DNA of 64,000 nucleotides. It comes from an uncultured Lachnospiraceae bacterium. Lineage in GTDB: Bacteria; Bacillota; Clostridia; Lachnospirales; Lachnospiraceae. The translations under genes and the position numbers were made by a program. Under the pieces are notes generated by a model. That model had not been told where the DNA came from. It made no database searches and saw only the letters and a list, made by a program, of their open reading frames with translations. The stretch is from the NCBI GenBank assembly GCA_947174665.1, contig CAMWJV010000005.1:356-64355 (forward strand). The letters are read 5' to 3'. Shown piece after piece: positions 1 through 64,000 of this stretch. Positions within the stretch are counted from its first letter, which is position 1, and the number at the start of each line of letters is the position of its first letter.

Positions 1-630
1 AGGCTTGTCGGTATCACGCTGAGGATCAGGAATATAGCTGTCTACAGTGCTCATCAGCTCCATGATCTTGTCGCCCCACTCGCTGCTGGGATCTTCCAGA
101 GCCTTCAGAGCGGAACCCTTGATGATAGGGCAGTCTGTGAACTCATACTCTTCAAGCTGCTCGGTGATCTCCATCTCAACCAGCTCCAGCAGTTCAGGAT
201 CGTCAACCATATCGCACTTGTTCATGAACACAACGATATAAGGCACGCCAACCTGACGGGACAGAAGAATGTGCTCCTTGGTCTGAGCCATAACGCCGTC
301 GGTAGCAGCTACAACCAGAATAGCGCCGTCCATCTGAGCAGCACCGGTAATCATGTTCTTTACGTAGTCAGCATGGCCCGGGCAGTCAACGTGTGCGTAG
401 TGTCTGTTCTCGGTCTGATACTCTACGTGTGCGGTAGAGATAGTAATACCACGCTCTCTCTCTTCGGGAGCCTTGTCGATGTTCTCGAAATCAACCTTCT
501 CGTTGCCGGCAACCTTCTCAGCCAGAACCTTGGTGATTGCTGCGGTCAGAGTAGTTTTACCATGGTCAACGTGACCAATGGTTCCAATGTTACAATGGGG
601 CTTTGTTCTTTCAAATTTAGCTTTAGCCAT
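1..630 (-). CDS. tuf: Elongation factor Tu, 5' part (runs off the window's left edge)
   Basis: Manual translation from ATG at 630: [27 protein letters not shown]...; RBS AAGGAGG upstream; follows fusA. Absent from the ORF track because it has no stop in the window. Confidence 0.97.
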
Positions 631-731
631 TATTAAAGTCCTCCTTCAAAATAAATGAATCTTGTTTTGTTATTTTTCCCGCCGAATCGCACTTCCGCAC
701 ACTCGGCGCTTTTTTTACTCGGCTACTTCTG

Positions 732-760
732 ATTATATTAAATAACCAAAGGTTTTTCAA
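732..760 (-). promoter_or_regulatory. sigmaA promoter for tuf
   Basis: TTGAAA-17 bp-TATAAT on the minus strand in the fusA-tuf gap. Confidence 0.7.
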
Positions 761-819
761 GTAATTTTTTTGATAATATGCAACCATACACGAAAATTTG
801 ATATTAGCAGTGTACAATA

Positions 820-2982
820 TCAGCCTTTCTTAGCCGCCAGTACCTTCTCCTGTACGTTCTTGGGAACCGGCTCATACTTCTCGAAGAACATGGAATAGTT
901 GCCGCGTCCCTGGGTTCTGGAACGGAGGTCGGTAGAATATCCGAACATCTCTGCAAGAGGAACGAACGCACGTACCATCTTGCCTCCGCCGATATCATCC
1001 ATACCTTCCACACGTCCACGACGTGAGTTCAGGTCACCGATTACATCACCCATATATTCCTCAGGCATCGTAACCTCAACCTTCATAATAGGCTCGAGCA
1101 GCACGGGTGCCGCCTTCTGCATAGCCTCCTTGAATGCCATGGAACCGGCAATGTGGAAAGCCATCTCAGAGGAGTCTACCTCATGGTAGGAACCGTCATA
1201 TACGTTTGCATGCACGCCCAGAACGGGGAATCCGCCGAGGATACCGGCCTGAGCCGCTTCTCTGATACCTTCGCCTACTGCAGGAATATATTCCTTCGGA
1301 ATAGATCCGCCCACAACAGTGGATTCAAACAGCAGTACAGGAGGTTCGTTGATCAGGATGTTGGCCTTAGGATCAAACTCAAATTTCTCGCAGTTTGCTT
1401 CCACAGGCTCGAACTTAACCTTACAGTGACCGTACTGTCCACGTCCGCCGGACTGCTTGGCGTACTTGGAATCTACCTCTACAGCCTTGGTGAAAGCTTC
1501 CTTATACGCAACCTGAGGTGCGCCGACGTTAGCTTCTACCTTAAACTCACGAAGCAGACGGTCTACGATGATCTCCAGATGGAGCTCGCCCATACCTGCA
1601 ATAATGGTCTGGCCGGTCTCCTGATTTGTATGAGCGCGGAAAGTAGGATCTTCCTCTGCCAGCTTTGCCAGCGCCTCACCCATCTTACCCTGACCTGCTT
1701 TGGTCTTAGGCTCGATAGCAAGCTCGATAACGGGCTCAGGGAACTCCATGGACTCAAGGATCACGGGGTGCTGCTCATCGCAGATAGTGTCGCCGGTAGT
1801 GGTGAACTTGAAACCGACTGCCGCCGCAATATCACCGGAGTAAACCTTATCCAGCTCCGCACGCTTATTTGCGTGCATCTGCAGGATACGTCCCACACGC
1901 TCTTTCTTATCTTTGGTTGCATTCAGCACATAAGAACCGGAATTCATACTGCCTGAATACACACGGAAAAACGCAAGCTTTCCTACAAAAGGATCCGCCA
2001 TGATCTTGAATGCCAGCGCTGAGAAGGGCTCCTCGTCGGACGAATGCCTCTCAACCTCATTGCCCTCCAGATCGGTACCCTTAATAGCAGGGATATCTGT
2101 AGGGGCAGGCATATACTCAAGAATAGCATCCAACAGCTTCTGCACGCCCCTGTTGCGGTAAGCGGAACCACAGCATACGGGGATCGCAGTACACTCACAG
2201 GTTGCCTTGCGCAGAACCTTTTTCATTTCTTCAACGGAAGGCTCTTCGCCCTCCAGATACATCATCATCAGGTCGTCATCCAGCTCGCAGATCTTCTCCA
2301 CCAGTTCGGAACGATACAGCTCTGCATCATCCTTCATATCGCCGAGATCATCTGTCACCGTGATGTCTTCACCCTTGTCATCATTGTAGATATATGCCTT
2401 CATCTCAAACAGATCAATGATTCCTTTGAAATCATCTTCCTTGCCGATAGGCAGCTGAACAACGATGGCGTTTTTTCCAAGCCTTGTTCTGATCTGCTCA
2501 ACTGCACCATAGAAGTTTGCACCCAGAATGTCCATCTTGTTGATGAACGCCATACGGGGTACGTTGTAGGTATCAGCCTGACGCCAAACATTCTCGGACT
2601 GAGGCTCTACACCGCCCTTTGCACAGAAAACTCCGACAGCGCCATCCAAAACACGAAGGGAACGCTCTACTTCTACAGTAAAGTCAACGTGGCCAGGAGT
2701 ATCAATAATATTGATACGGTGCTCCAACGCGCCTTCACAGGGCTTGGTTTCTTTTTCCAAAGTCCAGTGGCAGGTTGTAGCTGCAGATGTGATGGTGATG
2801 CCTCGCTCCTGCTCCTGCTCCATCCAGTCCATGGTAGCAGTGCCTTCATGAGTATCACCTATCTTGTAGTTTACGCCAGTATAATACAGAATACGCTCAG
2901 TCAATGTGGTCTTACCGGCATCGATATGAGCCATAATTCCGATATTTCTGGTTCTCTCTAACGGATATTCTCTTCCAGCCAA
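820..2982 (-). CDS. fusA: Elongation factor G
   Basis: [38 protein letters not shown]; TTG start. Confidence 0.99.
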
Positions 2983-3012
2983 GATTTTTTCCTCCTATAT
3001 TAATTTAGAACC

Positions 3013-3579
<567 letters not shown>

Positions 3580-3670
3580 TTATCATGACAGAATTCCAAC
3601 ACTTATCTTAGTTTCGTTTTTGTGGTACAAAACTGACGCAGCAGCGTCAACAGTCTGAGCCGGGAGCTGA

Positions 3671-4093
3671 TTACTTCTTAGCTTCCTTGGGCCTCTTCGC
3701 GCCATACTTGGAACGAGCCTGCTTCCTGTTGGCAACACCTGCGGTATCAAGGGTACCACGGATGATGTGGTATCTGGTACCGGGCAGATCCTTTACCCTG
3801 CCACCACGGATCAGTACAACGCTGTGCTCCTGCAGATTGTGGCCTTCTCCGGGAATGTAGCTTGTCACTTCGATTCCGTTGGAAAGACGTACTCTGGCAA
3901 TCTTTCTGAGCGCTGAGTTAGGCTTCTTAGGAGTCGCGGTCTTAACTGCGGTACACACACCACGCTTCTGGGGAGCAGATACGTTCGTAGCCTTCTTGTG
4001 AAGGGAGTTGTATCCTTTCTGCAGAGCCGGTGCAGTGGACTTCTTTACAGTGGTCTGACGTCCTTTTCTCACTAACTGGTTAAATGTCGGCAT
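3671..4093 (-). CDS. rpsL: 30S ribosomal protein S12
   Basis: [32 protein letters not shown]. Confidence 0.99.
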
Positions 4094-4174
4094 TCTGTTT
4101 CACCTCTTTCTGAAATGTAATATATTTTCTGCCCGCAGACACGCAAAACAGTGCATCCACGCGCATGCTTTATT

Positions 4175-4203
4175 AGTATAGCCGTTTGCAGATACGTTGT
4201 CAA
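4175..4203 (-). promoter_or_regulatory. sigmaA promoter of the str operon
   Basis: TTGACA-17 bp-TATACT upstream of rpsL. Confidence 0.8.
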
Positions 4204-4212
4204 CAATTTTTT

Positions 4213-5316
4213 TCATGCAAACAGCCATGTCAAATATGGCAGCAACATCACCGTGGGCTCCCAGCTCTTCACTAAGAATATCACCAGATACATTGTGTAG
4301 GCCAGTATTACGGAACAAAGGAAAAAAATCTTTTGTTTCTTATTTTCTATTGCTTTTAACACGATGGGTATCAAAAACACATGGCCCAGCACCATGTAAT
4401 AGCATATCCTGGATGTCTCCGGAATATAATATCCGAAACTGTAAATGATCAGTGCAAAAAGGTTCAGGTTAAAAAGCGTTTCCGCCTTAGAATTACCTTT
4501 AATCCCCTTTTTATAATAGATTAATGAAAAAAACAATACCACCAGACATTTTGCGATATTTGCATAGGAGATCGTCTCCACATCCAAGATCATGTCCCCT
4601 TCATAATACGGGTAAAATATAAATATTAATCTTCTGAACACTGCTTTTCCCAGTCCGAGCGCCAGACAGGCTGCCGGAATAAGCCACACTGTCTTTTTAC
4701 TCCACTTCAGGTAATAAGCAATAATATATACCGGTATTACCAGCAGAACTGATTTGTGAAAAAAGGCTGCAAACACGATCCAGAAAACAAATCTGACATA
4801 ATCTTTTTCAAACAGGAACTTCATGGCGTAGGTGCAGACCGCCATCACGAAATAGTACCGCACATTGCTGAAGCTCATGAAATAGTAACCGTTTGTCATA
4901 AAAAGGAAAAATGTCATCACAAACCAGTCTGCACTGTCAAACAGCCCTTTTATAAAGAAAAGACTCGTCAAAAATGCCATGACCGCAAATACAATCTTGT
5001 AATTGTCATATCCGAAGAGACCCTGCAGAACCTTTACCAGGGCCTTAAACCCAATTTCAAAGGATACCTTTGTATCCCCGTTGATAATATGCAGAAAATT
5101 ATACCTGTAAACCCAATAGTCATTTCCAATACCGACTCTCAAAGCCGAAAGGGCAAACAAAACCGCAAAAATCCCCGTCAGAAGCACTGCATTCAACATC
5201 TCCTGCCGGTTTTTTGCGGCCGCTCTGCCCATAATATTTGTTTTTCCTGTGTTGGCGCTGTTTACAAAATAAGCCATAAAAACCGTAAGCGCCGTTACCA
5301 GTAAATATAGAATCAT
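4213..5316 (-). CDS. EpsG-family membrane protein (putative Wzy-like polysaccharide polymerase)
   Basis: Multi-TM protein with LRVGIGNDY, EIGF, NVRY and FHKS motifs typical of EpsG. Confidence 0.8.
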   Translation of the reverse strand: MILYLLVTALTVFMAYFVNSANTGKTNIMGRAAAKNRQEMLNAVLLTGIFAVLFALSALRVGIGNDYWVYRYNFLHIINGDTKVSFEIGFKALVKVLQGLFGYDNYKIVFAVMAFLTSLFFIKGLFDSADWFVMTFFLFMTNGYYFMSFSNVRYYFVMAVCTYAMKFLFEKDYVRFVFWIVFAAFFHKSVLLVIPVYIIAYYLKWSKKTVWLIPAACLALGLGKAVFRRLIFIFYPYYEGDMILDVETISYANIAKCLVVLFFSLIYYKKGIKGNSKAETLFNLNLFALIIYSFGYYIPETSRICYYMVLGHVFLIPIVLKAIENKKQKIFFLCSVILAYTMYLVIFLVKSWEPTVMLLPYLTWLFA

Positions 5317-6338
5317 TACCTGCTCCTATAATACATGCTGTAATATGCGGAAAGCAATTTTTCGTCAGCATCAGCCAAAACCACCGCGGTGACTTTTATG
5401 TCCTGACGACCAAGCTGTTCAATCAAACGCTCAAAAGCCTTATCGTTCCTGCATCCGGCTTTCAGTACAAGGAGCACCTTCTCACATTCCCGTATCCTGT
5501 CCAATTCTTCCGGATGCTCTGCCGGATTCCTGCAGCTTATGATCTTTCTCGCTTTATCTTCCGGTATTGCAAATTCTTCATCTTGAAAATCCTCATCCAC
5601 AAATACCTTTGCGATATTTACGGATTCTTTCAGAACATATTTCCAATTCGGCGCAAATTCAGGCATAAAGGGTGCCCCAAGACAGGTAATATGATACCTC
5701 TTCTCAATGGTAGAGGGAATATAAACCGCAGTATCAACTATCAGCATAATAAGGATCCCAAGCGTTGATATTCCAAGTCCGAGACCTCCTCCCAGGAAAC
5801 ATGCATTTCCGATCCTGAGTTTTGAACTGTCCCTGACATCGTCTCCCGCTTTTGCTATTTCGATGGTTTGTATTTCTTTCCTGATATCCGCAAATTTCGG
5901 AACAATCTCCTCCATAATGGAAGCCAGCCTCAACGAGAGCTCCGGAGAATGGGTGTTGCAGCGCACATAGAGATACCGGACATCCGAATCAATTGTGGCT
6001 GTGATATATGAATAGATCTCATCCCCGGAAAGTTCTCCGGCCATTTTTTCATGGACATAATCCATAAAAAAATCTGTATGAATCACCTCTCCCCAGGTAA
6101 AGTAATTGTAATAATCATATTCTTGTCCCTGGGCATCTTCTGCAAAGTCAATGTAAAAAACCGTCTCAGTCTGATAGGTTCTTCCCCCTCTTGCCACTGT
6201 TCTGGCATAAAAATGACATGCTCCAACCAGAACAATGCCCGCCAGCATAGCAACGGGAATGATCCAGATCTTCCTTAAAAATCTGAGCCATAACAACTTA
6301 TAGTCCACAGGCTCTCTGCTATATTCGCATTCCCACAT
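5316..6338 (-). CDS. Wzz/CpsC-like polysaccharide chain-length or co-polymerase protein
   Basis: N-terminal 'DYKLLWLRFLRKIW'+TM, second TM with Gly-rich GGGLGLG, 'IEKRYHITCLG' and a degenerate kinase-like tail. Confidence 0.65.
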   Translation of the reverse strand: MWECEYSREPVDYKLLWLRFLRKIWIIPVAMLAGIVLVGACHFYARTVARGGRTYQTETVFYIDFAEDAQGQEYDYYNYFTWGEVIHTDFFMDYVHEKMAGELSGDEIYSYITATIDSDVRYLYVRCNTHSPELSLRLASIMEEIVPKFADIRKEIQTIEIAKAGDDVRDSSKLRIGNACFLGGGLGLGISTLGILIMLIVDTAVYIPSTIEKRYHITCLGAPFMPEFAPNWKYVLKESVNIAKVFVDEDFQDEEFAIPEDKARKIISCRNPAEHPEELDRIRECEKVLLVLKAGCRNDKAFERLIEQLGRQDIKVTAVVLADADEKLLSAYYSMYYRSR

Positions 6339-6567
6339 TATCAGCGGCCTCCCATCAGTTCTTCAAACAATTCATAGCTCTTTCTCAATTCTCATATTCC
6401 TTTACGGATTACCATGGAAAAGGTGGTAATGATAGTATCCGTCCTGAAAACAGATCCGTCCGTATATGTGATGGTTTTATCTTCAGGATTGCATGTCCCC
6501 GCTGTGTACCGTATAGCTTTCGGTTCAGACAGCTTAAAAGTACACTATCATATATTATCTGTAACGG

Positions 6568-7419
6568 TCAACCATTTTCTTTCAGCAGCTTCACATACCT
6601 GCCAAGCGCATCCTGCCAGGGCGGCAGCTTTTCAAATCCGTTCTCCGTCAGCTTATCCTTATTCATACGGCTGTTTGCCGGGCGCTTTGCTTTAGCCCCA
6701 TACTCCTCCGTAGTCACAGGCACCACGTTTACGGAGACGCCGGCTTCCCTGAAAATAGCGCAGGCAAAATCATACCAGGAGCAGTTTCCCTCGTTGGTGG
6801 CATGATATACACCGTACTTTTCCGTAAGAACCATATCCACCAGCAGCCTCGCCAGGTCATAGGTGTATGTGGGCGAACCAAACTGGTCATTCACCACTCG
6901 TATGGTATCGTGGCTCTCCGCCAGCTTCAGCATGGTTTTGACAAAGTTCTTTCCGTTGATACCAAACACCCATGCAATGCGCACGATAAAGTACTTGTCC
7001 AGCAGTTCCTGAACCGCCAGTTCACCCTCGTACTTTGTTCGTCCGTACACGCTCTGAGGCTCTCTCTCATCATCCGGCTCCCATGGACGCTCGCCCAGTC
7101 CGCTGAACACATAATCGGTACTGATGTATATCATCTTAATGTCCAGTTCCCTGCACACCGCGGCAATATTCCGGGGACCCTCCGCATTGACTCTGCGGCA
7201 GAGATCCTCGTTTTCCTCCGCAGCATCCACCGCTGTGTACGCGGCACAGTGAATCACCGCGTCAGGTGACGCATCTTTGATCACCCTCTCCACACATGCA
7301 GCATCGGTGACATCCATCTCATCGATGTCCACCCCCACTGCCTGAATACCTCGTTTTGTCAGTTCATTCACCACATCATAGCCCAACTGTCCCTTTACGC
7401 CAGTCACAAAAACTTTCAT
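6568..7419 (-). CDS. rfbD: dTDP-4-dehydrorhamnose reductase
   Basis: VTGVKGQLG, HCAAYTAVD, ISTDYVF, YGRTKYEGE, DQFGSPT. Confidence 0.96.
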   Translation of the reverse strand: MKVFVTGVKGQLGYDVVNELTKRGIQAVGVDIDEMDVTDAACVERVIKDASPDAVIHCAAYTAVDAAEENEDLCRRVNAEGPRNIAAVCRELDIKMIYISTDYVFSGLGERPWEPDDEREPQSVYGRTKYEGELAVQELLDKYFIVRIAWVFGINGKNFVKTMLKLAESHDTIRVVNDQFGSPTYTYDLARLLVDMVLTEKYGVYHATNEGNCSWYDFACAIFREAGVSVNVVPVTTEEYGAKAKRPANSRMNKDKLTENGFEKLPPWQDALGRYVKLLKENG

Positions 7420-7452
7420 AATAACAAGCTCCTCTTTGCCCCTATATTATAC

Positions 7453-7492
7453 AAAAGGAGGAAGATAGATAAACCCCCTCTTCCCCCTCTTT
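7453..7492 (-). terminator. Putative intrinsic terminator after rpoC
   Basis: Imperfect GAGGGGGAAGA/TCTTCCTCCTT stem followed by Ts on the minus strand. Confidence 0.5.
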
Positions 7493-7517
7493 CTGCTCTG
7501 CCTTTTATCGGCAGGGA

Positions 7518-10500
7518 TTATGATTCAGTTACGGTAACTGCTTCTGTCTCTACATCTGCTTCAGCTTCCGCTTCCTGCACTTCCTCAATGCTGATCTCCT
7601 CTTCGTTGTCAAGTTCGTCGAATGAGATTGTTTCCGCCGCATCCGTGCTCAGTCTCGTGTTACGGTATCTCTTCATTCCCGTACCCACAGGAATCAGCTT
7701 ACCGATGATGACATTCTCCTTCAAGCCGATCAGGTTATCCACCTTGCCCTTGATAGCAGCTTCCGTCAAAACCTTCGTAGTCTCCTGGAAGGATGCCGCC
7801 GACAGGAAGGAATTGGTTGCAAGAGCCGCCTTTGTGATACCCAGCAGCACCTGCTTGCCCTCCGCGGGCTCCTTGCCTTCCGCTGCCAGTTCCTCGTTCA
7901 TGTCCTCATACTCCAGAACATCAACCAGTGTGCCGGGCAGGAAATCCGTATCTCCATTGTTCTCAATACGAACCTTCTTCAACATCTGGCGGACAATCAC
8001 CTCAATATGCTTATCCGCAATATCAACACCCTGAAGACGATAAACTCTCTGCACCTCCCGAAGCATATAATCCTGCACAGAACGGACTCCCTTAATCTTC
8101 AGCAGATCATGAGGATTTACAGAACCTTCTGTCAGTTCATCTCCGGCCTCAAGCACCTGCCCATCTATTACCTTGATACGTGAGCCGTAAGGAATCAGGT
8201 ATGCCTTGGACTCTCCGGTCTCGTCGTTGGTAATGACGACCTCCCTCTTCTTCTTGGTGTCCTTAATCTCGACCCTGCCCGCGAACTCCGCAATAATCGC
8301 CAGACCCTTGGGCTTTCTTGCTTCAAACAACTCCTCCACACGGGGAAGACCCTGTGTGATATCATCACCGGCAACACCACCGGCATGGAAAGTTCTCATT
8401 GTCAGCTGGGTTCCGGGTTCACCGATAGACTGTGCGGCAATGATACCTACCGCCTCGCCCACCTGCACCGCTTCACCGGTTGCCATATTTGCACCGTAGC
8501 ACTTTGCACAGATACCCACATGGGAACGACAGGTCAAAATGGTTCGAATCTTCACCGCCTCAACGGGCTCACCTGCCTCGTTCACACCCACGCTCAGAAT
8601 CCTGGCCGCACGGCTGGGGGTGATCATATGGTTGTGCTTCACGATCATGTTACCATCTTTATCGTAAATATCCTCGCAGGAATATCTTCCCGTGATTCTG
8701 TCTTTCAGGCTCTCGATCGTTTCCTTGCCGTCCATGAATGCTTTTACCACGATACCGGGAATTTCATCCTTCCCCTCGCAGCAGTCCGTCTCGCGAATGG
8801 ACAGTTCCTGCGAAACATCAACCATTCGCCTGGTCAGATAACCGGAGTCTGCTGTACGAAGAGCGGTATCGGACAGTCCCTTACGAGCACCGTGTGCGGA
8901 CATGAAATACTCCAGCACGTCCAGACCCTCACGGAAGTTGGACTTGATGGGCAGTTCAATAGTACGTCCGGTTGTATCCGCCATCAATCCGCGCATACCG
9001 GCAAGCTGCTTAATCTGCTGGTTGGATCCACGGGCACCGGAGTCAGCCATCATAAAGATATTACTGTACTTATCCAGTCCGGCAAGCAGCACGTCCGTCA
9101 GCTCTTTATCAGTCTCGTTCCAGGTCTCCACAACCGCACGGTAACGTTCCTCCTCGGTAATCAGACCCCTGCGGAAATTGGCTGCAATCTTATCTACTGT
9201 ATCCTGTGCTTCCGCCAGCAGCTCTGCCTTGCGCTCCGGCACGGTCATATCTGAGATGGATACCGTCATGGCCGCTCTGGTGGAATACTTGTAGCCGATG
9301 GATTTCACATCATCCAGCACCTCTGCGGTTCTCACAGCCCCGTGGGTGTTGATAACCTTCTCCAGAATCTGCTTCAGCTGCTTTTTACCTACATGGAAAT
9401 CCACTTCCGGCTTCAGGAAATCCTCCGGTTTAGTTCTGTCCACATAGCCCAGATCCTGAGGAAGAATTTCATTAAAGATAAAACGTCCCAGTGTGGACTC
9501 CACATTTCCGCTGATCACCTCGCCGTCAGCATTTTTTCTGCTCACACGGACAGTAATCCTGGAATGCAGAGTACAAGCCTTATTCTCATAGGCAAGGATC
9601 GCCTCGTTTACACTCTTATAGAACTTTCCTTCACCCAATGCTCCCGGTCTCTCCTGGGTCAGGTAATAAATACCCAGCACCATATCCTGAGAAGGAACAG
9701 CCACAGGGCCGCCATCAGAGGGCTTCAGCAGGTTATTGGGAGACAGCAGCAGGAAACGGCACTCTGCCTGAGCCTCCACAGACAGGGGAAGATGCACTGC
9801 CATCTGGTCTCCGTCGAAGTCCGCATTGAACGCAGTACATACCAGAGGATGCAGCTTGATGGCCTTACCCTCCACCAGAATGGGCTCAAAGGCCTGGATG
9901 CCCAGCCTGTGCAGTGTCGGAGCACGGTTCAGCATCACGGGATGCTCCTTGATAACCTCCTCCAGCACATCCCACACCTGTGTATCCATCTTATCCACGA
10001 GCTTCTTTGCATTCTTAATGTTCTGGCTGATTCCCTTTGCCACCAGTTCCTTCATCACAAAGGGCTTAAACAGCTCGATTGCCATCTCCTTGGGCAGACC
10101 GCACTGGTAAATCTTCAGTTCAGGACCCACCACGATAACGGAACGCCCGGAATAGTCCACACGCTTTCCAAGCAGATTCTGCCGGAAACGTCCGGATTTA
10201 CCCTTCAGCATATCGGAGAGGGACTTCAAAGCCCTGTTGCCGGGGCCGGTGACAGGACGCCCTCTTCTGCCGTTGTCGATCAGGGCATCCACTGCCTCCT
10301 GCAGCATTCTCTTCTCATTGCGGACAATAATATCCGGCGCCCCCAGTTCAAGCAGTCTCTTCAACCGGTTGTTCCTGTTGATGATTCTTCTGTACAGATC
10401 GTTCAGGTCAGAGGTTGCAAAACGTCCGCCGTCCAGCTGTACCATAGGGCGGATATCGGGCGGGATGACGGGGATCACATCCATCACCATCCACTCCGGC

Positions 10501-11189
10501 CTGTTGCCGGATTCGCGAAAGGCCTCCACAACCTCCAGCCGCTTGATAATGCGGGCCCGCTTTTGCCCGGAAGACTCCTTCAGGCCTGTCTTAAGCTCCA
10601 CCGCCTCAGTTTCCAGATCAATGGCCTGCAGCAGCTCCTTGATGGCTTCTGCACCCATGCCTACACGGAACTTATTTCCATAGGTCTCCCTTGCGTCCTG
10701 ATACTCCTTCTCGGAGAGGATCTGCTTATACTCAAGACCGCTTTCTCCGGGATCCAGCACGATATAAGACGCAAAATACAATACCTTCTCCAGCACTCTG
10801 GGAGACAGATCCAAAATCAGTCCCATACGGCTGGGGATACCTTTAAAATACCAGATATGGGACACGGGAGCCGCAAGCTCAATATGCCCCATGCGCTCCC
10901 TGCGGACACTCGCCTTTGTCACTTCAACGCCGCATCGGTCGCAGACAACACCCTTATATCTAATCTTCTTATACTTACCGCAATGACACTCCCAGTCCTT
11001 GCTGGGTCCGAAAATCTTCTCACAGAACAGACCGTCCCTCTCGGGCTTTAAGGTTCTGTAATTAATGGTCTCCGGCTTCAACACCTCGCCATGGGACCAG
11101 TCGCGAATCTTTTCCGGTGAAGCCAGGCCAATCTTGATCGCATCAAATGTCATAGGCTGATAAGCTGTTTCATTTTTAACTTCCGGCAT
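7518..11189 (-). CDS. rpoC: RNA polymerase beta' subunit
   Basis: [12 protein letters not shown] catalytic motif, Zn-finger CHC...CDRC. Confidence 0.99.
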
Positions 11190-11242
11190 GAATGGTACTC
11201 CCTTCTAAGCTATTAGCATTTATTTAGGCGAAACATCGCCTT

Positions 11243-14200
11243 TCACTCGAAGTCCTCGTCTCCCTCGAAATCCGCTACATCGGAATCAAATTCCTCGTCG
11301 TCAAAGCTATCGTCGTCAGCGTTGACTAATTCGCCGCTCTCATCATCGAACTCCTGCGACTGATAGCCCATCCTGCCGAGAGAGTCGTTGTCATAATCGT
11401 CATACTTACGGTCTCCCTCCATCTCATAGCGGTAATCGGTATCGCCATAGTCAATTGTCTCCATGATCTCGACCTCGGTCTGGTCATCACGAAGCACTCT
11501 TACATCCAGTCCAAGAGCCTGGAGCTCCTTCAGCAAAACCTTGAAGGACTCAGGAATACCGGGCTCGGGAATATTATCCCCCTTGATGATCGCCTCGTAA
11601 GTCTTTACACGGCCGACTACATCATCGGACTTTACTGTCAGAATCTCCTGCAGTGTATAGGATGCGCCGTATGCTTCCAGTGCCCAAACCTCCATCTCAC
11701 CAAAACGCTGTCCGCCAAACTGTGCTTTTCCGCCCAGAGGCTGCTGGGTAACCAGGGAATAAGGGCCGGTAGAACGGGCATGAATCTTGTCATCCACCAG
11801 ATGATGCAGCTTTAAGTAGTGCATGTGTCCGATGGTGACAGGACTGTCAAAGTACTCACCGGTACGTCCATCGCGCAGATGAACCTTGCCGTCCCGGGAG
11901 ATAGTCACACCCTTCCATATACTTCTCTGCTCTTTGTTGTCATCCAGATACTGCATTACCTCAGGAAGCAGTTCCTCTCCGTGCAGACTCTCAAAAGTCT
12001 CGCCGGACCACTCTCTGCCGTCCGCTGTAGTATCCTTTCCTTCCGCCTTCCATTCCTTTGCCTCCGCGGCGTTAAAGGGAAGGTTCACATAATCGTTTGC
12101 CAGTCCCAGAGTGTCCATAATATCGGTCTCATTTGCGCCGTCAAACACAGGAGTGGAAACGTTAAACCCAAGCGCCTTAGCCGCCAGGGAAAGGTGAATC
12201 TCCAGTACCTGTCCAATGTTCATACGCGAAGGCACGCCCAGAGGGTTGAGCACAATATCCAGAGGACGTCCGTTTGGCAGATAGGGCATATCCTCCACCG
12301 GCAGCACACGGGATACCACACCCTTGTTGCCGTGACGTCCTGCCATCTTGTCACCTACGGAAATCTTTCTCTTCTGCGCAATATAGATACGGACAGCCAT
12401 GTTTACGCCGGGAGAAAGCTCATCACAGTTCTCTCTTGTAAACACCTTGGCATCCACTACAATACCATACTCGCCGTGAGGCACCTTCAGGGAAGTATCA
12501 CGAACCTCTCTGGCCTTCTCACCGAAGATAGCTCTCAGCAGCCTCTCCTCGGCAGTCAGCTCGGTCTCTCCCTTGGGCGTCACCTTGCCCACCAGAATAT
12601 CTCCGGCACGCACCTCGGCACCGATTCGAATGATGCCTCTGTCATCCAGATCCTTCAGAGCGTCATCACCCACGCCGGGAACGTCTCTGGTAATCTCCTC
12701 GGGCCCCAGCTTGGTGTCACGGGCTTCCGCCTCGTATTCCTCAATGTGAACGGAAGTATATACATCCTCCTGGACCAGTCTCTCACTCAACAGGACAGCA
12801 TCCTCATAGTTATAGCCTTCCCAGGTCATAAAGCCGATCAGCGGGTTCTTTCCCAGAGCAAGTTCACCCTTGGCAGTAGAGGGGCCGTCTGCAATAACCT
12901 GACCCTCCGCCACATGATCCCCCTTGAAGACAATGGGTTTCTGATTATAGCAGTTCGACTGGTTGGAACGTGAAAACTTGGTCAGCTTGAACTCAGCTTT
13001 CTCCCCATCGTCATAGGTTATGCGAATCAGGTTGGAGGACACATAATCTACCGTACCTGCCTTCTTTGCCAGAATACACATACCGGAGTCCTCTGCCGTC
13101 TTCGGCTCCATGCCGGTGCCCACCACAGGCGCTTCCGTAGTCAAAAGAGGCACCGCCTGACGCTGCATGTTTGAACCCATCAGCGCACGGTTTGCGTCAT
13201 CATTCTGCAGGAACGGAATCAATGCGGTAGCGACGGAGAATACCATTCTGGGAGACACGTCCATATAGTCAAACATGGAACGGGGATACTCGGAAGTCTC
13301 CTCCCTGTAACGTCCTGACACGGTATTGCGGACAAAATGTCCTTCCGCGTCCAGAGCCTCACTTGCCTGTGCCACATGGTAATTGTCCTCTTCGTCCGCA
13401 GTCATATATACCACTTCATCCGTAACCACCGGATTCTGCGGATTTGATTTGTCAATCTTTCTGTAAGGTGCCTCCACAAATCCATACTCGTTGATACGGG
13501 CATAGCTTGCGAGAGAGTTGATCAGGCCGATGTTGGGACCTTCGGGGGTCTCAATAGGGCACATTCTTCCGTAATGGGAATAATGTACGTCTCGAACCTC
13601 AAATCCTGCACGGTCTCTGGACAGACCGCCGGGGCCCAGCGCAGACAGACGCCTCTTGTGCGTAATCTCCGCAAGAGGGTTGTTCTGATCCATAAACTGG
13701 GACAGCTGGGAGGAACCGAAAAACTCCTTCACTGCAGCTGTAACAGGCTTAATATTGATCAGCGACTGGGGTGAAACATCATCCGTATCATGAGTAGTCA
13801 TGCGCTCACGGACCACTCTCTCCATTCTGGACAGACCGATGCGGTACTGGTTCTGCAGTAATTCGCCCACCGCACGGATACGCCTGTTGCCCAGATGGTC
13901 AATGTCATCGTCATTACCCAGACCGTACTCCAAATGTATGTTATAATTGATGGATGCAATAATGTCTTCCTTCGTAATATGCTTGGGAACGAGCTCATGT
14001 ACATTCTTCTTGATCGCTTCGGCAAGCTTCTCGGGGTCTGAGGCAAACTCCTCCAGAATCTGCTTCAAAACAGGGTAATATACCTTCTCATGGATGCCGA
14101 AATCCTTTGGATTGCAGTCCACAAAAGCAGTAATATCAACCATCATATTGGAAAGAACCTTGACATTTCTCTCCTCCGTCTGAATATAGACAAAGGGAAC

Positions 14201-15178
14201 AGCCGCGTTCTGAATGGTATCGGCCAGTTCCGCGCTCACCTTATCACCTGCAGAGGCAAGGACCTCGCCTGTGGAAGGATCCACTACATCCGCCGCCAGC
14301 ACCTGATGCCTGATCCTGTTCCTGAAAGCCAGCTTTTTATTGAATTTATATCTTCCGACCTTGGCCAGATCATATCTGCGGGGGTCAAAGAACATTGCGT
14401 TGATCAGACTCTCCGCGCTCTCTACACTCAAAGGCTCTCCGGGACGGATTTTTTTGTATAACTCTAACAGACCCTCCTGATAATTCTCAGCAGTGTCTTT
14501 TGCAAAACTCGCTTCAATCTTCGGCTCATCGCCAAACACTTCACGAATTTCGTCATTGGTACCGATTCCCAGAGCACGAACCAGCACAGTTACGGGAACC
14601 TTACGGGTTCTGTCCACGCGCACATAAAACACGTCATTGGAATCCGTCTCATACTCCAGCCATGCACCGCGGTTAGGAATAACCGTACAGGAGAACAACC
14701 TCTTGCCAAGCTTGTCATGACTGATCGCATAGTAAATACCGGGAGAACGTACCAGCTGGCTTACAATAACACGCTCAGCACCGTTGATGACGAAAGTTCC
14801 CGTCTCTGTCATCAGCGGAAGATCACCCATGAAAATCCTGTGCTCACTGATTTCTTCCTTCTCTTTGTTGTACAGGCGAACCGTGACCGTCAAAGGCGCT
14901 GCATAGGTCGCATCCCTCTCTTTACATTCTTCAATAGAATACTTCACATCATCCCTGCAGAGTTCGAAATCCACAAACTCCAGACTCAGGGAGCCGCTGT
15001 AATCAGCGATAGGAGAAATATCGTCGAAGACCTCACGCAATCCTTCGTCAAGGAACCACTGATAGGAGTCCTTCTGGACTTCGATCAGGTTCGGCATCTC
15101 CAGAACCTCTTTCTGTCTCGCATAACTCATACGCATAACCCTGGAACCGGCTACCGGACGTATTCTGTTTTTTTCCAT
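11243..15178 (-). CDS. rpoB: RNA polymerase beta subunit
   Basis: [39 protein letters not shown]; start 15178 preferred over 15184 from RBS spacing. Confidence 0.99.
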
Positions 15179-15247
15179 TGACATTTCACCCCGTTCTTTC
15201 TTTTATGCCGCCAAAAAGGCATAGCACAGCACAATAGTGCATCGTCT

Positions 15248-15276
15248 ATAATATCACAAATCGGTCAAGGGGTCAA
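15248..15276 (-). promoter_or_regulatory. sigmaA promoter for rpoBC
   Basis: TTGACC-17 bp-TATTAT with a TG extended -10. Confidence 0.7.
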
Positions 15277-15429
15277 GGACAGATTTTCAGGTTAATGCTT
15301 AACAGGGCAAATTTTCGGATTGTTATAAGCAGAAATTCTTGAGTTTTCACAGTTTTATTGTTACTGTCCAGCAGGGATTGGCTCAGAAAAAATAGAAGCT
15401 AATGTATCTAATAGATTTTGTCCACGTTT

Positions 15430-15800
15430 TTTGCAGTAGCAAGCAGGATACGTATAGCGCAATAGTCAACTGCTCCCTGCCAGTTGTACAGACCGTAGTG
15501 GTCTTTAAATTGACCTTCCCACCGGAAACATAAGCCACTCCCTCTGCCGCATCCGACAGCATGACATGTTCCGCTACACCCAGCCAGCTGCCCTTATTCC
15601 CCGGCTGTTCCCCTTGTTTCCTGCTGTTTTTTTACGGTTATTTGGCACCTGCTCAAACCCATTGCTGCTGGAGGGCTTGGAGAAGTTGGAGGAATCCTTT
15701 GCGATCTGTGATTTTAAGCGCAGTATCTCCTTGTCTTTTCTGATGCCAATCCCGACAGGGGAACGGCTGATTTTGTCATAGCTTTCTTCCACAGTCTCTT
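15430..15800 (-). pseudogene. IS66-family transposase N-terminal relic (DUF6444-like), frameshifted/deleted
   Basis: RLKSQIAKDSSNFSKPSSSNG matches the IS66 N-terminal KxSxNSSKPPSSDG motif; a shifted frame continues GEQPGNKG (GGQPGHKG-like); no DDE domain; boundaries approximate. Confidence 0.7.
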
Positions 15801-15862
15801 TTTATATATAAGACGCAAGTAAATTCAGCACCAATGCCTACCCTCTTTTCTCAATAAGAATA

Positions 15863-17302
15863 TTATATATTTTTAGACCATGCCCAACTGTCGAGTCTCC
15901 TTTGTCCATAAAATACTTGTTTTTCTTGAAAAAAATGAACACGGTTTTGAAACATTTGATTATCCTGGCCACTTAATTGAAACATCAAATCAATTATTGA
16001 TGTTTTCATATCTGAACAATATGGACATTTGCTAATAAAACTTCCGTTTGTGAAGTAGGCTTCGCCACGGCAACCACCTCCGCAGTAATACTTTACCGGA
16101 CACTTTTGGCAATCTGCTGAAAATGAATTCACATTAAGTTTGCGGAGTTTTTTCAGTAAGGGAGATGTTTTCCATAATGAATCAAGATTATCATATCTTA
16201 TATTCCCCAACTTAAGTTCTGAAATCATTGTATTGTAACATGGATAGACCGAGCCATCATAGTCAATCACCAAAGAAGCAGAACCAACACCGCAATATTG
16301 AAATTTTAAGTTCATAAGAAGGATTGCTCCTACATTCGCATAATCAGACCGTTCAACATAATACATATGCCTTGACGATTTCTTCGATATTTTTGAAAGT
16401 GTATTGTAAAATTCTATAAGATTCACTCGCTGCAATTGACTATCTTTGGCTCTGCTCAAAATATTAAGCGGATTAATTGCCACCTGCGCAACATTCAAAT
16501 CTACTGCTAAATCAATAAATTCTTCTAATTCTGATAAGTTGTCCTTATGAATTGTAATTGATAATTTTGTTATTACCCCGTGCTCTAATAGCCGCCTAAT
16601 TTTTTTAATTGTTGGATCGAAAGTGTTTTTTCCACGAATTAGCTCATGTGTTGATTCACGAGCTCCGTCAAGCGAAACAAGAAGTTCTGCCTTGCACTTT
16701 GATAATGCACTCATATACTCTTCTTTTATCAGCAATGCATTCGTGTTGACAAAAGGTTCTCCATTATTATCCGCAATATATTGGATTAACTCCATTATAT
16801 CCTCCCTTATAAACGGCTCACCCCCGGATAACAGAACCCTACGATCATAATGCTTGCTATCTGCCCAAGACATTACTAAACCAATGATCCGCTTTAATTC
16901 GGCAGTATTAAGTTCTTGACTGGCATTCTGCCCATTGTTTGCATCTGCATAACAATGGGAGCATTTTAGATTACATCGACGAGTCACGTTAATTACTGGA
17001 TTAGGTGGATTATTATCTATATCTATTGGGTTATAGTTTTCATCTTGTTGAATCGAAAACAAAGAAGCTGAATCAAATATCAAATATATTGTTTCAATCG
17101 TTTCTTTAGTTTCTTTATCCGAATACTTAAAATCATTAATCAATATTGTTTGTAATTCATCAAAAGATAAATCGTTAAGAAAAAAATTTACAATTGGCTT
17201 TAGAGACTTGTCACCAACAATCCAGAATGGCTTATCACCAAAAATACACAATATCTTATCGTCTTTTTCAAAGAATGTGGGCTCATAAAGAATGTGATTC
17301 AT
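15863..17302 (-). CDS. Radical SAM/SPASM peptide maturase with N-terminal RRE (PqqD-like) region
   Basis: CNLKCSHC (CxxxCxxC), SGGEP, SLDG; SPASM CGVG...GSVYPC...CQKC..KYYCGGGC...CPYC; ~85-aa beta3/alpha3-like N-terminus; start MNHILYEP at 17302 behind AAAGGCGG. Confidence 0.9.
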   Translation of the reverse strand: MNHILYEPTFFEKDDKILCIFGDKPFWIVGDKSLKPIVNFFLNDLSFDELQTILINDFKYSDKETKETIETIYLIFDSASLFSIQQDENYNPIDIDNNPPNPVINVTRRCNLKCSHCYADANNGQNASQELNTAELKRIIGLVMSWADSKHYDRRVLLSGGEPFIREDIMELIQYIADNNGEPFVNTNALLIKEEYMSALSKCKAELLVSLDGARESTHELIRGKNTFDPTIKKIRRLLEHGVITKLSITIHKDNLSELEEFIDLAVDLNVAQVAINPLNILSRAKDSQLQRVNLIEFYNTLSKISKKSSRHMYYVERSDYANVGAILLMNLKFQYCGVGSASLVIDYDGSVYPCYNTMISELKLGNIRYDNLDSLWKTSPLLKKLRKLNVNSFSADCQKCPVKYYCGGGCRGEAYFTNGSFISKCPYCSDMKTSIIDLMFQLSGQDNQMFQNRVHFFQEKQVFYGQRRLDSWAWSKNI

Positions 17303-17422
17303 AACTATAGTTCCGCCTTTCTGCGAAAGGCACCAATTAGGGAATGAAACCCGCAATCAATAGCATTCCGCTTAATGTTTTTCTTTGTTATATTCCTTTT
17401 CTGTTTCATTATTTTATCAATT

Positions 17423-18481
17423 TCACCGAACATAACGTACAAAGAAGTTGCAGAGACAAATCATAGTTTTATACATATCTTTCATTGTCTTCAGCGCATC
17501 ATGAACATACCACCCATCATTAAGCTTAAACCCCAAAGTTGTAATATAGTCTAAGAAAGGTATTGAATAATTACTGTTACTTCCAAGCCATAGGCTGTAA
17601 CAATCATGCTTTTTCCTGACTATTATGGATAACCTTTTTTCATGGTACCTATTTATTATCGCATCTATAAGTATTGAAGAATGACCTGTCAATGTAAATT
17701 TATCATTATCAATGCAACGGATCATTCCATCACCTAATGCTTCTTCCAAAAAATCCTTTTTAATTGACGGTTCACATTCAATGTCATCATAAGTAAAAGG
17801 ATACCCTCCCCAATCGACCGGATTGATATACCTTTTTTTTAACATCATATAAGTTGACGAATACTTTTCCAATGTTTTACTTTGAAATAAGCCTCGAAAA
17901 TTCATATCGGCAGAATACACAGCACCACTTCGATACTTTTGTCCATATTCTTTCAAAAAGTCAATAAATTCACCACTATATTCAGCCCAAAACGGATTCG
18001 AAACCGAAATAGAATCTAATAAAGCTTGTTCTAATTCACCGAACGTTTTACAATGATGCATAATTCTTTTAAGCGATTGATTCCAACTCCATTTCACTGT
18101 TTTATGTTCTTTTGCCATGTCCGGCGACATACCTGCAAGATGATAGAAGGAAACTTTTATATCGTTAGGCCGAAAACTTATTGTGTAAGGTATTTCAGCT
18201 GTTTTGTATATTACCTCACTTTCATATAATGCAAAATCTCGTACTGCCCTGTCCGTTACAAAATATGACCGTTCTGAACCAGTAAGGAAATTTGCGTATA
18301 AACATCCAATTATCTCATTATGAATATACTGTGGAGAATATCCAAGTGATACACCAATGTTGTTGATGTCCTCGGCAGAAATAAACCGTCCATGCTGCAC
18401 AGCCCATTTTAGTAGTTCATTATATAACATATGCCGTTTTGTATTAACATTTTGAAATAAATTCAGACCGACAGAATACAT
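17423..18481 (-). CDS. Hypothetical protein of the rSAM cluster (possibly two winged-helix repeats)
   Basis: 352-aa ORF with GGAGG RBS; no catalytic motif recognised; two wing-like segments (SYFVTDRA, KFTLTGHS). Confidence 0.75.
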   Translation of the reverse strand: MYSVGLNLFQNVNTKRHMLYNELLKWAVQHGRFISAEDINNIGVSLGYSPQYIHNEIIGCLYANFLTGSERSYFVTDRAVRDFALYESEVIYKTAEIPYTISFRPNDIKVSFYHLAGMSPDMAKEHKTVKWSWNQSLKRIMHHCKTFGELEQALLDSISVSNPFWAEYSGEFIDFLKEYGQKYRSGAVYSADMNFRGLFQSKTLEKYSSTYMMLKKRYINPVDWGGYPFTYDDIECEPSIKKDFLEEALGDGMIRCIDNDKFTLTGHSSILIDAIINRYHEKRLSIIVRKKHDCYSLWLGSNSNYSIPFLDYITTLGFKLNDGWYVHDALKTMKDMYKTMICLCNFFVRYVR

Positions 18482-18517
18482 ATTTCCTCCAAATTACCAC
18501 ATAAAATTATATGTAAA

Positions 18518-19153
18518 TTATTTCTTTTGAGCAACAAGACAATAGATGTCGGAGTTTATATCAATAGGTTCTATTATTCGAAAACCATACTCCTCCAACT
18601 TGTGACACAAGAACGTGCAACTGTATAAATGATATGTTACATCATATTTCGCCCCTCCCCAATGCTCGCAAATCGTCAGTTTGCACACATCATTTGCAGA
18701 TAATGATGGCTGTTTGTTTTCTACCATAAAAAGAAGACCATTGCGCCTTAACGATTTTGAAACATTATCTATAACACAATCTAATCTGCAACTCTCTATC
18801 ACAGATAACACAAAGCTTATTATTGCCATATCAAATAAACTTTCAAATTGCATCTGTTGTGTAATATCAGACTCCAAAACCTCAACAAAAGGATAGTTAA
18901 TTAACTTGCTTTTTGCTACAGATAACATAGCGACTGACTGATCAATTCCCAGGATTCTTTGCACTCCAATACTTGCAGATAATAACAGCCAATACCCATT
19001 ACCACAACCAAACTCAATAATACTTTCAACTTTATTTTGCTCAATAATGTTTGTCAAATGCTGTGCAATATCCTTATTTTCTGTGTTCTCTGCGGAATAA
19101 TAAACACTATCATATTCTTGTGCACACAAGTTGAAAAATTCTTTGCTATTCAC
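18518..19153 (-). CDS. Class I SAM-dependent methyltransferase
   Basis: IIEFGCGNG motif I, GIDQSVAML, FD..I.SFVL, LRRNG. Confidence 0.9.
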   Translation of the reverse strand: MNSKEFFNLCAQEYDSVYYSAENTENKDIAQHLTNIIEQNKVESIIEFGCGNGYWLLLSASIGVQRILGIDQSVAMLSVAKSKLINYPFVEVLESDITQQMQFESLFDMAIISFVLSVIESCRLDCVIDNVSKSLRRNGLLFMVENKQPSLSANDVCKLTICEHWGGAKYDVTYHLYSCTFLCHKLEEYGFRIIEPIDINSDIYCLVAQKK

Positions 19154-19192
19154 TGCTTTACCTCTACAACATTGTATTTATCAGCTACAAAA

Positions 19193-20635
19193 TTAGGTTT
19201 TTTGCAATAATAAGGTTTTAAAATGCCGTAAAAACATTGACAATGCAACCATCTTTATATTTTGATAGCCTAAAAAATTAATACTTTCCAAATCTTGAGT
19301 TGCAATAAACCCTTTGTTCAAACCATATACTGATTGAAGCAAAAAAAACGCATGAGGAGAAACCACACTAATGTCGTGTTCTATTTCCATAAATGACATG
19401 AGACTTGAACTCAAACTGTGAAAACCAATTTCGTTTGCAAAATCCTCTAACAAGCGGAAATCAATCGATGTTTCTTGATGATCACCCATAACCCTTGAAA
19501 TTTGAGGAATATTATCCGACTCGCTGTATTCTGAAACAAAAGCAATACCACCTGAAGATAACAGTTCCCAAAGCCGAGTAATAAGCTCAAATGCCCCAAT
19601 ATTAATATAATCACCCTCTAAGTAATTCATAGAAGTTGCTTTCGACCGAATAACTTCATTTGAACATTGTTTCAAAGTAATTGATGGCAAATCCGCGATA
19701 ACTTCATTACAGATTATCAAATCATATCTCTTTAACATAGTTGTTGGGGAATTCAAAATGTTATTATGTATATATTGCACTGGAATTCCATTATGCACCG
19801 TTCCGATTTTATTTCTCTGTGCAGCAAGCATAGATGCTGAAATATCACATATCGTATAATCACATATTCTATGAGACGGCGCAGTATCCAAAATACTCAA
19901 CGCAACATCTCCCAAACCAGCACCAATTTCAAGTATTGAAAGACCTATATTCTGATTTACTTCGCTTTCCATTTTATTATAGAGAATTTTAAATAAACAT
20001 TCCCCATATGACTTATTGTGCAAAATACTGGTTCTATTTCTTAACATATATGAAATAGTAGTCTCTATATCAGTAAATTGTCTTTCCACATTATCTTCGG
20101 ACAAATTTCGATAATAACTATCGTTATCAGTTTTACTCACAGGATTGTGAGAAGCCAAGCTAAATGTGTATCCCCCGAAAAAGTTATCAATATTTCTATT
20201 TCCTAATTTATCTGATAGCAACTTAATAATTTGATTTTCTGAAGAGATGCAAAAGTTCATGAACTCATAAACTTTTTCTTTTGGAATTTCACAGCAGTCC
20301 AGAATCTCACATATTGAAATGTTTCCATTACATAGAGATAATATAAAAGACAAATCCGCACTTACTTCAGTTTTAATAATATCATCATTCTTACCAAAAT
20401 ATACTAAACAATTCTCATTCCATATGGCATAAGGGGTCACAATAGGATAAAAATTTTGCAATTCATAAATGTCTTTTGCATAAAATCCCTCATGCAAGAA
20501 AAAAAGCCTTTCATCATGAGAAAATTCTCCTGCTTTATATCTATCTCCAAAAGCAGCGGGACAAGAGTATGAAACACCTGTCAATACATTTGTAATAATC
20601 ATATTATTATTATCTATGTCATAAATTGCATTCAT
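19193..20635 (-). CDS. SAM-dependent methyltransferase (MidA/NDUFAF7-like motif) with N-terminal RRE-like region
   Basis: ILEIGAGLG motif I, CDIS, LIICNEVIADLP; N-terminal ILSLCNGNISICEI resembles the PqqD/RRE helix signature. Confidence 0.75.
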   Translation of the reverse strand: MNAIYDIDNNNMIITNVLTGVSYSCPAAFGDRYKAGEFSHDERLFFLHEGFYAKDIYELQNFYPIVTPYAIWNENCLVYFGKNDDIIKTEVSADLSFILSLCNGNISICEILDCCEIPKEKVYEFMNFCISSENQIIKLLSDKLGNRNIDNFFGGYTFSLASHNPVSKTDNDSYYRNLSEDNVERQFTDIETTISYMLRNRTSILHNKSYGECLFKILYNKMESEVNQNIGLSILEIGAGLGDVALSILDTAPSHRICDYTICDISASMLAAQRNKIGTVHNGIPVQYIHNNILNSPTTMLKRYDLIICNEVIADLPSITLKQCSNEVIRSKATSMNYLEGDYINIGAFELITRLWELLSSGGIAFVSEYSESDNIPQISRVMGDHQETSIDFRLLEDFANEIGFHSLSSSLMSFMEIEHDISVVSPHAFFLLQSVYGLNKGFIATQDLESINFLGYQNIKMVALSMFLRHFKTLLLQKT

Positions 20636-20821
20636 ATTTACACTCTATCTTCCTTACGCTTTTAAGCCATCAACCTCTATTCGCCTATTAGATACTTATA
20701 TATAAAAAGCATTTCTCTCAAAAAGTTATGAATCAACAATATCATACTTTCAGATATGGTACTGGCACAGCAGTTTCTTAGCTTTATACATTTGATATGC
20801 TTCCGATAAAATCAATAACAG

Positions 20822-20847
20822 TATAGGGGGATATTAGTCCCCCTATA
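20822..20847 (-). terminator. Stem-loop after the precursor gene (leaky terminator or mRNA stabiliser)
   Basis: Perfect 10-bp inverted repeat TATAGGGGGA/TCCCCCTATA with 6-nt loop; only an interrupted U-tract on the minus strand. Confidence 0.75.
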
Positions 20848-20900
20848 TAACTTAAACATTATAATTCTTCATCCAATAAACGAACCTGAATCAACCTTAT

Positions 20901-21068
20901 TTATCCACGTAATGGTATTTCCTCTGGTTCTGGCTCAACCTTTCCATTCGGGTAACGTGCCACAAATAATTCCTTAAGAGAATTCGTCGCCCGAGGCATG
21001 GCATAAACAAAAATGTGATTACTGGACTGAACACCTTCCATTGTTAATAAATTTTCGGTCTTATCCAT
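20901..21068 (-). CDS. Unannotated 55-aa peptide, candidate RiPP precursor: MDKTENLLTMEGVQSSNHIFVYAMPRATNSLKELFVARYPNGKVEPEPEEIPLRG
   Basis: Manual translation; strong RBS AAAGGAGGG just upstream of ATG 21068; TAA at 20901-20903; first gene of the AT-rich rSAM/methyltransferase cluster; followed by a hairpin. Confidence 0.8.
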   Translation of the reverse strand: MDKTENLLTMEGVQSSNHIFVYAMPRATNSLKELFVARYPNGKVEPEPEEIPLRG

Positions 21069-21147
21069 ATGAATTCCCTCCTTTATAATCTCATGATTTT
21101 TCCTATCTTAAGTCAATAGAATAGCCCTTGTCGTCTAGTCAAAACCA

Positions 21148-21525
21148 TTATTTCAATGTAATCTTTGCGCCAACTTCCTCAAGCTTCTTCTTAAGCTCTT
21201 CAGCCTCTTCCTTAGAAGCGCCTTCCTTGACAACCTTAGGAGCTCCGTCTACAAGATCCTTAGCTTCCTTCAGGCCAAGGCCGGTTACCTCACGAACCAC
21301 CTTGATAACCTTAACCTTCTCTGCGCCAACCTCAGTCAACTCAACATCGAACTCGGTCTTCTCTTCTGCCTCTGCGCTTGCTGCAGGGCCTGCCGCTGCA
21401 ACCACAACGCCTGCTGATGCAGATACGCCGAACTCCTCCTCACAAGCCTTTACCAGGTCATTCAACTCTAATACGGTCAACTCTTTGATAGCATCAATCA
21501 GTTCCTGAGCTGTTAATTTTGCCAT
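21148..21525 (-). CDS. rplL: 50S ribosomal protein L7/L12
   Basis: [25 protein letters not shown]. Confidence 0.99.
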
Positions 21526-21572
21526 TTTTACTTTCCTCCATTTTCTTATTTGTTATTATGGTAACTTTTAAA

Positions 21573-22148
21573 TTATTCTGCTGCGGGTGTCTCTGCTGCT
21601 TCTTCAGCAGGAGCTTCTGCCGTTTCCTCAGCAGGTGCCGCTGCGGGTGCTTCTGCTGCGGAAGCTCCGCCTTTCTCGGCCAGCTGGTTCATGACGCGAG
21701 CGAAATTGGCGATCGGGCTCTGCATGCTGCCAAGCAGTCTGGAAATAAGCACATCTCTGGAAGGAATGCTTGCAATGGAAGCAATCCCCTTCGCATCATA
21801 CATGGTGCCTTCCACCACACCGGCCTTAATCTCCAGCTTATCTGCCTTCTTTGCAAACTCAGACAGCAGCCTTGCAGGAGCCGTTGCATCCTCAGTGGAA
21901 ATTGCCACTGCGCTGGGTCCCTCCAGATACTGGGTCAGGCTTTCAAATGCGGTGTCCTTAAACGCACGTGTCATAAAGGTGTTCTTGTACACCTTATAGA
22001 CAACTCCCGCCTCACGCAGACTCTTACGGAGCTGTGTGTCCTGCTCAACAGTCAGTCCGCGGTAATCGACCAGAACAACAGACTGAGCATCCTTGATGCT
22101 GGCGGAAATTTCTTCTACGATGGGCTGTTTTAATTCAACCTTTGCCAT
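21573..22148 (-). CDS. rplJ: 50S ribosomal protein L10 (with Ala/Glu/Pro-rich tail)
   Basis: VDYRGLTVEQ, VYKNT, LEGPSA. Confidence 0.98.
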   Translation of the reverse strand: MAKVELKQPIVEEISASIKDAQSVVLVDYRGLTVEQDTQLRKSLREAGVVYKVYKNTFMTRAFKDTAFESLTQYLEGPSAVAISTEDATAPARLLSEFAKKADKLEIKAGVVEGTMYDAKGIASIASIPSRDVLISRLLGSMQSPIANFARVMNQLAEKGGASAAEAPAAAPAEETAEAPAEEAAETPAAE

Positions 22149-22204
22149 TTTTTTACCTCCTTATAGAATTGTTTGGGGTTGTCCCCTGCCGAAAGGAGTT
22201 TTAT

Positions 22205-22330
22205 AAAAGAAAAACCTTCCTGAAGACAGGAAGGTAAAAAGTCTCGGTAAAACTCTTTCCTCGGTAGGCGTCCTTTAGAACTTACCCCGGAAATCGCTCC
22301 CCGGGACCTACTGTCTTCGGCTTTGGTCTT
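22205..22330 (-). promoter_or_regulatory. L10 leader (rplJL autoregulatory attenuator)
   Basis: Minus strand CCGAAGACAGTAGG...CCTACCGAGG, then terminator ACCTTCCTGTCTTCAGGAAGGTTTTT whose CTGTCTTC can pair with the upstream GAAGACAG; TTGACA-18-TATTAT promoter at 22344-22373. Confidence 0.85.
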
Positions 22331-22391
22331 GTGACCGTAAAAGATAATAACATAAGGGGCTGACTTCTGTCAACCCCTAACTTTACTAACT

Positions 22392-23081
22392 TTAGAACTT
22401 CAAAGTATTCACCTTCACGCCGGGGCCCATGGTGCTGGCCAGGGTAATGCTCTTCAGATACTGTCCCTTCACAGCGCTGGGTCTTGCTTTCACAATCGCC
22501 TCCATCAGCGCGTTAAAGTTCTCCTGCAGAGCCTCCTCGGTAAAGGATACCTTTCCTACGGGAACATGCACGATATTGGTCTTGTCGAGCCTGTACTCAA
22601 TCTTACCGGCTTTAATATCGTTTACAGCCTTGGTAACATCCATGGTGACAGTGCCTGCCTTGGGATTGGGCATCAGTCCCTTGGGACCCAAAACCTTACC
22701 AAGACGTCCCACAACACCCATCATGTCAGGGGTAGCCACTACCACGTCAAAATCAAGCCATCCGTCGTTCTGAATCTTGGGAATCAACTCCTCGCCGCCT
22801 ACATAGTCAGCTCCGGCTGCCTCTGCCTCATTTACCTTGTCACCCTTTGCAAATACAAGAACCCTTACCGTCTTACCTGTTCCGTTAGGCAGTACAACCG
22901 CGCCGCGAATCTGCTGCTCTGCGTGACGTCCGTCACAGCCGGTTCTGATATGAACTTCGATGGTTTCGTCAAACTTTGCTGTTGCTGTCTTCTTTACCAA
23001 AGCTATTGCCTCATTGGGCTCATAGGCCACTGTGCGGTCTACAAGCTTTGCAGCTTCGGCATATTTCTTACCATGCTTCAT
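22392..23081 (-). CDS. rplA: 50S ribosomal protein L1
   Basis: [25 protein letters not shown]. Confidence 0.99.
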
Positions 23082-23083
23082 TA

Positions 23084-23512
23084 TTATCCCTCCTCTACTG
23101 TGATGCCCATACTGCGCGCAGTACCTGCTATCATGCTCATTGCCGCCTCAAGGCTTGCCGCATTCAGATCCGGCATCTTCGTCTCGGCGATTTCCTGAAG
23201 CTTTGCCTTCGAGATGGTCGCCACTTTAGTCTTGTTAGGAACACCCGAACCGGACTTAATGTTGCACGCCTTCTTCAGCAGAACTGCAGCAGGGGGAGTC
23301 TTCGTAATGAAACTGAAAGACCTGTCTGCATATACAGTGATGACTACGGGGATGATGACATCGCCCTTGTCCGCTGTCTTTGCATTGAACTGTTTCGTGA
23401 ATTCAACGATGTTCACGCCATGCTGACCCAGCGCAGGGCCAACAGGGGGAGCCGGTGTTGCTTTGCCGGCAGGAATCTGTAACTTGATGTAGCCTACTAC
23501 TTTCTTTGCCAT
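23084..23512 (-). CDS. rplK: 50S ribosomal protein L11
   Basis: Start MAKKVVG at 23512 with AGGAGG; [17 protein letters not shown]. Confidence 0.99.
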
Positions 23513-23671
23513 TTTGGCACCTCCTATAATGTGGTACGCCGCTTGACTGCCTGCGGCGTTCTGGCGCAGAACTGAAATCATGTTGTCCTGCTCCCACTTT
23601 GCTGCCGTGAGGAATATCCGTCTCCGGCAATACTCCCCACCATATATTTAGCGGCTCACGCCGTAAATACC

Positions 23672-24190
23672 TTAAAGTTTTCTCACCTCTGCAAAACTGA
23701 TCTCCACAGGGGTCTCTCTTCCAAACAGTTCCACGTTGATGGTGGCTGTCTGCTTGTTGTAGTCAAGCTTATGGACGATGCCCACAGTATCCTTCCATAC
23801 ACCCGCCACTACTGCAATACTGTCTCCCTCCACAAAATCGATGGAAACATTCTCGGTCTTGATACCAAGAGGCTTCATCTCCGCCTCGGTAAGAGGAACG
23901 GGCTTGCTTCCCGGTCCCACGAATCCTGTAACACCACGGGTATTTCTGACAACATACCACGTGTCATCATTCATTTCCATATTGAGAAGCACATAGCCGG
24001 GGAACATTTTCCGCTGAACAGTCTTCTTCACACCGTTCTTCAGCTCAACTACTTCCTCCAGAGGAACTCTTACTTCCAGAATCTGCTCTGCAAGGTTCTT
24101 GTTGTTCTCGATGGTCTTTTCAATATTGGCTTTGACCTTGTTTTCATAGCCGGAATAGGTATGAACCACATACCATTTTGCCTCTGCCAT
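23672..24190 (-). CDS. nusG: Transcription antitermination factor NusG
   Basis: WYVVHTYSGYE, FPGYVL, GVTGFVG, FGRETPVE. Confidence 0.99.
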   Translation of the reverse strand: MAEAKWYVVHTYSGYENKVKANIEKTIENNKNLAEQILEVRVPLEEVVELKNGVKKTVQRKMFPGYVLLNMEMNDDTWYVVRNTRGVTGFVGPGSKPVPLTEAEMKPLGIKTENVSIDFVEGDSIAVVAGVWKDTVGIVHKLDYNKQTATINVELFGRETPVEISFAEVRKL

Positions 24191-24205
24191 ACAATCACCC
24201 TCACT

Positions 24206-24412
24206 CTAATGAATTGATATTAAGAAGTCTACGCCGTTCTTGACAACATAGTCAATGATTGCAATGATCACGCCCACAACAACCGAGATTGCCACCACAG
24301 CGACAGACTGTTTTAAAGTCTCCTGCCTGTCCGGCCATACAATCTTTTTAAACTCAGACTTCACACCGGCAAAAAAACCGGGGCGCTTTTGCTTTTCTGC
24401 GGAATCTCCCAT
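24206..24412 (-). CDS. secE: Preprotein translocase SecE
   Basis: SEFKKIVWP plus TM; between rpmG and nusG; start MGDSAEK behind GGAGG. Confidence 0.95.
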   Translation of the reverse strand: MGDSAEKQKRPGFFAGVKSEFKKIVWPDRQETLKQSVAVVAISVVVGVIIAIIDYVVKNGVDFLISIH

Positions 24413-24452
24413 TTTGACCTCCAAACTGAAAAACGCTGATTATCTGGTCTCC

Positions 24453-24540
24453 AAAACCCTGCTTCGTATCCAAAGAGACATTGCTTTATCTCCGAAGAAA
24501 CCTTACTTTGTCTCTGAGGAGACCTTACTTTGTCTCCTTG
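24453..24540. repeat. Four degenerate 22-bp tandem repeats overlapping the rpmG 3' end
   Basis: AAAACCCTGCTTCGTATCCAAA / GAGACATTGCTTTATCTCCGAA / GAAACCTTACTTTGTCTCTGAG / GAGACCTTACTTTGTCTCCTTG at exact 22-nt spacing. Confidence 0.75.
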
Positions 24541-24674
24541 TGTACGGTATGGGTTCTGCAGAATCTACAATACTTCTTAATCTCCATCCTGTCGGGATGA
24601 GTCTTCTTATCCTTGGTAGTATTATAGTTACGCTGCTTGCATTCGGTACAAGCCAAAGTGATTTTTGTACGCAT
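24525..24674 (-). CDS. rpmG: 50S ribosomal protein L33 (Zn-binding form)
   Basis: Manual translation [49 protein letters not shown]; GGAGG RBS. Confidence 0.97.
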
Positions 24675-24739
24675 GTCGGCTACCTCCACTTGATTTTTTA
24701 AGCATAAAAAAAAGACCTGAAATCTTATCTCGCCTGAAT

Positions 24740-24768
24740 ACTATAACACAGCACCCGGATTTCGTCAA
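24740..24768 (-). promoter_or_regulatory. sigmaA promoter for rpmG-secE-nusG
   Basis: TTGACG-17 bp-TATAGT with a TG extended -10. Confidence 0.7.
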
Positions 24769-24860
24769 CAATTTTTTCAAGAAAATACTTGTGCGCTCCC
24801 CCAACGTGTGCTACAATGTAAACATAAGAGTGGGTTAGTGTCTTAATAAGGAAAGGAGGT

Positions 24861-26162
24861 ATGACAATGGGTGCTGTTTTAAATGCGGTATACAATAATT
24901 ATCTTACTACGTATTCACAGCAGGCTTTGACCCGCTATGACACTCACAAAAAAAGTGAGCTTCGCAGCGTGTATAATTCCATTGTCAAAATTAATAAGGA
25001 AGCCCCCTGGTATCTTCCCACCACAAGCAAAGCTACCCAGCAGTACGCTATTGCCATTAAGGAAAATGCCCGCGGACTGCGAAATACTCTTGCACAACTG
25101 GGCGGCATGGAGGAAAATGTTCTTTTTAATAAGAAGAGCGCCTACACATCGGACGAAAGCATTGTCACTGCTTCCTACATCGGGTCTCAGGATCTGGACA
25201 ATAACATGCCCGGCCTGGATCTGGAGGTTCATTCCCTAGCCACTTCTCAGGAAAACCTTGGCCTTTTTCTTCCCGATGCCAGAACGGAATTGCCCCCCGA
25301 TACCTATTCCTTTGATCTGGGTATCAATGACATGAATTACGAATTCCAGTTTACCGTGGGAGAATCCGAAACCAATCGTGATATACAGGAACGTCTGGTC
25401 CGGCTGATCAACAATTCCGGCACAGGCGTCAAGGCGGACATTGCCGAATCAGACGGCAGAAGTGCCCTTCGGCTGACATCGGAATCCACCGGCCTGAGTT
25501 CCGGTAAAAATCAGCTTTTTGCCATCAGCGACAATAAGACCAGCAAACGCGCCGGCACAGTGGATTACTTTGGACTGGATTACACCAGCCGGGAAGCTTC
25601 CAATGCCAGATTCAGCATAAACGGCGAGGAGCGCAGTTCCTCCTCCAACCATTTCACCATCGGCAAGCTGTTTGATGTCCAGCTGAACAGTACTACGGAA
25701 GAAGGCAGCCCCGTCCGGATTGGTCTCAAGACAGATGTGGAGTCCCTGGCTGACAATGTTTCTCATCTGGTTGGCGGCTATAATGATTTTGTGAAGACTG
25801 CTGCCTCCTATGTGGAAACCCAGTCCAAGAGCAGACAACTGGTAAACGAAATGAAGGGAATTGTCGGCGTATACAGTTCCGCTCTGGAATCCATGGGTAT
25901 CTCCCTCTCAGAGGATGGCACCATGAATCTGAACCGTGATATTTTTCATCAGGCGGCGCTGCGGTCTGATGACATCACTGAAACCTTTGGCAGCCTGAAA
26001 AACCTTTCCAGCTCCTTAATACGCAAGAGCAATCAGGTCTCCCTGAACCCGATGGATTATGTGCAGAAGACAGTTGTTGCCTACAAAAACCCGGGCCACA
26101 ATTATGTGAGTCCTTACAATACAAGCGCGTACAGTGGAATGCTGTTTAACAGTTATTGCTAA
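24861..26162 (+). CDS. FliD-like (flagellar cap-related) protein
   Basis: VHSLATSQEN, RLINNSGTGVKA, LRLTSESTG, ASNARFSINGEERSSSSNHF, LVGGYNDFV and LESMGISLSEDGTM resemble FliD segments. Confidence 0.65.
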   Translation: MTMGAVLNAVYNNYLTTYSQQALTRYDTHKKSELRSVYNSIVKINKEAPWYLPTTSKATQQYAIAIKENARGLRNTLAQLGGMEENVLFNKKSAYTSDESIVTASYIGSQDLDNNMPGLDLEVHSLATSQENLGLFLPDARTELPPDTYSFDLGINDMNYEFQFTVGESETNRDIQERLVRLINNSGTGVKADIAESDGRSALRLTSESTGLSSGKNQLFAISDNKTSKRAGTVDYFGLDYTSREASNARFSINGEERSSSSNHFTIGKLFDVQLNSTTEEGSPVRIGLKTDVESLADNVSHLVGGYNDFVKTAASYVETQSKSRQLVNEMKGIVGVYSSALESMGISLSEDGTMNLNRDIFHQAALRSDDITETFGSLKNLSSSLIRKSNQVSLNPMDYVQKTVVAYKNPGHNYVSPYNTSAYSGMLFNSYC

Positions 26163-26170
26163 ATAAAATC

Positions 26171-26213
26171 AAAAAGCTTCCCGTCCGGTTTTCGTTCCGG
26201 GGGAAGCTTTTTT
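26171..26213. terminator. Bidirectional intrinsic terminator between the FliD-like gene and glf
   Basis: AAAAAGCTTCCC...GGGAAGCTTTTTT. Confidence 0.85.
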
Positions 26214-26258
26214 ATCGGGCAGTTATCCAACAGATAACATGTCCTTTTTTGTTCCGGT

Positions 26259-27407
26259 TTATGAAAGTTCCTTCGCCGCCATCTGAAGCGCTTCTGCAAT
26301 TACTTTATCCATGTCATAATACTTATATTGTCCCAGTCTGCCGCCAAAAAGTACGTTTTTCTCCTCCGCCGCAAGCCGGGCATATTTTTCGTAAAGCTTC
26401 CCGTTCTGTTCGTCATTCACGGGATAATAGGGCTCGTCCCCTCTCCGCCATGCGGCAGGATACTCTCTCGTAATCACTGTGTCCGGCTGGGTGCCGAATT
26501 CAAAGTGCTTATGCTCAATGATACGGGTGTAGGGCACCTCTCTCTCCGTATAATTTACCACGGCGTTACCCTGATAATTGCTGCAGCCCTCCAGAATTTC
26601 TTCCTCAAAACGAAGAGACCTGTACTGCAGTTCCCCGTAACAGTAATCAAAGTACTCATCAATCATGCCTGTATACAGCACCTTGTCGAAGGTATCGGCA
26701 GTATTCTGCATAAACTCCCGGCAAGAAATTCCCAGACGAACTTCAATTCCCTCCAGCAGCTTTTCCGCAATCTGAGTATACCCGCCAACGGGAATCCCCT
26801 GGAACCTGTCAGTGAAATAATTGTTGTCATAGGTAAACCGGACAGGCAGCCGTCGGATGATAAAGGCCGGGAGTTCGGTACAGCTTCTGCCCCACTGCTT
26901 TTCCGTGTAGCCCTTCACCAGCTTTTCATACACGTCCCTGCCCACCAGAGACAGCGCCTGCTCCTCCAGATTAGACGGTTCTGTCCTGTTCAGCCCGGAT
27001 CTGTCACCGCCGGGAGCAGTTCCCAGCGCCTCACCGGCCTCCCGCTTCTGCCGATCAATTATCTCTCTGGCCTCCGCAGGCGTCCTGATTCCCCACATTT
27101 TGCTGAAAGTGTTCATATTAAAGGGCAGATTATAGAGTTCCCCGCCATACACCGCTATGGGCGAGTTCACAAAATTATTAAACTCCGCAAAACGGTTCAC
27201 ATAATCCCAGACTGCTCTGTCTGACGTATGAAAAATATGTGCGCCGTATCTGTGCACCTGAATGCCCTTTTTTTCTTCCGTATATATATTGCCGCCGAGA
27301 TGCTCCCTTTTGTCAATGCACAGACATTTCTTTCCGGCCCTGCTCATCTCATGGGCAAACACGGCGCCAAAGAGTCCGGCCCCCACAATCAGCCAGTGAT
27401 ACCTCAT
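26259..27407 (-). CDS. glf: UDP-galactopyranose mutase
   Basis: IVGAGLFG, HRYGAHIFHT, YTEKQWG, TRIIEHKHF, EPYYP, GRLGQYKYYDMD. Confidence 0.97.
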   Translation of the reverse strand: MRYHWLIVGAGLFGAVFAHEMSRAGKKCLCIDKREHLGGNIYTEEKKGIQVHRYGAHIFHTSDRAVWDYVNRFAEFNNFVNSPIAVYGGELYNLPFNMNTFSKMWGIRTPAEAREIIDRQKREAGEALGTAPGGDRSGLNRTEPSNLEEQALSLVGRDVYEKLVKGYTEKQWGRSCTELPAFIIRRLPVRFTYDNNYFTDRFQGIPVGGYTQIAEKLLEGIEVRLGISCREFMQNTADTFDKVLYTGMIDEYFDYCYGELQYRSLRFEEEILEGCSNYQGNAVVNYTEREVPYTRIIEHKHFEFGTQPDTVITREYPAAWRRGDEPYYPVNDEQNGKLYEKYARLAAEEKNVLFGGRLGQYKYYDMDKVIAEALQMAAKELS

Positions 27408-28155
27408 TTATTTTTCTTCCCCTTTGCTTTGTACTTGTCAATCTGAACGAAATCATCCATCAGCTCAAGTACCTTATCACGCCCTGCCTGATTCAGCTTG
27501 ATATAATTCTGCATAACGCGGTTTTCAAGCAGCCCTTCACCAGCTTTTCATACACGTCCCTGCCCACCAGAGACAGCGCCTGCTCCTCCAGATTAGACGG
27601 TTCTGTCCTGTTCAGCCCGGATCTGTCACCGCCGGGAGCAGTTCCCAGCGCCTCACCGGCCTCCCGCTTCTGCCGATCAATTATCTCTCTGGCCTCCGCA
27701 GGCGTCCTGATTCCCCACATTTTGCTGAAAGTGTTCATATTAAAGGGCAGATTATAGAGTTCCCCGCCATACACCGCTATGGGCGAGTTCACAAAATTAT
27801 TAAACTCCGCAAAACGGTTCACATAATCCCAGACTGCTCTGTCTGACGTATGAAAAATATGTGCGCCGTATCTGTGCACCTGAATGCCCTTTTTTTCTTC
27901 CGTATATATATTGCCGCCGAGATGCTCCCTTTTGTCAATGCACAGACATTTCTTTCCGGCCCTGCTCATCTCATGGGCAAACACGGCGCCAAAGAGTCCG
28001 GCCCCCACAATCAGCCAGTGATACCTCATTTATTTTTCTTCCCCTTTGCTTTGTACTTGTCAATCTGAACGAAATCATCCATCAGCTCAAGTACCTTATC
28101 ACGCCCTGCCTGATTCAGCTTGATATAATTCTGCATAACGCGGTTTTCAAGCAGC
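26909..28155. repeat. 622-bp direct tandem duplication (26909-27530 = 27531-28152) with AGC microhomology at the junction
   Basis: Sequence from AGCCCTTCACCAGC to GTTTTCAAGC recurs at offset 622; ORF track shows identical duplicated translations. Confidence 0.95.
27493..28029 (-). pseudogene. glf: Truncated 5' copy of glf created by the duplication
   Basis: Identical to glf up to EKLVKG, then an out-of-frame tail CLKTALCRIISS. Confidence 0.9.
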
Positions 28156-28376
28156 TGCGCGCCAAGGGACGCATCTCTTTCCAGAGAGGAAAAATCCACC
28201 GGGTTCAGACTGAGCTTATCACACATCCTGATGACCGTGCCGTATGCCATCCCTTCGATCCCACGCTCCAGTGCAGTCACCAGTGTACTATAGGGAATCT
28301 TCAGCTCCATTGCAAACTGACGCACACTGCGGTACTGCCTTAAAATCTCTTTCTTCAAAATCTCTGCCTTTGTCAT
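28026..28376 (-). CDS. Small HTH (XRE-like) regulator
   Basis: SVRQFAMELKIPYSTLVTAL HTH; start MTKAEIL behind GGAGG; ATGA overlap with the glf copy. Confidence 0.8.
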   Translation of the reverse strand: MTKAEILKKEILRQYRSVRQFAMELKIPYSTLVTALERGIEGMAYGTVIRMCDKLSLNPVDFSSLERDASLGAQLLENRVMQNYIKLNQAGRDKVLELMDDFVQIDKYKAKGKKNK

Positions 28377-28487
28377 TTTTACCTCCATTCCGAATCACTT
28401 GCACTGAAGAAAACAGCTTCCGATCTGTGCAAATCACATGACTAATATACGATTTCCCGTGTATATTTTCAAGGGAAACCCAAAAAA

Positions 28488-28940
28488 TTAATATAGATTT
28501 AAGAGTTGCTTAAGCTGTTCTTTCAAATACTCATATCTCCGGCGCTTTTCCTCTTTGCCGAAATGCCCGGCAGACTCTCTGTCCTGTATCTCATTCCCCT
28601 CATAGCAAAGTTTTTTTGCCCCTTCGCCAAACTGCTCGCTGGTAAGGTCAAATACATATCCGTCCACCACGTTGTAGCAGTGAACGCCGCCGTTGTCCGT
28701 AGGCATTGCATATACCGCTCCCCCGAAAATATCCTGTGCCAGAAAAGCAGTTATAGAGCATTGACCCAGAGTTTTATTTTCTTCGCTCCAATCGCTGCGC
28801 ATTCTGGGCGCACAGGTGTCTGCGCACCAGACAGAAGAAAGAGCATCATACAGATCAAGAGGCGTTTCTATACCATTATATATATTGTTCTTCGCCTTTA
28901 CATTTCCGGCCGTCTGCCATCCGTAAAAATCCCATGACAT
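28488..28940 (-). CDS. YunG-like hypothetical protein
   Basis: W..ENKTLGQCSITA..QDIFGG, HCYN, DLTSEQF. Confidence 0.7.
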   Translation of the reverse strand: MSWDFYGWQTAGNVKAKNNIYNGIETPLDLYDALSSVWCADTCAPRMRSDWSEENKTLGQCSITAFLAQDIFGGAVYAMPTDNGGVHCYNVVDGYVFDLTSEQFGEGAKKLCYEGNEIQDRESAGHFGKEEKRRRYEYLKEQLKQLLNLY

Positions 28941-29170
28941 AAACAGCACCTCCTCTCTCCAACAAGAATAGCACGGATATAGAAATAAATCCACCCGACT
29001 CCCGCAGTTTATTTTTTATGGTTTATATGGTAAGATAATAACACTTATCAAAATTTTTGCGCATTTCGGGAATATTCTTTTCCGGATTCCGACTTATCGG
29101 ATGAAGGCCTTCAAATGATAACAAATGAATACAGCCGCCTGACAGCGGCTGAATGAGGGGAAATTGTATT

Positions 29171-29728
29171 ATGGAAGATTCTCAGATCATGGACCTATAC
29201 TGGAAACGCAATGAATATGCCATTGTTGAGACAGACCGCAAATATGGCGCATTATGCCACAGCGTTGCCATGAACCTGCTGTCTGTCCGTGAGGATGCCG
29301 AGGAATGCGTCAACGACACCTGGAACGAAGCGTGGAACCAGCTGCCTCCCCAGCGCCCTGAAAATTTCAAGGCATGGCTGTGCAGAATTGTGCGCAACAT
29401 CTCAATTAACCTCTGGCGCAAAAATCATGCCCAGAAGCGGTATAACGGCATAAATCAGATTCTCGACGAGCTGGAGGACTGCATTCCCTCCTCTCAGACC
29501 GTGGAACAGGAAATAGAGGATGCAGAGTTGGGACGCTGCATCAGCGCCTGGCTGCTCTCACTGTCTCCGGAGGACCGGGTTTTGTTTGTACGCCGCTACT
29601 GGCATGGCGATGCCCTGAATGAACTGGCGGAAAAATGGAACATTCCGGCCGCCAGGCTGACCAAAAAAATGTACAGGCTGCGTCTCGACCTGAAATCCAT
29701 TCTTGAAAAGGAGGAAATATATCTATGA
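29171..29728 (+). CDS. ECF RNA polymerase sigma-70 factor
   Basis: EDAEECVNDTW, AWLCRIVRN, region 4 LSPEDRVLFVRRY. Confidence 0.92.
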   Translation: MEDSQIMDLYWKRNEYAIVETDRKYGALCHSVAMNLLSVREDAEECVNDTWNEAWNQLPPQRPENFKAWLCRIVRNISINLWRKNHAQKRYNGINQILDELEDCIPSSQTVEQEIEDAELGRCISAWLLSLSPEDRVLFVRRYWHGDALNELAEKWNIPAARLTKKMYRLRLDLKSILEKEEIYL

Positions 29729-32148
29729 GTAAAAATGAATATGAAAAAAAGAGCGAAAAAATATATCATGGCATTACCCACATCAACGATGAAATTGTGG
29801 AAGAGGCCGAAAATGCGAAATCTGCGGCAGCACCGGCGAAGAAAACATCCCTTTGGAAAATCGGAGGCCTGGCGGCAGCCTGCCTGTGTCTCCTGGCTGT
29901 GGGATCCGTCATCCTGCTTCACGGGTCAGGAGATCAGGACCCCGGTGAATCAGGGAATCCCGGCGGCCTCGTAGTCCAGAATACCCCCCTGCCCACGGAT
30001 GAGGGCGATATCAATGTGACACCCTCCCCCGCTCCCACCGCAGACACAACTGCAGAACCTACCATGCTTCCGGAAAACATACCGGTCATAACCCTGGCAG
30101 ACATGTCCACAAGACCCATGCTTCTCAGTGCGGCATCGGATCCTGATATCAGCGTGACTCCCTGCGTGGCTCCCTATACAATAGAGCCGGACCTGAGCAA
30201 CGCCATAAATCTGGATCGGTTTTGGGATCTGAACGCAAATGAAGACAAGGCGGCTCAGTTGGCTCGAAATGGGTTTTTAGTGGATTCCGACAGCGGTGCC
30301 AGCGAATTTTTTGAAGTATATGAATACAACCGGTATGCACAGGTTCCAAACTTCGTGACGGTCGACTCCCTGATGCACACCTACCATCTCTATTTCAGCT
30401 ATCTCCTGCGAAACATAGAGCGGAGTTACCTCTCAGACAGCCTCACCCGGTTAAGCGGCAGAATGCTGGAAGCCAGCGCCACCCAGTATGAGCAGCTTAA
30501 GGGCAGTGAGTGGGAGGATGCCGCCCGGCGCAATGTTGCTTTCTTTACCGTAGGAGCCTGCCTGCTTGACGACAGCACCGTGGTGAGAGACTATGCGGCG
30601 GACACCGTGCAGCATGAGCTGGACTGCATCAGCCGGGCAGACAGTACTGTCGAATCCACCATAACAGGCGAGTTTGAGGATTATACCCAGTATATCCCCC
30701 GGGGTTACTATGAGGGAGATGAACAACTGGAAAAATACTTTAAGGCCATGATGTGGTATGGCAGAATGCACTTCCGCCAGGAAGATGAAAGCCTGGACAG
30801 AAGCGCCCTTCTCATCACCATGGCCCTTGCCGCCGACTCAGAGGCCTATAAAATTTGGGAAGCCATCTATGCGGTAACCTCCTTTTTTGCAGGTTCCAGT
30901 GATGATTTCGGCGTAAGCGAATATGCACCTGCCATCTGCGAAGCCTACGGCAATGACGCAGCCGTTGCCGACCTGCCGGGAAACAGCGCCGCCTTTGACT
31001 CTTTTCATGCCATGACTGCTCAGCTGCCTCCTCCGGCAATCAATTCCGTTCCCATAGAGGACGGTGAAAGCAATGTAATTCCCGGCTTTCGGTTTATGGG
31101 ACAGAGATTTACCATCGATGCCGCCATTATGCAAAAGCTTATCTACAGCAGCGTAAAAGAAAACAGTGAAGGCGACCGGCGGATGCTCCCGGATGTGCTG
31201 GATGTGGCCGCAGCTCTGGGCAGCGATACCGCACTTGCTATTCTGGAAGAAAACGGAGCCACCGACTATAAAGGTTATTCAGAGAACATGACCCTGCTTC
31301 GGGAGGGCCTGTCACAGGAAAATGAGACCCTGTGGTCCGCAAGCCTGTATGCCGGCTGGCTGAACACACTCCGCCCCCTGCTTGAGACCAAGGGCGAGGG
31401 GTATCCTGTATTTATGCAGAATGAGGAGTGGACAAAGAAAAACCTTGAATGCTTTTCCGGCAGCTTTGCGGAACTGAAGCATGACACCGTCCTCTACACC
31501 AAGCAGGTAATTGCGGAGATGGGCGGCGGCTGGGATGAAAACATAGATGACAGAGGCTATGTGGAGCCGGAACCGCTGGTCTATGCAAGGTTCCTCAATC
31601 TTGCTGACCTCACTGCCCAGGGCCTCAGGAAATACGGTGTTCTCACTCCGGAGCAGGAGGAAGACCTGTCCCGTCTGTCGCAGATAGCCCGACAGCTCCT
31701 GACTATATCGTGCAAAGAACTGCAGGATGAAACCCTGACCGATGATGAATATGAATTCATCCGCTCTTATGGCGGCAATATAGAACACTTTTGGTATGAG
31801 GCTTCGAAGGACGTCGCCGATTCCGAATGGTTCGACAGCAGGGAATGTCCCGCCCCCATTGTGGTGGACATTGCCACAGACCCCAACGGACAGGTACTTG
31901 AGATTGCCACAGGCGAACCCTCAAGCATATTCGTGGTCGTAAAGGTGGACGGCGTCATAAAAATTGCTCGCGGAAGCGTATATTCCTTCTATCAGTTTTC
32001 CTGGCCGGCGGGGGACAGACTGACCGACACCAGGTGGCGGCAGCTGATAGGCTGTCAGCAGGATGAGGACGGATATTACAATTTTGATAACCCTTTTGAC
32101 CAGCCGGAATGGACAGACAGCTATCGATATGAACAGAACCACAACTAA
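29725..32148 (+). CDS. Membrane-anchored DUF3160-family protein with anti-sigma-like N-terminus
   Basis: ATGA-coupled to the ECF gene; ITHINDEIVEEA then TM; DYTQYIPRGYY, YFKAMMWYGR, FMGQRFTID, AELKHDTVLY. Confidence 0.75.
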   Translation: MSKNEYEKKSEKIYHGITHINDEIVEEAENAKSAAAPAKKTSLWKIGGLAAACLCLLAVGSVILLHGSGDQDPGESGNPGGLVVQNTPLPTDEGDINVTPSPAPTADTTAEPTMLPENIPVITLADMSTRPMLLSAASDPDISVTPCVAPYTIEPDLSNAINLDRFWDLNANEDKAAQLARNGFLVDSDSGASEFFEVYEYNRYAQVPNFVTVDSLMHTYHLYFSYLLRNIERSYLSDSLTRLSGRMLEASATQYEQLKGSEWEDAARRNVAFFTVGACLLDDSTVVRDYAADTVQHELDCISRADSTVESTITGEFEDYTQYIPRGYYEGDEQLEKYFKAMMWYGRMHFRQEDESLDRSALLITMALAADSEAYKIWEAIYAVTSFFAGSSDDFGVSEYAPAICEAYGNDAAVADLPGNSAAFDSFHAMTAQLPPPAINSVPIEDGESNVIPGFRFMGQRFTIDAAIMQKLIYSSVKENSEGDRRMLPDVLDVAAALGSDTALAILEENGATDYKGYSENMTLLREGLSQENETLWSASLYAGWLNTLRPLLETKGEGYPVFMQNEEWTKKNLECFSGSFAELKHDTVLYTKQVIAEMGGGWDENIDDRGYVEPEPLVYARFLNLADLTAQGLRKYGVLTPEQEEDLSRLSQIARQLLTISCKELQDETLTDDEYEFIRSYGGNIEHFWYEASKDVADSEWFDSRECPAPIVVDIATDPNGQVLEIATGEPSSIFVVVKVDGVIKIARGSVYSFYQFSWPAGDRLTDTRWRQLIGCQQDEDGYYNFDNPFDQPEWTDSYRYEQNHN

Positions 32149-33733
32149 GAAGAAACCGTTAAAAACTGCATTGATCCTTGTCCCGGTATTGTTGACGGCA
32201 CTGACGCTGGCGGCAGCTGCGGCGTATGCCCTTTGGAATGCAGGCGCTTTCCTGCCCCGGTGGATCCGGTGGACTGACGCATCCTTTCAGGATGAGACGG
32301 GGGATTATCAGATTACGCTCAGCCATAAAACCGTCAGCGTCACATGGCAAGGCAGCGCCGTCGGACAGAACACCTCCACCGAACAGGATAGCGCCGCCGG
32401 GCGGGACTCCGCCGGACGCGGCGCTGTCATATGGACCTCTCCGAAGGGCGTAAAGGTTCAAAAAGTGCTGTCCGCCGACATCGACAATGACCACCGGGAA
32501 GAGCTTATACTGCTCTGCTGGAAAATAGGACGTTACGGCAAGGACAGGCCCTTCTGGGTGGAAAAAGACGAAAAGAAGTGGTCGCAGCACCTCTTTGTGT
32601 ATGAGTATGTCAACGGAGAAATCAAGCCAAAGTGGATGTCTTCTTACCTGGGAAAGGATTTAGCGGATGTCTCCACATACCGCAGGGCAGATTCTCTGAA
32701 CCGGCTTTTGTTTACGGATTTGAATGGTGAGACAAGCTGCTGGAAATGGGATTCCTGGGGCTTCACCTTAGAGGACACCGCCGTTTCCTTTGTTGCTTTC
32801 GGAGACAATCTCATTCATGAGCCCTTATATAACTATGGCTTGCAAAACGACGAGGCTTTTGGGTTTTTATTTGAAAATTTTCAGAATACTATTTCAGAAA
32901 GCGATGTGGCTGTCATTAACCAGGAGACGCCGTTGGTGGACAATCCTCTCCTGTACAGCGACTATCCCCGGTTCGGCACTCCCATCGGCGTGGGGGAGGC
33001 CATTGTAAATGCTGGTTTTGATGTGGTGACCTGCGCCACAAATCATGCCCTGGACAAAGGAAAAGACGGAGTCAAAACCACGAGGGAATTCTTTGACTCC
33101 CGGAACGTAACGTGTTTAGGAATACAGACTGAAGAAGAGACAGAATACCGGCCCTATGAAATCATCGCGAAAAAGGGCATCCGCTTTGCGCTTCTCAACT
33201 ATACCTACGGCACAAACGGCATAAAAATTCCCGATGATGCCCCCCATATGGTTCACCTTCTGGATGATGAGGAGAGAATCAGAAAAGATATTGAAAACGC
33301 CCGGGCGGAAGCTGACTTTGTCATCCTCTTCGTTCACTGGGGCACGGAGAATTCCACAGAAACAGACGAATTCCAGAAAAAATGGACTGAGGTTTTTCTG
33401 GACGGCCGTGTGGATGTAGTCATCGGCACACATCCCCACGCTCTCCAGCCCTGTGAAGTCCTGACGGCAGAAGACGGGCACGAAATGCTGGTTTACTATT
33501 CCATCGGCAATTTCATCAGCACCCAGCCCGAGCAGGTATGCACAAAGGGCGGCATGGCAAGTTTCACCGTGTCGCCCACTGCTGACGGATATAAAATTAC
33601 GGAATATTCCCTGGAGCCTCTGGCCATCACCTGGCACAAGGGCGGCAGATATACAGTTGATTACGCTTTCACGCCAAATCCTCCGCCCGACAGCCTCTCC
33701 TCAAATTCCGCTTCGGGAATCGGTTTGGAATAA
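32129..33733 (+). CDS. CapA/PgsA-family metallophosphoesterase-fold membrane protein
   Basis: GDNLIH, NQET, ATNHALD, HWG.E, GTHPH, YSIGNF; N-terminal TM. Confidence 0.85.
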   Translation: MNRTTTKKKPLKTALILVPVLLTALTLAAAAAYALWNAGAFLPRWIRWTDASFQDETGDYQITLSHKTVSVTWQGSAVGQNTSTEQDSAAGRDSAGRGAVIWTSPKGVKVQKVLSADIDNDHREELILLCWKIGRYGKDRPFWVEKDEKKWSQHLFVYEYVNGEIKPKWMSSYLGKDLADVSTYRRADSLNRLLFTDLNGETSCWKWDSWGFTLEDTAVSFVAFGDNLIHEPLYNYGLQNDEAFGFLFENFQNTISESDVAVINQETPLVDNPLLYSDYPRFGTPIGVGEAIVNAGFDVVTCATNHALDKGKDGVKTTREFFDSRNVTCLGIQTEEETEYRPYEIIAKKGIRFALLNYTYGTNGIKIPDDAPHMVHLLDDEERIRKDIENARAEADFVILFVHWGTENSTETDEFQKKWTEVFLDGRVDVVIGTHPHALQPCEVLTAEDGHEMLVYYSIGNFISTQPEQVCTKGGMASFTVSPTADGYKITEYSLEPLAITWHKGGRYTVDYAFTPNPPPDSLSSNSASGIGLE

Positions 33734-36579
33734 AAATATCCCTGGGCAACATTTGCTCCGATTTCCTGCATCAGCCGGATATCTGCCTCCGTCTCCACTC
33801 CCTCGCAGACAATCTGGGCCTCCAGGTTTTGCGCCATGTTCACGATACCGCGCATGATCGCAACCTGTCTTGTATGATCCTGCTGGTTGAGCAGGAAAGA
33901 ACGATCCAGCTTAATCACAGCTGCCGGAATCTGCTCAAAGATTCCCAATGAGGAATGGCCTGCTCCAAAGTCGTCAATGGAGAGATGAATTCCCTTCTGG
34001 TGCAGCGTATCCAGAGTCTCCTTTACCGTATTCTGCTGAAGCTTCTCAATCACAAGAGTTTCTGTAATCTCCACCTCGATCAGATTCCTGTCTATCTGAT
34101 ATTTATTGAGAACCCCTTCAAACTTTTCTGCAAAACCCGGTTTGATAAAATGCATTCTGGAAAAATTGCAGGAGACGGTGACAACTTTCTCCCCTGCATC
34201 CAGGCGTTTTCTCAGCATCCTGCACACAGATTCATAAACAAAGAAATCAATCTCTGTGATTCTTCCCGTCTGCTCATAGTAAGGAACAAAAAATCCCGGT
34301 GCCTTGACCGCCCCGCCCTCCGCAGGGTTCAAAAACCTTACCAGTGCTTCCGCACCGACGATTTCTCCGTTCCGAATATCAACCTTCGGCTGATAATAAA
34401 CTACAAAATCCTTCCACACATCCACTGACTGCAGCAGCTTCTCACGCTCATGGCGCTCCTTGATCATCTGTTCCAGCTTATCGTCATAGACCTTAATGGC
34501 ATTGTCATCTCTGTCACCCGTGAAATCCAGAGCCTGGCTGGCATAGTTCAATGCAACCTGCAGATCCTTTCCATGCTGTCCCAAAAAATACAGCCCCATC
34601 CGCACCGGCATATAGTTTTCCGTCTTCTTATAAATATACCCTTCCACTGTATTTTTGAGGGAGTTCAGCCGCTCCAGCAGCGTTTCCTGCTGTCCGCAGG
34701 TCAGCAGCAGCGCAAAGCGGTCTCCCTGATTCCTGGCACAAATCTCAAGGTTCCGGTCCACACTGCTTGTTAAAAGGTCCGCTATGCCTTCCAGCAGCTT
34801 CTCGCCGGCATCCCATCCGTAAATAATATTATAATGACGGAACTGTGACACATTCAGATACACCACAGCATAATTATTCTTATGTTCCGGCAGCAGCCTG
34901 CGCTCTCCCCAGTATATCAGGTAATTCAGATTCCAGATGTCCATAAAGGTATCTTTATACATCAGCTTACGGATTTTCTGTTCGTCTCTGATAATATGCG
35001 CTGCCACGGAAAGCACCAAGATCAAAACACCCAGCAGTATCAAGATGATCACAGAACTGTGGTTCCGGATAAAAGTACGGAGATTTGCCAGGGGATATAC
35101 ATTCGCCTTCAGCATATACTCATTGATCGCCCGATAGTCAATCGAAGTGATCGTCTTTGCCAGAATGGCAGAGAGCAGCCTGTCTTCCTCCCGCACCACC
35201 ACGGAAATGGGATACTCGCTCTTAAACACATTCTTTATCTGTAGATTCTCATATTGAAAATCCGTCCGAAACAGATCCTCCGCCATATATCCGTCACACA
35301 GGACAGCATCCGCTTCCCCGTTTTTAACGGCCTTCAGGCCCGCCTGTTGTGTATCATAGATCTTTATTTCTACATTCTGCAGCAAAACTGCGGATTTTGC
35401 CTCATTCTCGAGATAAGAAACTGTGCCAAGAGTCTTAATATCACTCATATTTCTGTTCTTATCCATCACAAGAACCAGAGGAACATCTGCATATTCCCGC
35501 GCCGCCGTGAGATAATGCCTGTCCAGAACCTCCTTTGAATCCGCACTGTACACCAGGATGTCAATATCTCCATCCTGCAGGGCTTTTCTGGCTCTCCCTT
35601 CATCCTTCAGACACACATACTCCAGCCGTTGTCCCGTCATGGAAATGCTGCTCTCCAGCATTTCCCTGGAAAGGCCCTTAAACTCGCCGTCATCCTCGTA
35701 GGAAAAGGGATAATGCCCGTCCAGATACCCCACCACGAGCAGATCCGTCTCCTCCAGATATTCCTTCTCCTCCGTGGTAAGCAGGGCCGCCTTGTCAAAT
35801 CTGTTGTAATAAAATGTATTCATCAGCTCCGCTTCCAGCCCCGGCTGATTGATCTTCAGATCCGCAATGGCCTGGTTCAGTTCCCGCATCACATCTTCAT
35901 TGCCCTGGTAACTGATATAATAGAAGGGGCGGGGTGCAAAACGCCCGATCAGGCGCTGTCCTTCCTTAATCTCCGTAAAAGTATGTACCAGCGCGTCAAT
36001 CTCCCCCGCATCCAGCGCCTGCTGAAGCTTTTCGGTTGACTCATATTCCTTAACTACAGGAAAATCGATTCCATTATCCGAAAGATACTGCAGGAACTCC
36101 TCCTTCCGGACATAGTTCTCTACCATGCCAAAGGTAACACGCCGCATGGCAAGAAAATCTTCATATGCAATAGTACCATCCGCATTGGTCGCGATTACCC
36201 CGAAGGTATAACCGCTGGCAAGATCCGCATACTGGTAAATCTCCGCCCGGCTTGCGGAATACTGAGCGGAACCCACCAGATCAACCTCCTTATCCGCCAG
36301 CATCTGCAGCGCCTGCTCCCAGCTGGAGCACTCCACATACTCAATATTCCAGTCCGCATAATCGCATAACGCCCTCAGATAGGACACATCCATACCATCC
36401 AGGCTTCCGTCCTGATTTTTGATGTGGTAGCCGTCCATGGGAAAAAAGGCAACTTTCACTTGCCGTCTCTCCGCTGCGTGAACCTCACCCTTTCCAAATG
36501 TTAAAAGAAGGCTTAATATCCCCAGCCCCAGCATGATACAGGCCATTGCAACCGGCCTTCTTCTTGTGTTCTTTCCCAA
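33661..36579 (-). CDS. c-di-GMP phosphodiesterase: two family-3 solute-binding sensor domains, TM, degenerate GGDEF and EAL
   Basis: GAEALVR, EITET, IDDFGAGHSS, EGVET, QGYFYSKP; GGDEF site reads QGDRF; 3' end overlaps the convergent CapA gene by 73 bp. Confidence 0.9.
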   Translation of the reverse strand: MGKNTRRRPVAMACIMLGLGILSLLLTFGKGEVHAAERRQVKVAFFPMDGYHIKNQDGSLDGMDVSYLRALCDYADWNIEYVECSSWEQALQMLADKEVDLVGSAQYSASRAEIYQYADLASGYTFGVIATNADGTIAYEDFLAMRRVTFGMVENYVRKEEFLQYLSDNGIDFPVVKEYESTEKLQQALDAGEIDALVHTFTEIKEGQRLIGRFAPRPFYYISYQGNEDVMRELNQAIADLKINQPGLEAELMNTFYYNRFDKAALLTTEEKEYLEETDLLVVGYLDGHYPFSYEDDGEFKGLSREMLESSISMTGQRLEYVCLKDEGRARKALQDGDIDILVYSADSKEVLDRHYLTAAREYADVPLVLVMDKNRNMSDIKTLGTVSYLENEAKSAVLLQNVEIKIYDTQQAGLKAVKNGEADAVLCDGYMAEDLFRTDFQYENLQIKNVFKSEYPISVVVREEDRLLSAILAKTITSIDYRAINEYMLKANVYPLANLRTFIRNHSSVIILILLGVLILVLSVAAHIIRDEQKIRKLMYKDTFMDIWNLNYLIYWGERRLLPEHKNNYAVVYLNVSQFRHYNIIYGWDAGEKLLEGIADLLTSSVDRNLEICARNQGDRFALLLTCGQQETLLERLNSLKNTVEGYIYKKTENYMPVRMGLYFLGQHGKDLQVALNYASQALDFTGDRDDNAIKVYDDKLEQMIKERHEREKLLQSVDVWKDFVVYYQPKVDIRNGEIVGAEALVRFLNPAEGGAVKAPGFFVPYYEQTGRITEIDFFVYESVCRMLRKRLDAGEKVVTVSCNFSRMHFIKPGFAEKFEGVLNKYQIDRNLIEVEITETLVIEKLQQNTVKETLDTLHQKGIHLSIDDFGAGHSSLGIFEQIPAAVIKLDRSFLLNQQDHTRQVAIMRGIVNMAQNLEAQIVCEGVETEADIRLMQEIGANVAQGYFYSKPIPEAEFEERLSGGGFGVKA

Positions 36580-36701
36580 CTGTCTAAAATGCTTAATAAG
36601 ATCACTTCCCTTGCAACATTATTATGCAATTTTATTATGCACCTTTATCATACACTTTTTTTGGAATTTCGTCCATCAAATTTTTCCCCAAACCCACCCT
36701 C

Positions 36702-36867
36702 ATCCGACAGTTGACGCAATGGTAGTAATAAAAAAATGTAACGATGCGCGTGTATCAATACGGGACATGCGTTATTAAATAGGGAGTTGAACCCCTTGGA
36801 GGCGGTCCGCGCCTCTACCTGAGTCGGCACATTCTCTGCCGGAGAGGATACATCCACTCTGTCGGAT
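36702..36867 (-). ncRNA. Candidate structured ncRNA downstream of the DIP1984-family gene
   Basis: 9-bp closing helix AUCCGACAG/CUGUCGGAU enclosing five hairpins, one with a T-loop (GGGG-UUCAACU-CCCU). Confidence 0.55.
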
Positions 36868-36892
36868 TACCAGCTGTAAAATAAAATATGTT

Positions 36893-37345
36893 TTACACTA
36901 ATTCCGTTGTCCAGTTCAGTTCCTGGATCAACTCGTCACATTCGCGCAATTCCTTTGACAGCGCATCCACCTTTTTCTGCATTTCGGATACCGGTACGGT
37001 GCTCATGATCTTGATTTCGGAGTGAGTCATCCGATTTACCCTGCTGCTTGCGTTGTCCAGAAAATTCCGCATGATCTGAATTTTGCTTTTAAGGCAGTCC
37101 CTGTGGGCCAGAAGCTCCGTGATGGTCCTGCCGTTGTGAACCGTGTCGCTGTTGGTCAGATTGATCTTTGCAATTAACTCTTCCAGCCTGTCCACAATCC
37201 TGTCCAGCTCGGCTATAAGCTCTTCCGGTGCCTCCGAAGGTTCCTCTCCCTCCTGCACCTTTGCGTTTTGGTTTAAGCGGATTCCAAGCTCGGACAGCTT
37301 TTTCTGCAAATCTGCTCTTTCGGATAATGCCGTTGCCAGTTTCAT
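36893..37345 (-). CDS. DIP1984-family coiled-coil protein
   Basis: MKLATALSERADLQ, NAKVQEGEEPSE.P, INLTN, IQELNWTTEL; GGAGG RBS. Confidence 0.85.
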   Translation of the reverse strand: MKLATALSERADLQKKLSELGIRLNQNAKVQEGEEPSEAPEELIAELDRIVDRLEELIAKINLTNSDTVHNGRTITELLAHRDCLKSKIQIMRNFLDNASSRVNRMTHSEIKIMSTVPVSEMQKKVDALSKELRECDELIQELNWTTELV

Positions 37346-37537
37346 CTCTATACCTCCATTTAAAATAATCGGCACTTTTCATTGCCGTAAACAGGAACAT
37401 AGTAAATAATTTAAACACTTAAATTATAACACTTTCGGCTATCATCAGCCACTGTTTTCAAAAAAAGATAGCTTTCGAACCGCGTCTGTGCTATAGTTTT
37501 TTACATATCCGGCAATCAGGTAAAAGGAGACACCATA

Positions 37538-39136
37538 ATGAAAAAATTATCCCTTCTCCCCCGAAAAATACAGACTGAAAAGCTCCTGGTTTTCTTTATT
37601 CTTTTATTGGGCGCTGTGCTACGTCTTGCGGCGCTGGGCTGCATACCTGGCGGAATGCATCAGGATGAAGCCTTTACAGCATGGAATGCCTTTGCTCTGT
37701 TCCATGAAGGCATGGACTCCGCAGGCAACCATTTTCCCGTATATATGGCAACATGGGGCGATGGTCAAAGCGCATTGGCAACATGGCTTACAACGCCCCT
37801 GCTGATATTTTCCGGCGGTCACATAAACTCGTTTTTGAGCAGGCTGCCACAGGCGGTTGTAGCCATTTTCACCCTTTGGGCTGTGTATTGCCTGATGAAA
37901 CGGCTCTTTGGCTCCAGGGCCGGTATATGGAGTCTCTTTCTCCTTGCGATCTGTCCCTGGCATATCGTTATGTCGCGCTGGGGCCTGGACGCTAACTTTG
38001 CGCCCGGTTTCCTGATGTTCGGACTTTACTTCTTTATCCGCAGCCTGGAGCAGGAAAAATTCCTGCCGGCTGCCGCATTGTTCTATGGCCTGAGCCTGTA
38101 CTGTTATGCGGTCATCTGGCCCATCGTGCCCCTCATGCTCGCTCTGCAGATTATATACGGCTTATGTTGTAAAAAGCTTCGCATAAATAAATGGAGTCTG
38201 CTTTCCTGCCTGTTGTTGTTCCTGATTGCATTGCCGTTAATTATATTTGTGCTGATCAATTCCCTTGATCTCCCTCAGATTTCTCTGTTTTTCATCACCA
38301 TTCCCCGAATGAGCGGATTCAGAGGCTCTGAAGTTGCGTGGAGCATACCTGAAATGCTGCATAACCTGCGCAATTCCTTTTCTCTGCTCTGGCATCAAAA
38401 CACCGGGAGCCCCTATGATTTTCTCCTTCCCTGGGGATTATTTTTCGATATAGGACGTGTTTTTATCGTAATCGGCATTGTAGCTCTACTTAAAAACCTG
38501 ATTCTGAAATTTCGCAGCAAAACCTTTGCACCGGAGTTCTTCCTGTTTACTCAACTGGTGGGAGGCGCTATTGTCTGCCTTCAGGTTACCGCAAGGCAGC
38601 ACCAGATTAATGCCCTCTACATACCACTGGTACTCAGCGAGGCATATGGTGTGTGGGCTGTGACGGAATTTGCCCTTAGAAAAAAGAAAATATTGGGAAA
38701 TCTGATAGTCGGCGGACTATCGGCAATTTACCTGATATGCCTGCTGCTGTTCCAATGGGACTATTACACAGATTACCGCAGGCTTACAAGCGCTTACTTT
38801 GCGGAAGGCCTGGAGGACTGCGTAGATTTTGCATGGGAGCAGTGTCAGGAAAAAGGCATCACCACCATAACTGTCGAAAAAGGAGCACAATGGCCCCGAC
38901 TGCTCCTTTATACTGAGACCCTGCCTTCTGAGTACCTTTCTTCCGTTGTCTATGATATTGCTCCGGCTCCGGCGTGCTTTGAGACCAAGGGAATCCGCAT
39001 TAATACAAGAATCAACTATGACAACATCAACCAGGAAAGTATCTATATCATCTATTTTGCGGATGTTTCCGTTTTTGAAGAAGATTTTGCCCTAACGCAG
39101 TTCCATGACTGGTATGTTGCAGTTCCTGCCCGCTGA
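37538..39136 (+). CDS. GT-C fold membrane glycosyltransferase (ArnT/PMT-like, family 39/83)
   Basis: LR...LG..PGG.HQDEA, SRLP, AICPWHIVMSR; multi-TM. Confidence 0.8.
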   Translation: MKKLSLLPRKIQTEKLLVFFILLLGAVLRLAALGCIPGGMHQDEAFTAWNAFALFHEGMDSAGNHFPVYMATWGDGQSALATWLTTPLLIFSGGHINSFLSRLPQAVVAIFTLWAVYCLMKRLFGSRAGIWSLFLLAICPWHIVMSRWGLDANFAPGFLMFGLYFFIRSLEQEKFLPAAALFYGLSLYCYAVIWPIVPLMLALQIIYGLCCKKLRINKWSLLSCLLLFLIALPLIIFVLINSLDLPQISLFFITIPRMSGFRGSEVAWSIPEMLHNLRNSFSLLWHQNTGSPYDFLLPWGLFFDIGRVFIVIGIVALLKNLILKFRSKTFAPEFFLFTQLVGGAIVCLQVTARQHQINALYIPLVLSEAYGVWAVTEFALRKKKILGNLIVGGLSAIYLICLLLFQWDYYTDYRRLTSAYFAEGLEDCVDFAWEQCQEKGITTITVEKGAQWPRLLLYTETLPSEYLSSVVYDIAPAPACFETKGIRINTRINYDNINQESIYIIYFADVSVFEEDFALTQFHDWYVAVPAR

Positions 39137-39307
39137 ATTCATTCCTGTCCTTCTGAATGCTTCTATCTCAATCGCAGGCATAATTGTTGTCAATGCCTGT
39201 CAGGCACCTTCAACGAAAATGCAGGCCTTTGTAAATAACATGTAATTGACTTATGATCAAATAATAATTTTGTTTGAGGAAGTTGCTGTTTTTATCTTTC
39301 CTGTATG

Positions 39308-39340
39308 GATCACCTGCAAAAAGAGTTGTTGCAGGTGATC
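39308..39340. terminator. 12-bp stem hairpin right after the 39342-39704 ORF
   Basis: GATCACCTGCAA-9 nt-TTGCAGGTGATC. Confidence 0.65.
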
Positions 39341-39341
39341 A

Positions 39342-39704
39342 TCACTCTCCGGCCTTAGTAAATTCAAGTAACTTCTTTTTATGCTTTCTCATCCCATCTG
39401 TTTTGTGCTGATAGTTTTCACATCTCCAAAGTTTTTTTCTGCCTGCACTGCAGGCTTCTATATCCAACAAATAATATGCCTCATATGGTGTCTCCGGTCT
39501 TCTGCTGCAAAACGGACAATCCGGATCGGAACATGCCCGATCCAGCCACTCATTGCACGATGCACAACACCATGCATCATATCTGTAAATATGATAAATT
39601 GTTTTTTGCCCGCACTTGGAACACACAGATTCGGAGCGCCAGCCTATTTGTCCCCACTTTAATTGTTTTTTGCGATATTTTAAATATTTTTTTCTGCTTT
39701 TCAT
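39342..39704 (-). CDS. Small basic Cys-rich (putative Zn-binding) hypothetical protein
   Basis: CSKC, CCASC and CSDPDCPFC motifs. Confidence 0.65.
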   Translation of the reverse strand: MKSRKKYLKYRKKQLKWGQIGWRSESVCSKCGQKTIYHIYRYDAWCCASCNEWLDRACSDPDCPFCSRRPETPYEAYYLLDIEACSAGRKKLWRCENYQHKTDGMRKHKKKLLEFTKAGE

Positions 39705-39760
39705 AAATTAACTATATCACAATTTCCCAATGACTTAATCTAAGCAAAATGTAATCCGTT

Positions 39761-40204
39761 CTACTGGCAGAGTTTTGCCACCACCTGATTGATAACACTT
39801 CCCTCTGCCTTGCCCTTTAATTCCGGCATCACTGTCTTCATGACCAGCCCTTTATTTTTCTGTGCCACCAGATCGGCATATTTATCCTTCAGAAATGACT
39901 CCACTTCTTCAGCAGACATCATCCTCGGCGCATATTCCTGAAAAATATCATATCTGGCCTGATACTCCTGACGCAAATCTTCACGAGATTCCGGACAAGT
40001 ATCTAACTGCTCCTTCACTGTCTTGATTTCCTTTAATATCACTCGATCCACGATTTCCTCTGTGATGTTGTCCCGCGTACCCTCGTCAATAGCCACCTTC
40101 TTAGCTGCAGAAACCAATGCGGAAATGGCATCCTTGCGAACTTTATTCCGCTCCTTCATGGCAGCGACCATGTCTTTCTGTAATTGTTCAAACTGCATTC
40201 TCAT
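39761..40204 (-). CDS. GatB/YqeY domain protein
   Basis: LQKDMVAAMKER, EYAPRMMS, GLVMK..MPELKGKAEG. Confidence 0.88.
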   Translation of the reverse strand: MRMQFEQLQKDMVAAMKERNKVRKDAISALVSAAKKVAIDEGTRDNITEEIVDRVILKEIKTVKEQLDTCPESREDLRQEYQARYDIFQEYAPRMMSAEEVESFLKDKYADLVAQKNKGLVMKTVMPELKGKAEGSVINQVVAKLCQ

Positions 40205-40245
40205 ATCCTCTCTTTCTCAAAAATCCCTTTTTCACAGATATACCA

Positions 40246-40710
40246 CTAAAGGGCTGTAAATGCAAGTATATTTACTTTTTCCCGAAACTCCTTCCTTCCG
40301 GACACCTGTAGTTTCTCGTAAATATGGGAGGTATGTTTCTTGACCGTGCTCTCCGCGATACAGAATTCTTCCGCGATTTCCCTGTTACTGTATCCCCGGT
40401 ATATCAGCCACGCAATCTCCCATTCCCTCCTTGTCAGGGGACAGTCCTGAAGCCGCTCCTTAAGCTGTTCCACACTGGTGATCTTCGATTGTCCGGTACC
40501 CTGAGGCGGTCCGTCCTCCTTGCTCTGCTCTTTCATCCGCGCATAGAGTACCATGACCGTCATCGTGGGAAATGCCAGCAGAAATACCTCCACCGAAGCC
40601 ATTGTCCGCTCTATCTGCCCCGCGATTCCCTGCACGTGAACGATCAAAAGCAATGTCAACAGTCCTACATACAGGCCGCCAAGAAGAAAACGAATCAATC
40701 GTCTCCTCAT
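40246..40710 (-). CDS. Membrane-anchored LuxR-type HTH regulator
   Basis: Two TMs, then LTRREWEIA..IYRGYSNREIAEEFCIAESTVKKH. Confidence 0.88.
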   Translation of the reverse strand: MRRRLIRFLLGGLYVGLLTLLLIVHVQGIAGQIERTMASVEVFLLAFPTMTVMVLYARMKEQSKEDGPPQGTGQSKITSVEQLKERLQDCPLTRREWEIAWLIYRGYSNREIAEEFCIAESTVKKHTSHIYEKLQVSGRKEFREKVNILAFTAL

Positions 40711-40713
40711 CCC

Positions 40714-41187
40714 CTACTCTTCCTCCATGAATTCCAAAATGCGCCTCTTGACTACGACCTCCAGGGGCAGCAACAGAAATTCCAGCATCGCCACATAGAT
40801 GAGAGGAAACTCGGCAACCGACAGACAAGGACCCAGTCCCCACCAATCACTGTCACCGGAAAGATTAAAAAAAATATTCATCAGCCCCAGCAGGGTTATG
40901 ATAACGCCTCCCCAAAGCAGGCTCTTTCGCAGGAATTCCACTGCATACTGCGCCTTCTTCATTTCATTGAGGGAACAAGTATAGCTTTTCTTCTGCAGCT
41001 TGAACGCCCTGATAAAATCTTTCCACATCCCGCATATCAAAAGGGCCGGAAGTGCAGATACCGCGATCATCAGCCATGTAGGCGCATCCAGCAGCTTCAT
41101 GAACACAAACAACCACTGGTCCCCCCCTATATTTACCACCACGCAAAAACATACCACAAAGACCAACGCAAGCAACTCAAGCAACAT
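40714..41187 (-). CDS. Four-TM membrane protein (MotA/TolQ-like topology), coupled to the LuxR gene
   Basis: Hydrophobic ORF with 'LDAPT' and 'LGPCLSVA..PLIY' segments; 3 nt from the next gene. Confidence 0.6.
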   Translation of the reverse strand: MLLELLALVFVVCFCVVVNIGGDQWLFVFMKLLDAPTWLMIAVSALPALLICGMWKDFIRAFKLQKKSYTCSLNEMKKAQYAVEFLRKSLLWGGVIITLLGLMNIFFNLSGDSDWWGLGPCLSVAEFPLIYVAMLEFLLLPLEVVVKRRILEFMEEE

Positions 41188-41354
41188 TTTCTTTCACCTC
41201 TCCCTTTCCTGTCTCTTCCATCCGAAACTCCTCCAATGCGCTTCCTTTTGTCACCTCTCCTCTCCGCGCTTCGTCCAGATTAAATATAGCATTTTCCGAA
41301 CGGAGCGGTCTATACTACTTTTGCCTGAAAAGGTAGTATTTGGGGGAGTATTTT

Positions 41355-41768
41355 TCAGCCTTTTCTGTCAAAATTGCCCAGATACCCCTGCCCCAGCACA
41401 AGCATATGTCCTTCAGCAACCGAATCTCTCGTCCAGCTCCCCTCGTTAAAGTGATCTCGCCTGAAATGCCAGGCTATGCACGCTAATATCTGTTCTTTTG
41501 ACAATGTATCAACCCATTCCTTTGTCGGGCAGACTAACTCTCTGTCAGAAATTCTGCCATTTTCAATAATCTGACTATAGTTTGTTATTACTACGCCATC
41601 GTCATATGCTTCCTTGATACATTCATGCAAAATCAGATATAACCCCTTATGTTCCTGCTGTGGCTGATATACACTATAGGACCGCAAATGCTTTCTGAGT
41701 TCTTCATCTTCATACAAAACACGGAACAATACCTCATATTTCTGACACCAGCGGTATGCATTTTCCAT
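41355..41768 (-). CDS. DUF6508-like protein, possibly 5'-truncated
   Basis: LACIAWHFRRDHFNEG motif; frame stays open about 25 codons upstream without a start codon. Confidence 0.55.
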   Translation of the reverse strand: MENAYRWCQKYEVLFRVLYEDEELRKHLRSYSVYQPQQEHKGLYLILHECIKEAYDDGVVITNYSQIIENGRISDRELVCPTKEWVDTLSKEQILACIAWHFRRDHFNEGSWTRDSVAEGHMLVLGQGYLGNFDRKG

Positions 41769-41873
41769 AACGGCATTGCTAACCGCATATTCAGCTATCT
41801 CTTTTTCATTTGTTTCGCTTACATCATCTCCGATAAGTTCTTTCTATTCAATTTGAAGGTTACTGCTAAACAC

Positions 41874-42095
41874 TTAAATTATAAAAATATCAATCTTGCC
41901 GCTGTGTACATCAATATGGTGTTTGCGGCACAGAGCAATAATATTATCTACACTCGCCGCTCCACCAAACTGATAATCCACAATATGATGCCCCTCAACA
42001 CGATTTCGGGATCCACAAATCTGGCATCGGTTTCCGTCCCTCTCTCTACCAGCTTTTTGTGCCTTCGTATGTGCTGATGATCTGTTTCTTGTCAT
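41874..42095 (-). CDS. Minimal 73-aa HNH endonuclease
   Basis: Start MTRNRSS behind AGGAGG; RDGNRCQICG, EGHHI, NIIALCRKHH. Confidence 0.85.
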   Translation of the reverse strand: MTRNRSSAHTKAQKAGRERDGNRCQICGSRNRVEGHHIVDYQFGGAASVDNIIALCRKHHIDVHSGKIDIFII

Positions 42096-42099
42096 AATC

Positions 42100-42294
42100 T
42101 TAACCTCCTGTTTCCTTGGTTCCCTTTTGAAGAAGTGAACCAACACTTGATGTAAAGCCAGAAGCAATCGTCCCTCTTCCAAAAGGCGCATTTCTTTGCT
42201 TCGATTTCATAATATCCGCCGAAACCCTAGCCGCCTGGCTATCTGTCAATCCAGATATTACTGCAACAACTGATTTATCCTTTTTACCTGTCAT
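42100..42294 (-). CDS. 64-aa hypothetical protein
   Basis: GGAGGG RBS; its end contains the RBS of the mini-HNH gene. Confidence 0.7.
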   Translation of the reverse strand: MTGKKDKSVVAVISGLTDSQAARVSADIMKSKQRNAPFGRGTIASGFTSSVGSLLQKGTKETGG

Positions 42295-42419
42295 AACTTA
42301 TCCCTCCATAAAATGTAATACGGAACGCTTTCTTAAGCACATTTATATGATAACTCAAATTTGATTTTCATGTTCTTCCTCTAAGGACTAAGTTTTATGA
42401 ATTAGTAGCCTTTTAAGGA

Positions 42420-42731
42420 CTAACTTGTCTCAAATGCTAACAACATACTATTAATAGCCGCTTTTTGTTCTTCATTAAGAGCAGATTGCAATTGCTTACC
42501 GAACAGGAGGTAATCTACAGAACAATCCAATAGTTGTGCTAATACATACATCTGTGGAATTGTACAATTAGCTTTTCCATTTTCAATTCTGGAAATTTGA
42601 TTAGCTTGAATATTTAAATATTCTGCCACATCAACTGCTGATAATTTCCTTTCGAGTCTTTTTTTCTGAATGCGCTGACCAAGCTGAAATTTAATATCAT
42701 TGTCATATTCCTGAAACTCTATCGGAATCAT
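42420..42731 (-). CDS. XRE-family HTH regulator
   Basis: LGQRIQKKR...ISRIENGK...LDCSVDYLLFG; start MIPIEF behind AAAGGAGG. Confidence 0.9.
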   Translation of the reverse strand: MIPIEFQEYDNDIKFQLGQRIQKKRLERKLSAVDVAEYLNIQANQISRIENGKANCTIPQMYVLAQLLDCSVDYLLFGKQLQSALNEEQKAAINSMLLAFETS

Positions 42732-42949
42732 CCTGTACTTACCTCCTTTCTTTTTTAATAAATGAATATATCTAGCAAAAAAATTTGTATAGGCAGCTAT
42801 TATGTGCAAAAATATCTCGCGTCTATTATAGAATATATGTTTGTGTTGCACTTGTTAAAAAAACAGAGCTGCGACAACAAGATTTTATCTTATCATCTCA
42901 GCTCCCTTTAGCTCTTCTTGACTGCCCTTTCAATCAAGGAAATATATTT

Positions 42950-43093
42950 TTATTTATCAGTTCTTTGCTTTTGTTTCCGCTTTTTTACAGAGTATACAAC
43001 AAATCTACCTTCTCTATCTCTTCTTACCTCTGCATCATTGCCATTCTGTGTTGCCTCTTCAATCTGTAAATACAGTTCCTTCTCTTTGTTCAT
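42950..43093 (-). CDS. Unannotated 47-aa basic protein MNKEKELYLQIEEATQNGNDAEVRRDREGRFVVYSVKKRKQKQRTDK
   Basis: Manual translation; AGGAGGTG RBS immediately after the GHKL ATPase stop. Confidence 0.65.
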   Translation of the reverse strand: MNKEKELYLQIEEATQNGNDAEVRRDREGRFVVYSVKKRKQKQRTDK

Positions 43094-43105
43094 ACCCTGC
43101 ACCTC

Positions 43106-44824
43106 CTACGATTCCATCTTGTTTACTACAGTTGCTAAAATACTGCCCCATGATGTAAGTAGATTTTCAAGCATTGTAGAATTCTCATCCGAAAAACTCG
43201 CAAATGCCTTCGCATAACTTAAAAGCAGTAACATAATTGCATCCTTTATTTTGCTTTTTTCATTGGTTACAGTTGTAGTATCCTCTTTGGTAATATCCCC
43301 GCATAATGGGTTAATGATATTTTTATAAAAAGGATGATTTACATTAAGTTTGATAATAACTTTGTTCCCCAACAAGAATTCTGGTTCAAATAGAATTGAC
43401 TGTGGATATTTTACCGGCACTACTGAATATGGTTTATTCAGTAACTGTTCCTTCTTTTCTTCCTTTTTATCTTCTGCATCATCCAATGTCTGGTCTAAAA
43501 TTTCGTTAATCTTCTGGTCTTCTTCTTCCTTGGACATTGATTTTCCTGCTTTGTTTGCCGGAAGCAATGCATCTACATCTCCCATTAAATTCTCAGCATT
43601 ATCAAATGCACTAGCTTTTTGATTATTTTCCGCCTTTTGCTGTGCTCTATCGCCTTTAATCGTCTTTCGCAATGATTTAACAGCTGATGTCAATTCTTCT
43701 CTTAAACGATCTTTTAATGGACCGATCGGTTCGGCTCCGCGTTTAATGTATCTTACTTGAAAACATTCATCTAATTCAGGCGGAAATAATATTTCACATC
43801 CCCAAAAACGATCATTTTCCTCATAGGAATACTGTCCTTTTGTTCCAATAAGATAAGGAACTTTATCATATAACACCTCTCTATTGGCTCTCAAAATTGA
43901 AACGCCTTCATTTTGATCAATCTTACGCTTCTTTGCTTCTGCCTTTCCTCCATCCCCAATATTTAAGCGCCATTCCTTAGGAAGCAACGATAAACGAATT
44001 GTAATTGGCGCCTTTTCTCCAGACATACCAGGAATATCCCAATCCAATGTTGTCTGACTATACAGCACTGCTTTAGGATCTTGCTTCTCTTTTGTATCAA
44101 ACTGAGTAGGACCCGCAATATAAAGTGGATCATGTAAGCAAACCCGTCTTCCATCCAAATAAATCTGTAATCCACTTTCAATGAATTTGCGATATGTCCT
44201 GCCTAAGTAGTTAGCAATACTGGCATTAACCTCATTTGCATCCTGTCTTTTGCCGGTCCCATCTAGCCTGTCACAATTTGTTAAAATAACAACCGTTCCT
44301 GTATTGCCAAACATGTATTCCGCGTATTTTTCAGGCAATGCTCTATACTCTGGTTCAGGCATCTGCGTGATTTGTCCATTTGAAATCATATCCAAATCTA
44401 TAAATGTATATAGAAAATCTTTCTTTTCATCATCTCTTGAAAAAACTTCAACTCTACGTGCCAAAGAAATGCTGCCCAATGTCATTCCCACACCAAATCT
44501 TCCTATGCCCATTCTTCCATTTCGTTTCACTCGCATGGAACACCCCAAAACAAGGCATTTTTTAATTACATCCTCGTTCATTCCGCACCCATCATCTACA
44601 ACTACAATACTACCCACAGCCTCGGTCTCTCGCTTGCCATTTTTAACTTTTTTCTTTTCAAAAAACACATTAATATGTCGAGCTCCTGCTTCAACGGAGT
44701 TATCAACAATTTCCCCCAATCCATTCTCTGTTGAATAGTCATTATATCGCAATGACTCATACATTTTTGATATATTAATAAGTTCCTGTCTCGGCTTAAT
44801 AAAAACCATTTCATCATTCTGCAT
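43106..44824 (-). CDS. MORC-like GHKL ATPase (HATPase_c_3)
   Basis: EIVDNSVEA, DDGCGM, GRFGVGM, GTVVIL; C-terminal LNVNHPFY. Confidence 0.88.
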   Translation of the reverse strand: MQNDEMVFIKPRQELINISKMYESLRYNDYSTENGLGEIVDNSVEAGARHINVFFEKKKVKNGKRETEAVGSIVVVDDGCGMNEDVIKKCLVLGCSMRVKRNGRMGIGRFGVGMTLGSISLARRVEVFSRDDEKKDFLYTFIDLDMISNGQITQMPEPEYRALPEKYAEYMFGNTGTVVILTNCDRLDGTGKRQDANEVNASIANYLGRTYRKFIESGLQIYLDGRRVCLHDPLYIAGPTQFDTKEKQDPKAVLYSQTTLDWDIPGMSGEKAPITIRLSLLPKEWRLNIGDGGKAEAKKRKIDQNEGVSILRANREVLYDKVPYLIGTKGQYSYEENDRFWGCEILFPPELDECFQVRYIKRGAEPIGPLKDRLREELTSAVKSLRKTIKGDRAQQKAENNQKASAFDNAENLMGDVDALLPANKAGKSMSKEEEDQKINEILDQTLDDAEDKKEEKKEQLLNKPYSVVPVKYPQSILFEPEFLLGNKVIIKLNVNHPFYKNIINPLCGDITKEDTTTVTNEKSKIKDAIMLLLLSYAKAFASFSDENSTMLENLLTSWGSILATVVNKMES

Positions 44825-44860
44825 ATTTGCATCCTCCTAACATTTATTATATTTTGAGTC

Positions 44861-45042
44861 AAAAAAAGACCTCACATCGAAATGTAAGGTCTCATAAATA
44901 TACAAATAATAATCAAAACGCAAACTAGACCATCCCTTATAAGGACAACTCCAGCTATGACAAGATATTCATATTAAGGTTACCGATTAATTTGATATTC
45001 TATTCTCACAGAACTATGCCATGAGACCTTCAAATTCGATTA
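44861..45042 (-). promoter_or_regulatory. Leader RNA with alternative antiterminator/terminator upstream of the GHKL ATPase
   Basis: 5' arm 45021-45040 complementary to 44876-44895, which overlaps terminator AGACCUUACAU-UUCG-AUGUGAGGUCU-U6. Confidence 0.7.
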
Positions 45043-45048
45043 TGTTTA

Positions 45049-45077
45049 ATCATATACCATCATACTCATTTTGTCAA
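45049..45077 (-). promoter_or_regulatory. sigmaA promoter driving the leader and GHKL ATPase
   Basis: TTGACA-17 bp-TATGAT. Confidence 0.8.
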
Positions 45078-45161
45078 GTCATTTTTTCTAGATTTACGTT
45101 CTTTTATTTTTGGCAGTCTTGCATATCGAGTGATAACACGCCCATTATAACCCGCAATCCT

Positions 45162-46109
45162 TTATTTTTTTATCCTCTTAAGGATTAGATTGAGCCATTG
45201 TACCTCATCCCTATTCATTTTATCCACTGTATGCCAGAGTTCCGCAATCTCATATGCTGTACTTTTCGCTACTATTTGCTGTACATTTTCTTCCGAAAAA
45301 CTCGTAAAAAATCTTCCGTTAGAATCATATCCGTTATTGATCCCTTTCTTTATGGAGATATACAGCGCCCCGCCTGTTTGCAGATAATCCGAAACTTTAC
45401 ATATAAATTCTTCAATTTCATCAATACCAAGATGAAGCAAGGAAGCATTTGCCCATATCCCATCATACACCCTGGAAGGGCTCCAGTCCTGAATCTTCTC
45501 ATACTGAACATGAATGCCGGTATACTCTGTTGCCAACCTGCATAGTTCTTCTGAAGCATCTATTGCCTCAACATCAAAGCCTCTATCTTTAAAGTACTTT
45601 ACATCTCTGCCACTACCAGCACCAATATCAATTATCTTCCCACCAGGAATAACGTATTTGATAAACCTGTCACAGCATTCGGACATATCTACATCTACAG
45701 TATCCCGGAAATATTGATCTGCGTTTTGGTTGTAGTAGCTTATCGTCATATTATTCTTTCCATACTTCTCATAAATCTGTTCTGCTTCGGCGGTAATCTT
45801 ATCCGGATTGTTCAAATACTCCTGTACTATTTCTTTTTGGAGCTTTGTGCCCTGCATTCCAGAATACTGAGTTTCAGAATCCAAGCAGCGAATTCTACTA
45901 GACTGCATATGAATTCCAGCATAGTTTCTGAATATATCCGAAACCGGTACCCCTGTCAGCATTTCCTCACGATTTCTTAGGAATTCACTTATTCCTTGAT
46001 GGGTCTTCTGGATCTCCTCACTTGATAAATTCTTTGTTCTGAAGTATTCAACCACCAAAATAACAACTTCTTCCCTATCCCATTTGCGTTCCGTTCTTTT
46101 ATCACTCAT
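45162..46109 (-). CDS. Fusion: McrA-N-like helical domain plus class I (TehB-like) SAM methyltransferase
   Basis: N-terminal KWDREEVVILVVEY; from MTISYYNQNA: IIDIGAGSGRD, AIDAS, YDGIWANASLLH. Confidence 0.8.
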   Translation of the reverse strand: MSDKRTERKWDREEVVILVVEYFRTKNLSSEEIQKTHQGISEFLRNREEMLTGVPVSDIFRNYAGIHMQSSRIRCLDSETQYSGMQGTKLQKEIVQEYLNNPDKITAEAEQIYEKYGKNNMTISYYNQNADQYFRDTVDVDMSECCDRFIKYVIPGGKIIDIGAGSGRDVKYFKDRGFDVEAIDASEELCRLATEYTGIHVQYEKIQDWSPSRVYDGIWANASLLHLGIDEIEEFICKVSDYLQTGGALYISIKKGINNGYDSNGRFFTSFSEENVQQIVAKSTAYEIAELWHTVDKMNRDEVQWLNLILKRIKK

Positions 46110-47113
46110 TTTGCAATTACCGCCTTTGTTTCCGGCTTCCAGGTCCTATCATAGCCATTAATCTTTGCCCAGTTATATACATAGGTAATCATCCTGGACT
46201 GATAGTTCTGCATCTCCGGTCTGTGATACCCAATCAAAATATGCTGATTTCGATCAATAATATCCGTCAAATACTTTCCATCTGGCAACCTGTCGTTTTT
46301 CTTACGGTTACAAGTCGGACAAGATAATACTAGATTCCATAAATTATCATCTTTAATAAACGACCACGGAATAAAATGATCAACATCAATCTTATCCGGC
46401 TGCAAAGGTCTTCCACAATAAAAACAATTCTTGCTTTCAAATTCATCATAGAGTATCTGTCGATATGCTGAAAGATTGTTTCTCTTTGCACTTTCGTCTA
46501 TTTTATCAAGTAGCTTTGTTGCCACCGCTTCCTCATTTACCCGTTCAAGGAATCTGGCCCACTCATAATAGTTCAGTTTCTCTATAACTACCTTATGCTT
46601 GCATATGAACTCATACATTACTGAATTGATCTGTAACCATTCCTCTTTCTTTGAAAAAGAATAAAATAATCGATTGGTATCTTCGAACAATGCACCCACT
46701 ACATATTTTTTGCATTTAATCTTTACCTGATGAGAAATATCCAGCATCATTTCTGCCGTCAGGCTTTCATATGGTATCGGCTCAATTATGCGGTACTTAT
46801 CAACAGCGGCATGGAGCACCTGTTCGAGGTATGTCTCTCTATTATCATTTGTAGCAGCCTTCTGTCTTAACCCATACTTCAGAATCAGATTCCAGTATAT
46901 CTCTCCAAACTTGCTGAAGAGCTGATTGAAGGTCAGCTTTAAATCTTTATCAACATTATATAGATTATCTATTATTGCCTTTAAGAAACCATATTTGTAG
47001 CTTGAATCATTTCTCGATTTAGAAGAAAAAACGCATGAAAAAGCAGACCACAGCTCATCGTCTGAGGCATTTCTTGCTTCATATTTTCCTTCCTTCAAAT
47101 CAAAACCAGCCAC
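46106..47113 (-). CDS. HNH endonuclease with N-terminal 'SYK' helical domain
   Basis: NDSSYKYGFLKAI; CFYCG, DVDHFIPWS, WNLVLSCPTCNRKKND. Confidence 0.9.
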   Translation of the reverse strand: MAGFDLKEGKYEARNASDDELWSAFSCVFSSKSRNDSSYKYGFLKAIIDNLYNVDKDLKLTFNQLFSKFGEIYWNLILKYGLRQKAATNDNRETYLEQVLHAAVDKYRIIEPIPYESLTAEMMLDISHQVKIKCKKYVVGALFEDTNRLFYSFSKKEEWLQINSVMYEFICKHKVVIEKLNYYEWARFLERVNEEAVATKLLDKIDESAKRNNLSAYRQILYDEFESKNCFYCGRPLQPDKIDVDHFIPWSFIKDDNLWNLVLSCPTCNRKKNDRLPDGKYLTDIIDRNQHILIGYHRPEMQNYQSRMITYVYNWAKINGYDRTWKPETKAVIAK

Positions 47114-48132
47114 TACAAACCCCTCCGTTTCTTCAAGAGTTTTATCATTTCCTCAGGATTATCCAGCAAAGAGCAAGCTTCATCATCAGTAACGTCTTCA
47201 GTTTCATTATTTTCCTGGGCTGCTGCTATCGCCATTCGTTCATTCTCTGCTTCAACTTGTTCTGCCCAGTGCATCACCTCATCCGCCTCAAACAGCATCT
47301 CATATGTATTAATGCGATTAGATTTTATGAACGCAAGGCTTTCGCAAATTCTATCCAGTAAAGAAACAAAGCTTTCTTCCGGTGCATCGGAAAACATACT
47401 ACAATAGCGTTCCTTTTCTTTCGAAAAACTAACTCCCAGAGTGTTCTCTATAGCATCCAGATTATCAAGATATGACTGCCGGATTCCCCTTCGCCGTATC
47501 AGTATATCCTCATAACTTGGGCTATCATCTTGATCACACGAAATAATGCTTCGAACCTGCCCATAATAATCCATAAAGTTTCCAACATCGGCCGTATACG
47601 CAAATTCGTCTAATATCTGCTCAAATTGATATTCTTCTCTAATAGGATTCGACAATGCGCAATCATATTTTCCATTCTTGTCAAACACACGACACCCAAA
47701 GAAAACACTATCATCAGTCACAAAAAAGAAAATATTAAACCCGTCTAATGCTTTATTTACTATTTTTTCAAAAGCTACACACGATGTCACCGCATCATGT
47801 CCTACCGCTTCAATCTTAGTGGCTATCACTCTGCAAACCATGGCTCCCCGTCGCATGAACTTGTTAAAATCCGAATACATATATACACAATCTATTTTTT
47901 CTGTATAGCGAATTTCATCAGAGGAATAAACCTCTTTATCATCTCCATAGACAAAAACAAGTCGCTCCATATTACCAGCGTACTTGGGAGACTTCTCTGA
48001 AACAAGTCCCGCAGTTTCCAAAACACAGGTTATTGACTTCTCAGAGAATGCTTCTGAAACAAGTTCTACTGGTTCTATGCTGTCATGATATTCATCAATA
48101 TATTCGTAATTATCATCGTCATAGTAACCCAT
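47113..48132 (-). CDS. Acidic hypothetical protein of the defence operon
   Basis: 339-aa ORF tightly coupled to its neighbours; no motif recognised. Confidence 0.75.
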   Translation of the reverse strand: MGYYDDDNYEYIDEYHDSIEPVELVSEAFSEKSITCVLETAGLVSEKSPKYAGNMERLVFVYGDDKEVYSSDEIRYTEKIDCVYMYSDFNKFMRRGAMVCRVIATKIEAVGHDAVTSCVAFEKIVNKALDGFNIFFFVTDDSVFFGCRVFDKNGKYDCALSNPIREEYQFEQILDEFAYTADVGNFMDYYGQVRSIISCDQDDSPSYEDILIRRRGIRQSYLDNLDAIENTLGVSFSKEKERYCSMFSDAPEESFVSLLDRICESLAFIKSNRINTYEMLFEADEVMHWAEQVEAENERMAIAAAQENNETEDVTDDEACSLLDNPEEMIKLLKKRRGL

Positions 48133-48142
48133 ATCATCATCT

Positions 48143-48697
48143 CTATTTGTTTAGTATTTTATCAATTCCTGCCTTCAGTGCCTCACCGTCCTGCTCTTCA
48201 TTAAACATATTTGTATATTGGTACATCTTCAAAAGATATGCATCCCTATCGATACACTCATCCACAAACTGCTCATGAAGAACCTCTACTCCACCAAGAA
48301 AATACTCATTAAAAATCTGCATATTCTCAGCTACCATCGCCTTATCTTCCTCTGTTTTTTCAGAGAAATTGAATGCCCGGTAAATCCTTTTTTCTGTATC
48401 CGGCTCTGACTCTTCATCTATCAGCATCAGAATCTGATAAATATATTTCAGCTCACCGCTTCTTTTAACAATCTGTTCCGCGAGGATACCTACATCACCA
48501 TCTGCGGCGCTCCCCATTTTTCCCTTTCGGCTATACTGGTATCCAATTAAAGGACATAGGATATAGGCATCAATATAAGCCTTAAAAATCTTAAAGTTGT
48601 TATGCTGATCTTTATCAGCAACATTTCCTCGCAATTCACACAAGTCTTTAAGGTAATTGGCATGAACACCTGTGATATCAAAATTTGTGTTAAACAT
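48143..48697 (-). CDS. Small partner of the SMC-ATPase (PbeD/DndE-like position)
   Basis: FKAYIDAYILCPLIG...FNEYFLGGVEVL pattern; directly after the ATPase. Confidence 0.55.
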   Translation of the reverse strand: MFNTNFDITGVHANYLKDLCELRGNVADKDQHNNFKIFKAYIDAYILCPLIGYQYSRKGKMGSAADGDVGILAEQIVKRSGELKYIYQILMLIDEESEPDTEKRIYRAFNFSEKTEEDKAMVAENMQIFNEYFLGGVEVLHEQFVDECIDRDAYLLKMYQYTNMFNEEQDGEALKAGIDKILNK

Positions 48698-48710
48698 ATT
48701 TCACACCCTC

Positions 48711-50708
48711 CTATCTGATATGTGTTGCTGTATCTATTTCTTTACCTTCGACATCCTTGTCTTTCGTTATGCTGTAGCTCTTACCAACATATTCTCCGAG
48801 ATTTACAGCAGCATACTCCCAGTCTTTCTGCATAACAGCCATTATCACCTGATTAGCAGTCTTCGGAAGTATTTTACAGATATTATCAATATGAATTTCA
48901 TCCACGTTTGAGAATGGTGCGTCCATAACAAGTGGATATACCTGACCTAACTGCATTTCCTCATCATCAAGTATTCTGTCCTTGGCCATTGATACAAGGC
49001 TCGCTATAAAAGCAAAGCTCTTAACCGCCTTTAATCCGTCTGACTCTTCTGTAGTAATATCGCTATACTTAACACGATATTTGTCATCGATTGTAATAGA
49101 TCTCTCGCCATGATACATTTTTGCAAAATTAGAATTAACTCGCCGCTGTAATTCATAACGCACCGTATCTTCTTTCGCTTTATATGTATCTGAAAGCCAC
49201 TCTTGAACCATTGATACATATGTAATATATCGCACCAGCCGACTGTTTTTTGTGCTACTCTTTGCAAACTTGGCAATAGCATCCTCACAATTTCTAATAT
49301 CTCTCTGGCACCCTCCTATGTCTATAACCGCCTGATCATAATCGGATTTTGCTTCTAAATACTTTGTGTGAGCCTCGTGGCGTTTATTTTCTATGGTTTT
49401 TGCGTCCGTATCATCAATAATCAGTTTTGACTTCTCTCCTGCTTCATCCTGTAGTTCTCCAATATGGCGCTGTATCCCTCGAATCTCCTTATACTTTTCC
49501 TCTATATCGGTAAAAAAAGATTCACTACCGGAAAGATATCCTTCTGCCTTGTTCTTATAGTTCATAACCACCGCGCCTATAGTCTCTGGTGGCAGCTTCC
49601 TTCTTTCCTGCATCACCAGTTGGTATGGCTGACTTCCAGGATCGAGATGTGTGCCACAAATACATATTTTTCTGTTTATTAAATAATCAATGGAGTCCTG
49701 GTTCATTCCGGGAACACATTCAACCTGATCATTAATTTCCTGTAAAACCTCCAAAGATTTTTTTATAGATGGCATTCCAAAGAATGCATATGGTCTTTTG
49801 TTAAACAAATCAACATATGCTCTAATGGCATTTTCCAGACGAATTTCCTCGTTAATCAATGCCTTTGATATTCTATCTCTTTCCTCTTTTGCTTTCTTTA
49901 CCTGTTCAACATTGCTTTTTGAAAGCTCAACATTATATTCGCTCTCTTGCTTCTGATAGTATTCCATTTCAGCCTGAGCGTTATCTCTGGTTTCTTTGTA
50001 TTGCTGAAGCTTCTTATTTGCTGTTCCTAAACTATCCTGTGCAGCTTGCGCTTTAGCATCTCCCGACGTATCAATATTGCTCGAAAATTTCTTTAACGCC
50101 TCCTTTATATGATCGCGAGCATTTTCCAAAACATCCAGGCGCATGAGCCCTCGAACAGCATTCGAAAGATCCGTCCTATTTGCAATTCCTGATATTCGTT
50201 CTCCTCCAAAAAAGAAATAATCCGAAAGGTCTTGCGGCAGTACCCTATCTATTGATTCCGATATATTTTCTCTCCGTATGTCAGTCTTTGTTTGACCATC
50301 TGCCTGCAAATATGTAAGGGACAAATCTTCCTCCGGCTTTTTATTCAACCCCACAAATAGTTTTCCATCAGCCCTGGTTCGCTCATTACACAGGTATGTG
50401 TACTTTCTTTTAAGCGTATACATCTTGTCGCCGTTGGAATCCTGATGCGAAAAAGTAACCGCAACCCATACCTCTTGCATATCGCCAACATTCATGTTAT
50501 CACGCACTTCACTGTTAAGAAGAACTGGATCTTCAAACCCGTTTTTAGCATAAAAGCACCACTCAAACGCCCGAATAATCGTCGTTTTACCTGAGGTGTT
50601 TACACCAATGAGCACAGTAACATTTTTATCCAAATCAGTAGAAAACTCAACTTCTTGTAAGCCAATGTACTGTCTAAAGTTATACATTTCCAGCTTATGA
50701 ATAATCAT
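48711..50708 (-). CDS. SMC/Rad50-like ABC ATPase with CxC hook (PbeC/DndD-like)
   Basis: NFRQY, GVNTSGKTT Walker A, FFFGGE, central CICG, VMDAPFS Walker B/D-loop, coiled coils. Confidence 0.88.
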   Translation of the reverse strand: MIIHKLEMYNFRQYIGLQEVEFSTDLDKNVTVLIGVNTSGKTTIIRAFEWCFYAKNGFEDPVLLNSEVRDNMNVGDMQEVWVAVTFSHQDSNGDKMYTLKRKYTYLCNERTRADGKLFVGLNKKPEEDLSLTYLQADGQTKTDIRRENISESIDRVLPQDLSDYFFFGGERISGIANRTDLSNAVRGLMRLDVLENARDHIKEALKKFSSNIDTSGDAKAQAAQDSLGTANKKLQQYKETRDNAQAEMEYYQKQESEYNVELSKSNVEQVKKAKEERDRISKALINEEIRLENAIRAYVDLFNKRPYAFFGMPSIKKSLEVLQEINDQVECVPGMNQDSIDYLINRKICICGTHLDPGSQPYQLVMQERRKLPPETIGAVVMNYKNKAEGYLSGSESFFTDIEEKYKEIRGIQRHIGELQDEAGEKSKLIIDDTDAKTIENKRHEAHTKYLEAKSDYDQAVIDIGGCQRDIRNCEDAIAKFAKSSTKNSRLVRYITYVSMVQEWLSDTYKAKEDTVRYELQRRVNSNFAKMYHGERSITIDDKYRVKYSDITTEESDGLKAVKSFAFIASLVSMAKDRILDDEEMQLGQVYPLVMDAPFSNVDEIHIDNICKILPKTANQVIMAVMQKDWEYAAVNLGEYVGKSYSITKDKDVEGKEIDTATHIR

Positions 50709-50866
50709 TTTTTATCCACCTCCTGCATGATAAGTTTATATATCTTATCAATCATAGCAGCCCTAGACTCTTTTTTTACTATGTTATCAGTCTCAGCCTC
50801 CAGAATTCTCAGTTTGATTGTATCGAGCTTCTTCTCATCTATTTCATCATTCAAATTCGTCACCAT
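50705..50866 (-). CDS. Unannotated 53-aa protein MVTNLNDEIDEKKLDTIKLRILEAETDNIVKKESRAAMIDKIYKLIMQEVDKK (PbeB-like position)
   Basis: Manual translation; GGAGGG RBS inside the helicase 3' end; its TGA overlaps the ATPase ATG (ATGA). Confidence 0.75.
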   Translation of the reverse strand: MVTNLNDEIDEKKLDTIKLRILEAETDNIVKKESRAAMIDKIYKLIMQEVDKK

Positions 50867-53009
50867 CGCATGCACCCTCCAATTCTTCCGTGGTTATTGA
50901 ATATGCCGATTCAAGATCATTTATAAGATCATCTGAGTCTCTAGAGTTCTTTGCAATCTCCCCGAACTCCTTAATTCTCAGCAGTTCCCTTCTAGCCAAC
51001 GCCCTCTCACAATTGTAGCCTGGGCTATATGGATTCACTTCATCCAATGGTCGTGTTAATGTCACGAAATCATATATAACAGCATATGGTTTATCTTTCG
51101 CTAATCTCAGCACTCTTCCGCGGCGCTGAATATATTCTTTCGGATTTGTCGTACTAGCAAGTATGAACGCTGTTTTTATACTTGGAATATTAACGCCTTC
51201 ATCCAAACACTTTATGGCTACAATCGCCTGATACGGTTCCGCCATTGCAAATCGTCTTTTTATTACATCCCTTTCCTCTGCAGATTCGTTAGCAGTAAAA
51301 TGCGTTACCTTCATTCCGAACTCATTACCGAGAATCTTGGAGACCGCAACAATCTGTCTTTCGCCCTCTTCATCTACTTCAGATACATCCGCATCAAAGG
51401 TCTGTACTCTTGTAGCACCGCAGTATACAAGCATATGCGTGTCATCTTTATACTTTTTCATAAGATCACGTAACGCATCCAGCTTAGACTTTGCCCCAGC
51501 AACTATCCTGGCCCTTTGCAAAAGAAGACTCTTTCCCTTTTCCGTAATGTTCAGCTTTCCATGCTTATTTCTGTGACATTCCTTGGATGCCAAATAGGAT
51601 ATTTCCTTATATCTTTCAAGTTCTTCATTATCGAGATGCACCAATACCGGATAATAATAATACGGGGTCAGCTTTTTCTCTTTAATAGCTCGATTTAAAT
51701 CATACTCAATACACTTCTCACCAAAATAATCCTTTAAGCACTGTGTTCCCTCTTCATCTCCGTGTCGGTCAAGAGTGGCCGATAGAGCTAATCTATAATC
51801 AATATTTTTATATAATCTTTTTCTCAAAGTGGTTGAACCAAAATTATGTGCTTCATCCACCAGAAGCAATGTATCAGCCCCCAGCTTTGACATCTGCTCC
51901 GTCACAAACTTTGAAGAATACGTCGCATTAGTCGTAACAAAACAGAATGTGTCAATTATTCCGATAGAAAAGTCTATCACATCATTTTCAAGCCGCTTCT
52001 TCCAATTCTTCTGCTTTGATGCTGAGTAGCCTATCGCCGGAAGCATATTAAATAATTCTATATCTTCAACCCATTGCTCAACCAAATGCTGATATGGACA
52101 TACTATTATAATTGCCAGCCTTTTCTTTTCCTCAAATAGCCTTACAACAGCACCCAATCCCGTATATGTCTTACCTGTTCCGGTCGCCATGTCAAAAATA
52201 CCGCGATATCCATGATCTCGCCAAGACTCTATCGCACCAACTTGATATTCTCTCAATATGAAGCCATCTGGTAACTTGGGAAATCCTTTTTTCACCTCGG
52301 GTTTTGTTTCTTCTTCCTCTTCATCTATTTCTAGATTGAGTTTTTCCTTCCTTCTAACCCGGAACTTTTCCCTTACCACTTCTGGAAACTCTATTACTTC
52401 AAGGTCCTTATCCTGATCATTCCATAACAGTTCGAAATCGTGCTGCATTTCGTCAGCATAGTCTTTTGATTCTTCCCATGAATTAAAAACAACAATCGAC
52501 TCATAGTTGTTATGGAATGCATTTAAAGTTTCATTTAACGATCCGGTAAAAACCACTTTGTTTCCATATTCGTCAGTAACTATACCTACTTTCTCATGGT
52601 ACATGCCCATCTCTTTGTTTGGTGGTGTAAATGCCACCTTGATTTCCAGAAACCCTTCTTCTATAAGGTATGCCAGCCAGTTTAAACGTTCCTCCTGAAA
52701 ATAATTCTCCGGTTCGCGGAACTCCCGCATAAGAGCTTCACCAATTATTTCCTTTTTTTCATATCCTTTATTGATTGCATCAATATCCTCTTGGGACAAA
52801 AGCGGAGAAACAATAAACTGTATACGTCCCTTGTTTTTTATCATCCCCGATATTCCTTTTGTCAGATCAATCAACGCTGTTGACGAAAAGTATCCAACCG
52901 CACGCTGGTAAAGCACCGCTTCTTTCAGAACCGGTGTGTAGAATTCTTTAATAATGTCGTTCTTATATGTCTTATAATGCTTCAGAAGCGTTAAATCCTT
53001 AAATGACAT
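50847..53009 (-). CDS. PLD-like nuclease plus SF2 helicase (PbeA-like, phosphorothioation-associated restriction enzyme type)
   Basis: RAVGYFSS, YHEKVG...FTGSLNET (PLD); MATGTGKT, VDEAH, LALSAT, CLDEGVNIP, QRRGRVLR. Confidence 0.88.
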   Translation of the reverse strand: MSFKDLTLLKHYKTYKNDIIKEFYTPVLKEAVLYQRAVGYFSSTALIDLTKGISGMIKNKGRIQFIVSPLLSQEDIDAINKGYEKKEIIGEALMREFREPENYFQEERLNWLAYLIEEGFLEIKVAFTPPNKEMGMYHEKVGIVTDEYGNKVVFTGSLNETLNAFHNNYESIVVFNSWEESKDYADEMQHDFELLWNDQDKDLEVIEFPEVVREKFRVRRKEKLNLEIDEEEEETKPEVKKGFPKLPDGFILREYQVGAIESWRDHGYRGIFDMATGTGKTYTGLGAVVRLFEEKKRLAIIIVCPYQHLVEQWVEDIELFNMLPAIGYSASKQKNWKKRLENDVIDFSIGIIDTFCFVTTNATYSSKFVTEQMSKLGADTLLLVDEAHNFGSTTLRKRLYKNIDYRLALSATLDRHGDEEGTQCLKDYFGEKCIEYDLNRAIKEKKLTPYYYYPVLVHLDNEELERYKEISYLASKECHRNKHGKLNITEKGKSLLLQRARIVAGAKSKLDALRDLMKKYKDDTHMLVYCGATRVQTFDADVSEVDEEGERQIVAVSKILGNEFGMKVTHFTANESAEERDVIKRRFAMAEPYQAIVAIKCLDEGVNIPSIKTAFILASTTNPKEYIQRRGRVLRLAKDKPYAVIYDFVTLTRPLDEVNPYSPGYNCERALARRELLRIKEFGEIAKNSRDSDDLINDLESAYSITTEELEGACDGDEFE

Positions 53010-53029
53010 TCCGCCTCCTCCTTCCGCTC

Positions 53030-53224
53030 TTATTCCAGCACTTCAAAATCCATATCGCCCATAATATCCTTTGCTTTTTCGTCTGATGTTTCCACACACA
53101 CTCCACAATAAGCCTTATCCTGAACCGGAGTAGGTACCACCTTGCATTCTATATTTTCATTATTAAGTATTTCTTCTGCTTTAAAGACATCGCTTGTGCT
53201 ATAAAAAACAATATGCATATACAA
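53030..53224 (-). CDS. DUF3343-family small protein (putative S/Se carrier)
   Basis: IVFYST...KAE..L...I....VPTP......CG pattern; abuts the desulfurase stop. Confidence 0.75.
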   Translation of the reverse strand: MYMHIVFYSTSDVFKAEEILNNENIECKVVPTPVQDKAYCGVCVETSDEKAKDIMGDMDFEVLE

Positions 53225-54346
53225 TCACCTGCTTCTTAACGTATCCAAGAGCTGATCTATCTCAGCCTTTTTATTTTTATAATTCAAACTGATTCTTACC
53301 GCCCCAGATTCAACAGTCCCTATTGCTTCGTGTGCCAAAATAGCGCAATGAATACCACCCCGAGCGCATATTCCTTTGCTATCTAAAAGCGAAATGGTTT
53401 TGTCCGAAGACAAATCATCTATCGTAAAGCAACAGGTAGCCACCCGCTCATTCTCTATGTCGTACACCTTTACCCCATCTATGTCTGTCAGCCCTTGAAG
53501 CAGATAGGTCATCAGCGCCTTCTCTTCTCTTCTTATAGTATCAGAATGCGCCGTTATAAATTCTATCCCCGTCTTAAGCGCCCAAATAGCAGGCATATTC
53601 AATGTCCCTGCTTCATATCCTTCCGGGAAAATGTCCGGATTCACATAATTTTCCCCATGTATACCAGTCCCCCCTTGGATCAATGGTATGAAATGCGCTT
53701 TTGACTCACAGCACAATCCGCCCACGCCCGGAATACCATACAAATCCTTATGACCTGTGAATGCCAAAAAATCGATTTGAGACTCTGTCATGTTCAAAGC
53801 CAATTTTCCGGCACCCTGCGAAGAATCAACAAAAGTAATAATGCCCTTTGTATGAAAGAATTTCATCCAATCTTCTTTATATATAATTCTTCCTGTCAGG
53901 TTACTTGCCAACGTCAACGCTAACATCCGCGTATTTTCATTTGCATATTTTTCAAGAAGAGTATCCGCCTCCAACCCCAAATCCTCTCTGCTTATGACAG
54001 AGTAGTCAATGATTCCTTTTTGTTTGAGGTCTTGTAATGGTCTTAGAACGGCGTTATGTTCGTAGCATGAAATAATTACATGATCACCTTTTTTCAGAAG
54101 TCCTTTAAACAGTAAGTTTATTGCTTCCGTTGAATTCTTTGTAAAAACCACTCTTTCAGGATGAGACATGCCAAAATACTTTCCCACCGCTGTCCGTGAT
54201 TTATAGAGCATACGGGAAGCCTCTATCCCAAGAGAATAGCTTCCTCTCCCTGGACTCACGCCAACATCACGAAGGTAATAGTTCACTGCCTCAATGACTT
54301 CATCCGGCTTATATTTAGTTGTAGCGGCATTATCAAAATATATCAT
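53225..54346 (-). CDS. Cysteine desulfurase, group II (SufS/Csd-like) (SspA role)
   Basis: IYFDNAATT, EHNAV, DSSQ, FTGHK, EAGT, RGGIHCA; start 54346 overlaps the upstream TGA. Confidence 0.92.
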   Translation of the reverse strand: MIYFDNAATTKYKPDEVIEAVNYYLRDVGVSPGRGSYSLGIEASRMLYKSRTAVGKYFGMSHPERVVFTKNSTEAINLLFKGLLKKGDHVIISCYEHNAVLRPLQDLKQKGIIDYSVISREDLGLEADTLLEKYANENTRMLALTLASNLTGRIIYKEDWMKFFHTKGIITFVDSSQGAGKLALNMTESQIDFLAFTGHKDLYGIPGVGGLCCESKAHFIPLIQGGTGIHGENYVNPDIFPEGYEAGTLNMPAIWALKTGIEFITAHSDTIRREEKALMTYLLQGLTDIDGVKVYDIENERVATCCFTIDDLSSDKTISLLDSKGICARGGIHCAILAHEAIGTVESGAVRISLNYKNKKAEIDQLLDTLRSR

Positions 54347-55944
54347 TGAGTACCTTTCCTTGACGACAAAACATCGCACATAATGCAGCCATTGTAGAAC
54401 TTAGCAATACAGTGTTTACAATGCTGACATTTCTTATCGTCAATCGTATATTTCCCATGAATAGTATCAATCGCACCATATGGACAAGTTGAATCGCATG
54501 CTGAACATCTAATACAAAACTGATATTTACGCATTTGGCACTTAATTCTATTCACAAGGTTCGTCGCATCGATTCGTTCTTCCGGCAATAACTTTATTAC
54601 CGTTGTTCCATATGTAAGGATTAGTTCACATATCTTTCTGTACTCTCCAGATTTATCTTTGTCAGAAATCTGAACATATGTAGCATCCTTTTTTTCAATA
54701 ACCTTCAAATCTCCTAAAGGTTTGAACAGTTCCAACACATCTTTCTGAAGTTTCTTTTCAATAATTACATTTCTCGCACGATCTGACAGATTACAAGGTG
54801 TATCCGCAATAGTAACATTTTTATCCTTCAGACCACTGGCACCTCTACGTATTCTCCATTTGCCCTCTTCATAATAATTATCAGGATCAGTCTTACCAGT
54901 GCGCTCCGCGAACTCGTATACCATATCCTTCCATCTTTGCATGTCTTCCGGATGATATATCTCGGTAAGCATCATCGACCAATCAGAATTGTTAGGGCAA
55001 CACCAACATCCAACTCTCTTATAGCCATACTGGTAGCAATCGTTTATCAAAAGGTCTTTTGCCAATATGTAAAGCCAAACATCATAATCTGTCCATTCAA
55101 TAATCGGCATCGCATTTACTTGCGAAGATATCTTCGAAGTTTCCTGCGTCCTGTTATATCCAGCTCTGGCAACAGATTCGCTATGTCTTATACCAAGAAA
55201 TGTCAAGCTATTCCCCGGAAGATTATCATACTCTTTATTCAGGTTACTCGTTTTAAATATCGTACAGCACCAACGCTCATGCTGGCTTGGTGGTCCGAAC
55301 ACTTTACATAGCTTAAAAAAGTCATTGTCCGTCTCGCTGGGAATCATAGGTACCCTTGGATTCTCTCTCCTGAACTTCTCGGTAACATATGTGTATGTTT
55401 CCTTGAATTCTAATGTTGTATCCCCAAACATATGGATGACAGTATTATCCTGCAAGGCATCCATTACAAGCCTGCTCACCACGGTCGAATCTTTTCCTCC
55501 GGAAAAAGAAACTGTGGGTATATAATTATCTCCCTTGTATTTGTTCAAGGAATTTACAATATATTGTTCTGCCTCATATACCAGCTGATTGAGATATACC
55601 TCGTTGGCCTTAACAACGGAAATATATGGAGAATAATCCCTATCAACCTCTATGTTGTTTCTTAACTCTTCTGCTACCACTAAATGTTTTTTAGCTTTGT
55701 ACCATTCTCTATATGGTATCTTAACTATTTTCTCGTCGATATAGTATTTACTTGCTCCCAAATACCAAATACTCTGATCACCATAATCACAGCCCATGAT
55801 CTTCTCCAGCAATTTCCTTTCTTGCTTGAATACCGGATTGCATATGGAGCCTACAGATATCTTTACTGATTCTCCATCACAGGAGCAACTATGCAAGCCT
55901 TTATCGAACACCGGGGTCTTGCATTTTTTGCACCAATAAATCAT
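54343..55944 (-). CDS. PAPS-reductase-family PP-loop protein with C-terminal ferredoxin (SspD/DndC-like)
   Basis: SFSGGKDS, DTTLEF, RWCC, GIRHSES, RVGCWCCP; N-terminal CKKC..CSC; C-terminal CIRCSACDSTCP and CQHCKHC. Confidence 0.9.
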   Translation of the reverse strand: MIYWCKKCKTPVFDKGLHSCSCDGESVKISVGSICNPVFKQERKLLEKIMGCDYGDQSIWYLGASKYYIDEKIVKIPYREWYKAKKHLVVAEELRNNIEVDRDYSPYISVVKANEVYLNQLVYEAEQYIVNSLNKYKGDNYIPTVSFSGGKDSTVVSRLVMDALQDNTVIHMFGDTTLEFKETYTYVTEKFRRENPRVPMIPSETDNDFFKLCKVFGPPSQHERWCCTIFKTSNLNKEYDNLPGNSLTFLGIRHSESVARAGYNRTQETSKISSQVNAMPIIEWTDYDVWLYILAKDLLINDCYQYGYKRVGCWCCPNNSDWSMMLTEIYHPEDMQRWKDMVYEFAERTGKTDPDNYYEEGKWRIRRGASGLKDKNVTIADTPCNLSDRARNVIIEKKLQKDVLELFKPLGDLKVIEKKDATYVQISDKDKSGEYRKICELILTYGTTVIKLLPEERIDATNLVNRIKCQMRKYQFCIRCSACDSTCPYGAIDTIHGKYTIDDKKCQHCKHCIAKFYNGCIMCDVLSSRKGTQ

Positions 55945-55956
55945 AGACTGTCACCT

Positions 55957-58900
55957 CTAACCAATAATCTCCTTCATAATCTCGGTCAAAATCGAAATCT
56001 TCTCTTCATAGCTGATAGATTCTCCAAAATCACCCAATGTGTTTTTCATCTTCTTCAGCATAGTCTTTCCCGTAGCAGACAATTTCTCATGAGAAAACTG
56101 AGTAATCAAAGGAACTCCATCCGCAGATTCAATGGTAATTTTCATCTCGCCCTGCTGCAGACCATCTTCCGGATTATACTCATTCAATTTATTAACAACA
56201 TCTCTAAGGATTTCCTCAAAATCATTAATCTTGTTATCCGCCCAATATGTAAGTTCAAAACCCGTCGTTGCTTTTGCAAGTTCCAAAACAAAATGCTCTT
56301 CATCCATCTCGGATGATCTCGAAACAAGATCAAGAACATTGTTTGTTGTGTAATCAAATGCTTTCTGGCTTTTCTCTTCCCACTCATCACGATACATATT
56401 CTGCATATGCTGAATCAAATCATCCGAGTCATCTACGTCAAACACCTGCTTAATCACACGCACAACTCTTATATATAATTTTTCGCCTACAGATTCCAGT
56501 TCTTCCTTTATGTTTCCAATCTGAATCACAAGTTCCTGCAAATCACTATTTAGCCGTGGCAACATCTCAAAGAAGAACGCATTGTAGTCCTTATACGAAA
56601 TATTAAGTATATTTCTGTACTCCTTTGCCAATTCAGAAATATACACTTCTGTGGTTCTTGCACTCTTAGAAATCGAAGCATAATGTGTGTTAATAGCTCG
56701 GAACAATTCTTCTAATCTATTAAGTCCATCTCCCTTTGGGAGATAATCAGCGAACAGTTTTTCCAGCCCCTCAATATATGTGCTCTCTTCTTCATTCCAG
56801 TTACAAATAAATAATGTATAGTTCTCTGGCTCAGATAATGCTTTAACCAGTTCTTCCTCTGTATACGAATGTTCATTGCCATGGAAATACAGAGAAACAT
56901 TCTGATAATCACGTAATGCATACGCAAGTAAAACAGGAATTACCCCGTCCCTCAATCCGTATGGTTCCGTTTTTAGCATTTCATATAACTCACTCAATGC
57001 AAGACGTTCACTTCCTGCTCTACGCAGTTTTCGCTGAATGGCATTCATCACCGGATTCCCTGACACTGTGTGCCTCTCATCTGGCAAATAATTCAAGGAT
57101 TCCTCTGCTATGCGATTTTCCTCTTTTACCGTATTGTTGTCTGCGATTCCGGTCTTGGATAATGTGGCTCTCAGAATATTGTACTCTGGCGACAGCGTAG
57201 AACATCCATCATATATATCCTCTTGCCACATGATACATTCTATTGCTTTCTTCCGCGCAAGTCTGATAGCACCTGTCAGGTTATTCTTGTTTAGCAAATC
57301 ATTGTTTACCCTAGGCGTTCTGTTAAATGTAGCATCCATAATATCTGAAAGCACATCAGAAAGCTCCTTCTCAGATGCGACCTCAATGAGGCTGCCGCTA
57401 TTTATTACAAACGTTCCCGGATCCCGAAGCATTCTCCACTTACGGATTAACTCATTGACAATAGCTTCCTGTTCGCTTGAGTATAACGATAATTCATTGA
57501 CGACAGTTGGGTCATCCTCAGCAAGTTCCTCTTTCTTGGAATAAAAATACTGAAGTGCAATATAACGCTTTACTTCTTCCTCAACTGCTTTTGATTTTCC
57601 GTTAACGACAAGAAGTGTACGCTTAGGCAAACCTAACATCTGAGCATATTCTTTTTCATCTGCCTGATCATCCAGAACAAAAATTACAGTGCCATCATAA
57701 TACTTCGGTAATGTATTATGAAAAGACTTCTTGGTTAACTCACCCTTGGTTGCAAAGGCTGGAATAAAAACTCGATTAATGTAATAAGTTTCATTGTATC
57801 TGTATGGATATAACGCAAAATCAGCGAATTTCTCGTTCAAAATCCGAACTACCATTTCATCATTAATGCTAGGGAGTTTATCCTCTATCATCTTCTCCAA
57901 ATCAAATATGCTACTATCAAAATAATCATAGTACCCATATTGACGCATGTATTTAATGATCTTTTTCTTTTCAAGACTCTCAATTGCATTTGACACTTCT
58001 TGTTGATCGCCATCAATCACACAACACAAAGTATCTCTATCGGCAATCAGCACATCTGTATCAGCTATTATGCTGATTACTGCCATTGTCTTCAGTATCT
58101 TTATTTGATATCCCTTTTTATCAGTTCCAAGCTTATTCAATGCATACTGAAGTTTTTTGTATACGGCATAGGCTTCATCCGTCTTGAAAGACTTTATATT
58201 CAGTTCGAAATAATCATATATGGCATCAAGCCCAATAAAATGGAACTCTTTAATATTATAGTTTTGCAGCTGTGAAAACAAAGTATTGTCTTCGTCGCCA
58301 GCCAGATACGTAAAAAATGTACGCTCGTTCTGTGCCACCTTTTTTGATAATCTATCAAGTGCAAAAAGCGTTATGGGATGGAGCGGGAACCCATCCTCAA
58401 ACGCCGAACCCCCATTCGTTTCCGGCGGAAGCATGAATCCCTTAAAATCCCATGCCTGGCTATATAAATTATTTAAAGTCTTTTCGAACTTATTCTTAAA
58501 TGTTTTCCAGTGAGACTGGTTCTTCGGAATAATATTACCAATAAGTGACAGGCATTGGTCATATTTTATATTAATAGAAGTTGCCTTAAATCTACCCTCA
58601 ACCTTTTTCCACTCATCACTGATGCTCTTTTTCATTTTACTGGTATAAAGCGACAGCTGCTTGTGTGAAACCAGAATCAAATGATTATCATAATCCGAGT
58701 GATCACAATATTCGGCCAAATCCTGAACGGATTTAACTTTAAGAACTTCTCCATAATCTTCTACATATCGACCAAATTCATCAAAGACAAGCACAATGCC
58801 CCTATACGTATCCTTGATCGCCTCATTGGCATAATTCATATTATCTATAAGGTTCCCCGCCGTGCTATTAAATGCTGCGCCATAGGACATACCTGAATAT

Positions 58901-59520
58901 ACCCTGTTAAATATCTTTTCATACGAAGCATTGTAATATGATAAGCCCTTTATCAGTTCCTCTACCGTTGTCTTCTGTTTTTTACATACTTCTGTCATTC
59001 TCACTGACGATTCCTTGCCTGCATTCCACTTTTTTACCAGTGCAAGCGCTTCATCAAAAAAACCTTTAAAAGACACCTGAATATTATTTCTTTCCAATTC
59101 CTTCTTCAGCGAAAAAGAAATGCACTTTCCAAAATCATCATAGTCCGAATAAACTGGTACAACCATGTACGGTTTCTTCTCTTTGGCAAATTTGCAAATA
59201 TCTGCAACAAGTTCCTTATCATAGTTTGCAATTAGTTTAGTAAAACTCTTAAATCCCTCTCCCTTGATGTTTATATGCCCCAAAACCGCACTTATCACCG
59301 TCAACAAATGTGATTTGCCGGTACCATAAGAGCCGTAGAGTATTCTGGAATGAATATCAGAATTACCACGGATTATCCCACCTAGGTATTCTCTGATTAT
59401 TTCCGTCGTTGTAATGTTCGGGATAAAACCCGCAATCCTTTCTTCATCTCGAAGATCAAAACAGATATTCACAGAATACTTATATTGCTTTTTCTTTGAA
59501 ACCAGTTTTGTATAATCCAT
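55957..59520 (-). CDS. Large P-loop ATPase (SspC/BrxC-like)
   Basis: GSYGTGKSH Walker A, LVFDEFGRY Walker B, FPLHP, QNERTFFTYL, L...PYGL. Confidence 0.85.
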   Translation of the reverse strand: MDYTKLVSKKKQYKYSVNICFDLRDEERIAGFIPNITTTEIIREYLGGIIRGNSDIHSRILYGSYGTGKSHLLTVISAVLGHINIKGEGFKSFTKLIANYDKELVADICKFAKEKKPYMVVPVYSDYDDFGKCISFSLKKELERNNIQVSFKGFFDEALALVKKWNAGKESSVRMTEVCKKQKTTVEELIKGLSYYNASYEKIFNRVYSGMSYGAAFNSTAGNLIDNMNYANEAIKDTYRGIVLVFDEFGRYVEDYGEVLKVKSVQDLAEYCDHSDYDNHLILVSHKQLSLYTSKMKKSISDEWKKVEGRFKATSINIKYDQCLSLIGNIIPKNQSHWKTFKNKFEKTLNNLYSQAWDFKGFMLPPETNGGSAFEDGFPLHPITLFALDRLSKKVAQNERTFFTYLAGDEDNTLFSQLQNYNIKEFHFIGLDAIYDYFELNIKSFKTDEAYAVYKKLQYALNKLGTDKKGYQIKILKTMAVISIIADTDVLIADRDTLCCVIDGDQQEVSNAIESLEKKKIIKYMRQYGYYDYFDSSIFDLEKMIEDKLPSINDEMVVRILNEKFADFALYPYRYNETYYINRVFIPAFATKGELTKKSFHNTLPKYYDGTVIFVLDDQADEKEYAQMLGLPKRTLLVVNGKSKAVEEEVKRYIALQYFYSKKEELAEDDPTVVNELSLYSSEQEAIVNELIRKWRMLRDPGTFVINSGSLIEVASEKELSDVLSDIMDATFNRTPRVNNDLLNKNNLTGAIRLARKKAIECIMWQEDIYDGCSTLSPEYNILRATLSKTGIADNNTVKEENRIAEESLNYLPDERHTVSGNPVMNAIQRKLRRAGSERLALSELYEMLKTEPYGLRDGVIPVLLAYALRDYQNVSLYFHGNEHSYTEEELVKALSEPENYTLFICNWNEEESTYIEGLEKLFADYLPKGDGLNRLEELFRAINTHYASISKSARTTEVYISELAKEYRNILNISYKDYNAFFFEMLPRLNSDLQELVIQIGNIKEELESVGEKLYIRVVRVIKQVFDVDDSDDLIQHMQNMYRDEWEEKSQKAFDYTTNNVLDLVSRSSEMDEEHFVLELAKATTGFELTYWADNKINDFEEILRDVVNKLNEYNPEDGLQQGEMKITIESADGVPLITQFSHEKLSATGKTMLKKMKNTLGDFGESISYEEKISILTEIMKEIIG

Positions 59521-59532
59521 CTGTAATTTCCT

Positions 59533-60408
59533 CTATTCACTATAGTATTCATCCAGCAAACTATCATACTGGACATTTGAAAACTCAATAAACCTGTTTC
59601 CAAAGTTATTATTAAGTGTAAGAAGCTTTTTGTTCTCAGCTTCAAGAAGCATATCGATAAGCTTCGAATACCTCATGGGAAAATACTTACCTACTTGCCC
59701 CTTTTCTTCCATAAGCTTGTCTATGCTAATTTGCCCTCTATTACCACTTTCTTCAGGATTATCCATCGCAATCGCATAGACCAGAATAAGCAAAGGCATT
59801 TCCGCTTTGGTCAGGAATTTTTTTTCAATCTTCTTATCTTCATCAACACAAAGCAGGTGTAGCGGTGCCAACATTGGATAGGTGTCTTCATCCATTGCTG
59901 TTCGAATGTCAAACTTCTTCTCACCTATGTATGTATTCTTAAAGCAATTAAACTCCTTATCAACTGCCGCTTTCTTTATGGTCATTTCATTAACTGCAAG
60001 GAAATAATGCAAACCCTCAACAAACTCTTCCTTGGTAAAGGACTGCTTATCCATCTCGTTAAACGCCCAATACCATGCCGTAGCGTTTTCTTCGTTCAAT
60101 GCTATATTTCTATGCAGAAGCAACAAGCTTCCCAGTCTCTGAAAATACCTGTCATTTTTTGCCAGTAAATCAAATAACGGTGTCCTCTTCTCTGCGATAC
60201 CGCCCTGCACCTTTTCTTCTACCGTAAGGCCAGTTGCATCTGCCCAATACCTAAGCGCTCTTATCATGACACGTCCTAAGCCGATTTTATCAACCGCCTC
60301 CTGCTCATTAGCAGGCGAAAAAATCATATTGTCAGTTTCTACAGCTTGAATGATTTTTGTGCCCCAACCACTCCTAAGGTAAAAACTACCATGTTTATTA
60401 ACAACCAT
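59533..60408 (-). CDS. DUF4007-family protein (SspB-like)
   Basis: HGSFYLRSGW..K, GLGRVMIRALRYW, DRYF..LGSLLLLH, ATAWYWAFN. Confidence 0.88.
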   Translation of the reverse strand: MVVNKHGSFYLRSGWGTKIIQAVETDNMIFSPANEQEAVDKIGLGRVMIRALRYWADATGLTVEEKVQGGIAEKRTPLFDLLAKNDRYFQRLGSLLLLHRNIALNEENATAWYWAFNEMDKQSFTKEEFVEGLHYFLAVNEMTIKKAAVDKEFNCFKNTYIGEKKFDIRTAMDEDTYPMLAPLHLLCVDEDKKIEKKFLTKAEMPLLILVYAIAMDNPEESGNRGQISIDKLMEEKGQVGKYFPMRYSKLIDMLLEAENKKLLTLNNNFGNRFIEFSNVQYDSLLDEYYSE

Positions 60409-60500
60409 AGGTTACAGCCCTTTCTGTGCAGCCTCCTATGTAGGAAGCTGTTAATAATAGTATACAACTTATGATGTCCCCAAAAACGGACTCATACTGC

Positions 60501-60698
60501 TTATTCATAACTTATTATTTCGCTCACATTACAATCAAAGTACTTGGCAAGCTTTTCCAACACCTTATTTGATATCGGTTCTCCCTTCCCCATCTTTGCA
60601 ACAGTAGCAGAGCTTAAACCCACCTCTTTGACCAGATCCTGCTTCTGAAGGTTTTTATCAATCATCTTTTTCCATAATCCGTTATAAGATACTGTCAT
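60501..60698 (-). CDS. XRE/Cro-like HTH regulator at the head of the defence operon
   Basis: MTVSYNGLWKKMIDK...LSSATVAKMGKGE..S...LEKLA..FDCNVSEII. Confidence 0.9.
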   Translation of the reverse strand: MTVSYNGLWKKMIDKNLQKQDLVKEVGLSSATVAKMGKGEPISNKVLEKLAKYFDCNVSEIISYE

Positions 60699-61202
60699 AG
60701 TCTCAGTGCCTTTCCTACTATCACTTAATCTACATCAGAAACCACAAAAAAAGTATAGCATAAGGCACGCCGAAAAGCCACAAAATTTATAAGAATAAAG
60801 ATTTTCTTTTATATCAACTGTGCGGGCTTGCAGGGCCAAAATTTTACAGTCCGCATAAACACTGGACTTTACCCCCTTTTCCCATTCATCTTCCACCGCT
60901 CATAGCTCAGTATGTTCCGGTTTTCTGTCAGAGTCTGTTTCCATGTCCATGCTAGTGGTACGGATGACTCTATTTGTGCTTGTGAAAAATTATACACCCT
61001 CCATTCCCGGGAACATCGGTACAATAGTTCTGCATCAAACATTTACCTCACTTCTGCTTCATAACTCATGCCACCAATGTCTTGTCCACGATCCCTTCCA
61101 TATCCTTGGGTGGAATCCGTTTCGCTAAAATACTTCACCCATATGTCTCTGGATAACTTAATAGGCTTGCAAGTACCCCAGAACAATCCCCATAGACGGC
61201 AA

Positions 61203-61244
61203 AAGAGCCACTCTTCTAAGATTTCTCTTAGAAAAGTGGCTCTT
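61203..61244 (-). terminator. Intrinsic terminator of greA-lysS
   Basis: AAGAGCCACT.TTCTAAGA-TTTC-TCTTAGAA.AGTGGCTCTT long hairpin. Confidence 0.85.
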
Positions 61245-61290
61245 AATACTTTTGCTTTACTTTTATTTCAAAGGCTCGCGAGCCTTGACT

Positions 61291-62796
61291 TTACTGGTTT
61301 TCTTTACCCAAACTCTTCATCGTCGGGAACAGCAGCACATCCCTTATGGCAGGGCTGTTTGTCAGCAGCATCACAAGCCTGTCGATGCCGTAGCCGATGC
61401 CGCCTGTGGGAGGCATGCCGATTTCCAGAGCATTCATAAAGTCCTCGTCCGTGGTGTTGGCCTCCTCGTCGCCTGCTGCCAGAGCCGCCTCCTGAGCTTT
61501 GAAACGCTCCCTCTGGTCAATGGGGTCATTCAGTTCCGAGTAAGCATTACACATCTCACGCCCGTAGATGAACAGTTCAAAACGCTCTACATAATCCGGC
61601 TTGTCGGGCTTCCTCTTTGTCAGGGGCGAAATCTCCACAGGATGATCCATGATAAAGGTGGGCTGGATCAAGTGCTCCTCCACATACTCCTCAAAGAACA
61701 GGTTCAGAATATCCCCCTTTGCATGGCGCGCCTCGTAATGGATTTCCTTCTCGTCCGCAAGCTTCTTTGCAGCTTCGGTGTCAGGAATCTCATCGAAGTC
61801 CACTCCCGCGTACTTCTTCACAGCCTCCACCATGGTGAGCCGTTCAAAAGGCTTGCCCAAATCTATCATTTCCTCCGCGTAAGGGATCAGGGTGGTGCCG
61901 CACACCTCCTGCGCCACATAGCGGAACATATTCTCGGTCAGATCCATCATGCCGTAATAATCGGTGTAAGCCTGGTACAGCTCCATCATTGTAAACTCAG
62001 GATTGTGCCTGGTGTCCATTCCCTCATTGCGGAATACACGCCCTATTTCATATACACGCTCCAGTCCGCCCACGATCAGCCGCTTCAGGTACAGCTCCAG
62101 TGAAATACGGAGCTTCACATCCTCATCCAGGGCGTTGTAATGGGTCTCAAAGGGTCTGGCCGCGGCACCGCCTGCATTTCCCACCAGCATAGGTGTCTCC
62201 ACTTCCAGGAATCCCTCTCCTTCCAGATAACGGCGGATGGTGCTGATTATTTTGGAGCGCTTTACGAAGGTATCCTTCACATCCGCATTCATGATCAGAT
62301 CCGTGTACCTCTGGCGGTAACGGATATCCGTATTTGTCAGGCCATGGAACTTCTCAGGCAGTATTTGCAGGCTCTTGGAGAGCAGTACCACAGTGGAGGC
62401 ATGGACGGAAATTTCGCCGGTCTTAGTGGTGAACACCTCTCCCTCAACGCCCACAATGTCACCCACATCATATTTCTTGAAATCTGCATAGGATTCCTCA
62501 CCGATGCTGTCCCTGGCCACATAGCACTGAATGTTGCCCGGCAGATCCTGGACATTGCAGAAGGATGCCTTGCCCATGACGCGCTTGGACATGATGCGCC
62601 CTGCAATGCGGACACTTTTTCCTTCCAGCTCCGCATAGTTTTCCTTGATCTCCGTGCTGTGGTGGGTCACATCATATTTTGTTATTTGAAAAGGATCCTT
62701 TCCCGCCTCCTGCAGGTTAGCCAGCTTATCACGTCTCACCTGCAGCAGCTGATTCAAGTCCTGTTCCTGTCCGTTTGTATTCTGCACCTCTGCCAT
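61291..62796 (-). CDS. lysS: Lysine--tRNA ligase (class II)
   Basis: [29 protein letters not shown]...HNPEF, GIDRL. Confidence 0.99.
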
Positions 62797-62913
62797 GTCC
62801 GTACCTCCTGCTGCTTCTTCTCTATTTCTCCCGGACGCATATGTCCGACTGGATAGATGCCGGGAACCTCCCTGACATTCACTCCGGCTCTGAAAATGCC
62901 GTCTGTTTCCTCT

Positions 62914-63399
62914 TTATCCGTTGGAGCGCTGAATCTCCAGCACCTTATATGCAAAGTTACCCGCAGCGGTCTCAACCTCCACGGTGTCACCGATCTTACA
63001 GCCGATCAGCGCCTTGCCCACAGGGCTCTCGTTTGAGATTTTCCCCTTGAGACTGTTAGCCTCCGTGGAACCCACAATCTTATATTCCAGCTCCTCGCTG
63101 TACTCAATATCCAGCAGCCTCACGCGGCAGCCGATATTGATTTTGTCCAGATCTACCTCATCCTCAACAACTACCTCGGCGTTCTTCAGAATCTTCTCCA
63201 GTTCCTCAATTCTCGCCTCGATATCCCTCTGCTCGTCCTTTGCCGCGTCATACTCGGCATTCTCGGATAAATCCCCCTGCTCTCTTGCTTCCTTGATCTT
63301 CTGAGCTACCTCCTGGCGCTTTACCACCTTCAGTTCATGCAGCTCGTTCTCATACTGTCTGAGTCCCTCATAAGTTAAGATATTTTTCTTCTCCTGCAT
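62914..63399 (-). CDS. greA: Transcription elongation factor GreA
   Basis: GDLSENAEYDAAK, ISNESPVGKAL; start MQEKKN. Confidence 0.98.
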   Translation of the reverse strand: MQEKKNILTYEGLRQYENELHELKVVKRQEVAQKIKEAREQGDLSENAEYDAAKDEQRDIEARIEELEKILKNAEVVVEDEVDLDKINIGCRVRLLDIEYSEELEYKIVGSTEANSLKGKISNESPVGKALIGCKIGDTVEVETAAGNFAYKVLEIQRSNG

Positions 63400-63479
63400 T
63401 TCGTGCATCCTTCCTGTCAATTCCAGCTTCTGTTAAAAGCCTTATTTCGAACGTATTATAACCACTTTTCCACGTACTG

Positions 63480-64000
63480 TCAAGATAATCTGAATCTGCT
63501 TGCGGTATGGCATTTCGGAATGTTTGGTTTCATTTTTGTCTTTGCGCCCCAATACTTTTTCAGGGACATATAGCTGACCTCCGGAGCCTGTCTCTCCATA
63601 CGTCTGAACTTCCCGTCCACCGATGCAAAGTCAAGCCATATGCTGCCCCCCGCAAGATTACCCGCAAAAAGCTTTTCCTCATCCGTAAAATCCATTACGC
63701 AGACCGGCTCCCCGGATTTCAGTCTGAGTTTACCGAAAGCATTTCCCCCTTTCAGCTCCCGCAATGTAATCGCAAGGCCGTATTCCTCATAAAAGTCTTC
63801 CACCCAGCCCTGCAGCTCTTCGCTCAAATCCTCCTCCCGAAGATACCATTGCAGGCTTTTCATCCGCCGGGCAAATTCCTGCAGTATAGCCGGAATGCAG
63901 TCCGCCGTGCCCAGCAGAATGAAATCAGAGTGCCGAACATATTCCAGCAGCGGCCGAAGCCAGCGCATACTTTTATAATCCTGAAATTCCGGGATGTTCC
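63480..64000 (-). CDS. Hypothetical protein, 3' part (start lies beyond the window)
   Basis: Open frame with host-like codon usage reaching the right edge. Confidence 0.6.
   Translation of the reverse strand, partial: NIPEFQDYKSMRWLRPLLEYVRHSDFILLGTADCIPAILQEFARRMKSLQWYLREEDLSEELQGWVEDFYEEYGLAITLRELKGGNAFGKLRLKSGEPVCVMDFTDEEKLFAGNLAGGSIWLDFASVDGKFRRMERQAPEVSYMSLKKYWGAKTKMKPNIPKCHTASRFRLS

Follow-up and report, generated by a model that had tools for sequence, protein, structure and literature searches.

In a stretch of 64,000 nucleotides from an uncultured Lachnospiraceae bacterium (hereafter the window), we found a cluster of five genes that is likely to be a genuine RiPP system, in which a radical SAM (rSAM) enzyme of an undescribed family would act on the Arg-Tyr-Pro-Asn-Gly (RYPNG) block of a short precursor peptide. 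The cluster lies on a foreign island of 5.9 kb (~33% GC) between rplL and rpoB. Radical SAM RiPPs are a main source of antibiotics, for example darobactin, and of new peptide chemistry. Here, one unannotated open reading frame (ORF) led to a testable family that combines a short invariant motif, RYPNG, with a single cognate rSAM clade. The minimal five-gene form of the cluster was found in Parvimonas, a common oral anaerobe, and elaborated forms add a methyltransferase fused to an RRE as well as an orphan protein.

The precursor family and its linkage to the rSAM enzyme

The precursor gene (20901..21068, minus strand) had been proposed in the original prediction as an ORF of 55 codons with a strong ribosome-binding site (RBS). 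Translation gave exactly the 55 residues quoted there, and AGGAGG is located 7 nt 5' of the ATG. The peptide is composed of a leader with a 'HIFV' strand, an invariant glutamate (E33), a core of A-R-Y-P-N-G-K at residues 37-43 and a variable tail of 12 residues. As predicted, it contains neither Cys, Trp nor YG, and it had no match in Pfam or NCBIfam.

A conserved peptide beside the rSAM homologues had been named as a check, and one family of small ORFs indeed adjoined every close homologue with readable context. An RYPN[GD] peptide was found next to the rSAM gene in 13 of 14 close-homologue loci; the contig of the 14th ends early, leaving 13 of 13 among the complete loci. As a control, 99 other fetched loci (1.17 Mb), 80 of which were centred on distant rSAM/SPASM genes, gave one stop-bounded chance match. 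Linkage of precursor and maturase was observed in the window, in L002, L004 (Clostridium akagii), L088, L089, L090 and L105/106, and in the Parvimonas loci L005/L006/L087/L102-104. The pair is also present in Clostridium, in oral Parvimonas and in metagenomes. In the index of the assembly collection, 76 blocks contained the Parvimonas precursor.

When the 18 distinct precursor sequences were compared, the motif was (A/P)RYPNG(K). The residues E, R, Y, P and N were invariant (E33 and R38-Y39-P40-N41 in the window precursor), and the G and K were conserved at 90% or more. The Tyr of the motif is internal, with 4-16 residues after it. The N-terminal strand R/K-I-F-V was also conserved, while the tail after R-Y-P-N(-G-K) was variable. 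Cross-linking had been suggested earlier at His, Phe or Tyr in HIFVY or ARYPN. The conservation of RYPN agrees with the latter, but HIFVY does not hold as a conserved target, since its His and second Tyr vary and it corresponds to the leader strand 'RIFV'. The family has the features by which RiPPs are generally recognized, namely a short conserved precursor with a leader/core layout, encoded beside a modifying enzyme.

A stem-loop with a 10-bp stem containing 5 G-C pairs was detected 3' of the precursor gene (20822..20847, minus strand) by terminator scan and MFE folding. The T-tract behind it, reading from 20847 to 20822, is weak. The stem-loop is likely to act as a partial terminator or attenuator between the precursor gene and those of the enzymes. 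Four intact, co-oriented genes follow, in accordance with the hairpin and AT-rich genes described originally; they encode methyltransferases of 480 and 211 aa, a protein of 352 aa and the radical SAM enzyme with its SPASM domain. On the other side, the precursor gene is located 79 bp behind rplL. In the stretch from the stop codon of rplL to the ATG of the precursor, the terminator scan reported no hairpin, suggesting that the precursor gene is probably expressed by read-through from the ribosomal-protein operon.

The radical SAM/SPASM enzyme

The putative RRE-radical SAM/SPASM peptide maturase (15863..17302, minus strand) is 479 aa long when read from the ATG at 17302, and matched Pfam Radical_SAM (PF04055, 1.3e-23) and SPASM (PF13186, 4.8e-11). 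This ATG is most likely the start codon, because it matches all homologues; a start at TTG 17356 would probably lie too far upstream. The CxxxCxxC motif (C110/C114/C117) and seven SPASM cysteines (C337, C355, C398, C401, C407, C411 and C429) were invariant in 17 rSAM sequences.

The profile of the family aligned, N-terminal domain included, to SuiB, to TigE and to CteB, in the last case over residues 30-434 (E 5e-36). This extension into the N-terminal domains of the three enzymes supported the RRE that had been claimed for the rSAM N-terminus. The profile also aligned to SkfB (2e-22) and ChlB (E 8e-15). When it was checked, as originally proposed, whether the enzyme sits in a characterised family, none was reached: the best NCBIfam scores were at most 156 bits, against cut-offs of 265-850. 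In bits and cut-off, the scores were 156/500 for NirJ2, 153/650 for WgkB, 146/625 for StsB, 133/265 for MftC (TIGR03962), 99/381 for PqqE (TIGR02109) and 98/370 for HxsB. The curated rSAM maturase families in this comparison include, in addition to these, ScmE/F, PapB, DynA, AlbA and the SCIFF maturase.

Methyltransferases and the orphan protein

The large methyltransferase (19193..20635, minus strand; 480 aa) is a class I SAM enzyme (Pfam Methyltransf_12/25/28) with an RRE-like domain at approximately residues 63-140 and a methyltransferase domain from about residue 220. The predicted model of its N-terminus has a beta-beta-beta-alpha-alpha-alpha topology with a pLDDT of about 90, and it matched eight RiPP RREs with Z of 6.4-8.0 (TigE N-terminus 8.0, LynD 7.9, PbtF RRE 7.1, TbiB1 6.7, PqqD and MccB 6.5). 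The second RRE of the original prediction was thus recovered as an RRE-like fold. The Pfam PqqD profile gave no match in the RRE-like domains of the cluster.

The MidA/NDUFAF7-type family PF02636 was matched by 13 of 14 large methyltransferases, that is, by the window enzyme and 12 of its 13 relatives. The match in the window scored 28.5 bits, with the cut-off at 23.3, but covers only positions 16-108 of the 249 in the profile, the half that binds SAM. Generic methyltransferase families score equally well or better on this protein. It also aligned to PDB 4f3n (COG1565; E 5e-4), and an N-E-x-x-x-D motif follows the SAM-binding strands, which we take to resemble the motif of MidA. We know of no other PF02636-like enzyme with an RRE fusion.

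The small class I SAM methyltransferase (18518..19153, minus strand; 211 aa; Pfam Methyltransf_25/11/31/23) shows full-length homology to its counterparts in the Parvimonas cluster (28% identity, E 3e-23) and in the L089 cluster (31%, E 2e-28). The 352-aa orphan protein (17423..18481, minus strand) has a winged helix at residues 13-85 and no recognised fold in the rest. It had no match in Pfam or NCBIfam, nor in Foldseek, structure atlas and language-model searches, and was not found in 40 related genomes searched. Its AF2 model (pLDDT 94.6) matched the PDB only in the winged helix (Z about 10). We found 15 homologues, and each one whose context was read is located in a RYPNG-type cluster.

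Both methyltransferases and the unknown protein named in the original gene set are present here, but they are accessory and not universal: of the three, Parvimonas clusters carry the small methyltransferase only. The other two, being absent there, are unneeded for the core modification.

The cluster is carried on an inserted island

The entire cluster is aboard an inserted AT-rich island (approximately 15278..21146, no strand assigned), bordered by the rpoB leader/promoter on one side and the rplL stop codon on the other. The GC content of the cluster region is 30-38%, and that of the flanks about 50%. Nine genomes of the same genus lack the island at this site: the homologous flanks (window sequence ending at 15277 and resuming at about 21147) are 100-370 bp apart there, versus 5.87 kb here. 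A hairpin after rplL was seen in two relatives, as read by eye. A search for terminal repeats at the island ends found none.

The island includes a non-coding tail of 585 bp 3' of the rSAM gene (15278..15862, no strand assigned). This tail lacks conservation among same-genus relatives and is present in a single copy in the genome; it matched nothing in Rfam and resembled none of the fetched loci. A search of 400 other genomes from the phylum did not find the rSAM clade. A horizontally acquired RiPP biosynthetic island is the best explanation for the cluster. Its unusual position within the conserved rplJL-rpoBC block shows that foreign cargo is tolerable at such a site, and the cargo may be driven by a ribosomal-protein promoter.

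Paired ABC exporters were found in L002, L004, L005/6, L088, L102-104 and L105. The window cluster, unlike nearly all of its relatives, has no such pair, and no leader protease was found in it either; L090 is likewise without an exporter. The best ABC matches in the genome are generic (30-37% identity). The absence of an exporter and a protease from the cluster suggests that the product may stay unreleased here.

Proposed modification and alternative explanations

In the mechanism that we propose, the RRE domains would dock the leader strand, and the rSAM enzyme would abstract a hydrogen within or beside RYPNG and then form a carbon-carbon cross-link centred on the Tyr. We give such a Tyr-centred cross-link about even chances. 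The first choice would be a bond from the Tyr ring to the C-beta of Asn across Y-P-N, which would make a three-residue cyclophane, with Arg-Tyr and Glu-Tyr links as alternatives; the Tyr-Asn bond itself is considered less likely than not. Both SAM methyltransferases would afterwards add methyl groups, and the MidA/NDUFAF7-like large enzyme would plausibly methylate the invariant Arg. An accessory role, as scaffold or enzyme, is proposed for the orphan winged-helix protein, and in relatives the pair of ABC half-transporters would export the product. Sequence alone cannot choose among Asn, Arg and Glu as the partner of the Tyr, or between cross-linking and another reaction. A new cross-link on Arg-Tyr-Pro-Asn-Gly, such as one joining the neighbouring Arg and Tyr, or one that closes a macrocycle between Glu and Tyr in a secreted peptide, followed by RRE-guided Arg methylation of the MidA type, is conceivable with a probability well under one half. 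If true, it would make a new RiPP class, the minimal form of which is common in human oral Parvimonas.

The view that the 55-aa ORF is open merely by chance, and that the rSAM enzyme works on another substrate, could appeal to the abundance of short ORFs in AT-rich DNA and to a peptide without a database family; it is extremely improbable in view of the strong RBS, the 18 homologues with an invariant motif, and adjacency in every complete locus versus the single chance match in the control. The system could instead belong to the known triceptide class, with an aromatic-to-C-beta bond on Tyr-Pro-Asn, in which case only the family would be new and the chemistry would not. The class is defined by an aromatic-X2-X3 motif, and Tyr motifs are known as its substrates, as in the action of ChlB on YDR (PMC11499958). 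Y-P-N fits this motif and does not vary in any of the 18 precursors, and two more distant sister rSAMs (29-34% identity) are encoded beside peptides ending in Y-N-S or Y-K-A. However, no curated triceptide-maturase model was reached (HxsB, 98 bits against 370), the rSAM enzyme is less similar to ChlB than it is to CteB and SkfB, Pro at X2 would presumably strain a three-residue ring, and Arg and Glu are no less invariant than Asn. We regard membership of this class as possible, at clearly less than even odds. A smaller probability is given to epimerisation, hydroxylation or other editing by the rSAM enzyme, as by YydG/EpeE, with RYPNG serving as a receptor-binding pharmacophore. Enzymes of the rSAM type that epimerise RiPP peptides are known (PMC13012085), homology gives no chemistry, and conservation of the block could reflect target binding. 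The nearest characterised RRE-rSAM-SPASM enzymes (CteB, SkfB, PqqE and SuiB), on the other hand, mostly cross-link, and an invariant Tyr with invariant hydrogen-donor neighbours would be typical of a cross-link substrate.

The fate and role of the product also allow different explanations. The island may be incomplete or decaying, having lost the ABC pair and any protease, and may no longer yield a released product. Two ABC genes located between precursor and methyltransferase in the nearest relative, L002, are missing here, a search of the rest of the genome, which is 83% complete, gave no exporter of the cluster type, and the functionless 585-bp tail persists. All five ORFs are, however, intact and equal in length to those of L002, a 97%-identical copy of the orphan protein occurs in other samples, L090 also does without an exporter, and the genome is incomplete and has plenty of generic exporters. 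Decay is considered less likely than not. A role of the product in signalling, as a pheromone instead of an antimicrobial, is rather unlikely. The short conserved core, its occurrence in small genomes of host-associated anaerobes, and the position of the L105 cluster directly behind agrB and an AgrD-like gene would suit a pheromone, but no receptor or regulator gene accompanies the clusters, the agr adjacency is limited to one lineage, and paired ABC exporters are compatible with either role.

Judged by its sequences, RYPNG appears to be a genuine rSAM-RiPP family that we did not find described: a literature search by motif and host names gave no paper describing it, and there was none in the databases searched. 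It would be new at the family level. Novelty at the class level is unproven, because Y-P-N formally fits the triceptide motif, and Arg-Tyr and Glu-Tyr links have precedents.

Comparison with known systems

The rSAM enzyme shares an RRE-like N-terminus, the CxxxCxxC core and a seven-Cys SPASM domain with CteB (5wgg), SuiB (5v1q), TigE (8vpo), SkfB (6efn) and PqqE (6c8v), and a short precursor gene adjoins the enzyme gene also in CteB/SCIFF-type systems and their relatives. The precursors of CteB and SkfB, however, are Cys-rich and thioether-modified, whereas the window precursor has no Cys. A sactipeptide or ranthipeptide was rejected, since there was no conserved Cys column in the 18 precursors.

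PqqE is an RRE-dependent rSAM/SPASM enzyme that makes a Glu-Tyr cross-link (PMC9389541), and PqqA, like our precursor, is a short peptide with an invariant Glu and Tyr. The ABC exporters of the RYPNG relatives, in contrast, suggest a secreted peptide rather than a cofactor. The PQQ pathway itself was rejected (TIGR02109, 99 versus 381), with no pqqB/C/D/F genes here and none of pqqB/C/D in any RYPNG locus. Mycofactocin was also rejected, as the precursor has an internal Tyr and no C-terminal Val-Tyr (TIGR03962, 133 versus 265).

In the streptococcal RaS-RiPP system, RrrB links the gamma-carbon of an Arg to the ortho position of a Tyr (PMC9389541). Compared by description, RrrA of ~40 aa resembles the RYPNG precursors in having a conserved Arg and Tyr near the C-terminus and an rSAM enzyme as partner. 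Here Arg and Tyr are adjacent, which would give a ring far smaller than the 16-membered one of RrrA, and there is no Rgg/SHP regulator. The large methyltransferase, for its part, shares the PF02636 match and the N-E-x-x-x-D motif with the MidA/NDUFAF7 protein arginine methyltransferases, and an invariant Arg is available as a substrate; it differs in that the match covers part of the profile and generic families score higher.

Triceptides, made by the synthases XyeB, ChlB, HaaB and HtkB, differ from the RYPNG system in having repeats of the motif instead of one per peptide, and in the residue at X2, which is Pro here. The two methyltransferases and the orphan protein further distinguish the window cluster, and among triceptide synthases our enzyme comparison covered the HxsB model and ChlB. 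What the two systems have in common is the motif, Y39-P40-N41 in the window precursor, and an rSAM/SPASM maturase with an RRE.

Organization of the cluster

The RYPNG cluster, which we named after the Arg-Tyr-Pro-Asn-Gly block of its precursor peptide, lies on the minus strand between rplL (21148-21525, minus) and the rpoB promoter and gene (11243-15184, minus). The 55-aa precursor ORF that had been read from the sequence was matched exactly at 20901-21068 on the minus strand, 79 bp from rplL and with AGGAGG 7 nt upstream of its start. The hairpin noted 3' of it is present at 20847-20822 (minus strand; 10-bp stem, five G-C pairs) and was found by both a terminator scan and RNA folding, with a weak T-tract. 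It is followed, all on the minus strand, by a large methyltransferase gene (19193-20635, 480 aa), a small methyltransferase gene (18518-19153, 211 aa), a gene for an orphan protein (17423-18481, 352 aa) and a radical SAM/SPASM (rSAM) gene that ends at 15863 (479 aa). The upstream TTG that the original prediction took as the rSAM start probably makes the gene too long, because 16 of 16 aligned homologues begin at ATG 17302, and the start should be placed at this ATG. The GC content of the cluster is 30-38%, against about 50% on either side.

A conserved precursor is linked to the radical SAM enzyme

About 17 close homologues of the rSAM were found at 41-68% identity, and genomic context was read for nine distinct lineages of them. 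In every lineage an ORF of one family, 36-61 aa long, lay beside the rSAM gene, so that the peptide does have conserved counterparts next to rSAM homologues. A profile search gave 18 distinct precursors. In their alignment E33, R38, Y39, P40 and N41 (numbering of the 55-aa peptide) were invariant, and G42 and K43 were conserved in at least 90%. An N-terminal (R/K)-I-F-V strand was also conserved, and residues past the motif varied freely. The word RYPN[GD] was present in 13 of 14 close loci, the contig of the 14th being truncated. In contrast, a set of 99 other fetched loci (1.17 Mb), 80 of which surround distant rSAM/SPASM genes, yielded a single stop-bounded occurrence, due to chance. Because the linkage holds across the close loci against this control, we concluded that precursor and rSAM together make up the core of the system.

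This core usually comes with the small methyltransferase and two ABC genes, and frequently with the RRE-methyltransferase and the orphan protein as accessories. A metagenomic locus (L002/L003) carries two ABC genes, both methyltransferases and the orphan protein together with the core, and Clostridium akagii (L004) carries the large methyltransferase, two ABC genes and the orphan protein. Parvimonas loci (L005/6, L087, L102-104), with a 37-aa form of the precursor, have two ABC genes and, of the methyltransferases, the small one only. The core was found in an oral metagenome (L088) and another metagenome (L090).

Several further features were observed in these loci. In C. akagii two divergent TldD/PmbA-family genes lie just upstream of the precursor (L004:2662-5412); TldD/PmbA act in microcin B17 maturation, and by analogy the pair are candidate leader peptidases. 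In a metagenomic locus (L105/106) agrB (PF04647) and a gene for a 59-aa AgrD-like peptide whose core contains Cys stand directly ahead of the cluster (L105:1664-2423), which suggests possible quorum-sensing control or a mere neighbour. Upstream of more distant rSAM/SPASM homologues (29-34% identity), small ORFs at L115:5409-5696 and L116:2969-3070 form a different conserved family that ends ...T-R-E-A-Y-G-x-(M/I)-(K/H)-Y-.... With the Glu and the basic-Tyr pair retained, this appears to be a sister family of peptides.

The radical SAM enzyme and the methyltransferases

The rSAM matched the Pfam Radical_SAM and SPASM domains, and its CxxxCxxC motif and all seven SPASM cysteines were invariant in 17 family members. 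It stands outside characterised families as far as NCBIfam covers them, in that no curated cut-off was reached: the best scores were 156 bits for NirJ2 (cut-off 500), 153 for WgkB (650), 146 for StsB (625) and 133 for MftC (265). A search of genome contigs with the rSAM was dominated by the generic CNLxCxHCY pattern and returned sequences of only 25-31% identity, with no close relatives.

The original prediction had called for a check of two N-termini for RRE domains, and both proved RRE-like, each by a different route. The rSAM family profile aligned continuously with CteB residues 30-434 (E 5e-36), and SuiB and TigE were also aligned. The three alignments extend into the N-terminal domains of these enzymes, all of which are solved RRE-rSAM-SPASM enzymes.

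The large methyltransferase belongs to class I. PF02636 (MidA/NDUFAF7 type) was matched in 13 of 14 relatives over the SAM-binding half only. Its N-terminal 165 residues fold, in the predicted structure, as two beta-3/alpha-3 units. The second unit (residues 63-140, pLDDT about 90) was compared with 48,161 PDB representatives. The best match was the N-terminus of TigE (Z 8.0, 82 residues, 2.6 Å), followed by LynD (7.9), TbtB (7.2), the PbtF RRE (7.1), TbiB1 (6.7), MccB and PqqD (both 6.5), a lasso B1 protein (6.4) and CteB (5.7). Weak Foldseek matches for the same unit were drawn from the same RRE set. This predicted unit is an RRE fold. Residues 1-60 of the same protein (gene at 19193-20635) are likewise predicted as beta-3/alpha-3 with pLDDT 53-72. 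The confident unit may have in them a degenerate RRE-like tandem partner. When each N-terminus was used alone in profile searches against PDB sequences, no significant match was obtained, and hhalign detected no relation between the two (probability 4%). The small methyltransferase showed full-length homology to those of the Parvimonas and L089 (metagenomic) clusters.

The orphan protein

Only 15 homologues of the 352-aa protein were found in 5.8 billion proteins, and every one with context read belongs to a RYPNG-type cluster. Its model was very confident (pLDDT 94.6), and residues 13-85, a winged helix, were the sole part matching anything known. Searches of the PDB (with Foldseek), a structure atlas and a language-model atlas with the full-length protein gave nothing beyond this helix. 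Invariant residues include E56, E96, W131, N134, a W-G-G turn, D251 and R255, and no protease-typical Cys/His/Ser set was found among them. Complex predictions with the precursor scored 0.19, 0.75 and 0.02, which is evidence neither way.

The cluster is an insertion between rplL and rpoB

When the rpoB-proximal DNA was used as a query against 40 same-genus genomes, only window positions 15100-15290 were conserved. Homologues of the two flanks (up to 15277 and from about 21147) were 100-370 bp apart in 9 of 9 fetched relatives, against 5.87 kb in the window. We concluded that the RYPNG cluster in this genome is an insertion, carried on an AT-rich island. No terminal direct or inverted repeats were found at the island ends, and there was no Rfam match within it. 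At its rpoB side lies a 585-bp non-coding stretch (15278-15862, about 43% GC), for which no coding similarity, Rfam match, second genomic copy or match in any related locus was found.

The orphan protein was not found among 40 related genomes, and a phylum-wide sample of 400 other genomes yielded no member of the rSAM clade; therefore, the distribution is sporadic, as would be expected for mobile cargo. The Parvimonas cluster occupies a different site, between recG and pyrH, and transposase or resolvase genes adjoin the cluster in L089 and L090. The L089 cluster (L089:10767-16846) is a variant in which an MFS transporter replaces the ABC pair and a GNAT acetyltransferase is added; it is flanked by resolvase and Transposase_mut genes and is thus carried on a mobile element there. 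In L002, the nearest relative, an insert of about 800 bp absent from the window lies between the small methyltransferase and orphan genes (L002:6100-6900) and encodes a 90-aa ORF resembling a transposase N-terminal fragment.

The inserted DNA seems to have taken the place of the rplL terminator, because a G+C-rich hairpin, read by eye, follows rplL in both same-genus relatives examined (L092:1676-1837 and L093:1680-1778), whereas the terminator scan reported none between rplL and the precursor ATG in the window (21069-21147). The first hairpin that the scan found after rplL sits 3' of the precursor gene. Read-through of the precursor on the rplJL transcript would agree with this comparison, which is not proof of it. 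For its part, rpoB probably keeps its own transcription start, because a sigma-70-like promoter (15276-15248, extended -10) falls in DNA conserved among relatives.

Proposed maturation

Upon the directly observed gene set, precursor-enzyme linkage, RRE folds and intact Fe-S motifs, the following route can be proposed. The leader strand would dock onto the sheet of the RRE in the manner of solved RRE-leader complexes, and the rSAM would next act on the invariant RYPNG block. The HIFVY stretch, offered in the original prediction as a reaction site, was rejected since it is not conserved across the precursor family.

Three precedents suggest what the reaction might be. Triceptide enzymes form an aromatic-to-C-beta bond across aromatic-X-X, and ChlB acts on YDR (PMC11499958); RrrB joins the Arg gamma-carbon, and PqqE the Glu gamma-carbon, to the ortho position of Tyr (PMC9389541). 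The sequence cannot pick the Tyr partner, because N41, R38 and E33 are all invariant. We tentatively rank the Tyr-Asn reaction in Y-P-N first, because it fits a defined motif. Moreover, peptides beside two sister rSAMs (29-34% identity) end in Y-N-S or Y-K-A, and a basic residue as well as a conserved Glu comes before each of these endings.

The island encodes two SAM methyltransferases, and methylation by both would follow. That the Arg is the target of the MidA-like large methyltransferase is a lead only, and the Leu-Arg-Gly end of the window's peptide is an unlikely target because it is not conserved. Judging from relatives, the product would be exported by the ABC pair. The window's island lacks this pair; the only ABC exporters found in the genome, which is 83% complete, are generic (30-37% identity).

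Comparison with known systems

No Pfam or NCBIfam model matched the precursor or the orphan protein. In the literature searched, RYPNG or YPNGK was found only in unrelated animal peptides, with no mention in a bacterial context, and no rSAM RiPP was found from Parvimonas or C. akagii. Many uncharacterised rSAM-RiPP families exist, and the rSAM clade may already be an unnamed node in RadicalSAM.org or the 2022 JACS rSAM-RiPP atlas, both outside the scope of our search. The observation behind the original prediction is confirmed and its interpretation partly supported: a real RiPP family with a conserved precursor stands, for which we found no description, the HIFVY site does not, and the term 'new class' would depend on the chemistry. 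The family is now sharply defined, its invariant core is very short, and one of its hosts is a common anaerobe of the human mouth. Its notable parts are the RRE-fused MidA-like methyltransferase, the orphan protein and, in the window's genome, the unusual genomic site.

Three known groups were considered and rejected. A sacti- or ranthipeptide does not suit a precursor without Cys, mycofactocin does not suit a Tyr that is internal rather than C-terminal, and for PQQ the pathway genes are absent and exporters are present in relatives. The RYPNG precursors contain the aromatic-X-X motif that defines triceptides, in the form Y-P-N, and may belong to that class. On the enzyme side, the rSAM scored 98 bits for HxsB (cut-off 370), and its family profile matched ChlB (E 8e-15) less strongly than CteB. 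The closest solved enzyme to the window's rSAM is CteB, and the cluster operates like other RRE-rSAM-SPASM RiPP systems.

What the first reader, a model, noticed from the sequence alone, without database searches (positions are those of the whole stretch)
36702..37345. DIP1984-family gene followed by a compact multi-hairpin RNA with a T-loop: possible protein-ncRNA system
Seen on the minus strand, 25 nt after the stop: a closing helix AUCCGACAG/CUGUCGGAU enclosing GAG.GGA-UGUA-UCC.CUC, GGCA-N7-UGCC, GAGGCG-CGGAC-CGCCUC, GGGG-UUCAACU-CCCU (canonical T-loop) and UAACG...CGUUA, plus a U-rich single strand. It is GC-rich relative to its flanks and is not a terminator. A separate promoter-like TGGACG-17-TATGAT lies downstream for the EAL gene. 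Known: T-loops occur in tRNA mimics such as bacterial Y RNAs and tmRNA, and DIP1984-family function is unclear. Inference: a co-transcribed ncRNA forming an RNP with the coiled-coil protein.
Basis: partly seen in the sequence, partly recalled or inferred. Interest (0 to 1): 0.7.

Follow-up and report, generated by a model that had tools for sequence, protein, structure and literature searches.

The report
Folded partner RNA of DIP1984 gene
Right behind a small gene of unknown function (DIP1984/DUF6847), this gut Acetatifactor bacterium encodes a real, knotted RNA of about 187 bases that matches no catalogued RNA family and accompanies that gene in almost every relative examined, so the two are probably halves of an undescribed RNA-protein particle.

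Summary
A discrete ~187-nt element lies on the minus strand at 36685-36871, 21 nt after the stop of a DIP1984/DUF6847 gene (36893-37345).

**Structure.** The fold is backed by covariation, not thermodynamics: the single-sequence z-score is -0.24. On 94 distinct homologues, 94% of cells pair against 70% in shuffles, and 886 cells change on both sides against 245. Supported elements are P1, P2, P3 (loop GAGAAUG), P4, a new 4-bp pseudoknot (P4 loop GGRC with GYCC) and a tRNA-T-arm-like hairpin. An invariant tail, GAGGGNGGGNNNGGGGA, occurs once in the 3.5-Mb assembly.

**Linkage.** The RNA sits next to the gene in 30/30 Acetatifactor genomes with a full-length gene, in 7/7 carriers among 150 other Lachnospiraceae genera (none of the genomes without the gene), and in 78/80 wider loci. 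It is usually 3' of the gene and sometimes 5'. Downstream genes vary, so it is not a leader for the EAL gene.

**Known families.** Rfam 15, ARAGORN and the paper library give nothing. It is not a VIPR system: the protein is a four-helix bundle like PDB 3KDQ.

**Reading.** Most likely a dedicated RNA subunit of a DIP1984 particle (about 0.55). Binding and function are untested.

This scan has noted DIP1984-RNA pairs before on other DNA (archaea, phages, candidate phyla).

The parts
36893..37345 (-). DIP1984 / DUF6847 protein gene (150 aa plus stop). Predicted four-helix protein, pI 5.2.
   Evidence: Pfam PF20935 E 6.8e-54 and NCBIfam NF038048 E 6.1e-55. PDB 3KDQ by sequence E 1.2e-29. AF2 model pLDDT 91 with helices 3-26, 40-67, 75-100 and 119-146. 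Foldseek finds only 3KDQ, TM 0.96.
36872..36892 (-). 21-nt A+T-rich spacer between the stop codon and the RNA. Too short, and not conserved enough, to hold a separate promoter.
   Evidence: Sequence. G+C 0.19. In relatives the RNA starts a median of about 15 nt after the last aligned codon.
36685..36871 (-). The whole conserved structured RNA, 187 nt.
   Evidence: blastn matches in relatives end at these limits. Covariance model R1 scores it 198 bits. Covariation statistics. No Rfam match at E<=10.
36868..36871 (-). Invariant 5' GGUA. It could pair with UACC (36721-36724) as a second pseudoknot.
   Evidence: G1, G2, U3 and A4 are kept in 85-89 of 94 sequences. 89.5% of cells pair with UACC, but neither side varies, so there is no covariation evidence.
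36859..36867 (-). P1, 5' strand AUCCGACAG. Pairs with 36702-36710.
   Evidence: All 9 pairs have changes on both sides in relatives; 90-98% of cells are paired.
36702..36710 (-). P1, 3' strand CUGUCGGAU.
   Evidence: As for the 5' strand.
36850..36856 (-). P2, 5' strand: U at 36856 and GAUGU at 36850-36854. Pairs with 36712-36717.
   Evidence: 6 pairs, all with changes on both sides, 91.6% paired. The extra pair 16-158 reads UA:41 / CG:37.
36712..36717 (-). P2, 3' strand GCGUCA.
36825..36841 (-). P3 hairpin CGGCA-GAGAAUG-UGCCG, with a strongly conserved 7-nt loop.
   Evidence: 4 pairs, 97.5% paired, all covary. The loop GAGAAug is conserved in the consensus.
36799..36815 (-). P4 hairpin GAGGC-GCGGACC-GCCUC.
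   Evidence: 5 pairs, 95.9% paired. These are the most strongly covarying pairs of the RNA.
36805..36808 (-). Pseudoknot, 5' side: GGAC in the P4 loop. Pairs with GUCC at 36763-36766.
   Evidence: Pair counts: 65-108 GC:67 / GU:4; 66-107 GC:66; 67-106 GC:43 / AU:21; 68-105 CG:58 / UG:5. 93.9% of cells are paired.
36763..36766 (-). Pseudoknot, 3' side: GUCC.
36781..36795 (-). P5, tRNA-T-arm-like hairpin GGGG-UUCAACU-CCCU.
   Evidence: 4 pairs, 97.0% paired, all covary. The loop consensus is UUCGAAU. ARAGORN and Rfam call no tRNA here. The divergent clade lacks this hairpin.
36721..36728 (-). Conserved single-stranded UUACUACC. It is preceded by two or three GYA units (GCA, GUA, GCA at about 36745-36770).
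   Evidence: Consensus UuAcuACC. GYA-GYA spacings peak at 7, 9, 14 and 23. In a divergent clade the same place holds 7-8 heptads NGNGYAN ending in UACC.
36685..36701 (-). Invariant G-rich 3' tail GAGGGUGGGUUUGGGGA, outside P1.
   Evidence: The G positions are nearly invariant and the N positions are free. The motif occurs once in the whole 3.5-Mb assembly; 0.02 are expected per window. It lies at the 3' end of the RNA in 105 fetched loci.

Best explanation
The stretch is the gene for a dedicated partner RNA of the DIP1984/DUF6847 protein.

**Shown.** It is a conserved, strand-specific, pseudoknotted fold: P1/P2 close a junction that holds P3, P4 and a T-arm-like P5, and the P4 loop is knotted to a GYCC segment. 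It travels with the protein gene as a self-contained two-part module.

**Inferred.**
- The RNA is made as the 3' end of the DIP1984 messenger. In a few relatives it is made as the 5' end.
- It folds once the terminating ribosome has left, since its 5' end lies about 10-20 nt past the stop codon.
- One or several DIP1984 protomers then bind its invariant unpaired segments: the GAGAAUG loop, the GYA units and UUACUACC, and the GAGGGNGGGNNNGGGGA tail. The result is a ribonucleoprotein particle.

**Guess.** What the particle does is not known. It is patchily distributed, sits in changing neighbourhoods, and occurs on small Acinetobacter plasmids. That suggests an accessory module, perhaps for conflict or stress, rather than a housekeeping one.
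For: **Fold.**
- 94.0% of cells pair against 70.2% in shuffles. 886 cells change on both sides against 245. The covariation score is 0.644 against 0.230, and at most 0.124 when partners are slid.
- G-U/U-G cells number 238 against 40 A-C/C-A cells, so selection acts on the RNA of the gene's strand.

**Linkage.**
- Genus: all 30 genomes with a full-length gene have the RNA beside it.
- 150 other Lachnospiraceae genera: the RNA is in 7 genomes, which are exactly the 7 with a full-length gene.
- 80 loci from GTDB species genomes: 78 have the RNA.
- The phylum sample has it too.
- A divergent protein clade has a divergent RNA with the same 5' end, P1/P2, UACUACC and tail.
- A cyanobacterial plasmid (tail only aligned) and an Acinetobacter plasmid (weak match, E 0.039) carry traces of it.

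**Position and context.**
- The RNA lies 5' of the gene in L002, L022, L034 and L087 and 3' elsewhere.
- No neighbouring gene family is shared by more than 6 of 105 loci, and downstream genes vary.

**Transcription.**
- The gap to the stop codon is tiny.
- By a crude scan of my own, 37 of 97 loci have an intrinsic terminator after the RNA, typically 28-60 nt after the tail.
- One 159-nt metatranscriptome contig covers only 36706-36865.
Against: - No binding, transcript end or phenotype has been measured.
- The protein is not basic (pI 5.2 here, family median 6.4) and has no known RNA-binding fold.
- Two Acetatifactor genomes about 90% complete (G272, G182) keep the RNA but have no DIP1984 gene anywhere. 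L020's copy still scores 197 bits.
- Two of 80 DIP1984 loci (L113, L148) show no RNA even with filters off.
- The Acinetobacter version lacks the G-rich tail.
- The RNA-library contigs could derive from contaminating DNA, and two raw-read runs held nothing.
Confidence: 0.55

Rival explanations
1. A cis-acting element of the DIP1984 messenger. The folded untranslated region controls the stability or translation of its own mRNA, for example by feedback binding of the protein or by blocking 3' exonucleases, and has no role away from the messenger.
For: It always lies in the same transcription unit and on the same strand, a few nucleotides from the coding region. Terminators often follow it. It is a single copy per gene.
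Against: The same fold works on either side of the gene, which is hard to reconcile with one cis mechanism. A 187-nt junction with a pseudoknot, a T-loop and three invariant single-stranded segments is far more than known 3' stabilisers or feedback operators need. The RNA persists intact where the gene is gone.
Confidence: 0.2
2. An autonomous RNA, such as a ribozyme, tRNA-elbow mimic, decoy or trans-acting small RNA, whose activity does not need DIP1984. The protein would be a helper or chaperone, or the RNA merely shares its promoter.
For: The RNA is retained without the gene in G272 and G182. It has a T-arm-like hairpin with the tRNA consensus GGUUCGAAUCC. The invariant tail and loops could contact other cell components.
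Against: The RNA was found in none of the 143 Lachnospiraceae genera that lack a full-length gene. RNA architecture changes together with the protein clade. The T-arm is missing in a whole branch and in some members of the main clade. No ribozyme or tRNA family matches.
Confidence: 0.17
3. A leader or riboswitch for the downstream GGDEF-EAL gene, or a DNA-level site such as a recombination site or mobile-element end.
For: It lies upstream of the EAL gene in this window and in three close relatives. DIP1984 genes sit in mobile modules on Acinetobacter plasmids (own knowledge of pdif modules).
Against: Downstream genes differ or are convergent in most relatives. No c-di-GMP or other riboswitch matches at E<=10. 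No conditional terminator follows in this window. The 238:40 excess of G-U over A-C shows selection on one RNA strand, not on DNA. There are no flanking repeats and only one copy in the genome.
Confidence: 0.04

Closest known systems
Ro60 (Rsr) with bacterial Y RNAs (YrlA/YrlB)
   Same: A structured non-coding RNA of 100-200 nt is encoded next to the gene of its protein partner. One module looks like a tRNA T-arm. Distribution among bacteria and phages is patchy.
   Different: The protein is a 150-aa four-helix bundle, not a TROVE/vWA ring. No TROVE gene is in this assembly. No Y RNA or YrlA model matches. There is no long Ro-binding stem with a conserved bulge. The T-arm is dispensable in part of the family.
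VIPR systems (Vipr RAMP protein plus vrRNA; bioRxiv 10.64898/2026.04.26.720920)
   Same: Both are minimal protein-plus-RNA modules with the RNA beside the gene. The RNA carries short conserved G-containing units separated by free positions, followed by a structured invariable part. Both occur in phages, plasmids and chromosomes.
   Different: Vipr is an RRM/RAMP protein; DIP1984 is all-helical and matches only 3KDQ. vrRNAs have 9-16 YNNGG units of 5 nt. This RNA has no 5-nt period. It has two or three GYA units, and a sister clade has 7-nt units. The preprint does not mention DUF6847.
TRAP with the trp leader (Bacillus), an oligomeric protein that reads evenly spaced triplets
   Same: The working analogy is several identical protomers each gripping one short repeated RNA unit (GYA within heptads in the sister clade).
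   Different: TRAP is a beta-sheet 11-mer and acts on a 5' leader to terminate transcription. Here the RNA is mostly 3' of the gene and is a closed, knotted fold. Oligomeric reading is only an inference.
Orphan structured RNAs with a linked gene (OLE with OapA, raiA motif, ROOL, GOLLD, HEARO)
   Same: These are conserved, ornate folds found by comparative genomics. Their function is unknown or only recently emerging, and they often have a genetically linked protein.
   Different: None of these Rfam models matches. The linkage here is much tighter: same transcript, a few nucleotides from the stop codon, and close to one-to-one with the gene.

Membership tests
DIP1984 family / Pfam DUF6847 (protein) | Full-length match to PF20935 and NF038048 above the curated cut-offs | tested here: met
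   182.1 bits against a cut-off of 27; 185.5 bits against a cut-off of 70.
DIP1984 family / Pfam DUF6847 (protein) | Fold of the solved member 3KDQ | tested here: met
   AF2 model pLDDT 91. Foldseek TM 0.96, rmsd 1.2 Å to 3kdq_A.
tRNA / tRNA-like element | Cloverleaf with acceptor stem, D-arm, anticodon arm and T-arm, recognised by tRNA finders | tested here: not met
   ARAGORN finds none in the window. Rfam tRNA and tmRNA give no match at E<=10. Only a T-arm-like hairpin is present.
T-loop motif | 5-bp-class stem closed by G-C and a 7-nt loop U-U-C-R-A-N-N | tested here: met
   The window has GGGG-UUCAACU-CCCU and the consensus is ggggUucgAnuccc. The stem covaries and 97% of cells pair. The three-dimensional T-loop geometry cannot be tested here.
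Bacterial Y RNA with Ro60 | Match to a Y RNA / YrlA model, and a Ro60 (TROVE) gene in the genome | tested here: not met
   No Rfam match. PF05731 is not found in the 83%-complete assembly.
VIPR (Vipr plus vrRNA) | RAMP/RRM-fold Vipr protein | tested here: not met
   The protein is a four-helix bundle whose only structural relative is 3KDQ.
VIPR (Vipr plus vrRNA) | 9-16 tandem YNNGG units (5-nt period) | tested here: not met
   No 5-nt period. GYA spacings are 7, 9, 14 and 23. The tail is GAGGG-N-GGG-NNN-GGGG.
Riboswitch or leader of the downstream (EAL) gene | Conserved position upstream of the regulated gene class, plus an expression platform | tested here: not met
   Downstream genes vary or are convergent. 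There is no Rfam riboswitch match and no conditional terminator in the window.
Intrinsic terminator | G+C-rich hairpin directly followed by a U-run | tested here: not met
   The scan flags only the T-arm-like hairpin, whose tail CUAUUUAAUA is weak. True terminators lie 28-60 nt beyond the RNA in relatives.
Type III toxin-antitoxin (ToxIN-like) | Tandem repeats of antitoxin RNA upstream of an endoribonuclease toxin gene, with a terminator between them | tested here: not met
   The RNA is a single copy and mostly downstream of the gene. The only direct repeat found nearby is a 14-nt pair inside the DIP1984 coding region. PADLOC gives no meaningful hit. Toxicity was not tested.
DIP1984-partner RNAs noted earlier by this scan (unpublished, unnamed) | Uncatalogued covarying RNA directly beside a DUF6847 gene, on either side | tested here: met
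   The earlier notes are listed. Sequence-level homology to the archaeal and phage versions was not tested.

The most novel reading that the evidence does not exclude
DIP1984/DUF6847 and its RNA form an ancient, self-contained ribonucleoprotein machine spread through bacteria, archaea, plasmids and phages. In it, several protein protomers line up on short periodic RNA units: heptads NGNGYAN in one clade, reduced to GYA units plus a G-tract tail here. The knotted core acts as a handle. This would be a new kind of sequence-reading or sensing particle used in conflicts between mobile elements and hosts, comparable in principle to VIPR or CRISPR effectors but built from an unrelated protein.
Probability: 0.2. 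Interest if true: 0.92.

Novelty: categorically new. Interest (0 to 1): 0.78.

Why it matters
DUF6847 is a widespread protein family. About 2,300 non-redundant relatives came up in one search, and a crystal structure has existed since 2009, yet no function is known.

Finding that nearly every gene copy carries its own ornate, covarying RNA turns an uninformative "domain of unknown function" into a testable RNA-protein system. It also gives the experimenter the second component that expression of the protein alone would miss.

It adds a well-supported new class to the short list of large structured bacterial RNAs with a dedicated protein. Cultured carriers are available, for example Acetatifactor muris relatives, Hominimerdicola aceti, Merdimmobilis hominis and the small "septicolysin" plasmids of Acinetobacter baumannii. 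The plasmid case also bears on what those common plasmid modules do.

Tried and rejected
- **Single-sequence folding.** No signal (z -0.24).
- **Rfam.** Nothing at the gathering thresholds or at E<=10 on the window. Nothing on the element in 14 diverse loci; the RT-12 hit in L127 (29 bits, below the gathering score of 44) is taken as chance.
- **tRNA.** ARAGORN finds none.
- **Copies.** Only one copy in the own genome, so it is not a dispersed repeat. No flanking repeats.
GGA-UGUA-UCC and UAACG/CGUUA are rejected for lack of conservation or pairing.
- **P6.** My own long version (ACAAUGCA/UGCAUUGU) is also rejected. RNAalifold on the re-aligned 3' domain gave no consensus helix, so only two pairs (101-123, 102-122) are kept there.
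- **Tail as a pairing partner.** Pairing with the AUCUCC segment, and the tail acting as a ribosome-binding site, were both considered and rejected. The partner is not conserved in distant members, and no conserved start codon follows.
- **G-quadruplex.** Only three G-tracts are invariant, so it is not supported.
- **Own promoter.** TGGACA-17-CATATT overlaps the end of the gene. It is judged chance: TGGAC encodes the invariant Asn-Trp, and most relatives have no room for a -10 box.
- **VIPR membership.** Rejected after reading the preprint.
- **Protein function.** PADLOC, PHROGs and the ESM Atlas gave nothing usable. Paper searches for DIP1984, DUF6847, PF20935, 3KDQ and septicolysin+sRNA found no functional work.
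- **Broad protein alignment.** The search for related loci with the 18-sequence alignment failed; a smaller alignment worked.
- **RNA reads.** Two raw-read runs held no read. The small-share runs X1 and X2 give only assembled contigs from relatives. They are not evidence of habitat or transcript ends.

Full report
**The locus.** On the minus strand, 36893-37345 encodes a 150-aa protein that matches Pfam DUF6847 (PF20935, E 6.8e-54) and NCBIfam "DIP1984 family" (E 6.1e-55) over its full length. The next gene on the same strand (33661-36579) is a periplasmic-binding/GGDEF/EAL protein. A PMT_2-like membrane glycosyltransferase is transcribed divergently from 37538. About 310 nt lie between the DIP1984 stop codon and the EAL gene. 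The first 21 nt and the last ~105 nt of that stretch are A+T-rich (G+C 0.19 and 0.29). The middle 187 nt (36685-36871) has G+C 0.51.

**Checking the observation.**
- Thermodynamics gives no support. The minimum free energy of the region is no better than that of dinucleotide shuffles (z -0.24).
- ARAGORN calls no tRNA in the window.
- Rfam 15 gives nothing in the region even at E<=10.

So the case rests entirely on comparison with relatives.

**Relatives in the genus.** A blastn search of genus relatives returned matches of 70-94% identity whose limits coincide with the element. There was one copy per genome, in 22 relatives' genomes besides this one, and one copy in the own assembly. Names attached to protein relatives place the genus as Acetatifactor, family Lachnospiraceae.
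- In 20 of the 22 relatives' loci a full-length DIP1984 gene is directly adjacent on the same strand.
- It is usually upstream of the RNA. In L002 and L022 the order is reversed: RNA, about 30-40 nt, then the start codon.
- L016 keeps only a 24-aa gene fragment, and L020 has no gene.
- The genes downstream of the RNA differ between loci: an EAL protein, unrelated ORFs of about 307 and 403 aa, or convergent genes. This rules out a leader for the EAL gene.

**The fold.**
- RNAalifold on 23 genus sequences predicted 34 pairs, 15 of them with compensatory changes.
- I built covariance model R1 from that alignment and collected 97 matches (94 distinct) from many genera.
- On that alignment the stored structure pairs 90.3% of cells against 64.2% in column shuffles.
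- A scan of all column pairs found an extra P2 pair and a pseudoknot. The P4 loop GGRC pairs with a GYCC segment 40 nt downstream, and its third pair switches between G-C (43 sequences) and A-U (21).
- With these added, 94.0% of cells pair against 70.2% in shuffles. 886 cells change on both sides against 245. The covariation score is 0.644 against 0.230. Sliding the 3' partners by 1-3 columns gives at most 0.124.
- That alignment was fitted to the model, which favours its structure. The margin is nevertheless very large, and every helix P1-P5 and the pseudoknot is individually above 90% paired.
- G-U/U-G cells outnumber A-C/C-A cells 238 to 40. Selection therefore acts on an RNA of the gene's strand, not on DNA.
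GGA-UGUA-UCC is replaced by the long-range P2, and UAACG/CGUUA pairs in at most 57% of sequences.
- The region between P5 and P2 is only partly resolved.

**Conserved unpaired features.**
- A 5' GGUA.
- The P3 loop GAGAAUG.
- Two or three GYA units followed by UUACUACC.
- A 3' tail GAGGGNGGGNNNGGGGA just outside P1.

The tail motif occurs exactly once in the 3.5-Mb assembly, where 0.02 are expected per window. It marks the RNA's 3' end in 105 of the loci fetched. GGUA could pair with UACC (89.5% of cells), but both sides are invariant, so this is not shown.

P5 has the tRNA T-arm consensus GGGGUUCGAAUCCCC and its stem covaries.

**Linkage to the gene.**

| Sample | Genomes or loci with a full-length DIP1984 gene | RNA adjacent |
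|---|---|---|
| Acetatifactor genus (269 genomes) | 30 | 30 (21 by blastn, 9 more by R1) |
| 150 other Lachnospiraceae genera, one genome each | 7 | 7; R1 hit no other genome |
| 80 loci from GTDB species genomes, 55-91% protein identity | 80 | 78 (76 just downstream, 1 upstream, 1 cut by a contig end) |

- In the family sample the RNA was downstream of the gene in six genomes and upstream in one.
- The 80 wider loci are labelled Lachnospiraceae, Oscillospiraceae, Ruminococcus and Solobacterium. Some bins are labelled Bacteroidales, Succinivibrionaceae or Methanomassiliicoccaceae.
- Two of the 80 loci (L113, L148) show nothing even without filters.
- The RNA starts a median of about 15 nt after the last aligned codon.
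- A crude scan of my own finds an intrinsic terminator after the RNA in 37 of 97 loci, typically 28-60 nt after the tail.
- No neighbouring gene family is shared by more than 6 of 105 loci.
- Exceptions the other way exist. Two ~90%-complete Acetatifactor genomes keep the RNA but have no DIP1984 gene anywhere.

**A wider RNA family.** A divergent protein clade (37-41% identity) gave only partial R1 hits. Its sequences show a longer RNA with:
- the same 5' GGUGUAGC, P1/P2, UACUACC and tail (GAGGGYGGGNNNGNGGGA);
- no T-arm;
- seven or eight head-to-tail heptads NGNGYAN that end in UACC.

The GYA units of the window's RNA sit at the corresponding place, and their spacings (7, 9, 14, 23) look like a reduced version of this tract.

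| Record | What follows the DIP1984 gene |
|---|---|
| Picosynechococcus plasmid | Only the tail aligned to R1 |
| 8.7-kb A. baumannii plasmid pA85-2 (the "septicolysin" module) | Weak R1 match (8.8 bits, E 0.039) showing P1, P2 and ACUACC; no G-rich tail |
| Enterococcus phage record | Unclear |

**The protein.** AlphaFold2 gives a confident four-helix model (pLDDT 91). Its only structural relative in the PDB is 3KDQ, the uncharacterised C. diphtheriae protein (TM 0.96). The family is mildly acidic to neutral. PADLOC, PHROGs and the ESM Atlas add nothing.

**Literature and earlier notes.**
- No paper in the library holds DUF6847 or PF20935. DIP1984 and "septicolysin" appear mainly as annotation labels, for example on Acinetobacter plasmids.
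- This scan's earlier notes list many DIP1984-RNA pairs in Asgard archaea, phages and a candidate-phylum bacterium. One of them pointed to the VIPR preprints.
- I read the main VIPR preprint. Vipr is a RAMP/RRM protein with 5-nt YNNGG repeats, and DUF6847 is not mentioned. This is not a VIPR system, although the logic may be similar.

**Expression.** Evidence is thin.
- One 159-nt contig from a metatranscriptome run covers only 36706-36865 at 97% identity.
- A second RNA-library run holds contigs from relatives over the gene and the RNA.
- Two raw-read runs held no read.
- This is a hint that the element is transcribed and perhaps more abundant than the mRNA. It is no more than a hint.

**Interpretation.** The simplest reading of these facts is a dedicated RNA subunit of a DIP1984 particle, made from the same transcript (confidence about 0.55):
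- near one-to-one linkage;
- independence of gene order;
- absence of conserved neighbours;
- RNA architecture that changes with the protein clade;
- a fold far more elaborate than cis-regulators need.

A purely cis-acting untranslated-region element (0.2) and an autonomous RNA that only shares the promoter (0.17) remain open. A leader for the EAL gene or a DNA-level site is close to excluded (0.04). Binding, transcript ends, stoichiometry and biological role are all untested.

**Novelty.** Neither the RNA nor the pairing is in Rfam 15 or in the papers searched, and the protein has no known function. I therefore rate it as a new kind of system. The same theme has already been seen by this scan on other DNA.

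Noticed in passing
window 22199-22338 (-): Ribosomal protein L10 leader (Rfam RF00557, 57.5 bits). It is the only Rfam family above its gathering score in the window.
   Followed up: no
L020 (G272) and L016 (G182): Two Acetatifactor genomes about 90% complete keep the partner RNA but have no DIP1984 gene anywhere. In L020 the RNA scores 197 bits and a flavodoxin-like gene sits where the DIP1984 gene is expected. In L016 a 24-aa C-terminal gene fragment remains and the last G-tract of the tail has decayed.
   Followed up: partly
L060, L062, L064 and L055-L057 (divergent DIP1984 clade): The RNA behind these genes has 7-8 tandem heptads NGNGYAN ending in UACC in place of the T-arm/pseudoknot domain. 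An example is GGGCAUU GCGUAUU GAGCACA UGUGUAU CGUGCAU AGUGCAA AGAGUAC UACC.
   Followed up: partly
L074/L075 (G547, G457), about 2 kb from L051/L050: These genomes carry two DIP1984 paralogues 2 kb apart. The second is followed by a similar RNA start (GGUAACUUUGAUU...) and UUCUACC. Where the G-rich tail should be there is AAAGGAGGUGAAAA, a canonical Shine-Dalgarno-like sequence.
   Followed up: partly
L158 (A. baumannii plasmid pA85-2, 1988-2177): The common "septicolysin"/DIP1984 module of small Acinetobacter plasmids has an unannotated ~320-nt gap after the gene. The gap gives a weak R1 match (8.8 bits, E 0.039) showing P1, P2 and ACUACC of this RNA family but no G-rich tail; CACCUC follows P1 instead.
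   Followed up: partly
L060 2261-2435 and L060 40-340: In one divergent locus a c-di-AMP riboswitch (105 bits) follows about 120 nt after the DIP1984 partner RNA. CRISPR-DR2-like repeats lie upstream, below their gathering score.
   Followed up: no
window 36885-36913 (-): A promoter-like TGGACA-17-CATATT overlaps the last codons of the DIP1984 gene, just ahead of the RNA. TGGAC encodes the invariant Asn-Trp and the -10 box is not conserved, so it is probably chance.
   Followed up: partly
window 36875-36888: One contig of RNA-library run X1 skips 12 nt of the spacer between the stop codon and the RNA. This is most simply a relative with a shorter spacer.
   Followed up: no

Follow-up and report, generated by a model that had tools for sequence, protein, structure and literature searches.

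A predicted composite phosphorothioate defence operon linking Ssp-type writer genes to PbeABCD-type effector genes in an uncultured Lachnospiraceae bacterium

The PbeABCD module, also named the CxC ABC ATPase-DndE system (Rakesh, Aravind and Krishnan 2024, PMC10853773), was described together with the phosphorothioate (PT) writer DndCDEA in Haloterrigena jeotgali A29 (Xiong et al. 2019, PMC6459918). In this haloarchaeal system PbeABCD requires PT and blocks virus replication, and 58% of the PbeAC pairs surveyed in the same study occur without Dnd genes (PMC6459918). The mark of the SspABCD writer is PT on a single strand at a short motif such as CpsCA. This writer is known with the effectors SspE and SspFGH from Vibrio, E. 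coli and Streptomyces (Xiong et al. 2020; Wang et al. 2021, PMC8092258). In the survey of Wang et al., 84% of sspBCD clusters had neither SspE nor SspFGH; the authors asked whether sspBCD has other restriction partners and predicted further ones (PMC8092258). A third relative is BREX type 4 (brxPCZL; PMC12914056, PMC12839542), all loci of which are reported to contain PglZ (PMC12839542). Its BrxP and BrxC, relatives of SspD and SspC, produce PT in Bacteroidales of the gut, and the CpsC dinucleotide is found in sspBCD isolates from the gut (PMC12914056).

The locus analysed here lies in a window of 64,000 nucleotides and is probably a composite PT defence operon of the restriction-modification (R-M) type, a reading of the sequence which draws on family assignments, intact motifs, one-operon layout, conserved linkage and support from the literature. 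All ten genes listed in the initial annotation were found at 48143-60698 on the minus strand, in the order XRE, SspB, SspC, SspD, SspA, DUF3343, PbeA, PbeB-position ORF, PbeC and PbeD, and the family assignments of all but the PbeB-position ORF and PbeD, which belong to no sequence family, were confirmed by matches to Pfam and PADLOC profiles (Table 1). The operon lies in a low-GC island at about 42000-61000 (about 38% against about 50% GC). Since the genes overlap or are separated by only 0-20 nt, with the exception of 92 nt after the XRE gene, and since a scan for terminator-like sites returned no strong one inside the operon, the locus reads as one operon. The operon had been proposed to end at 48143, which was not borne out: three further genes follow, the first after a gap of 10 nt and the next two with overlaps of 1 and 4 nt, extending translational coupling to 45162 and the operon by about 3 kb. 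The XRE homologue occupies the same position in many relatives.

Table 1. Coordinates of the operon genes and the downstream neighbour, with the matches or models on which each assignment is based.
Feature	Position	Strand	Basis
XRE/Cro-type HTH regulator, first operon gene	60501..60698	-	Pfam HTH_26 E 6e-16
SspB (DUF4007), 291 aa, predicted DNA-recognising or nicking writer subunit	59533..60408	-	Pfam DUF4007 7e-55; PADLOC SspB 6e-44
SspC, BrxC-like AAA+ ATPase, 1187 aa	55957..59520	-	PADLOC SspC 6e-112, BrxC 6e-35
SspD, BrxP-type PAPS-reductase-fold PP-loop enzyme, 533 aa	54343..55944	-	PAPS_reduct 2e-34; C-terminal Fer4_7 ferredoxin domain
SspA cysteine desulfurase, group II type	53225..54379	-	Aminotran_5 1e-75; PADLOC SspA 9e-47, DndA 3e-45
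DUF3343 / Se_S_carrier small protein, putative persulfide acceptor	53030..53224	-	Pfam PF11823 2e-13
PbeA, single-HKD (PLD) nuclease fused to SF2 helicase	50847..53009	-	PADLOC PbeA 2e-245, full length; PLDc_2, ResIII, Helicase_C
PbeB-position small ORF, 56 aa from GTG / 53 aa from ATG	50705..50875	-	Assigned by position
PbeC, ABC ATPase with CxC zinc hook	48711..50708	-	PADLOC PbeC 4e-110, full length; DndD 4e-30
PbeD, 184 aa, predicted DndE fold	48143..48697	-	AlphaFold2 model pLDDT 86.8
Acidic 339-aa conserved protein	47113..48132	-	10 nt after PbeD; model pLDDT 77.9
HNH endonuclease, 335 aa, variable accessory gene	46106..47113	-	HNH_4 1e-14 at residues 230-277
Class I SAM methyltransferase, 315 aa, last coupled gene	45162..46109	-	Methyltransf_23/25; PADLOC mad2 4e-15
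GHKL (HATPase_c_3) ATPase	43106..44824	-	HATPase_c_3 2e-18; PADLOC MzaB 4e-20

The SspABCD writer set is complete in one cluster with intact PP-loop and Walker motifs. SspB matches the solved SspB structures 6juf/6lb9 along its full length (E 4e-11). SspC is an ORC/Cdc6-type AAA+ ATPase with Walker A at residues 63-70 and Walker B at 243-248. In the PADLOC ranking of SspD, BrxP (2e-79) stands far above SspD itself, a weak match (3e-13), and DndC (3e-8), and the alignment covers positions 23-514 of the 779 in the BrxP profile. SspD carries SGGKDS (148-153), CC (226), CWCC (313-316) and C-terminal CxxC pairs (477-523), preceded by a zinc-ribbon-like N-terminus with CxxC and CxC motifs. SspA, which may start at 54346 instead of 54379, has C345 in RGGIHCA and K211 in TGHK, the latter being the presumed PLP-binding lysine as judged from the motif. 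By tblastn, the DUF3343 gene was detected in loci with a PbeA identity of 55% or more, and no locus below that identity gave a match.

In the effector module, PbeA has the motifs H138/K140, GTGKT (277) and DEAH (385), and scores 488 bits against TIGR04095, under the 600-bit cut-off of that model. The ORF in the PbeB position matched no family model in the PADLOC and Pfam scans; its stop overlaps the start of PbeC by 4 nt, its identity is 41-87% in loci where similarity detected a counterpart, and in all 40 more distant loci the gap between PbeA and PbeC holds a same-strand ORF of 44-86 aa. PbeC, initially annotated as a CxC SMC-ATPase, is indeed a CxC ATPase but not an SMC protein, belonging instead to the CxC zinc-hook ABC ATPases, a sister clade of DndD (PMC10853773). 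It also matches the DndD model TIGR03185 (3e-24) and has Walker A at 35-42 and CxC at 349-351, and its K41, C349, C351 and D596 are invariant across 27 relatives. PbeD had no match in Pfam or to the PADLOC PbeD model and a weak one to TIGR04062 (2e-4). When its predicted structure was compared with 48,161 PDB chains, the top two matches were both DndE, 7x4e_A (Z 6.9 over 110/114 residues) and 5wtu_A (Z 5.2), values below 8 that are not decisive alone.

The coupled extra genes are conserved to different degrees. The 339-aa gene directly follows PbeD in loci with PbeA at least 63% identical, and its product gave no informative fold or family match in sequence and structure comparisons. The HNH endonuclease is kept in most near relatives at 35-96% identity; among PDB sequences its matches are limited to the HNH core, with the N-terminal 200 aa unmatched. 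The methyltransferase is poorly conserved, with full-length matches in 4 of 65 loci. Next comes a GHKL ATPase gene with a promoter-like site at 45077-45049 followed by a terminator-like hairpin at 44893-44866 in its leader, and a 580-aa HATPase_c_3 gene likewise follows the cassette in six relatives (L004, L005, L007-L010). With its own promoter and leader, this positionally conserved neighbour is probably a separate defence gene.

No PADLOC match to SspE, PglZ, BrxL or DndFGH was obtained among the locus genes scanned, in agreement with the initial annotation, and no match to SspFGH among the operon genes. For two of these partners the absence extends across the whole source genome, a metagenome-assembled genome (MAG) that is 83% complete, so that another partner might be encoded in the part not assembled: this genome gave no GmrSD_N, DUF262 or PADLOC SspE match for SspE, a DUF262-DUF1524 protein, and no PF08665 match for PglZ, which was matched in the control genomes. 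The DndH model had no match in the genome and none in its control genomes either. PbeC was the sole DndD-like match in the 83%-complete genome, DndC was not detected there, and PAPS_reduct had one match outside the operon, a 328-aa ORF on contig 63.

The linkage of the two modules was followed across relatives: of 80 scored loci, 60 have Ssp genes beside PbeA. The clade of the PbeA studied here is over-sampled, because this protein was the query that yielded most of the loci. In the PbeA tree all 60 Ssp-linked loci fall in a single clade with support 99 that spans several phyla; the clade otherwise contains eight loci too short to judge and one with a transposase directly upstream of PbeA, and every PbeA with any other context lies outside it. 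Three gene orders were found, SspB-C-D-A-PbeA, SspD-B-C-A-PbeA and PbeABCD-SspD-B-C, and same-strand adjacency is kept in each. Pairwise identities of writer and effector co-vary with a Spearman rho of 0.81-0.87, inflated by shared ancestry; for DndCD and PbeAC the corresponding value is 0.107 (Xiong et al., PMC6459918). Among 401 species genomes sampled evenly from the host's phylum, PbeA adjoins 10 of the 26 carriers of DUF4007 (SspB), and Ssp is the commonest single assignable context of PbeA (10/21, source genome included). The Ssp-Pbe pairing is thus not chance adjacency, as the share of linked loci, the single clade, the three gene orders, the co-variation and the ten linked carriers together indicate. 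The same cassette occurs on many metagenome contigs with PbeA identities of 78-95%; for one PbeA sequence, exact copies turn up in 245 indexed blocks of the collection. Many MAG carriers are from gut, rumen or faecal samples, and several cultured anaerobes also carry the cassette, among them Anaerobium acetethylicum GluBS11, Acetatifactor aquisgranensis DSM 110981 and Ruminiclostridium sufflavum DSM 19573. The modules have been exchanged between cassette variants: in L017 and L019 the writer is 84-93% identical and the effector just 68-77%, while L012 and L007 show the reverse, and such swaps argue against tight specificity matching. The initial description of a mix-and-match system holds in that an Ssp-type writer is joined to a PbeABCD-type module, but the locus is not singular, being a member of a large, old and horizontally spread operon family.

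By homology, SspA of the writer arm would draw sulfur from cysteine, the DUF3343 protein would probably carry it as persulfide, and SspD, an ATP pyrophosphatase of BrxP type with a PP-loop and Fe-S sites, would put it into the DNA backbone at short target sites picked by SspB, a predicted DNA-binding nickase, and the AAA+ ATPase SspC. For the effector arm, work on PbeABCD and CxC systems suggests that a PbeC dimer with PbeD may scan the DNA or draw it into loops, checking its PT status, and that PbeA may translocate on DNA and either attack unmarked incoming DNA with its HKD nuclease or block the replication of such DNA. A regulatory or adaptor role would fall to the PbeB-position protein and control of transcription to the XRE protein, and the 339-aa protein, the HNH nuclease and the methyltransferase would be clade-specific accessories. 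That the writer performs PT chemistry is predicted from its sequence, and the conserved linkage suggests that Pbe reads Ssp-type marks. With some reserve, we lean towards regarding the Ssp-linked PbeABCD clade as a distinct, co-inherited R-M family, in which a CxC-ABC/DndE and HKD-helicase machine uses single-strand Ssp PT as its self signal.

Two independent systems might instead travel together, Ssp as an orphan epigenetic PT writer or one served by the HNH nuclease, and CxC/Pbe as a defence that works independently of PT, such as an abortive-infection nuclease set free by way of the small PbeB protein. Of the 20 other PbeA-bearing genomes in the phylum sample, 11 have CxC/Pbe without a PT writer, either by itself or beside other partners, and such arrangements occur in many taxa (PMC10853773). 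This would suit independence, and it follows that Pbe does not intrinsically need PT. Solitary PbeAC pairs are frequent (320/553, PMC6459918), the known partner is missing for most sspBCD clusters (PMC8092258), defence genes cluster in islands, and the exchange of modules between variants fits as well. Nevertheless this explanation is unlikely, as co-residence in an island alone is not expected to keep two modules contiguous over several phyla, and it is opposed by the confinement of all 60 Ssp-linked PbeA to one clade with every other context outside, by same-strand adjacency through three gene orders, by gaps of 0-20 nt in one operon and by the writer-effector co-variation.

Rather improbable is a division of labour in which PbeA alone is a restriction component, while PbeC and PbeD, being paralogues of DndD and DndE, take part in modification: they would form an additional site-selection module that feeds the single SspD/SspA sulfur-insertion machinery and yields a second motif or second-strand marks. 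The matches of PbeC to DndD models (4e-30; TIGR03185 3e-24), the DndE fold predicted for PbeD and the proposal of Rakesh et al. of an ABC ATPase-DndE pair that either sets off modification or reports its state (PMC10853773) are compatible with it, as is a genome with no other DndD-like match and, the PAPS_reduct ORF on contig 63 aside, no DndC/SspD-type gene outside the operon. On the other hand, the same CxC-DndE pairs occur in loci without any PAPS reductase, and SspBCD alone is enough for PT in characterised systems (PMC8092258, PMC12914056). Very improbable, too, is a writer whose product is a sulfur modification different from backbone PT, a thought raised by the extra zinc-ribbon-like N-terminus and C-terminal ferredoxin domain of SspD (CxxC and CxC at one end, CxxC pairs with Fer4 matches at the other) and by the weak PADLOC SspD match. 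The same domain arrangement has been reported for BrxP and a subset of SspD (PMC12839542), and PT dinucleotides have been demonstrated as products of BrxP with BrxC (PMC12914056).

Both modules of the composite PT operon are known, and what is new is their pairing; PbeABCD is described only with a different marking system. A literature search found no paper describing Ssp with Pbe, in line with the earlier remark that the pairing was not known as characterised. The operon family joins two gaps, the sspBCD clusters with no known partner and the PbeAC pairs without Dnd. If the reading is true, Pbe would fill the place of the restriction partner in a large share of "orphan" sspBCD clusters, amounting to about 40% of the phylum sample's SspB carriers, and would read the sulfur mark itself, whichever writer laid it. 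Reading both the one-strand asymmetric marks of Ssp and the two-strand marks of Dnd would constrain the poorly understood mechanism by which Pbe senses PT. The operon family is testable because cultured anaerobes carry the cassette, and the genetic tractability of carrier bacteria may be affected by it as well.

Compared with DndCDEA-PbeABCD, the locus has the same HKD nuclease-SF2 helicase, small protein and CxC-hook ABC ATPase in identical order, followed by a protein with a predicted DndE fold, and the effector likewise adjoins a PT writer in one transcriptional direction. The writer, however, is SspB/SspC/SspD/SspA instead of DndC/DndD/DndE/DndA, the 184-aa protein does not match the PADLOC PbeD model, PbeA belongs to a separate Ssp-linked clade, and a DUF3343 carrier, the 339-aa protein, the HNH nuclease and the methyltransferase are coupled in addition. 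With SspABCD-SspE and SspABCD-SspFGH it shares the writer gene set, a desulfurase encoded in the cluster and an SspB homologous to the solved one (4e-11), whereas its effector is PbeABCD with no SspE or DUF262 protein detected in the genome, its SspD is long and BrxP-like with a ferredoxin domain, and the DUF3343 carrier is inserted after SspA. The likeness to BREX type 4 lies in an SspD with BrxP as best match, an SspC that matches BrxC, the presence of DUF4007 and a cysteine desulfurase, and relatives that make PT. It differs from BREX type 4 in having no PglZ match in the genome and no BrxL match among the locus genes scanned, and in encoding DUF4007 as a separate, unfused 291-aa gene, while BrxP is a PAPS reductase fused to DUF4007.

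The locus is real and intact, and belongs to a widespread family of operons in which an Ssp-type phosphorothioate (PT) writer is joined to a PbeABCD effector, and all its parts are of known kinds. The genes of interest are all encoded on the minus strand of the window, in a low-GC island at approximately 42000-61000 (about 38% GC vs about 50% in the flanks) which lysS and greA adjoin and within which neither an integrase nor a recombinase was seen. The far edge of the island holds a second XRE-type HTH gene (42420-42851) together with the gene of a small HNH protein of 105 aa (41874-42191). The initial annotation had described ten genes as one tightly spaced operon, and family matches, intact motifs and short gaps bear this out. 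The intergenic spacing is 0-20 nt or overlap, except for 92 nt 3' of the XRE gene, the operon contains no strong terminator-like site and the motifs are intact; the ten-gene reading was therefore confirmed. PbeA has a single HxK dyad (H138, K140), GTGKT and DEAH. Walker A is present both in PbeC, which also has a CxC at 349-351, and in SspC, which also has Walker B; SspD contains cysteine clusters besides its PP-loop (SGGKDS), and SspA carries RGGIHCA, a group II motif. The 5' end of the longest SspA ORF and the 3' end of SspD share 37 nt, an overlap that a downstream start near 54346 would abolish. The DUF3343 carrier directly follows this group II desulfurase, and was undetected by similarity in the distant clade. 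While the annotated gene content stood, the proposed operon end at 48143 did not, since three further genes are coupled to PbeD.

Genes of the locus and its downstream neighbours in the window, and proteins with sigma-70, alpha-CTD or HhH domains from PbeA loci (L handles) gathered from other genomes
Feature	Position	Strand	Match or spacing
XRE regulator	60501-60698	-	HTH_26 6e-16
SspB	59533-60408	-	DUF4007 7e-55; PADLOC SspB 6e-44; solved SspB 6juf/6lb9 4e-11
SspC, 1187 aa	55957-59520	-	PADLOC SspC 6e-112, BrxC 6e-35
PAPS-reductase-fold enzyme (SspD) with C-terminal ferredoxin domain	54343-55944	-	PADLOC BrxP 2e-79, SspD 3e-13, DndC 3e-8
Cysteine desulfurase (SspA)	53225-54379	-	SspA 9e-47
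DUF3343 / Se_S_carrier protein	53030-53224	-	2e-13
PbeA	50847-53009	-	PADLOC 2e-245
53/56-aa ORF	50705-50875	-	no family match
PbeC	48711-50708	-	4e-110
184-aa protein (PbeD position)	48143-48697	-	no sequence family match
339-aa acidic protein, no known family	47113-48132	-	10-nt gap after PbeD
HNH nuclease	46106-47113	-	1-nt overlap with 339-aa gene
Class I SAM methyltransferase	45162-46109	-	4-nt overlap with HNH gene
GHKL (HATPase_c_3, MzaB-like) ATPase, 572 aa	43106-44824	-	337-nt gap after methyltransferase gene
Sigma-70 family post-PbeD protein	L039:14873-15964		Pfam
Sigma-70 family post-PbeD protein	L045:13938-15074		Pfam
Sigma-70 family post-PbeD protein	L055:14880-15974		Pfam
Large protein upstream of PbeA	L086:7432-10902		
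Large protein upstream of PbeA	L087:8041-10917		
Large protein upstream of PbeA	L089:8839-12246		
Large protein upstream of PbeA	L093:8673-10835		

PADLOC models of SspE, PglZ, BrxL and DndFGH had no match among the locus genes scanned, in agreement with the initial annotation, which had listed these four as missing here. PADLOC has a catch-all class, DMS_other, in which such loci may be reported but not defined. The genome, a MAG (3.54 Mb, 215 contigs), has a completeness of 82.7%, so that the genome-wide searches for PglZ, GmrSD_N (DUF262) and PADLOC SspE, which gave no match, mean "not found" and not "absent". In the same genome PbeC gave the only DndD-like matches, and a single 328-aa ORF on another contig the only PAPS reductase match beyond the operon.

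The 184-aa protein in the PbeD position had no match to Pfam or to the single PbeD model of PADLOC, and likewise no Pfam family, DndE and dnd_assoc_4 included, was matched in the 36 relatives scanned; its one weak match was to TIGR04062 dnd_assoc_4 (2e-4). An AlphaFold2 model built with 36 relatives as input (pLDDT 86.8) gave no significant match to the PDB with Foldseek. Aligned by VIA-align to 48,161 PDB representatives, the model was closest to DndE 7x4e_A (Z 6.9, 110/114 residues), followed by 5wtu_A, also a DndE (Z 5.2), with the third row at Z 4.3. DndE was brought out by VIA-align only and the Z-score by itself would not decide, but the modelled fold is in line with published work that re-annotates PbeD as a cognate of DndE (PMC10853773).

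Relatives of PbeA number in the thousands, the best 120 being 78-100% identical, and a single exact PbeA sequence recurs in 245 indexed blocks of the collection. All three context look-ups of near relatives showed the same cassette in different surroundings each time, ordered HTH, DUF4007, ATPase of 1176-1186 aa, PAPS reductase, desulfurase, Se_S_carrier and PbeA, followed by a small ORF, an ATPase, a 184-aa protein, a 324-339-aa protein, variable genes and a HATPase_c_3 gene; the leading HTH was seen in the P0114 context set only. A scan of GTDB species, each represented by one genome, yielded 65 PbeA loci, from Lachnospiraceae, Oscillospiraceae, Christensenellaceae, Ruminiclostridium, Anaerotignum, Peptococcaceae, Sporosarcina, Saccharibacillus, Treponema, Victivallaceae, Bacteroidales, Caulobacteraceae and a member of the Coriobacteriia. 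Cultured carriers include Anaerobium acetethylicum GluBS11 (L015), Acetatifactor aquisgranensis DSM 110981 (L021), Ruminiclostridium sufflavum DSM 19573 (L030), Eubacterium sp. MSJ-21 (L012) and Anaerotignum propionicum DFI.7.94 (L039). Homologues of SspB, SspC and SspA lay on the same strand beside PbeA in nearly every sufficiently flanked locus of this set, and that of SspD in most of them. The linkage extended to loci with a PbeA of only 43% identity, whose Ssp proteins share 23-37% identity with the window's. A small same-strand ORF occupied the gap between PbeA and PbeC in 40 of 40 distant loci.

Since the 65-locus set is biased towards the clade of the query PbeA, 401 species genomes were drawn evenly from the phylum of the host and all 20 other full-length PbeA loci were fetched for context. 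Ssp linkage was found in nine of the 20, in three gene orders (SspB-C-D-A-PbeA, SspD-B-C-A-PbeA and PbeABCD-SspD-B-C), and in one, L093, a Dnd-like set with a Pfam-confirmed PAPS reductase faces PbeA; another of the 20, L078, has a transposase gene immediately 5' of PbeA. DUF4007 occurred in 26 genomes of the sample, and PbeA was adjacent in 10 of these, the host genome included. In a FastTree phylogeny of 80 PbeA sequences, all 60 Ssp-linked loci fell in one clade (support 99) together with 8 loci too short for judgement and one with an upstream transposase, and every other PbeA context fell outside it. A one-off accident of the island as the cause of the adjacency was rejected on the multi-locus linkage, the three gene orders and this tree. 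L078 (G133:C2:300400-320300) is the only PbeA of the Ssp-linked clade without an adjacent writer; a DDE transposase gene lies directly upstream and, on the same contig and strand, a DUF4007 (SspB) gene is found 36 kb further up, and the cassette has possibly been split by insertions.

Over the 42 loci with all six proteins, pairwise identities of the Pbe proteins were correlated with those of the Ssp proteins (Spearman rho 0.81-0.87), which shows co-inheritance and is not statistical proof because the locus pairs are not independent; for DndCD and PbeAC a correlation of 0.107 was given by Xiong et al. (PMC6459918). Compared with the window, L017 and L019 have a writer of 84-93% and an effector of 68-77% identity, whereas L012 and L007 have the reverse pattern (writer 71-86%, effector 85-90%), and these identities point to exchange of modules between cassette variants.

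The 339-aa protein is constantly found directly 3' of PbeD in loci with a PbeA at least 63% identical to that of the window, and is fast-evolving (21-76% identity). No Pfam family was found among the 23 members scanned. Its model had no significant Foldseek match in the PDB, VIA-align aligned only the long C-terminal helix, and the ESM Atlas gave no match by feature search and TM 0.42-0.57 to hypothetical proteins and one DUF4391 cluster by shape search. Homology to the adjacent HNH protein was considered and rejected, as none was found. A ScoMcrA-like sulfur-binding reader domain was looked for in the HNH protein by PDB sequence search, which matched the HNH core only. Among the promoter-like sites of the region the best, a near-consensus one at 45077-45049, lies in the gap before the GHKL gene, and the leader of the gene has a hairpin with a T-run at 44893-44866. 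A 580-aa HATPase_c_3 gene is found 3' of the cassette in L004, L005 and L007-L010, and is followed in L004, L005 and L007 by a weak GIY-YIG protein of 148-149 aa; GHKL ATPase and GIY-YIG are probably a separate two-gene defence module co-travelling with the cassette.

One homologous 358-434-aa protein directly follows PbeD in at least 12 of the more distant Ssp-Pbe loci, and all three members scanned with Pfam are of the sigma-70 family (regions 2 and 4, with 1.1 in one), which in this distant clade occupies the slot that the 339-aa protein has in near relatives. Downstream of the cassette, a conserved 424-462-aa protein was found in six loci from both clades, and the two members scanned (L045:15982-17256 and L017:17900-19288) belong to the DndB family (DGQHR/ParB-like). 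DndB is otherwise a regulator of Dnd operons. In at least three of the 20 loci from the phylum sample (L086, L087 and L089) the gene directly upstream of PbeA encodes a protein of about 960-1160 aa with RNA-polymerase-alpha-CTD or HhH domains and/or sigma-70 region 4; an ORF of similar size takes this place in L090, and a 720-aa protein of the same domain kind in the Dnd-facing L093. Judged from gene neighbourhood, this large alpha-CTD/sigma-70 protein is a predicted recurrent partner of CxC/Pbe modules outside the Ssp-linked clade.

The Ssp-Pbe combination appears to be undescribed and untested. The initial annotation had not known it as experimentally characterised, and no paper describing such an operon was found in a search that did not take in the paper in which CxC systems were first described (Krishnan et al. 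2020, PMC7544218), where Ssp-type neighbours may figure. This analysis adds the PbeA clade structure, the phylum-level frequencies, the co-variation and module swaps, and the DndE fold of the modelled PbeD. In haloarchaea, where PbeABCD was first described with DndCDEA, it requires PT and blocks virus replication without visible cleavage, a PT-marked virus escapes it, and 320 of 553 PbeAC pairs occur without Dnd genes (PMC6459918). Pbe may use Ssp marks as its self signal, a reading drawn from the conserved linkage only. Rakesh, Aravind and Krishnan equate PbeABCD with their CxC ABC ATPase-DndE system, argue for genuine DNA cleavage by the HKD domain and emphasise mix-and-match with Dnd modules and methylases (PMC10853773). 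On the writer side, a long SspD form with a ferredoxin domain has been noted (PMC12839542), PT is made by BrxP with BrxC in gut Bacteroidales, and CpsC is present in sspBCD isolates from the gut (PMC12914056). Among 2,678 sspBCD clusters, 84% were without SspE or SspFGH, and further partners were predicted by Wang et al. (PMC8092258).

Follow-up and report, generated by a model that had tools for sequence, protein, structure and literature searches.

A group II cysteine desulfurase paired with a DUF3343 protein in an SspBCD-Pbe operon of a Lachnospiraceae bacterium: a predicted sulfur-mobilizing module for PT modification

A gene for a group II cysteine desulfurase, followed directly by a gene for a small DUF3343 protein, was identified within a DNA phosphorothioation (PT) defence operon of an uncultured Lachnospiraceae bacterium (GenBank assembly GCA_947174665.1). 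The sequence analysed, referred to below as the window, comprises 64,000 nucleotides of contig CAMWJV010000005.1 (positions 356 to 64,355 of the forward strand). The chances appear about even that the two proteins constitute the sulfur-mobilizing module of an SspBCD-type PT system to which a restriction arm of the Pbe type is attached, PT itself being predicted from the genes. This is not a new kind of system; what is new, relative to the literature found, is the placement of DUF3343 in a PT operon. No mention of DUF3343, PF11823 or Se_S_carrier was found in the PT literature and no PADLOC model matched the DUF3343 protein, in agreement with a preliminary description of this DNA, made from the sequence alone, in which DUF3343 was regarded as a new PT component.

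The roles of the genes were assigned with Pfam and PADLOC and are listed in Table 1. It is apparent that SspB, SspC, SspD, the desulfurase, DUF3343 and PbeA form, in that order, one tightly packed operon on the minus strand, at 50.8-60.4 kb of the window, with PbeC and further genes situated downstream of PbeA. The complete set expected of an SspABCD module, i.e. SspB, SspC, SspD and a desulfurase, is present in this one operon with spacings of -4 to 12 nt, the start codon of the desulfurase overlapping the stop codon of SspD in the sequence ATGA. SspD is of the long form, with an N-terminal Cys ribbon, a PP-loop PAPS-reductase domain and a C-terminal two-cluster ferredoxin domain. Its invariant Cys residues (226/227, 313/316 and two CxxCxxCxxxC-type groups) provide sets for up to three clusters and would be compatible with a cluster-dependent sulfur-insertion enzyme. 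SspD is presumed to be both the acceptor and the inserter of sulfur; the SspA of Vibrio binds SspD directly (PMC7188994), and SspD is therefore the expected end acceptor.

Table 1. Features of the SspB-SspC-SspD-desulfurase-DUF3343-PbeA operon, with positions as numbered in the window
Feature	Position	Strand	Supporting evidence	Spacing to the next gene
SspB (DUF4007)	59533-60408	-	Pfam PF13182 6.8e-55; PADLOC SspB 5.6e-44	12 nt to SspC
SspC ATPase	55957-59520	-	PADLOC SspC 6e-112	12 nt to SspD
Long SspD	54343-55944	-	Pfam PAPS_reduct 1.7e-33 and Fer4; PADLOC BrxP 2.4e-79, SspD 2.6e-13	
Group II TIGR01977-like cysteine desulfurase (SspA role), 373 aa	53225-54346	-		6 nt to DUF3343
AGGTGA ribosome-binding site of DUF3343	53225-53230	-	Read from sequence	
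DUF3343 / PF11823 (Se_S_carrier), 62 aa	53030-53218	-	Pfam 50.1 bits	20 nt to PbeA
PbeA-like PLD-helicase, first gene of the restriction arm	50847-53009	-	PADLOC PbeA 1.7e-245	

The desulfurases of PT systems, namely DndA, IscS and SspA, are described as type I in a review (PMC8300815), and the SufS and CsdA proteins of E. coli are unable to support Dnd modification (PMC3519819; PMC8300815). Only in the paper on BREX type 4 is a SufS enzyme, the host group II SufS of Bacteroides, assumed to be a PT sulfur donor (PMC12914056). The textbook differences between the two groups are that group II has an insertion after the PLP-Lys region and a catalytic loop shortened by approximately 12 residues after the Cys, and type II enzymes rely on specific acceptor proteins (PMC8300815). 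The desulfurase in the window had been assigned to group II on account of the motif RGGIHCA in place of SSGSAC, an assignment with which the NCBIfam scores, solved structures and alignment with NifS all agree. Its catalytic motif is ICARGGIHCAIL, with Cys334 encoded at 53345-53347, and its PLP lysine is Lys200, within TGHKD (codon 53747-53749). RGGIHCA follows the group II consensus RxGHHCA, in which the first His is replaced by Ile here and by Leu across the TIGR01977 radiation (RxGLHCAP). NifS-type desulfurases occur elsewhere in the same genome; NifS itself has the motif SSGSACTS and scores 586 bits against TIGR03402. When aligned by MAFFT with these NifS-type enzymes, the operon enzyme has 12 additional residues after GGTG and nine fewer after Cys334, i.e. 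the insertion near the PLP lysine and the shorter catalytic loop that are characteristic of group II. The solved structures closest to it are of the SufS type (5vpr, 3.5e-41), whereas Vibrio SspA (6m4j) was matched at 1e-14 only, and over the N-terminal part alone.

The desulfurase ranked highest against the NCBIfam model TIGR01977 (357.2 bits), followed by SclA (283) and SufS (229), with DndA (112) and IscS (98-104) lower still. The first of these scores lies below the curated cut-off of TIGR01977 (am_tr_V_EF2568; 377 bits), a value exceeded by the desulfurases of two other PT loci, L063 (409 bits) and L080 (493 bits). The PT enzymes of the window type form one monophyletic clade in the desulfurase tree (SH-aLRT 100), to which a separate clade of PT enzymes from operons without DUF3343 (98) is sister (91), and both clades adjoin the housekeeping TIGR01977 radiation. 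Since the score is under the cut-off, yet the tree position is beside or within the TIGR01977 radiation, the enzyme is best named TIGR01977-like.

The gene adjacent to the desulfurase had been described as a DUF3343 gene of 64 aa with the motif YCGVC. Its location, family and motif stand, but not its start codon and length: translation most probably starts from the ATG at 53218, which yields 62 aa, and not from the TTG at 53224. The ATG position agrees in all 20 homologues from related loci (M/V-H/Y/N-I-V-F...), and the ribosome-binding site, which coincides with the final two codons of the desulfurase gene, one sense codon and the stop, is situated 6 nt before it. The protein matches PF11823 with an E value of 2e-13 and 50.1 bits, against a gathering threshold of 25, and contains the conserved Cys of the family. 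Within YCGVC, Cys38 (codon 53105-53107) is invariant, whereas Cys41 (codon 53096-53098) is Ser in some homologues. An alignment of 60 short-form sequences revealed invariant residues at F5, T8, F12, E15, P29, T30, P31 and C38, and Cys38 aligns with the Cys of GC[GS] in 17 housekeeping PF11823 members. The median dN/dS was 0.24 over 74 pairwise comparisons; DUF3343 is a genuine gene, kept by purifying selection. In public data, the short form, nearly always of 62 aa, comprises at least 300 clusters at 90% identity, and where these clusters are named it is only as 'DUF3343 domain-containing' or 'hypothetical'.

The AlphaFold2 model of the DUF3343 protein (pLDDT 88) has the topology beta-alpha-beta-beta-alpha-beta, with Cys38 at the end of an exposed, conserved loop (residues 30-39, PTPxxDKAYCG). 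A Foldseek search with this model returned nothing at E <= 1e-3, and sequence and profile searches of the PDB gave no match. Fold comparison with VIA yielded generic ferredoxin-like matches, of which the best was the C-domain of UreE (Z 6.9); the HMA-type proteins GolB and HAH1 were matched at Z ~5, such matches being indistinguishable from noise in this class of fold. SufE/CsdE, SufU and TusA were absent among the Pfam, PDB and profile matches and among the Foldseek and VIA matches listed. As only generic ferredoxin-like folds were matched, and no PDB entry by sequence or profile, a link of DUF3343 to known sulfur carriers cannot be claimed. If it is a sulfur carrier, it would, judged from its sequence and the fold matches listed, be an analogue and not a homologue of SufE, CsdE, SufU and TusA.

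Conservation of the pair was assessed in genome loci, using an SspD scan of the Clostridia that provided 22 loci, of which 20 extend far enough. In all 20 the desulfurase gene is followed by DUF3343, between SspD and PbeA. Genomes G179 and G468 contribute two more loci with the pair, and the two genes were therefore adjacent in 22/22. These results demonstrate that the adjacency is not due to chance. The carriers, which include [Clostridium] fimetarium DSM 9179 (L013) and Lachnospiraceae bacterium A4 (L015), belong to the Lachnospiraceae, Oscillospiraceae, Acutalibacteraceae, Anaerovoracaceae and Eubacteriaceae, and their DUF3343 proteins are 47-87% identical. A HATPase-like gene separates SspD from the desulfurase in three loci, but the desulfurase-DUF3343 pair is split in none.

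A different situation was encountered among 24 other SspB loci, obtained from a 400-genome sample of the phylum. Seven are Vibrio-like loci with a short SspD and no adjacent desulfurase, and 11 have the arrangement long SspD-SspB-SspC-desulfurase, with a group II enzyme bearing RTGLHCAP or RTGLQCAP. Every long-SspD Ssp operon of the sample that contains a desulfurase encodes one of the TIGR01977 group II type. The sulfur relay, which had been termed non-standard, deserves that name only by comparison with the literature on Dnd and on Vibrio Ssp; group II desulfurases are the norm in long-SspD Ssp operons of the Bacillota. None of the 11 operons contains DUF3343, a search with a broader HMM likewise finding none, and from six of the 11 genomes, each 99-100% complete, PF11823 is missing entirely; nor do the operons contain any other candidate acceptor. 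A DUF3343 domain fused to the sister SspDs was ruled out, as Pfam revealed only PAPS_reduct and Fer4 in those proteins. It follows that group II PT systems do not in general require this carrier, and that direct transfer from the group II enzyme to SspD must be possible. The earlier argument that DUF3343 is required because the enzyme belongs to group II is thereby contradicted. DUF3343 was also considered as a companion of Dnd systems and was found in 0/8 DndC loci of the phylum sample; the DndA genes of such loci resemble the window enzyme far more weakly (E 1e-18 to 1e-27), and two of them have the type I motif STGSAC.

The pairing is common outside PT systems. Of 200 Clostridia genomes sampled, 139 have PF11823 and 155 have TIGR01977-type genes. 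A PF11823 gene lies within approximately 210 bp of 59 of the 150 TIGR01977-type genes listed, and within 1-2.6 kb of 16 more; the first figure is approximate, as two tables were cross-matched by hand, with 19 pairs confirmed from sequence. The housekeeping DUF3343 proteins have 71-117 aa and their genes are usually upstream of, or divergent from, the desulfurase gene. The PT proteins constitute a distinct, trimmed subfamily of 62-66 aa, which lacks the 15-25-aa C-terminal tail of the housekeeping form. PF11823 matches were also obtained in the control genomes of E. coli and M. jannaschii, and none in that of B. subtilis. DUF3343 has been described beside genes of the Sec-lyase family and YedF by Lin et al. 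(2015), who suggested that it acts as a chaperone for Se or S in which a single Cys is conserved, and found no Se-specific DUF3343 subfamily (PMC5322559); TIGR01977 was listed as a probable selenocysteine lyase by Haft and Self (2008) (PMC2276186). The desulfurase and DUF3343 are a general Clostridial cassette and are not specific to PT, as indicated by the general pairing in Clostridia and by the Se/S carrier role proposed in 2015. That DUF3343 is dedicated to PT can no longer be maintained, and a carrier function, offered as new for this DUF, had been anticipated in the 2015 paper. In the co-occurrence analysis suggested earlier, the pair was present in 22/22 loci of the window type, 11 sister PT operons were devoid of DUF3343 and the pair was frequent outside PT loci.

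The operon copy is the sole PF11823 gene in the window's genome, which is 82.7% complete, and in 4/5 other hosts of window-type loci, and no PF11823 gene was found in five sampled genomes of the same family. These data indicate that the island brings its own DUF3343. A second PF11823 copy is present in G179, G468 and G589, and the evidence that DUF3343 is confined to islands whose hosts have no other PF11823 gene is suggestive but not clean.

The pair was also found at the end of a BREX type 4-like operon. In genome G242 (L080), genes for SspD, SspB, SspC, an SspB-like protein, a 205-aa protein, an SspC/BrxC-like protein, PglZ, BrxL, the desulfurase and DUF3343 lie on the same strand, the last two being separated by 5 nt and DUF3343 having 71 aa. 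The G242 desulfurase falls outside both PT clades in the tree, which suggests a possible second, independent recruitment of the pair. The window resembles BREX type 4 (BrxPCZL; PMC12914056) in that its SspD scores best against BrxP, and the G242 operon joins Ssp genes, PglZ and BrxL with the same two families. The window differs in having neither PglZ nor BrxL and in encoding SspB and SspD as separate genes, while neither a desulfurase nor a carrier of their own is present in the BREX4 systems as published (PMC12914056).

With SspABCD of Vibrio cyclitrophicus FF75 (6M4J; PMC7188994) the operon shares the core of SspB, SspC and SspD and an operon-encoded cysteine desulfurase. It differs in the type of that desulfurase, which is group II and TIGR01977-like and not of the Vibrio SspA type, the latter being classed as type I (PMC8300815). 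It differs also in its gene order (B-C-D-A), in its long SspD with Cys ribbon and ferredoxin domain, for which BrxP gives the best score, in the extra DUF3343 gene and in a restriction arm that is Pbe-like and not SspE or SspFGH. The SufS-SufE, CsdA-CsdE and SufS-SufU systems resemble the window in that a short-loop group II enzyme adjoins a small partner with one essential loop Cys (PMC8300815), and by analogy the same logic of trans-persulfuration may apply; DUF3343, however, is approximately half the size of SufE, CsdE and SufU, none of which was among its sequence matches or the fold matches listed. Closest is the pair of a TIGR01977 enzyme (EF_2568/SclA type) and DUF3343 in anaerobes (PMC5322559, PMC2276186), with the same two families, adjacency and conserved Cys. 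In contrast to that pair, the one in the window is embedded in a DNA-modification defence operon without selD, YedE or YedF nearby, its desulfurase belongs to a separate clade and scores just below the cut-off (357 against 377 bits), and its DUF3343 is downstream and tail-less (62-66 against 71-117 aa).

A relay can be proposed in which the desulfurase would draw on L-cysteine and carry its sulfur as a persulfide at Cys334, on the short, rigid loop of group II. The co-translated 62-aa DUF3343 protein would accept this persulfide on Cys38, in the manner of SufE, CsdE and SufU with other group II enzymes, and would pass it to SspD, the PP-loop/[4Fe-4S] enzyme, which would place the sulfur on the DNA backbone. 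We regard it as an even question whether Cys38 takes the desulfurase persulfide and relays it to SspD. We infer that Cys38 acquires a persulfide, that the desulfurase is stimulated and that SspD receives the sulfur; the gene identities, operon coupling and co-conservation, the purifying selection on DUF3343, its invariant Cys and the pairing outside PT systems were observed. The main caveat is the sister clade, whose group II enzyme works without DUF3343 and which weakens this relay; the two genes could be adjacent simply because they were already a pair when inherited. They have the look of a portable cassette derived from the common Clostridial gene pair, and a cassette of its own looks like a means of freeing the defence island from host sulfur-trafficking proteins. 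A wider proposal, that DUF3343 is the long-missing persulfide acceptor dedicated to the TIGR01977 branch as a whole and that the cassette was captured by defence islands, possibly more than once (in the Ssp-Pbe clade and in the BREX4-like operon), is tentative and seems to us somewhat less probable than the relay itself.

DUF3343 might instead be an activator, gate or persulfide buffer of the desulfurase, which increases turnover or prevents the leakage of sulfide while sulfur travels directly from the desulfurase to SspD. Such a role would account for its presence with TIGR01977-type desulfurases in PT, BREX4-like and housekeeping/selenium loci alike (PMC5322559), for the sister Ssp operons that manage without it and for the direct contact of SspA with SspD in Vibrio. 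A single invariant, loop-exposed Cys is nevertheless the signature of a persulfide carrier and is not needed by an activator, and this explanation is judged unlikely.

Less probable again is that the pair matures the iron-sulfur clusters of SspD and does not supply the PT sulfur, DUF3343 acting as a chaperone-like or scaffold-like helper. SspD, with its PP-loop cluster site and two-cluster ferredoxin domain, does have invariant Cys for up to three clusters, the best fold likenesses of DUF3343 are to metallochaperone domains (UreE, Z 6.9; GolB and HAH1, Z ~5), and assembly of the cluster of DndC by DndA has been reported (You et al. 2007; cited in PMC12914056). However, the long SspDs of the sister operons share these Cys sets and have no DUF3343, one conserved Cys is too few for a cluster unless the protein oligomerizes, and the metallochaperone matches do not rise above the noise of the fold class. 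Of similarly low probability is the view that DUF3343 is a hitch-hiker, inherited with the desulfurase from the housekeeping pair and contributing nothing to PT. The wide distribution of the pair outside PT loci and the 11 Ssp operons without DUF3343 would be expected in that case; its retention in 22/22 loci from several families, with a dN/dS of ~0.24, an invariant Cys and its own ribosome-binding site, would not. Nor would the lack of any other PF11823 copy from most of the host genomes examined, or the distinct trimmed form of 62-66 aa, of which there are at least 300 clusters at 90% identity. The idea that the module mobilizes selenium, as a selenocysteine-lyase-type enzyme with a Se carrier serving a selenium-containing DNA modification, recalls the second-best NCBIfam match of the desulfurase (SclA) and the association of DUF3343 with Sec lyase and YedF among organisms that use selenium (PMC5322559), but is highly improbable, as had been surmised earlier, because a search of the 82.7%-complete genome gave no selD above the cut-off; moreover, the SclA score of 283 bits is far under its cut-off of 525, the operon copy is the genome's only PF11823 gene and the search for a Se-specific DUF3343 subfamily by Lin et al. 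was negative (PMC5322559).

The data presented above show that a large group of Bacillota Ssp operons encodes a group II desulfurase in place of a type I enzyme, and that one widespread gut clade always adds DUF3343 to the Ssp operon. As PADLOC contains no model for DUF3343, reconstitution of gut Ssp systems in a heterologous host may fail if the 62-aa gene is omitted. PT dinucleotides can be measured, and the defence operon is therefore a convenient handle on DUF3343, an uncharacterized protein that is common in the Clostridia (139/200 genomes), with the sister operons that lack it as a natural control. If DUF3343 is the acceptor of the TIGR01977 branch, the PT read-out would be the first easy genetic assay for it, and DUF3343 would represent a structurally new analogue of SufE, CsdE and SufU, half their size and present in approximately 70% of the sampled Clostridia genomes. 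The captured cassette would then make PT independent of sulfur trafficking by the host.

The SspD proteins of the window clade share several cysteine features with those of its sister clade (Ssp operons with a long SspD and a group II desulfurase, lacking DUF3343). Cys5, Cys8 and Cys22 of an N-terminal ribbon are invariant in both, the WCC and GCWCC motifs are common to both, and a two-cluster ferredoxin domain is found at the C-terminus in each. Cys35, by contrast, is invariant only in the clade carrying DUF3343.

In three window-type loci (L012, L015 and L016), SspD is separated from the desulfurase by an insert of approximately 2 kb (about 11616-13700), the product of which is a GHKL/HATPase-like protein with 25-26% identity to the window 572-aa HATPase. 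The latter belongs to the five-gene stretch downstream of PbeC (see table below), the other four genes of which recur after PbeC in related loci, with variable completeness. Between PbeA and PbeC lies a 56-aa ORF, which shares 29 nt with the end of PbeA and 4 nt with the start of PbeC; it may represent a small component of Pbe, the restriction arm.

L080 carries a single operon in which Ssp and BREX type 4 genes form a composite: SspD-SspB-SspC are joined to an SspB-like gene, a gene of 205 aa, an SspC/BrxC-like ATPase of 1324 aa, PglZ, BrxL, and finally a TIGR01977 desulfurase with a DUF3343 of 71 aa. This arrangement is unlike the brxPCZL layout described for BREX type 4.

Three operon-encoded Ssp desulfurases from the phylum sample have the motif RTGLQCAP, in which Gln replaces the His adjoining the catalytic Cys, an unusual substitution for group II enzymes.

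Features and their locations
Feature	Location	Strand	Remark
SspD	window 54343-55944	-	
56-aa ORF	window 50705-50875	-	
Five-gene stretch	window 43106-48697	-	downstream of PbeC
184-aa gene	downstream of PbeC	-	weak dnd_assoc_4 match
339-aa acidic protein	downstream of PbeC	-	
HNH nuclease	downstream of PbeC	-	
Methyltransferase	downstream of PbeC	-	
GHKL ATPase (572-aa HATPase)	window 43106-44824	-	downstream of PbeC
L080 operon	G242:C21:5500-24000, locus positions 1364-18241	+	all genes on same strand
RTGLQCAP desulfurase	L068 7349-8485		
RTGLQCAP desulfurase	L069 7431-8576		
RTGLQCAP desulfurase	L071 7496-8692		
PF11823 domain	G393:C1:2638232-2638435		463-aa frame
PF11823 domain	G242:C29:66651-66848		459-aa frame
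PF11823 domain	G359:C1:3131497-3131691		344-aa frame

PF11823 domains were also observed inside long open frames (n=3; 463, 459 and 344 aa), and DUF3343 therefore exists fused to larger proteins as well; the fusion partners might point to a client of DUF3343. PF11823 matches were found in the control genomes of Escherichia coli and Methanocaldococcus jannaschii, and a member in E. coli would offer a simple way in for genetics.
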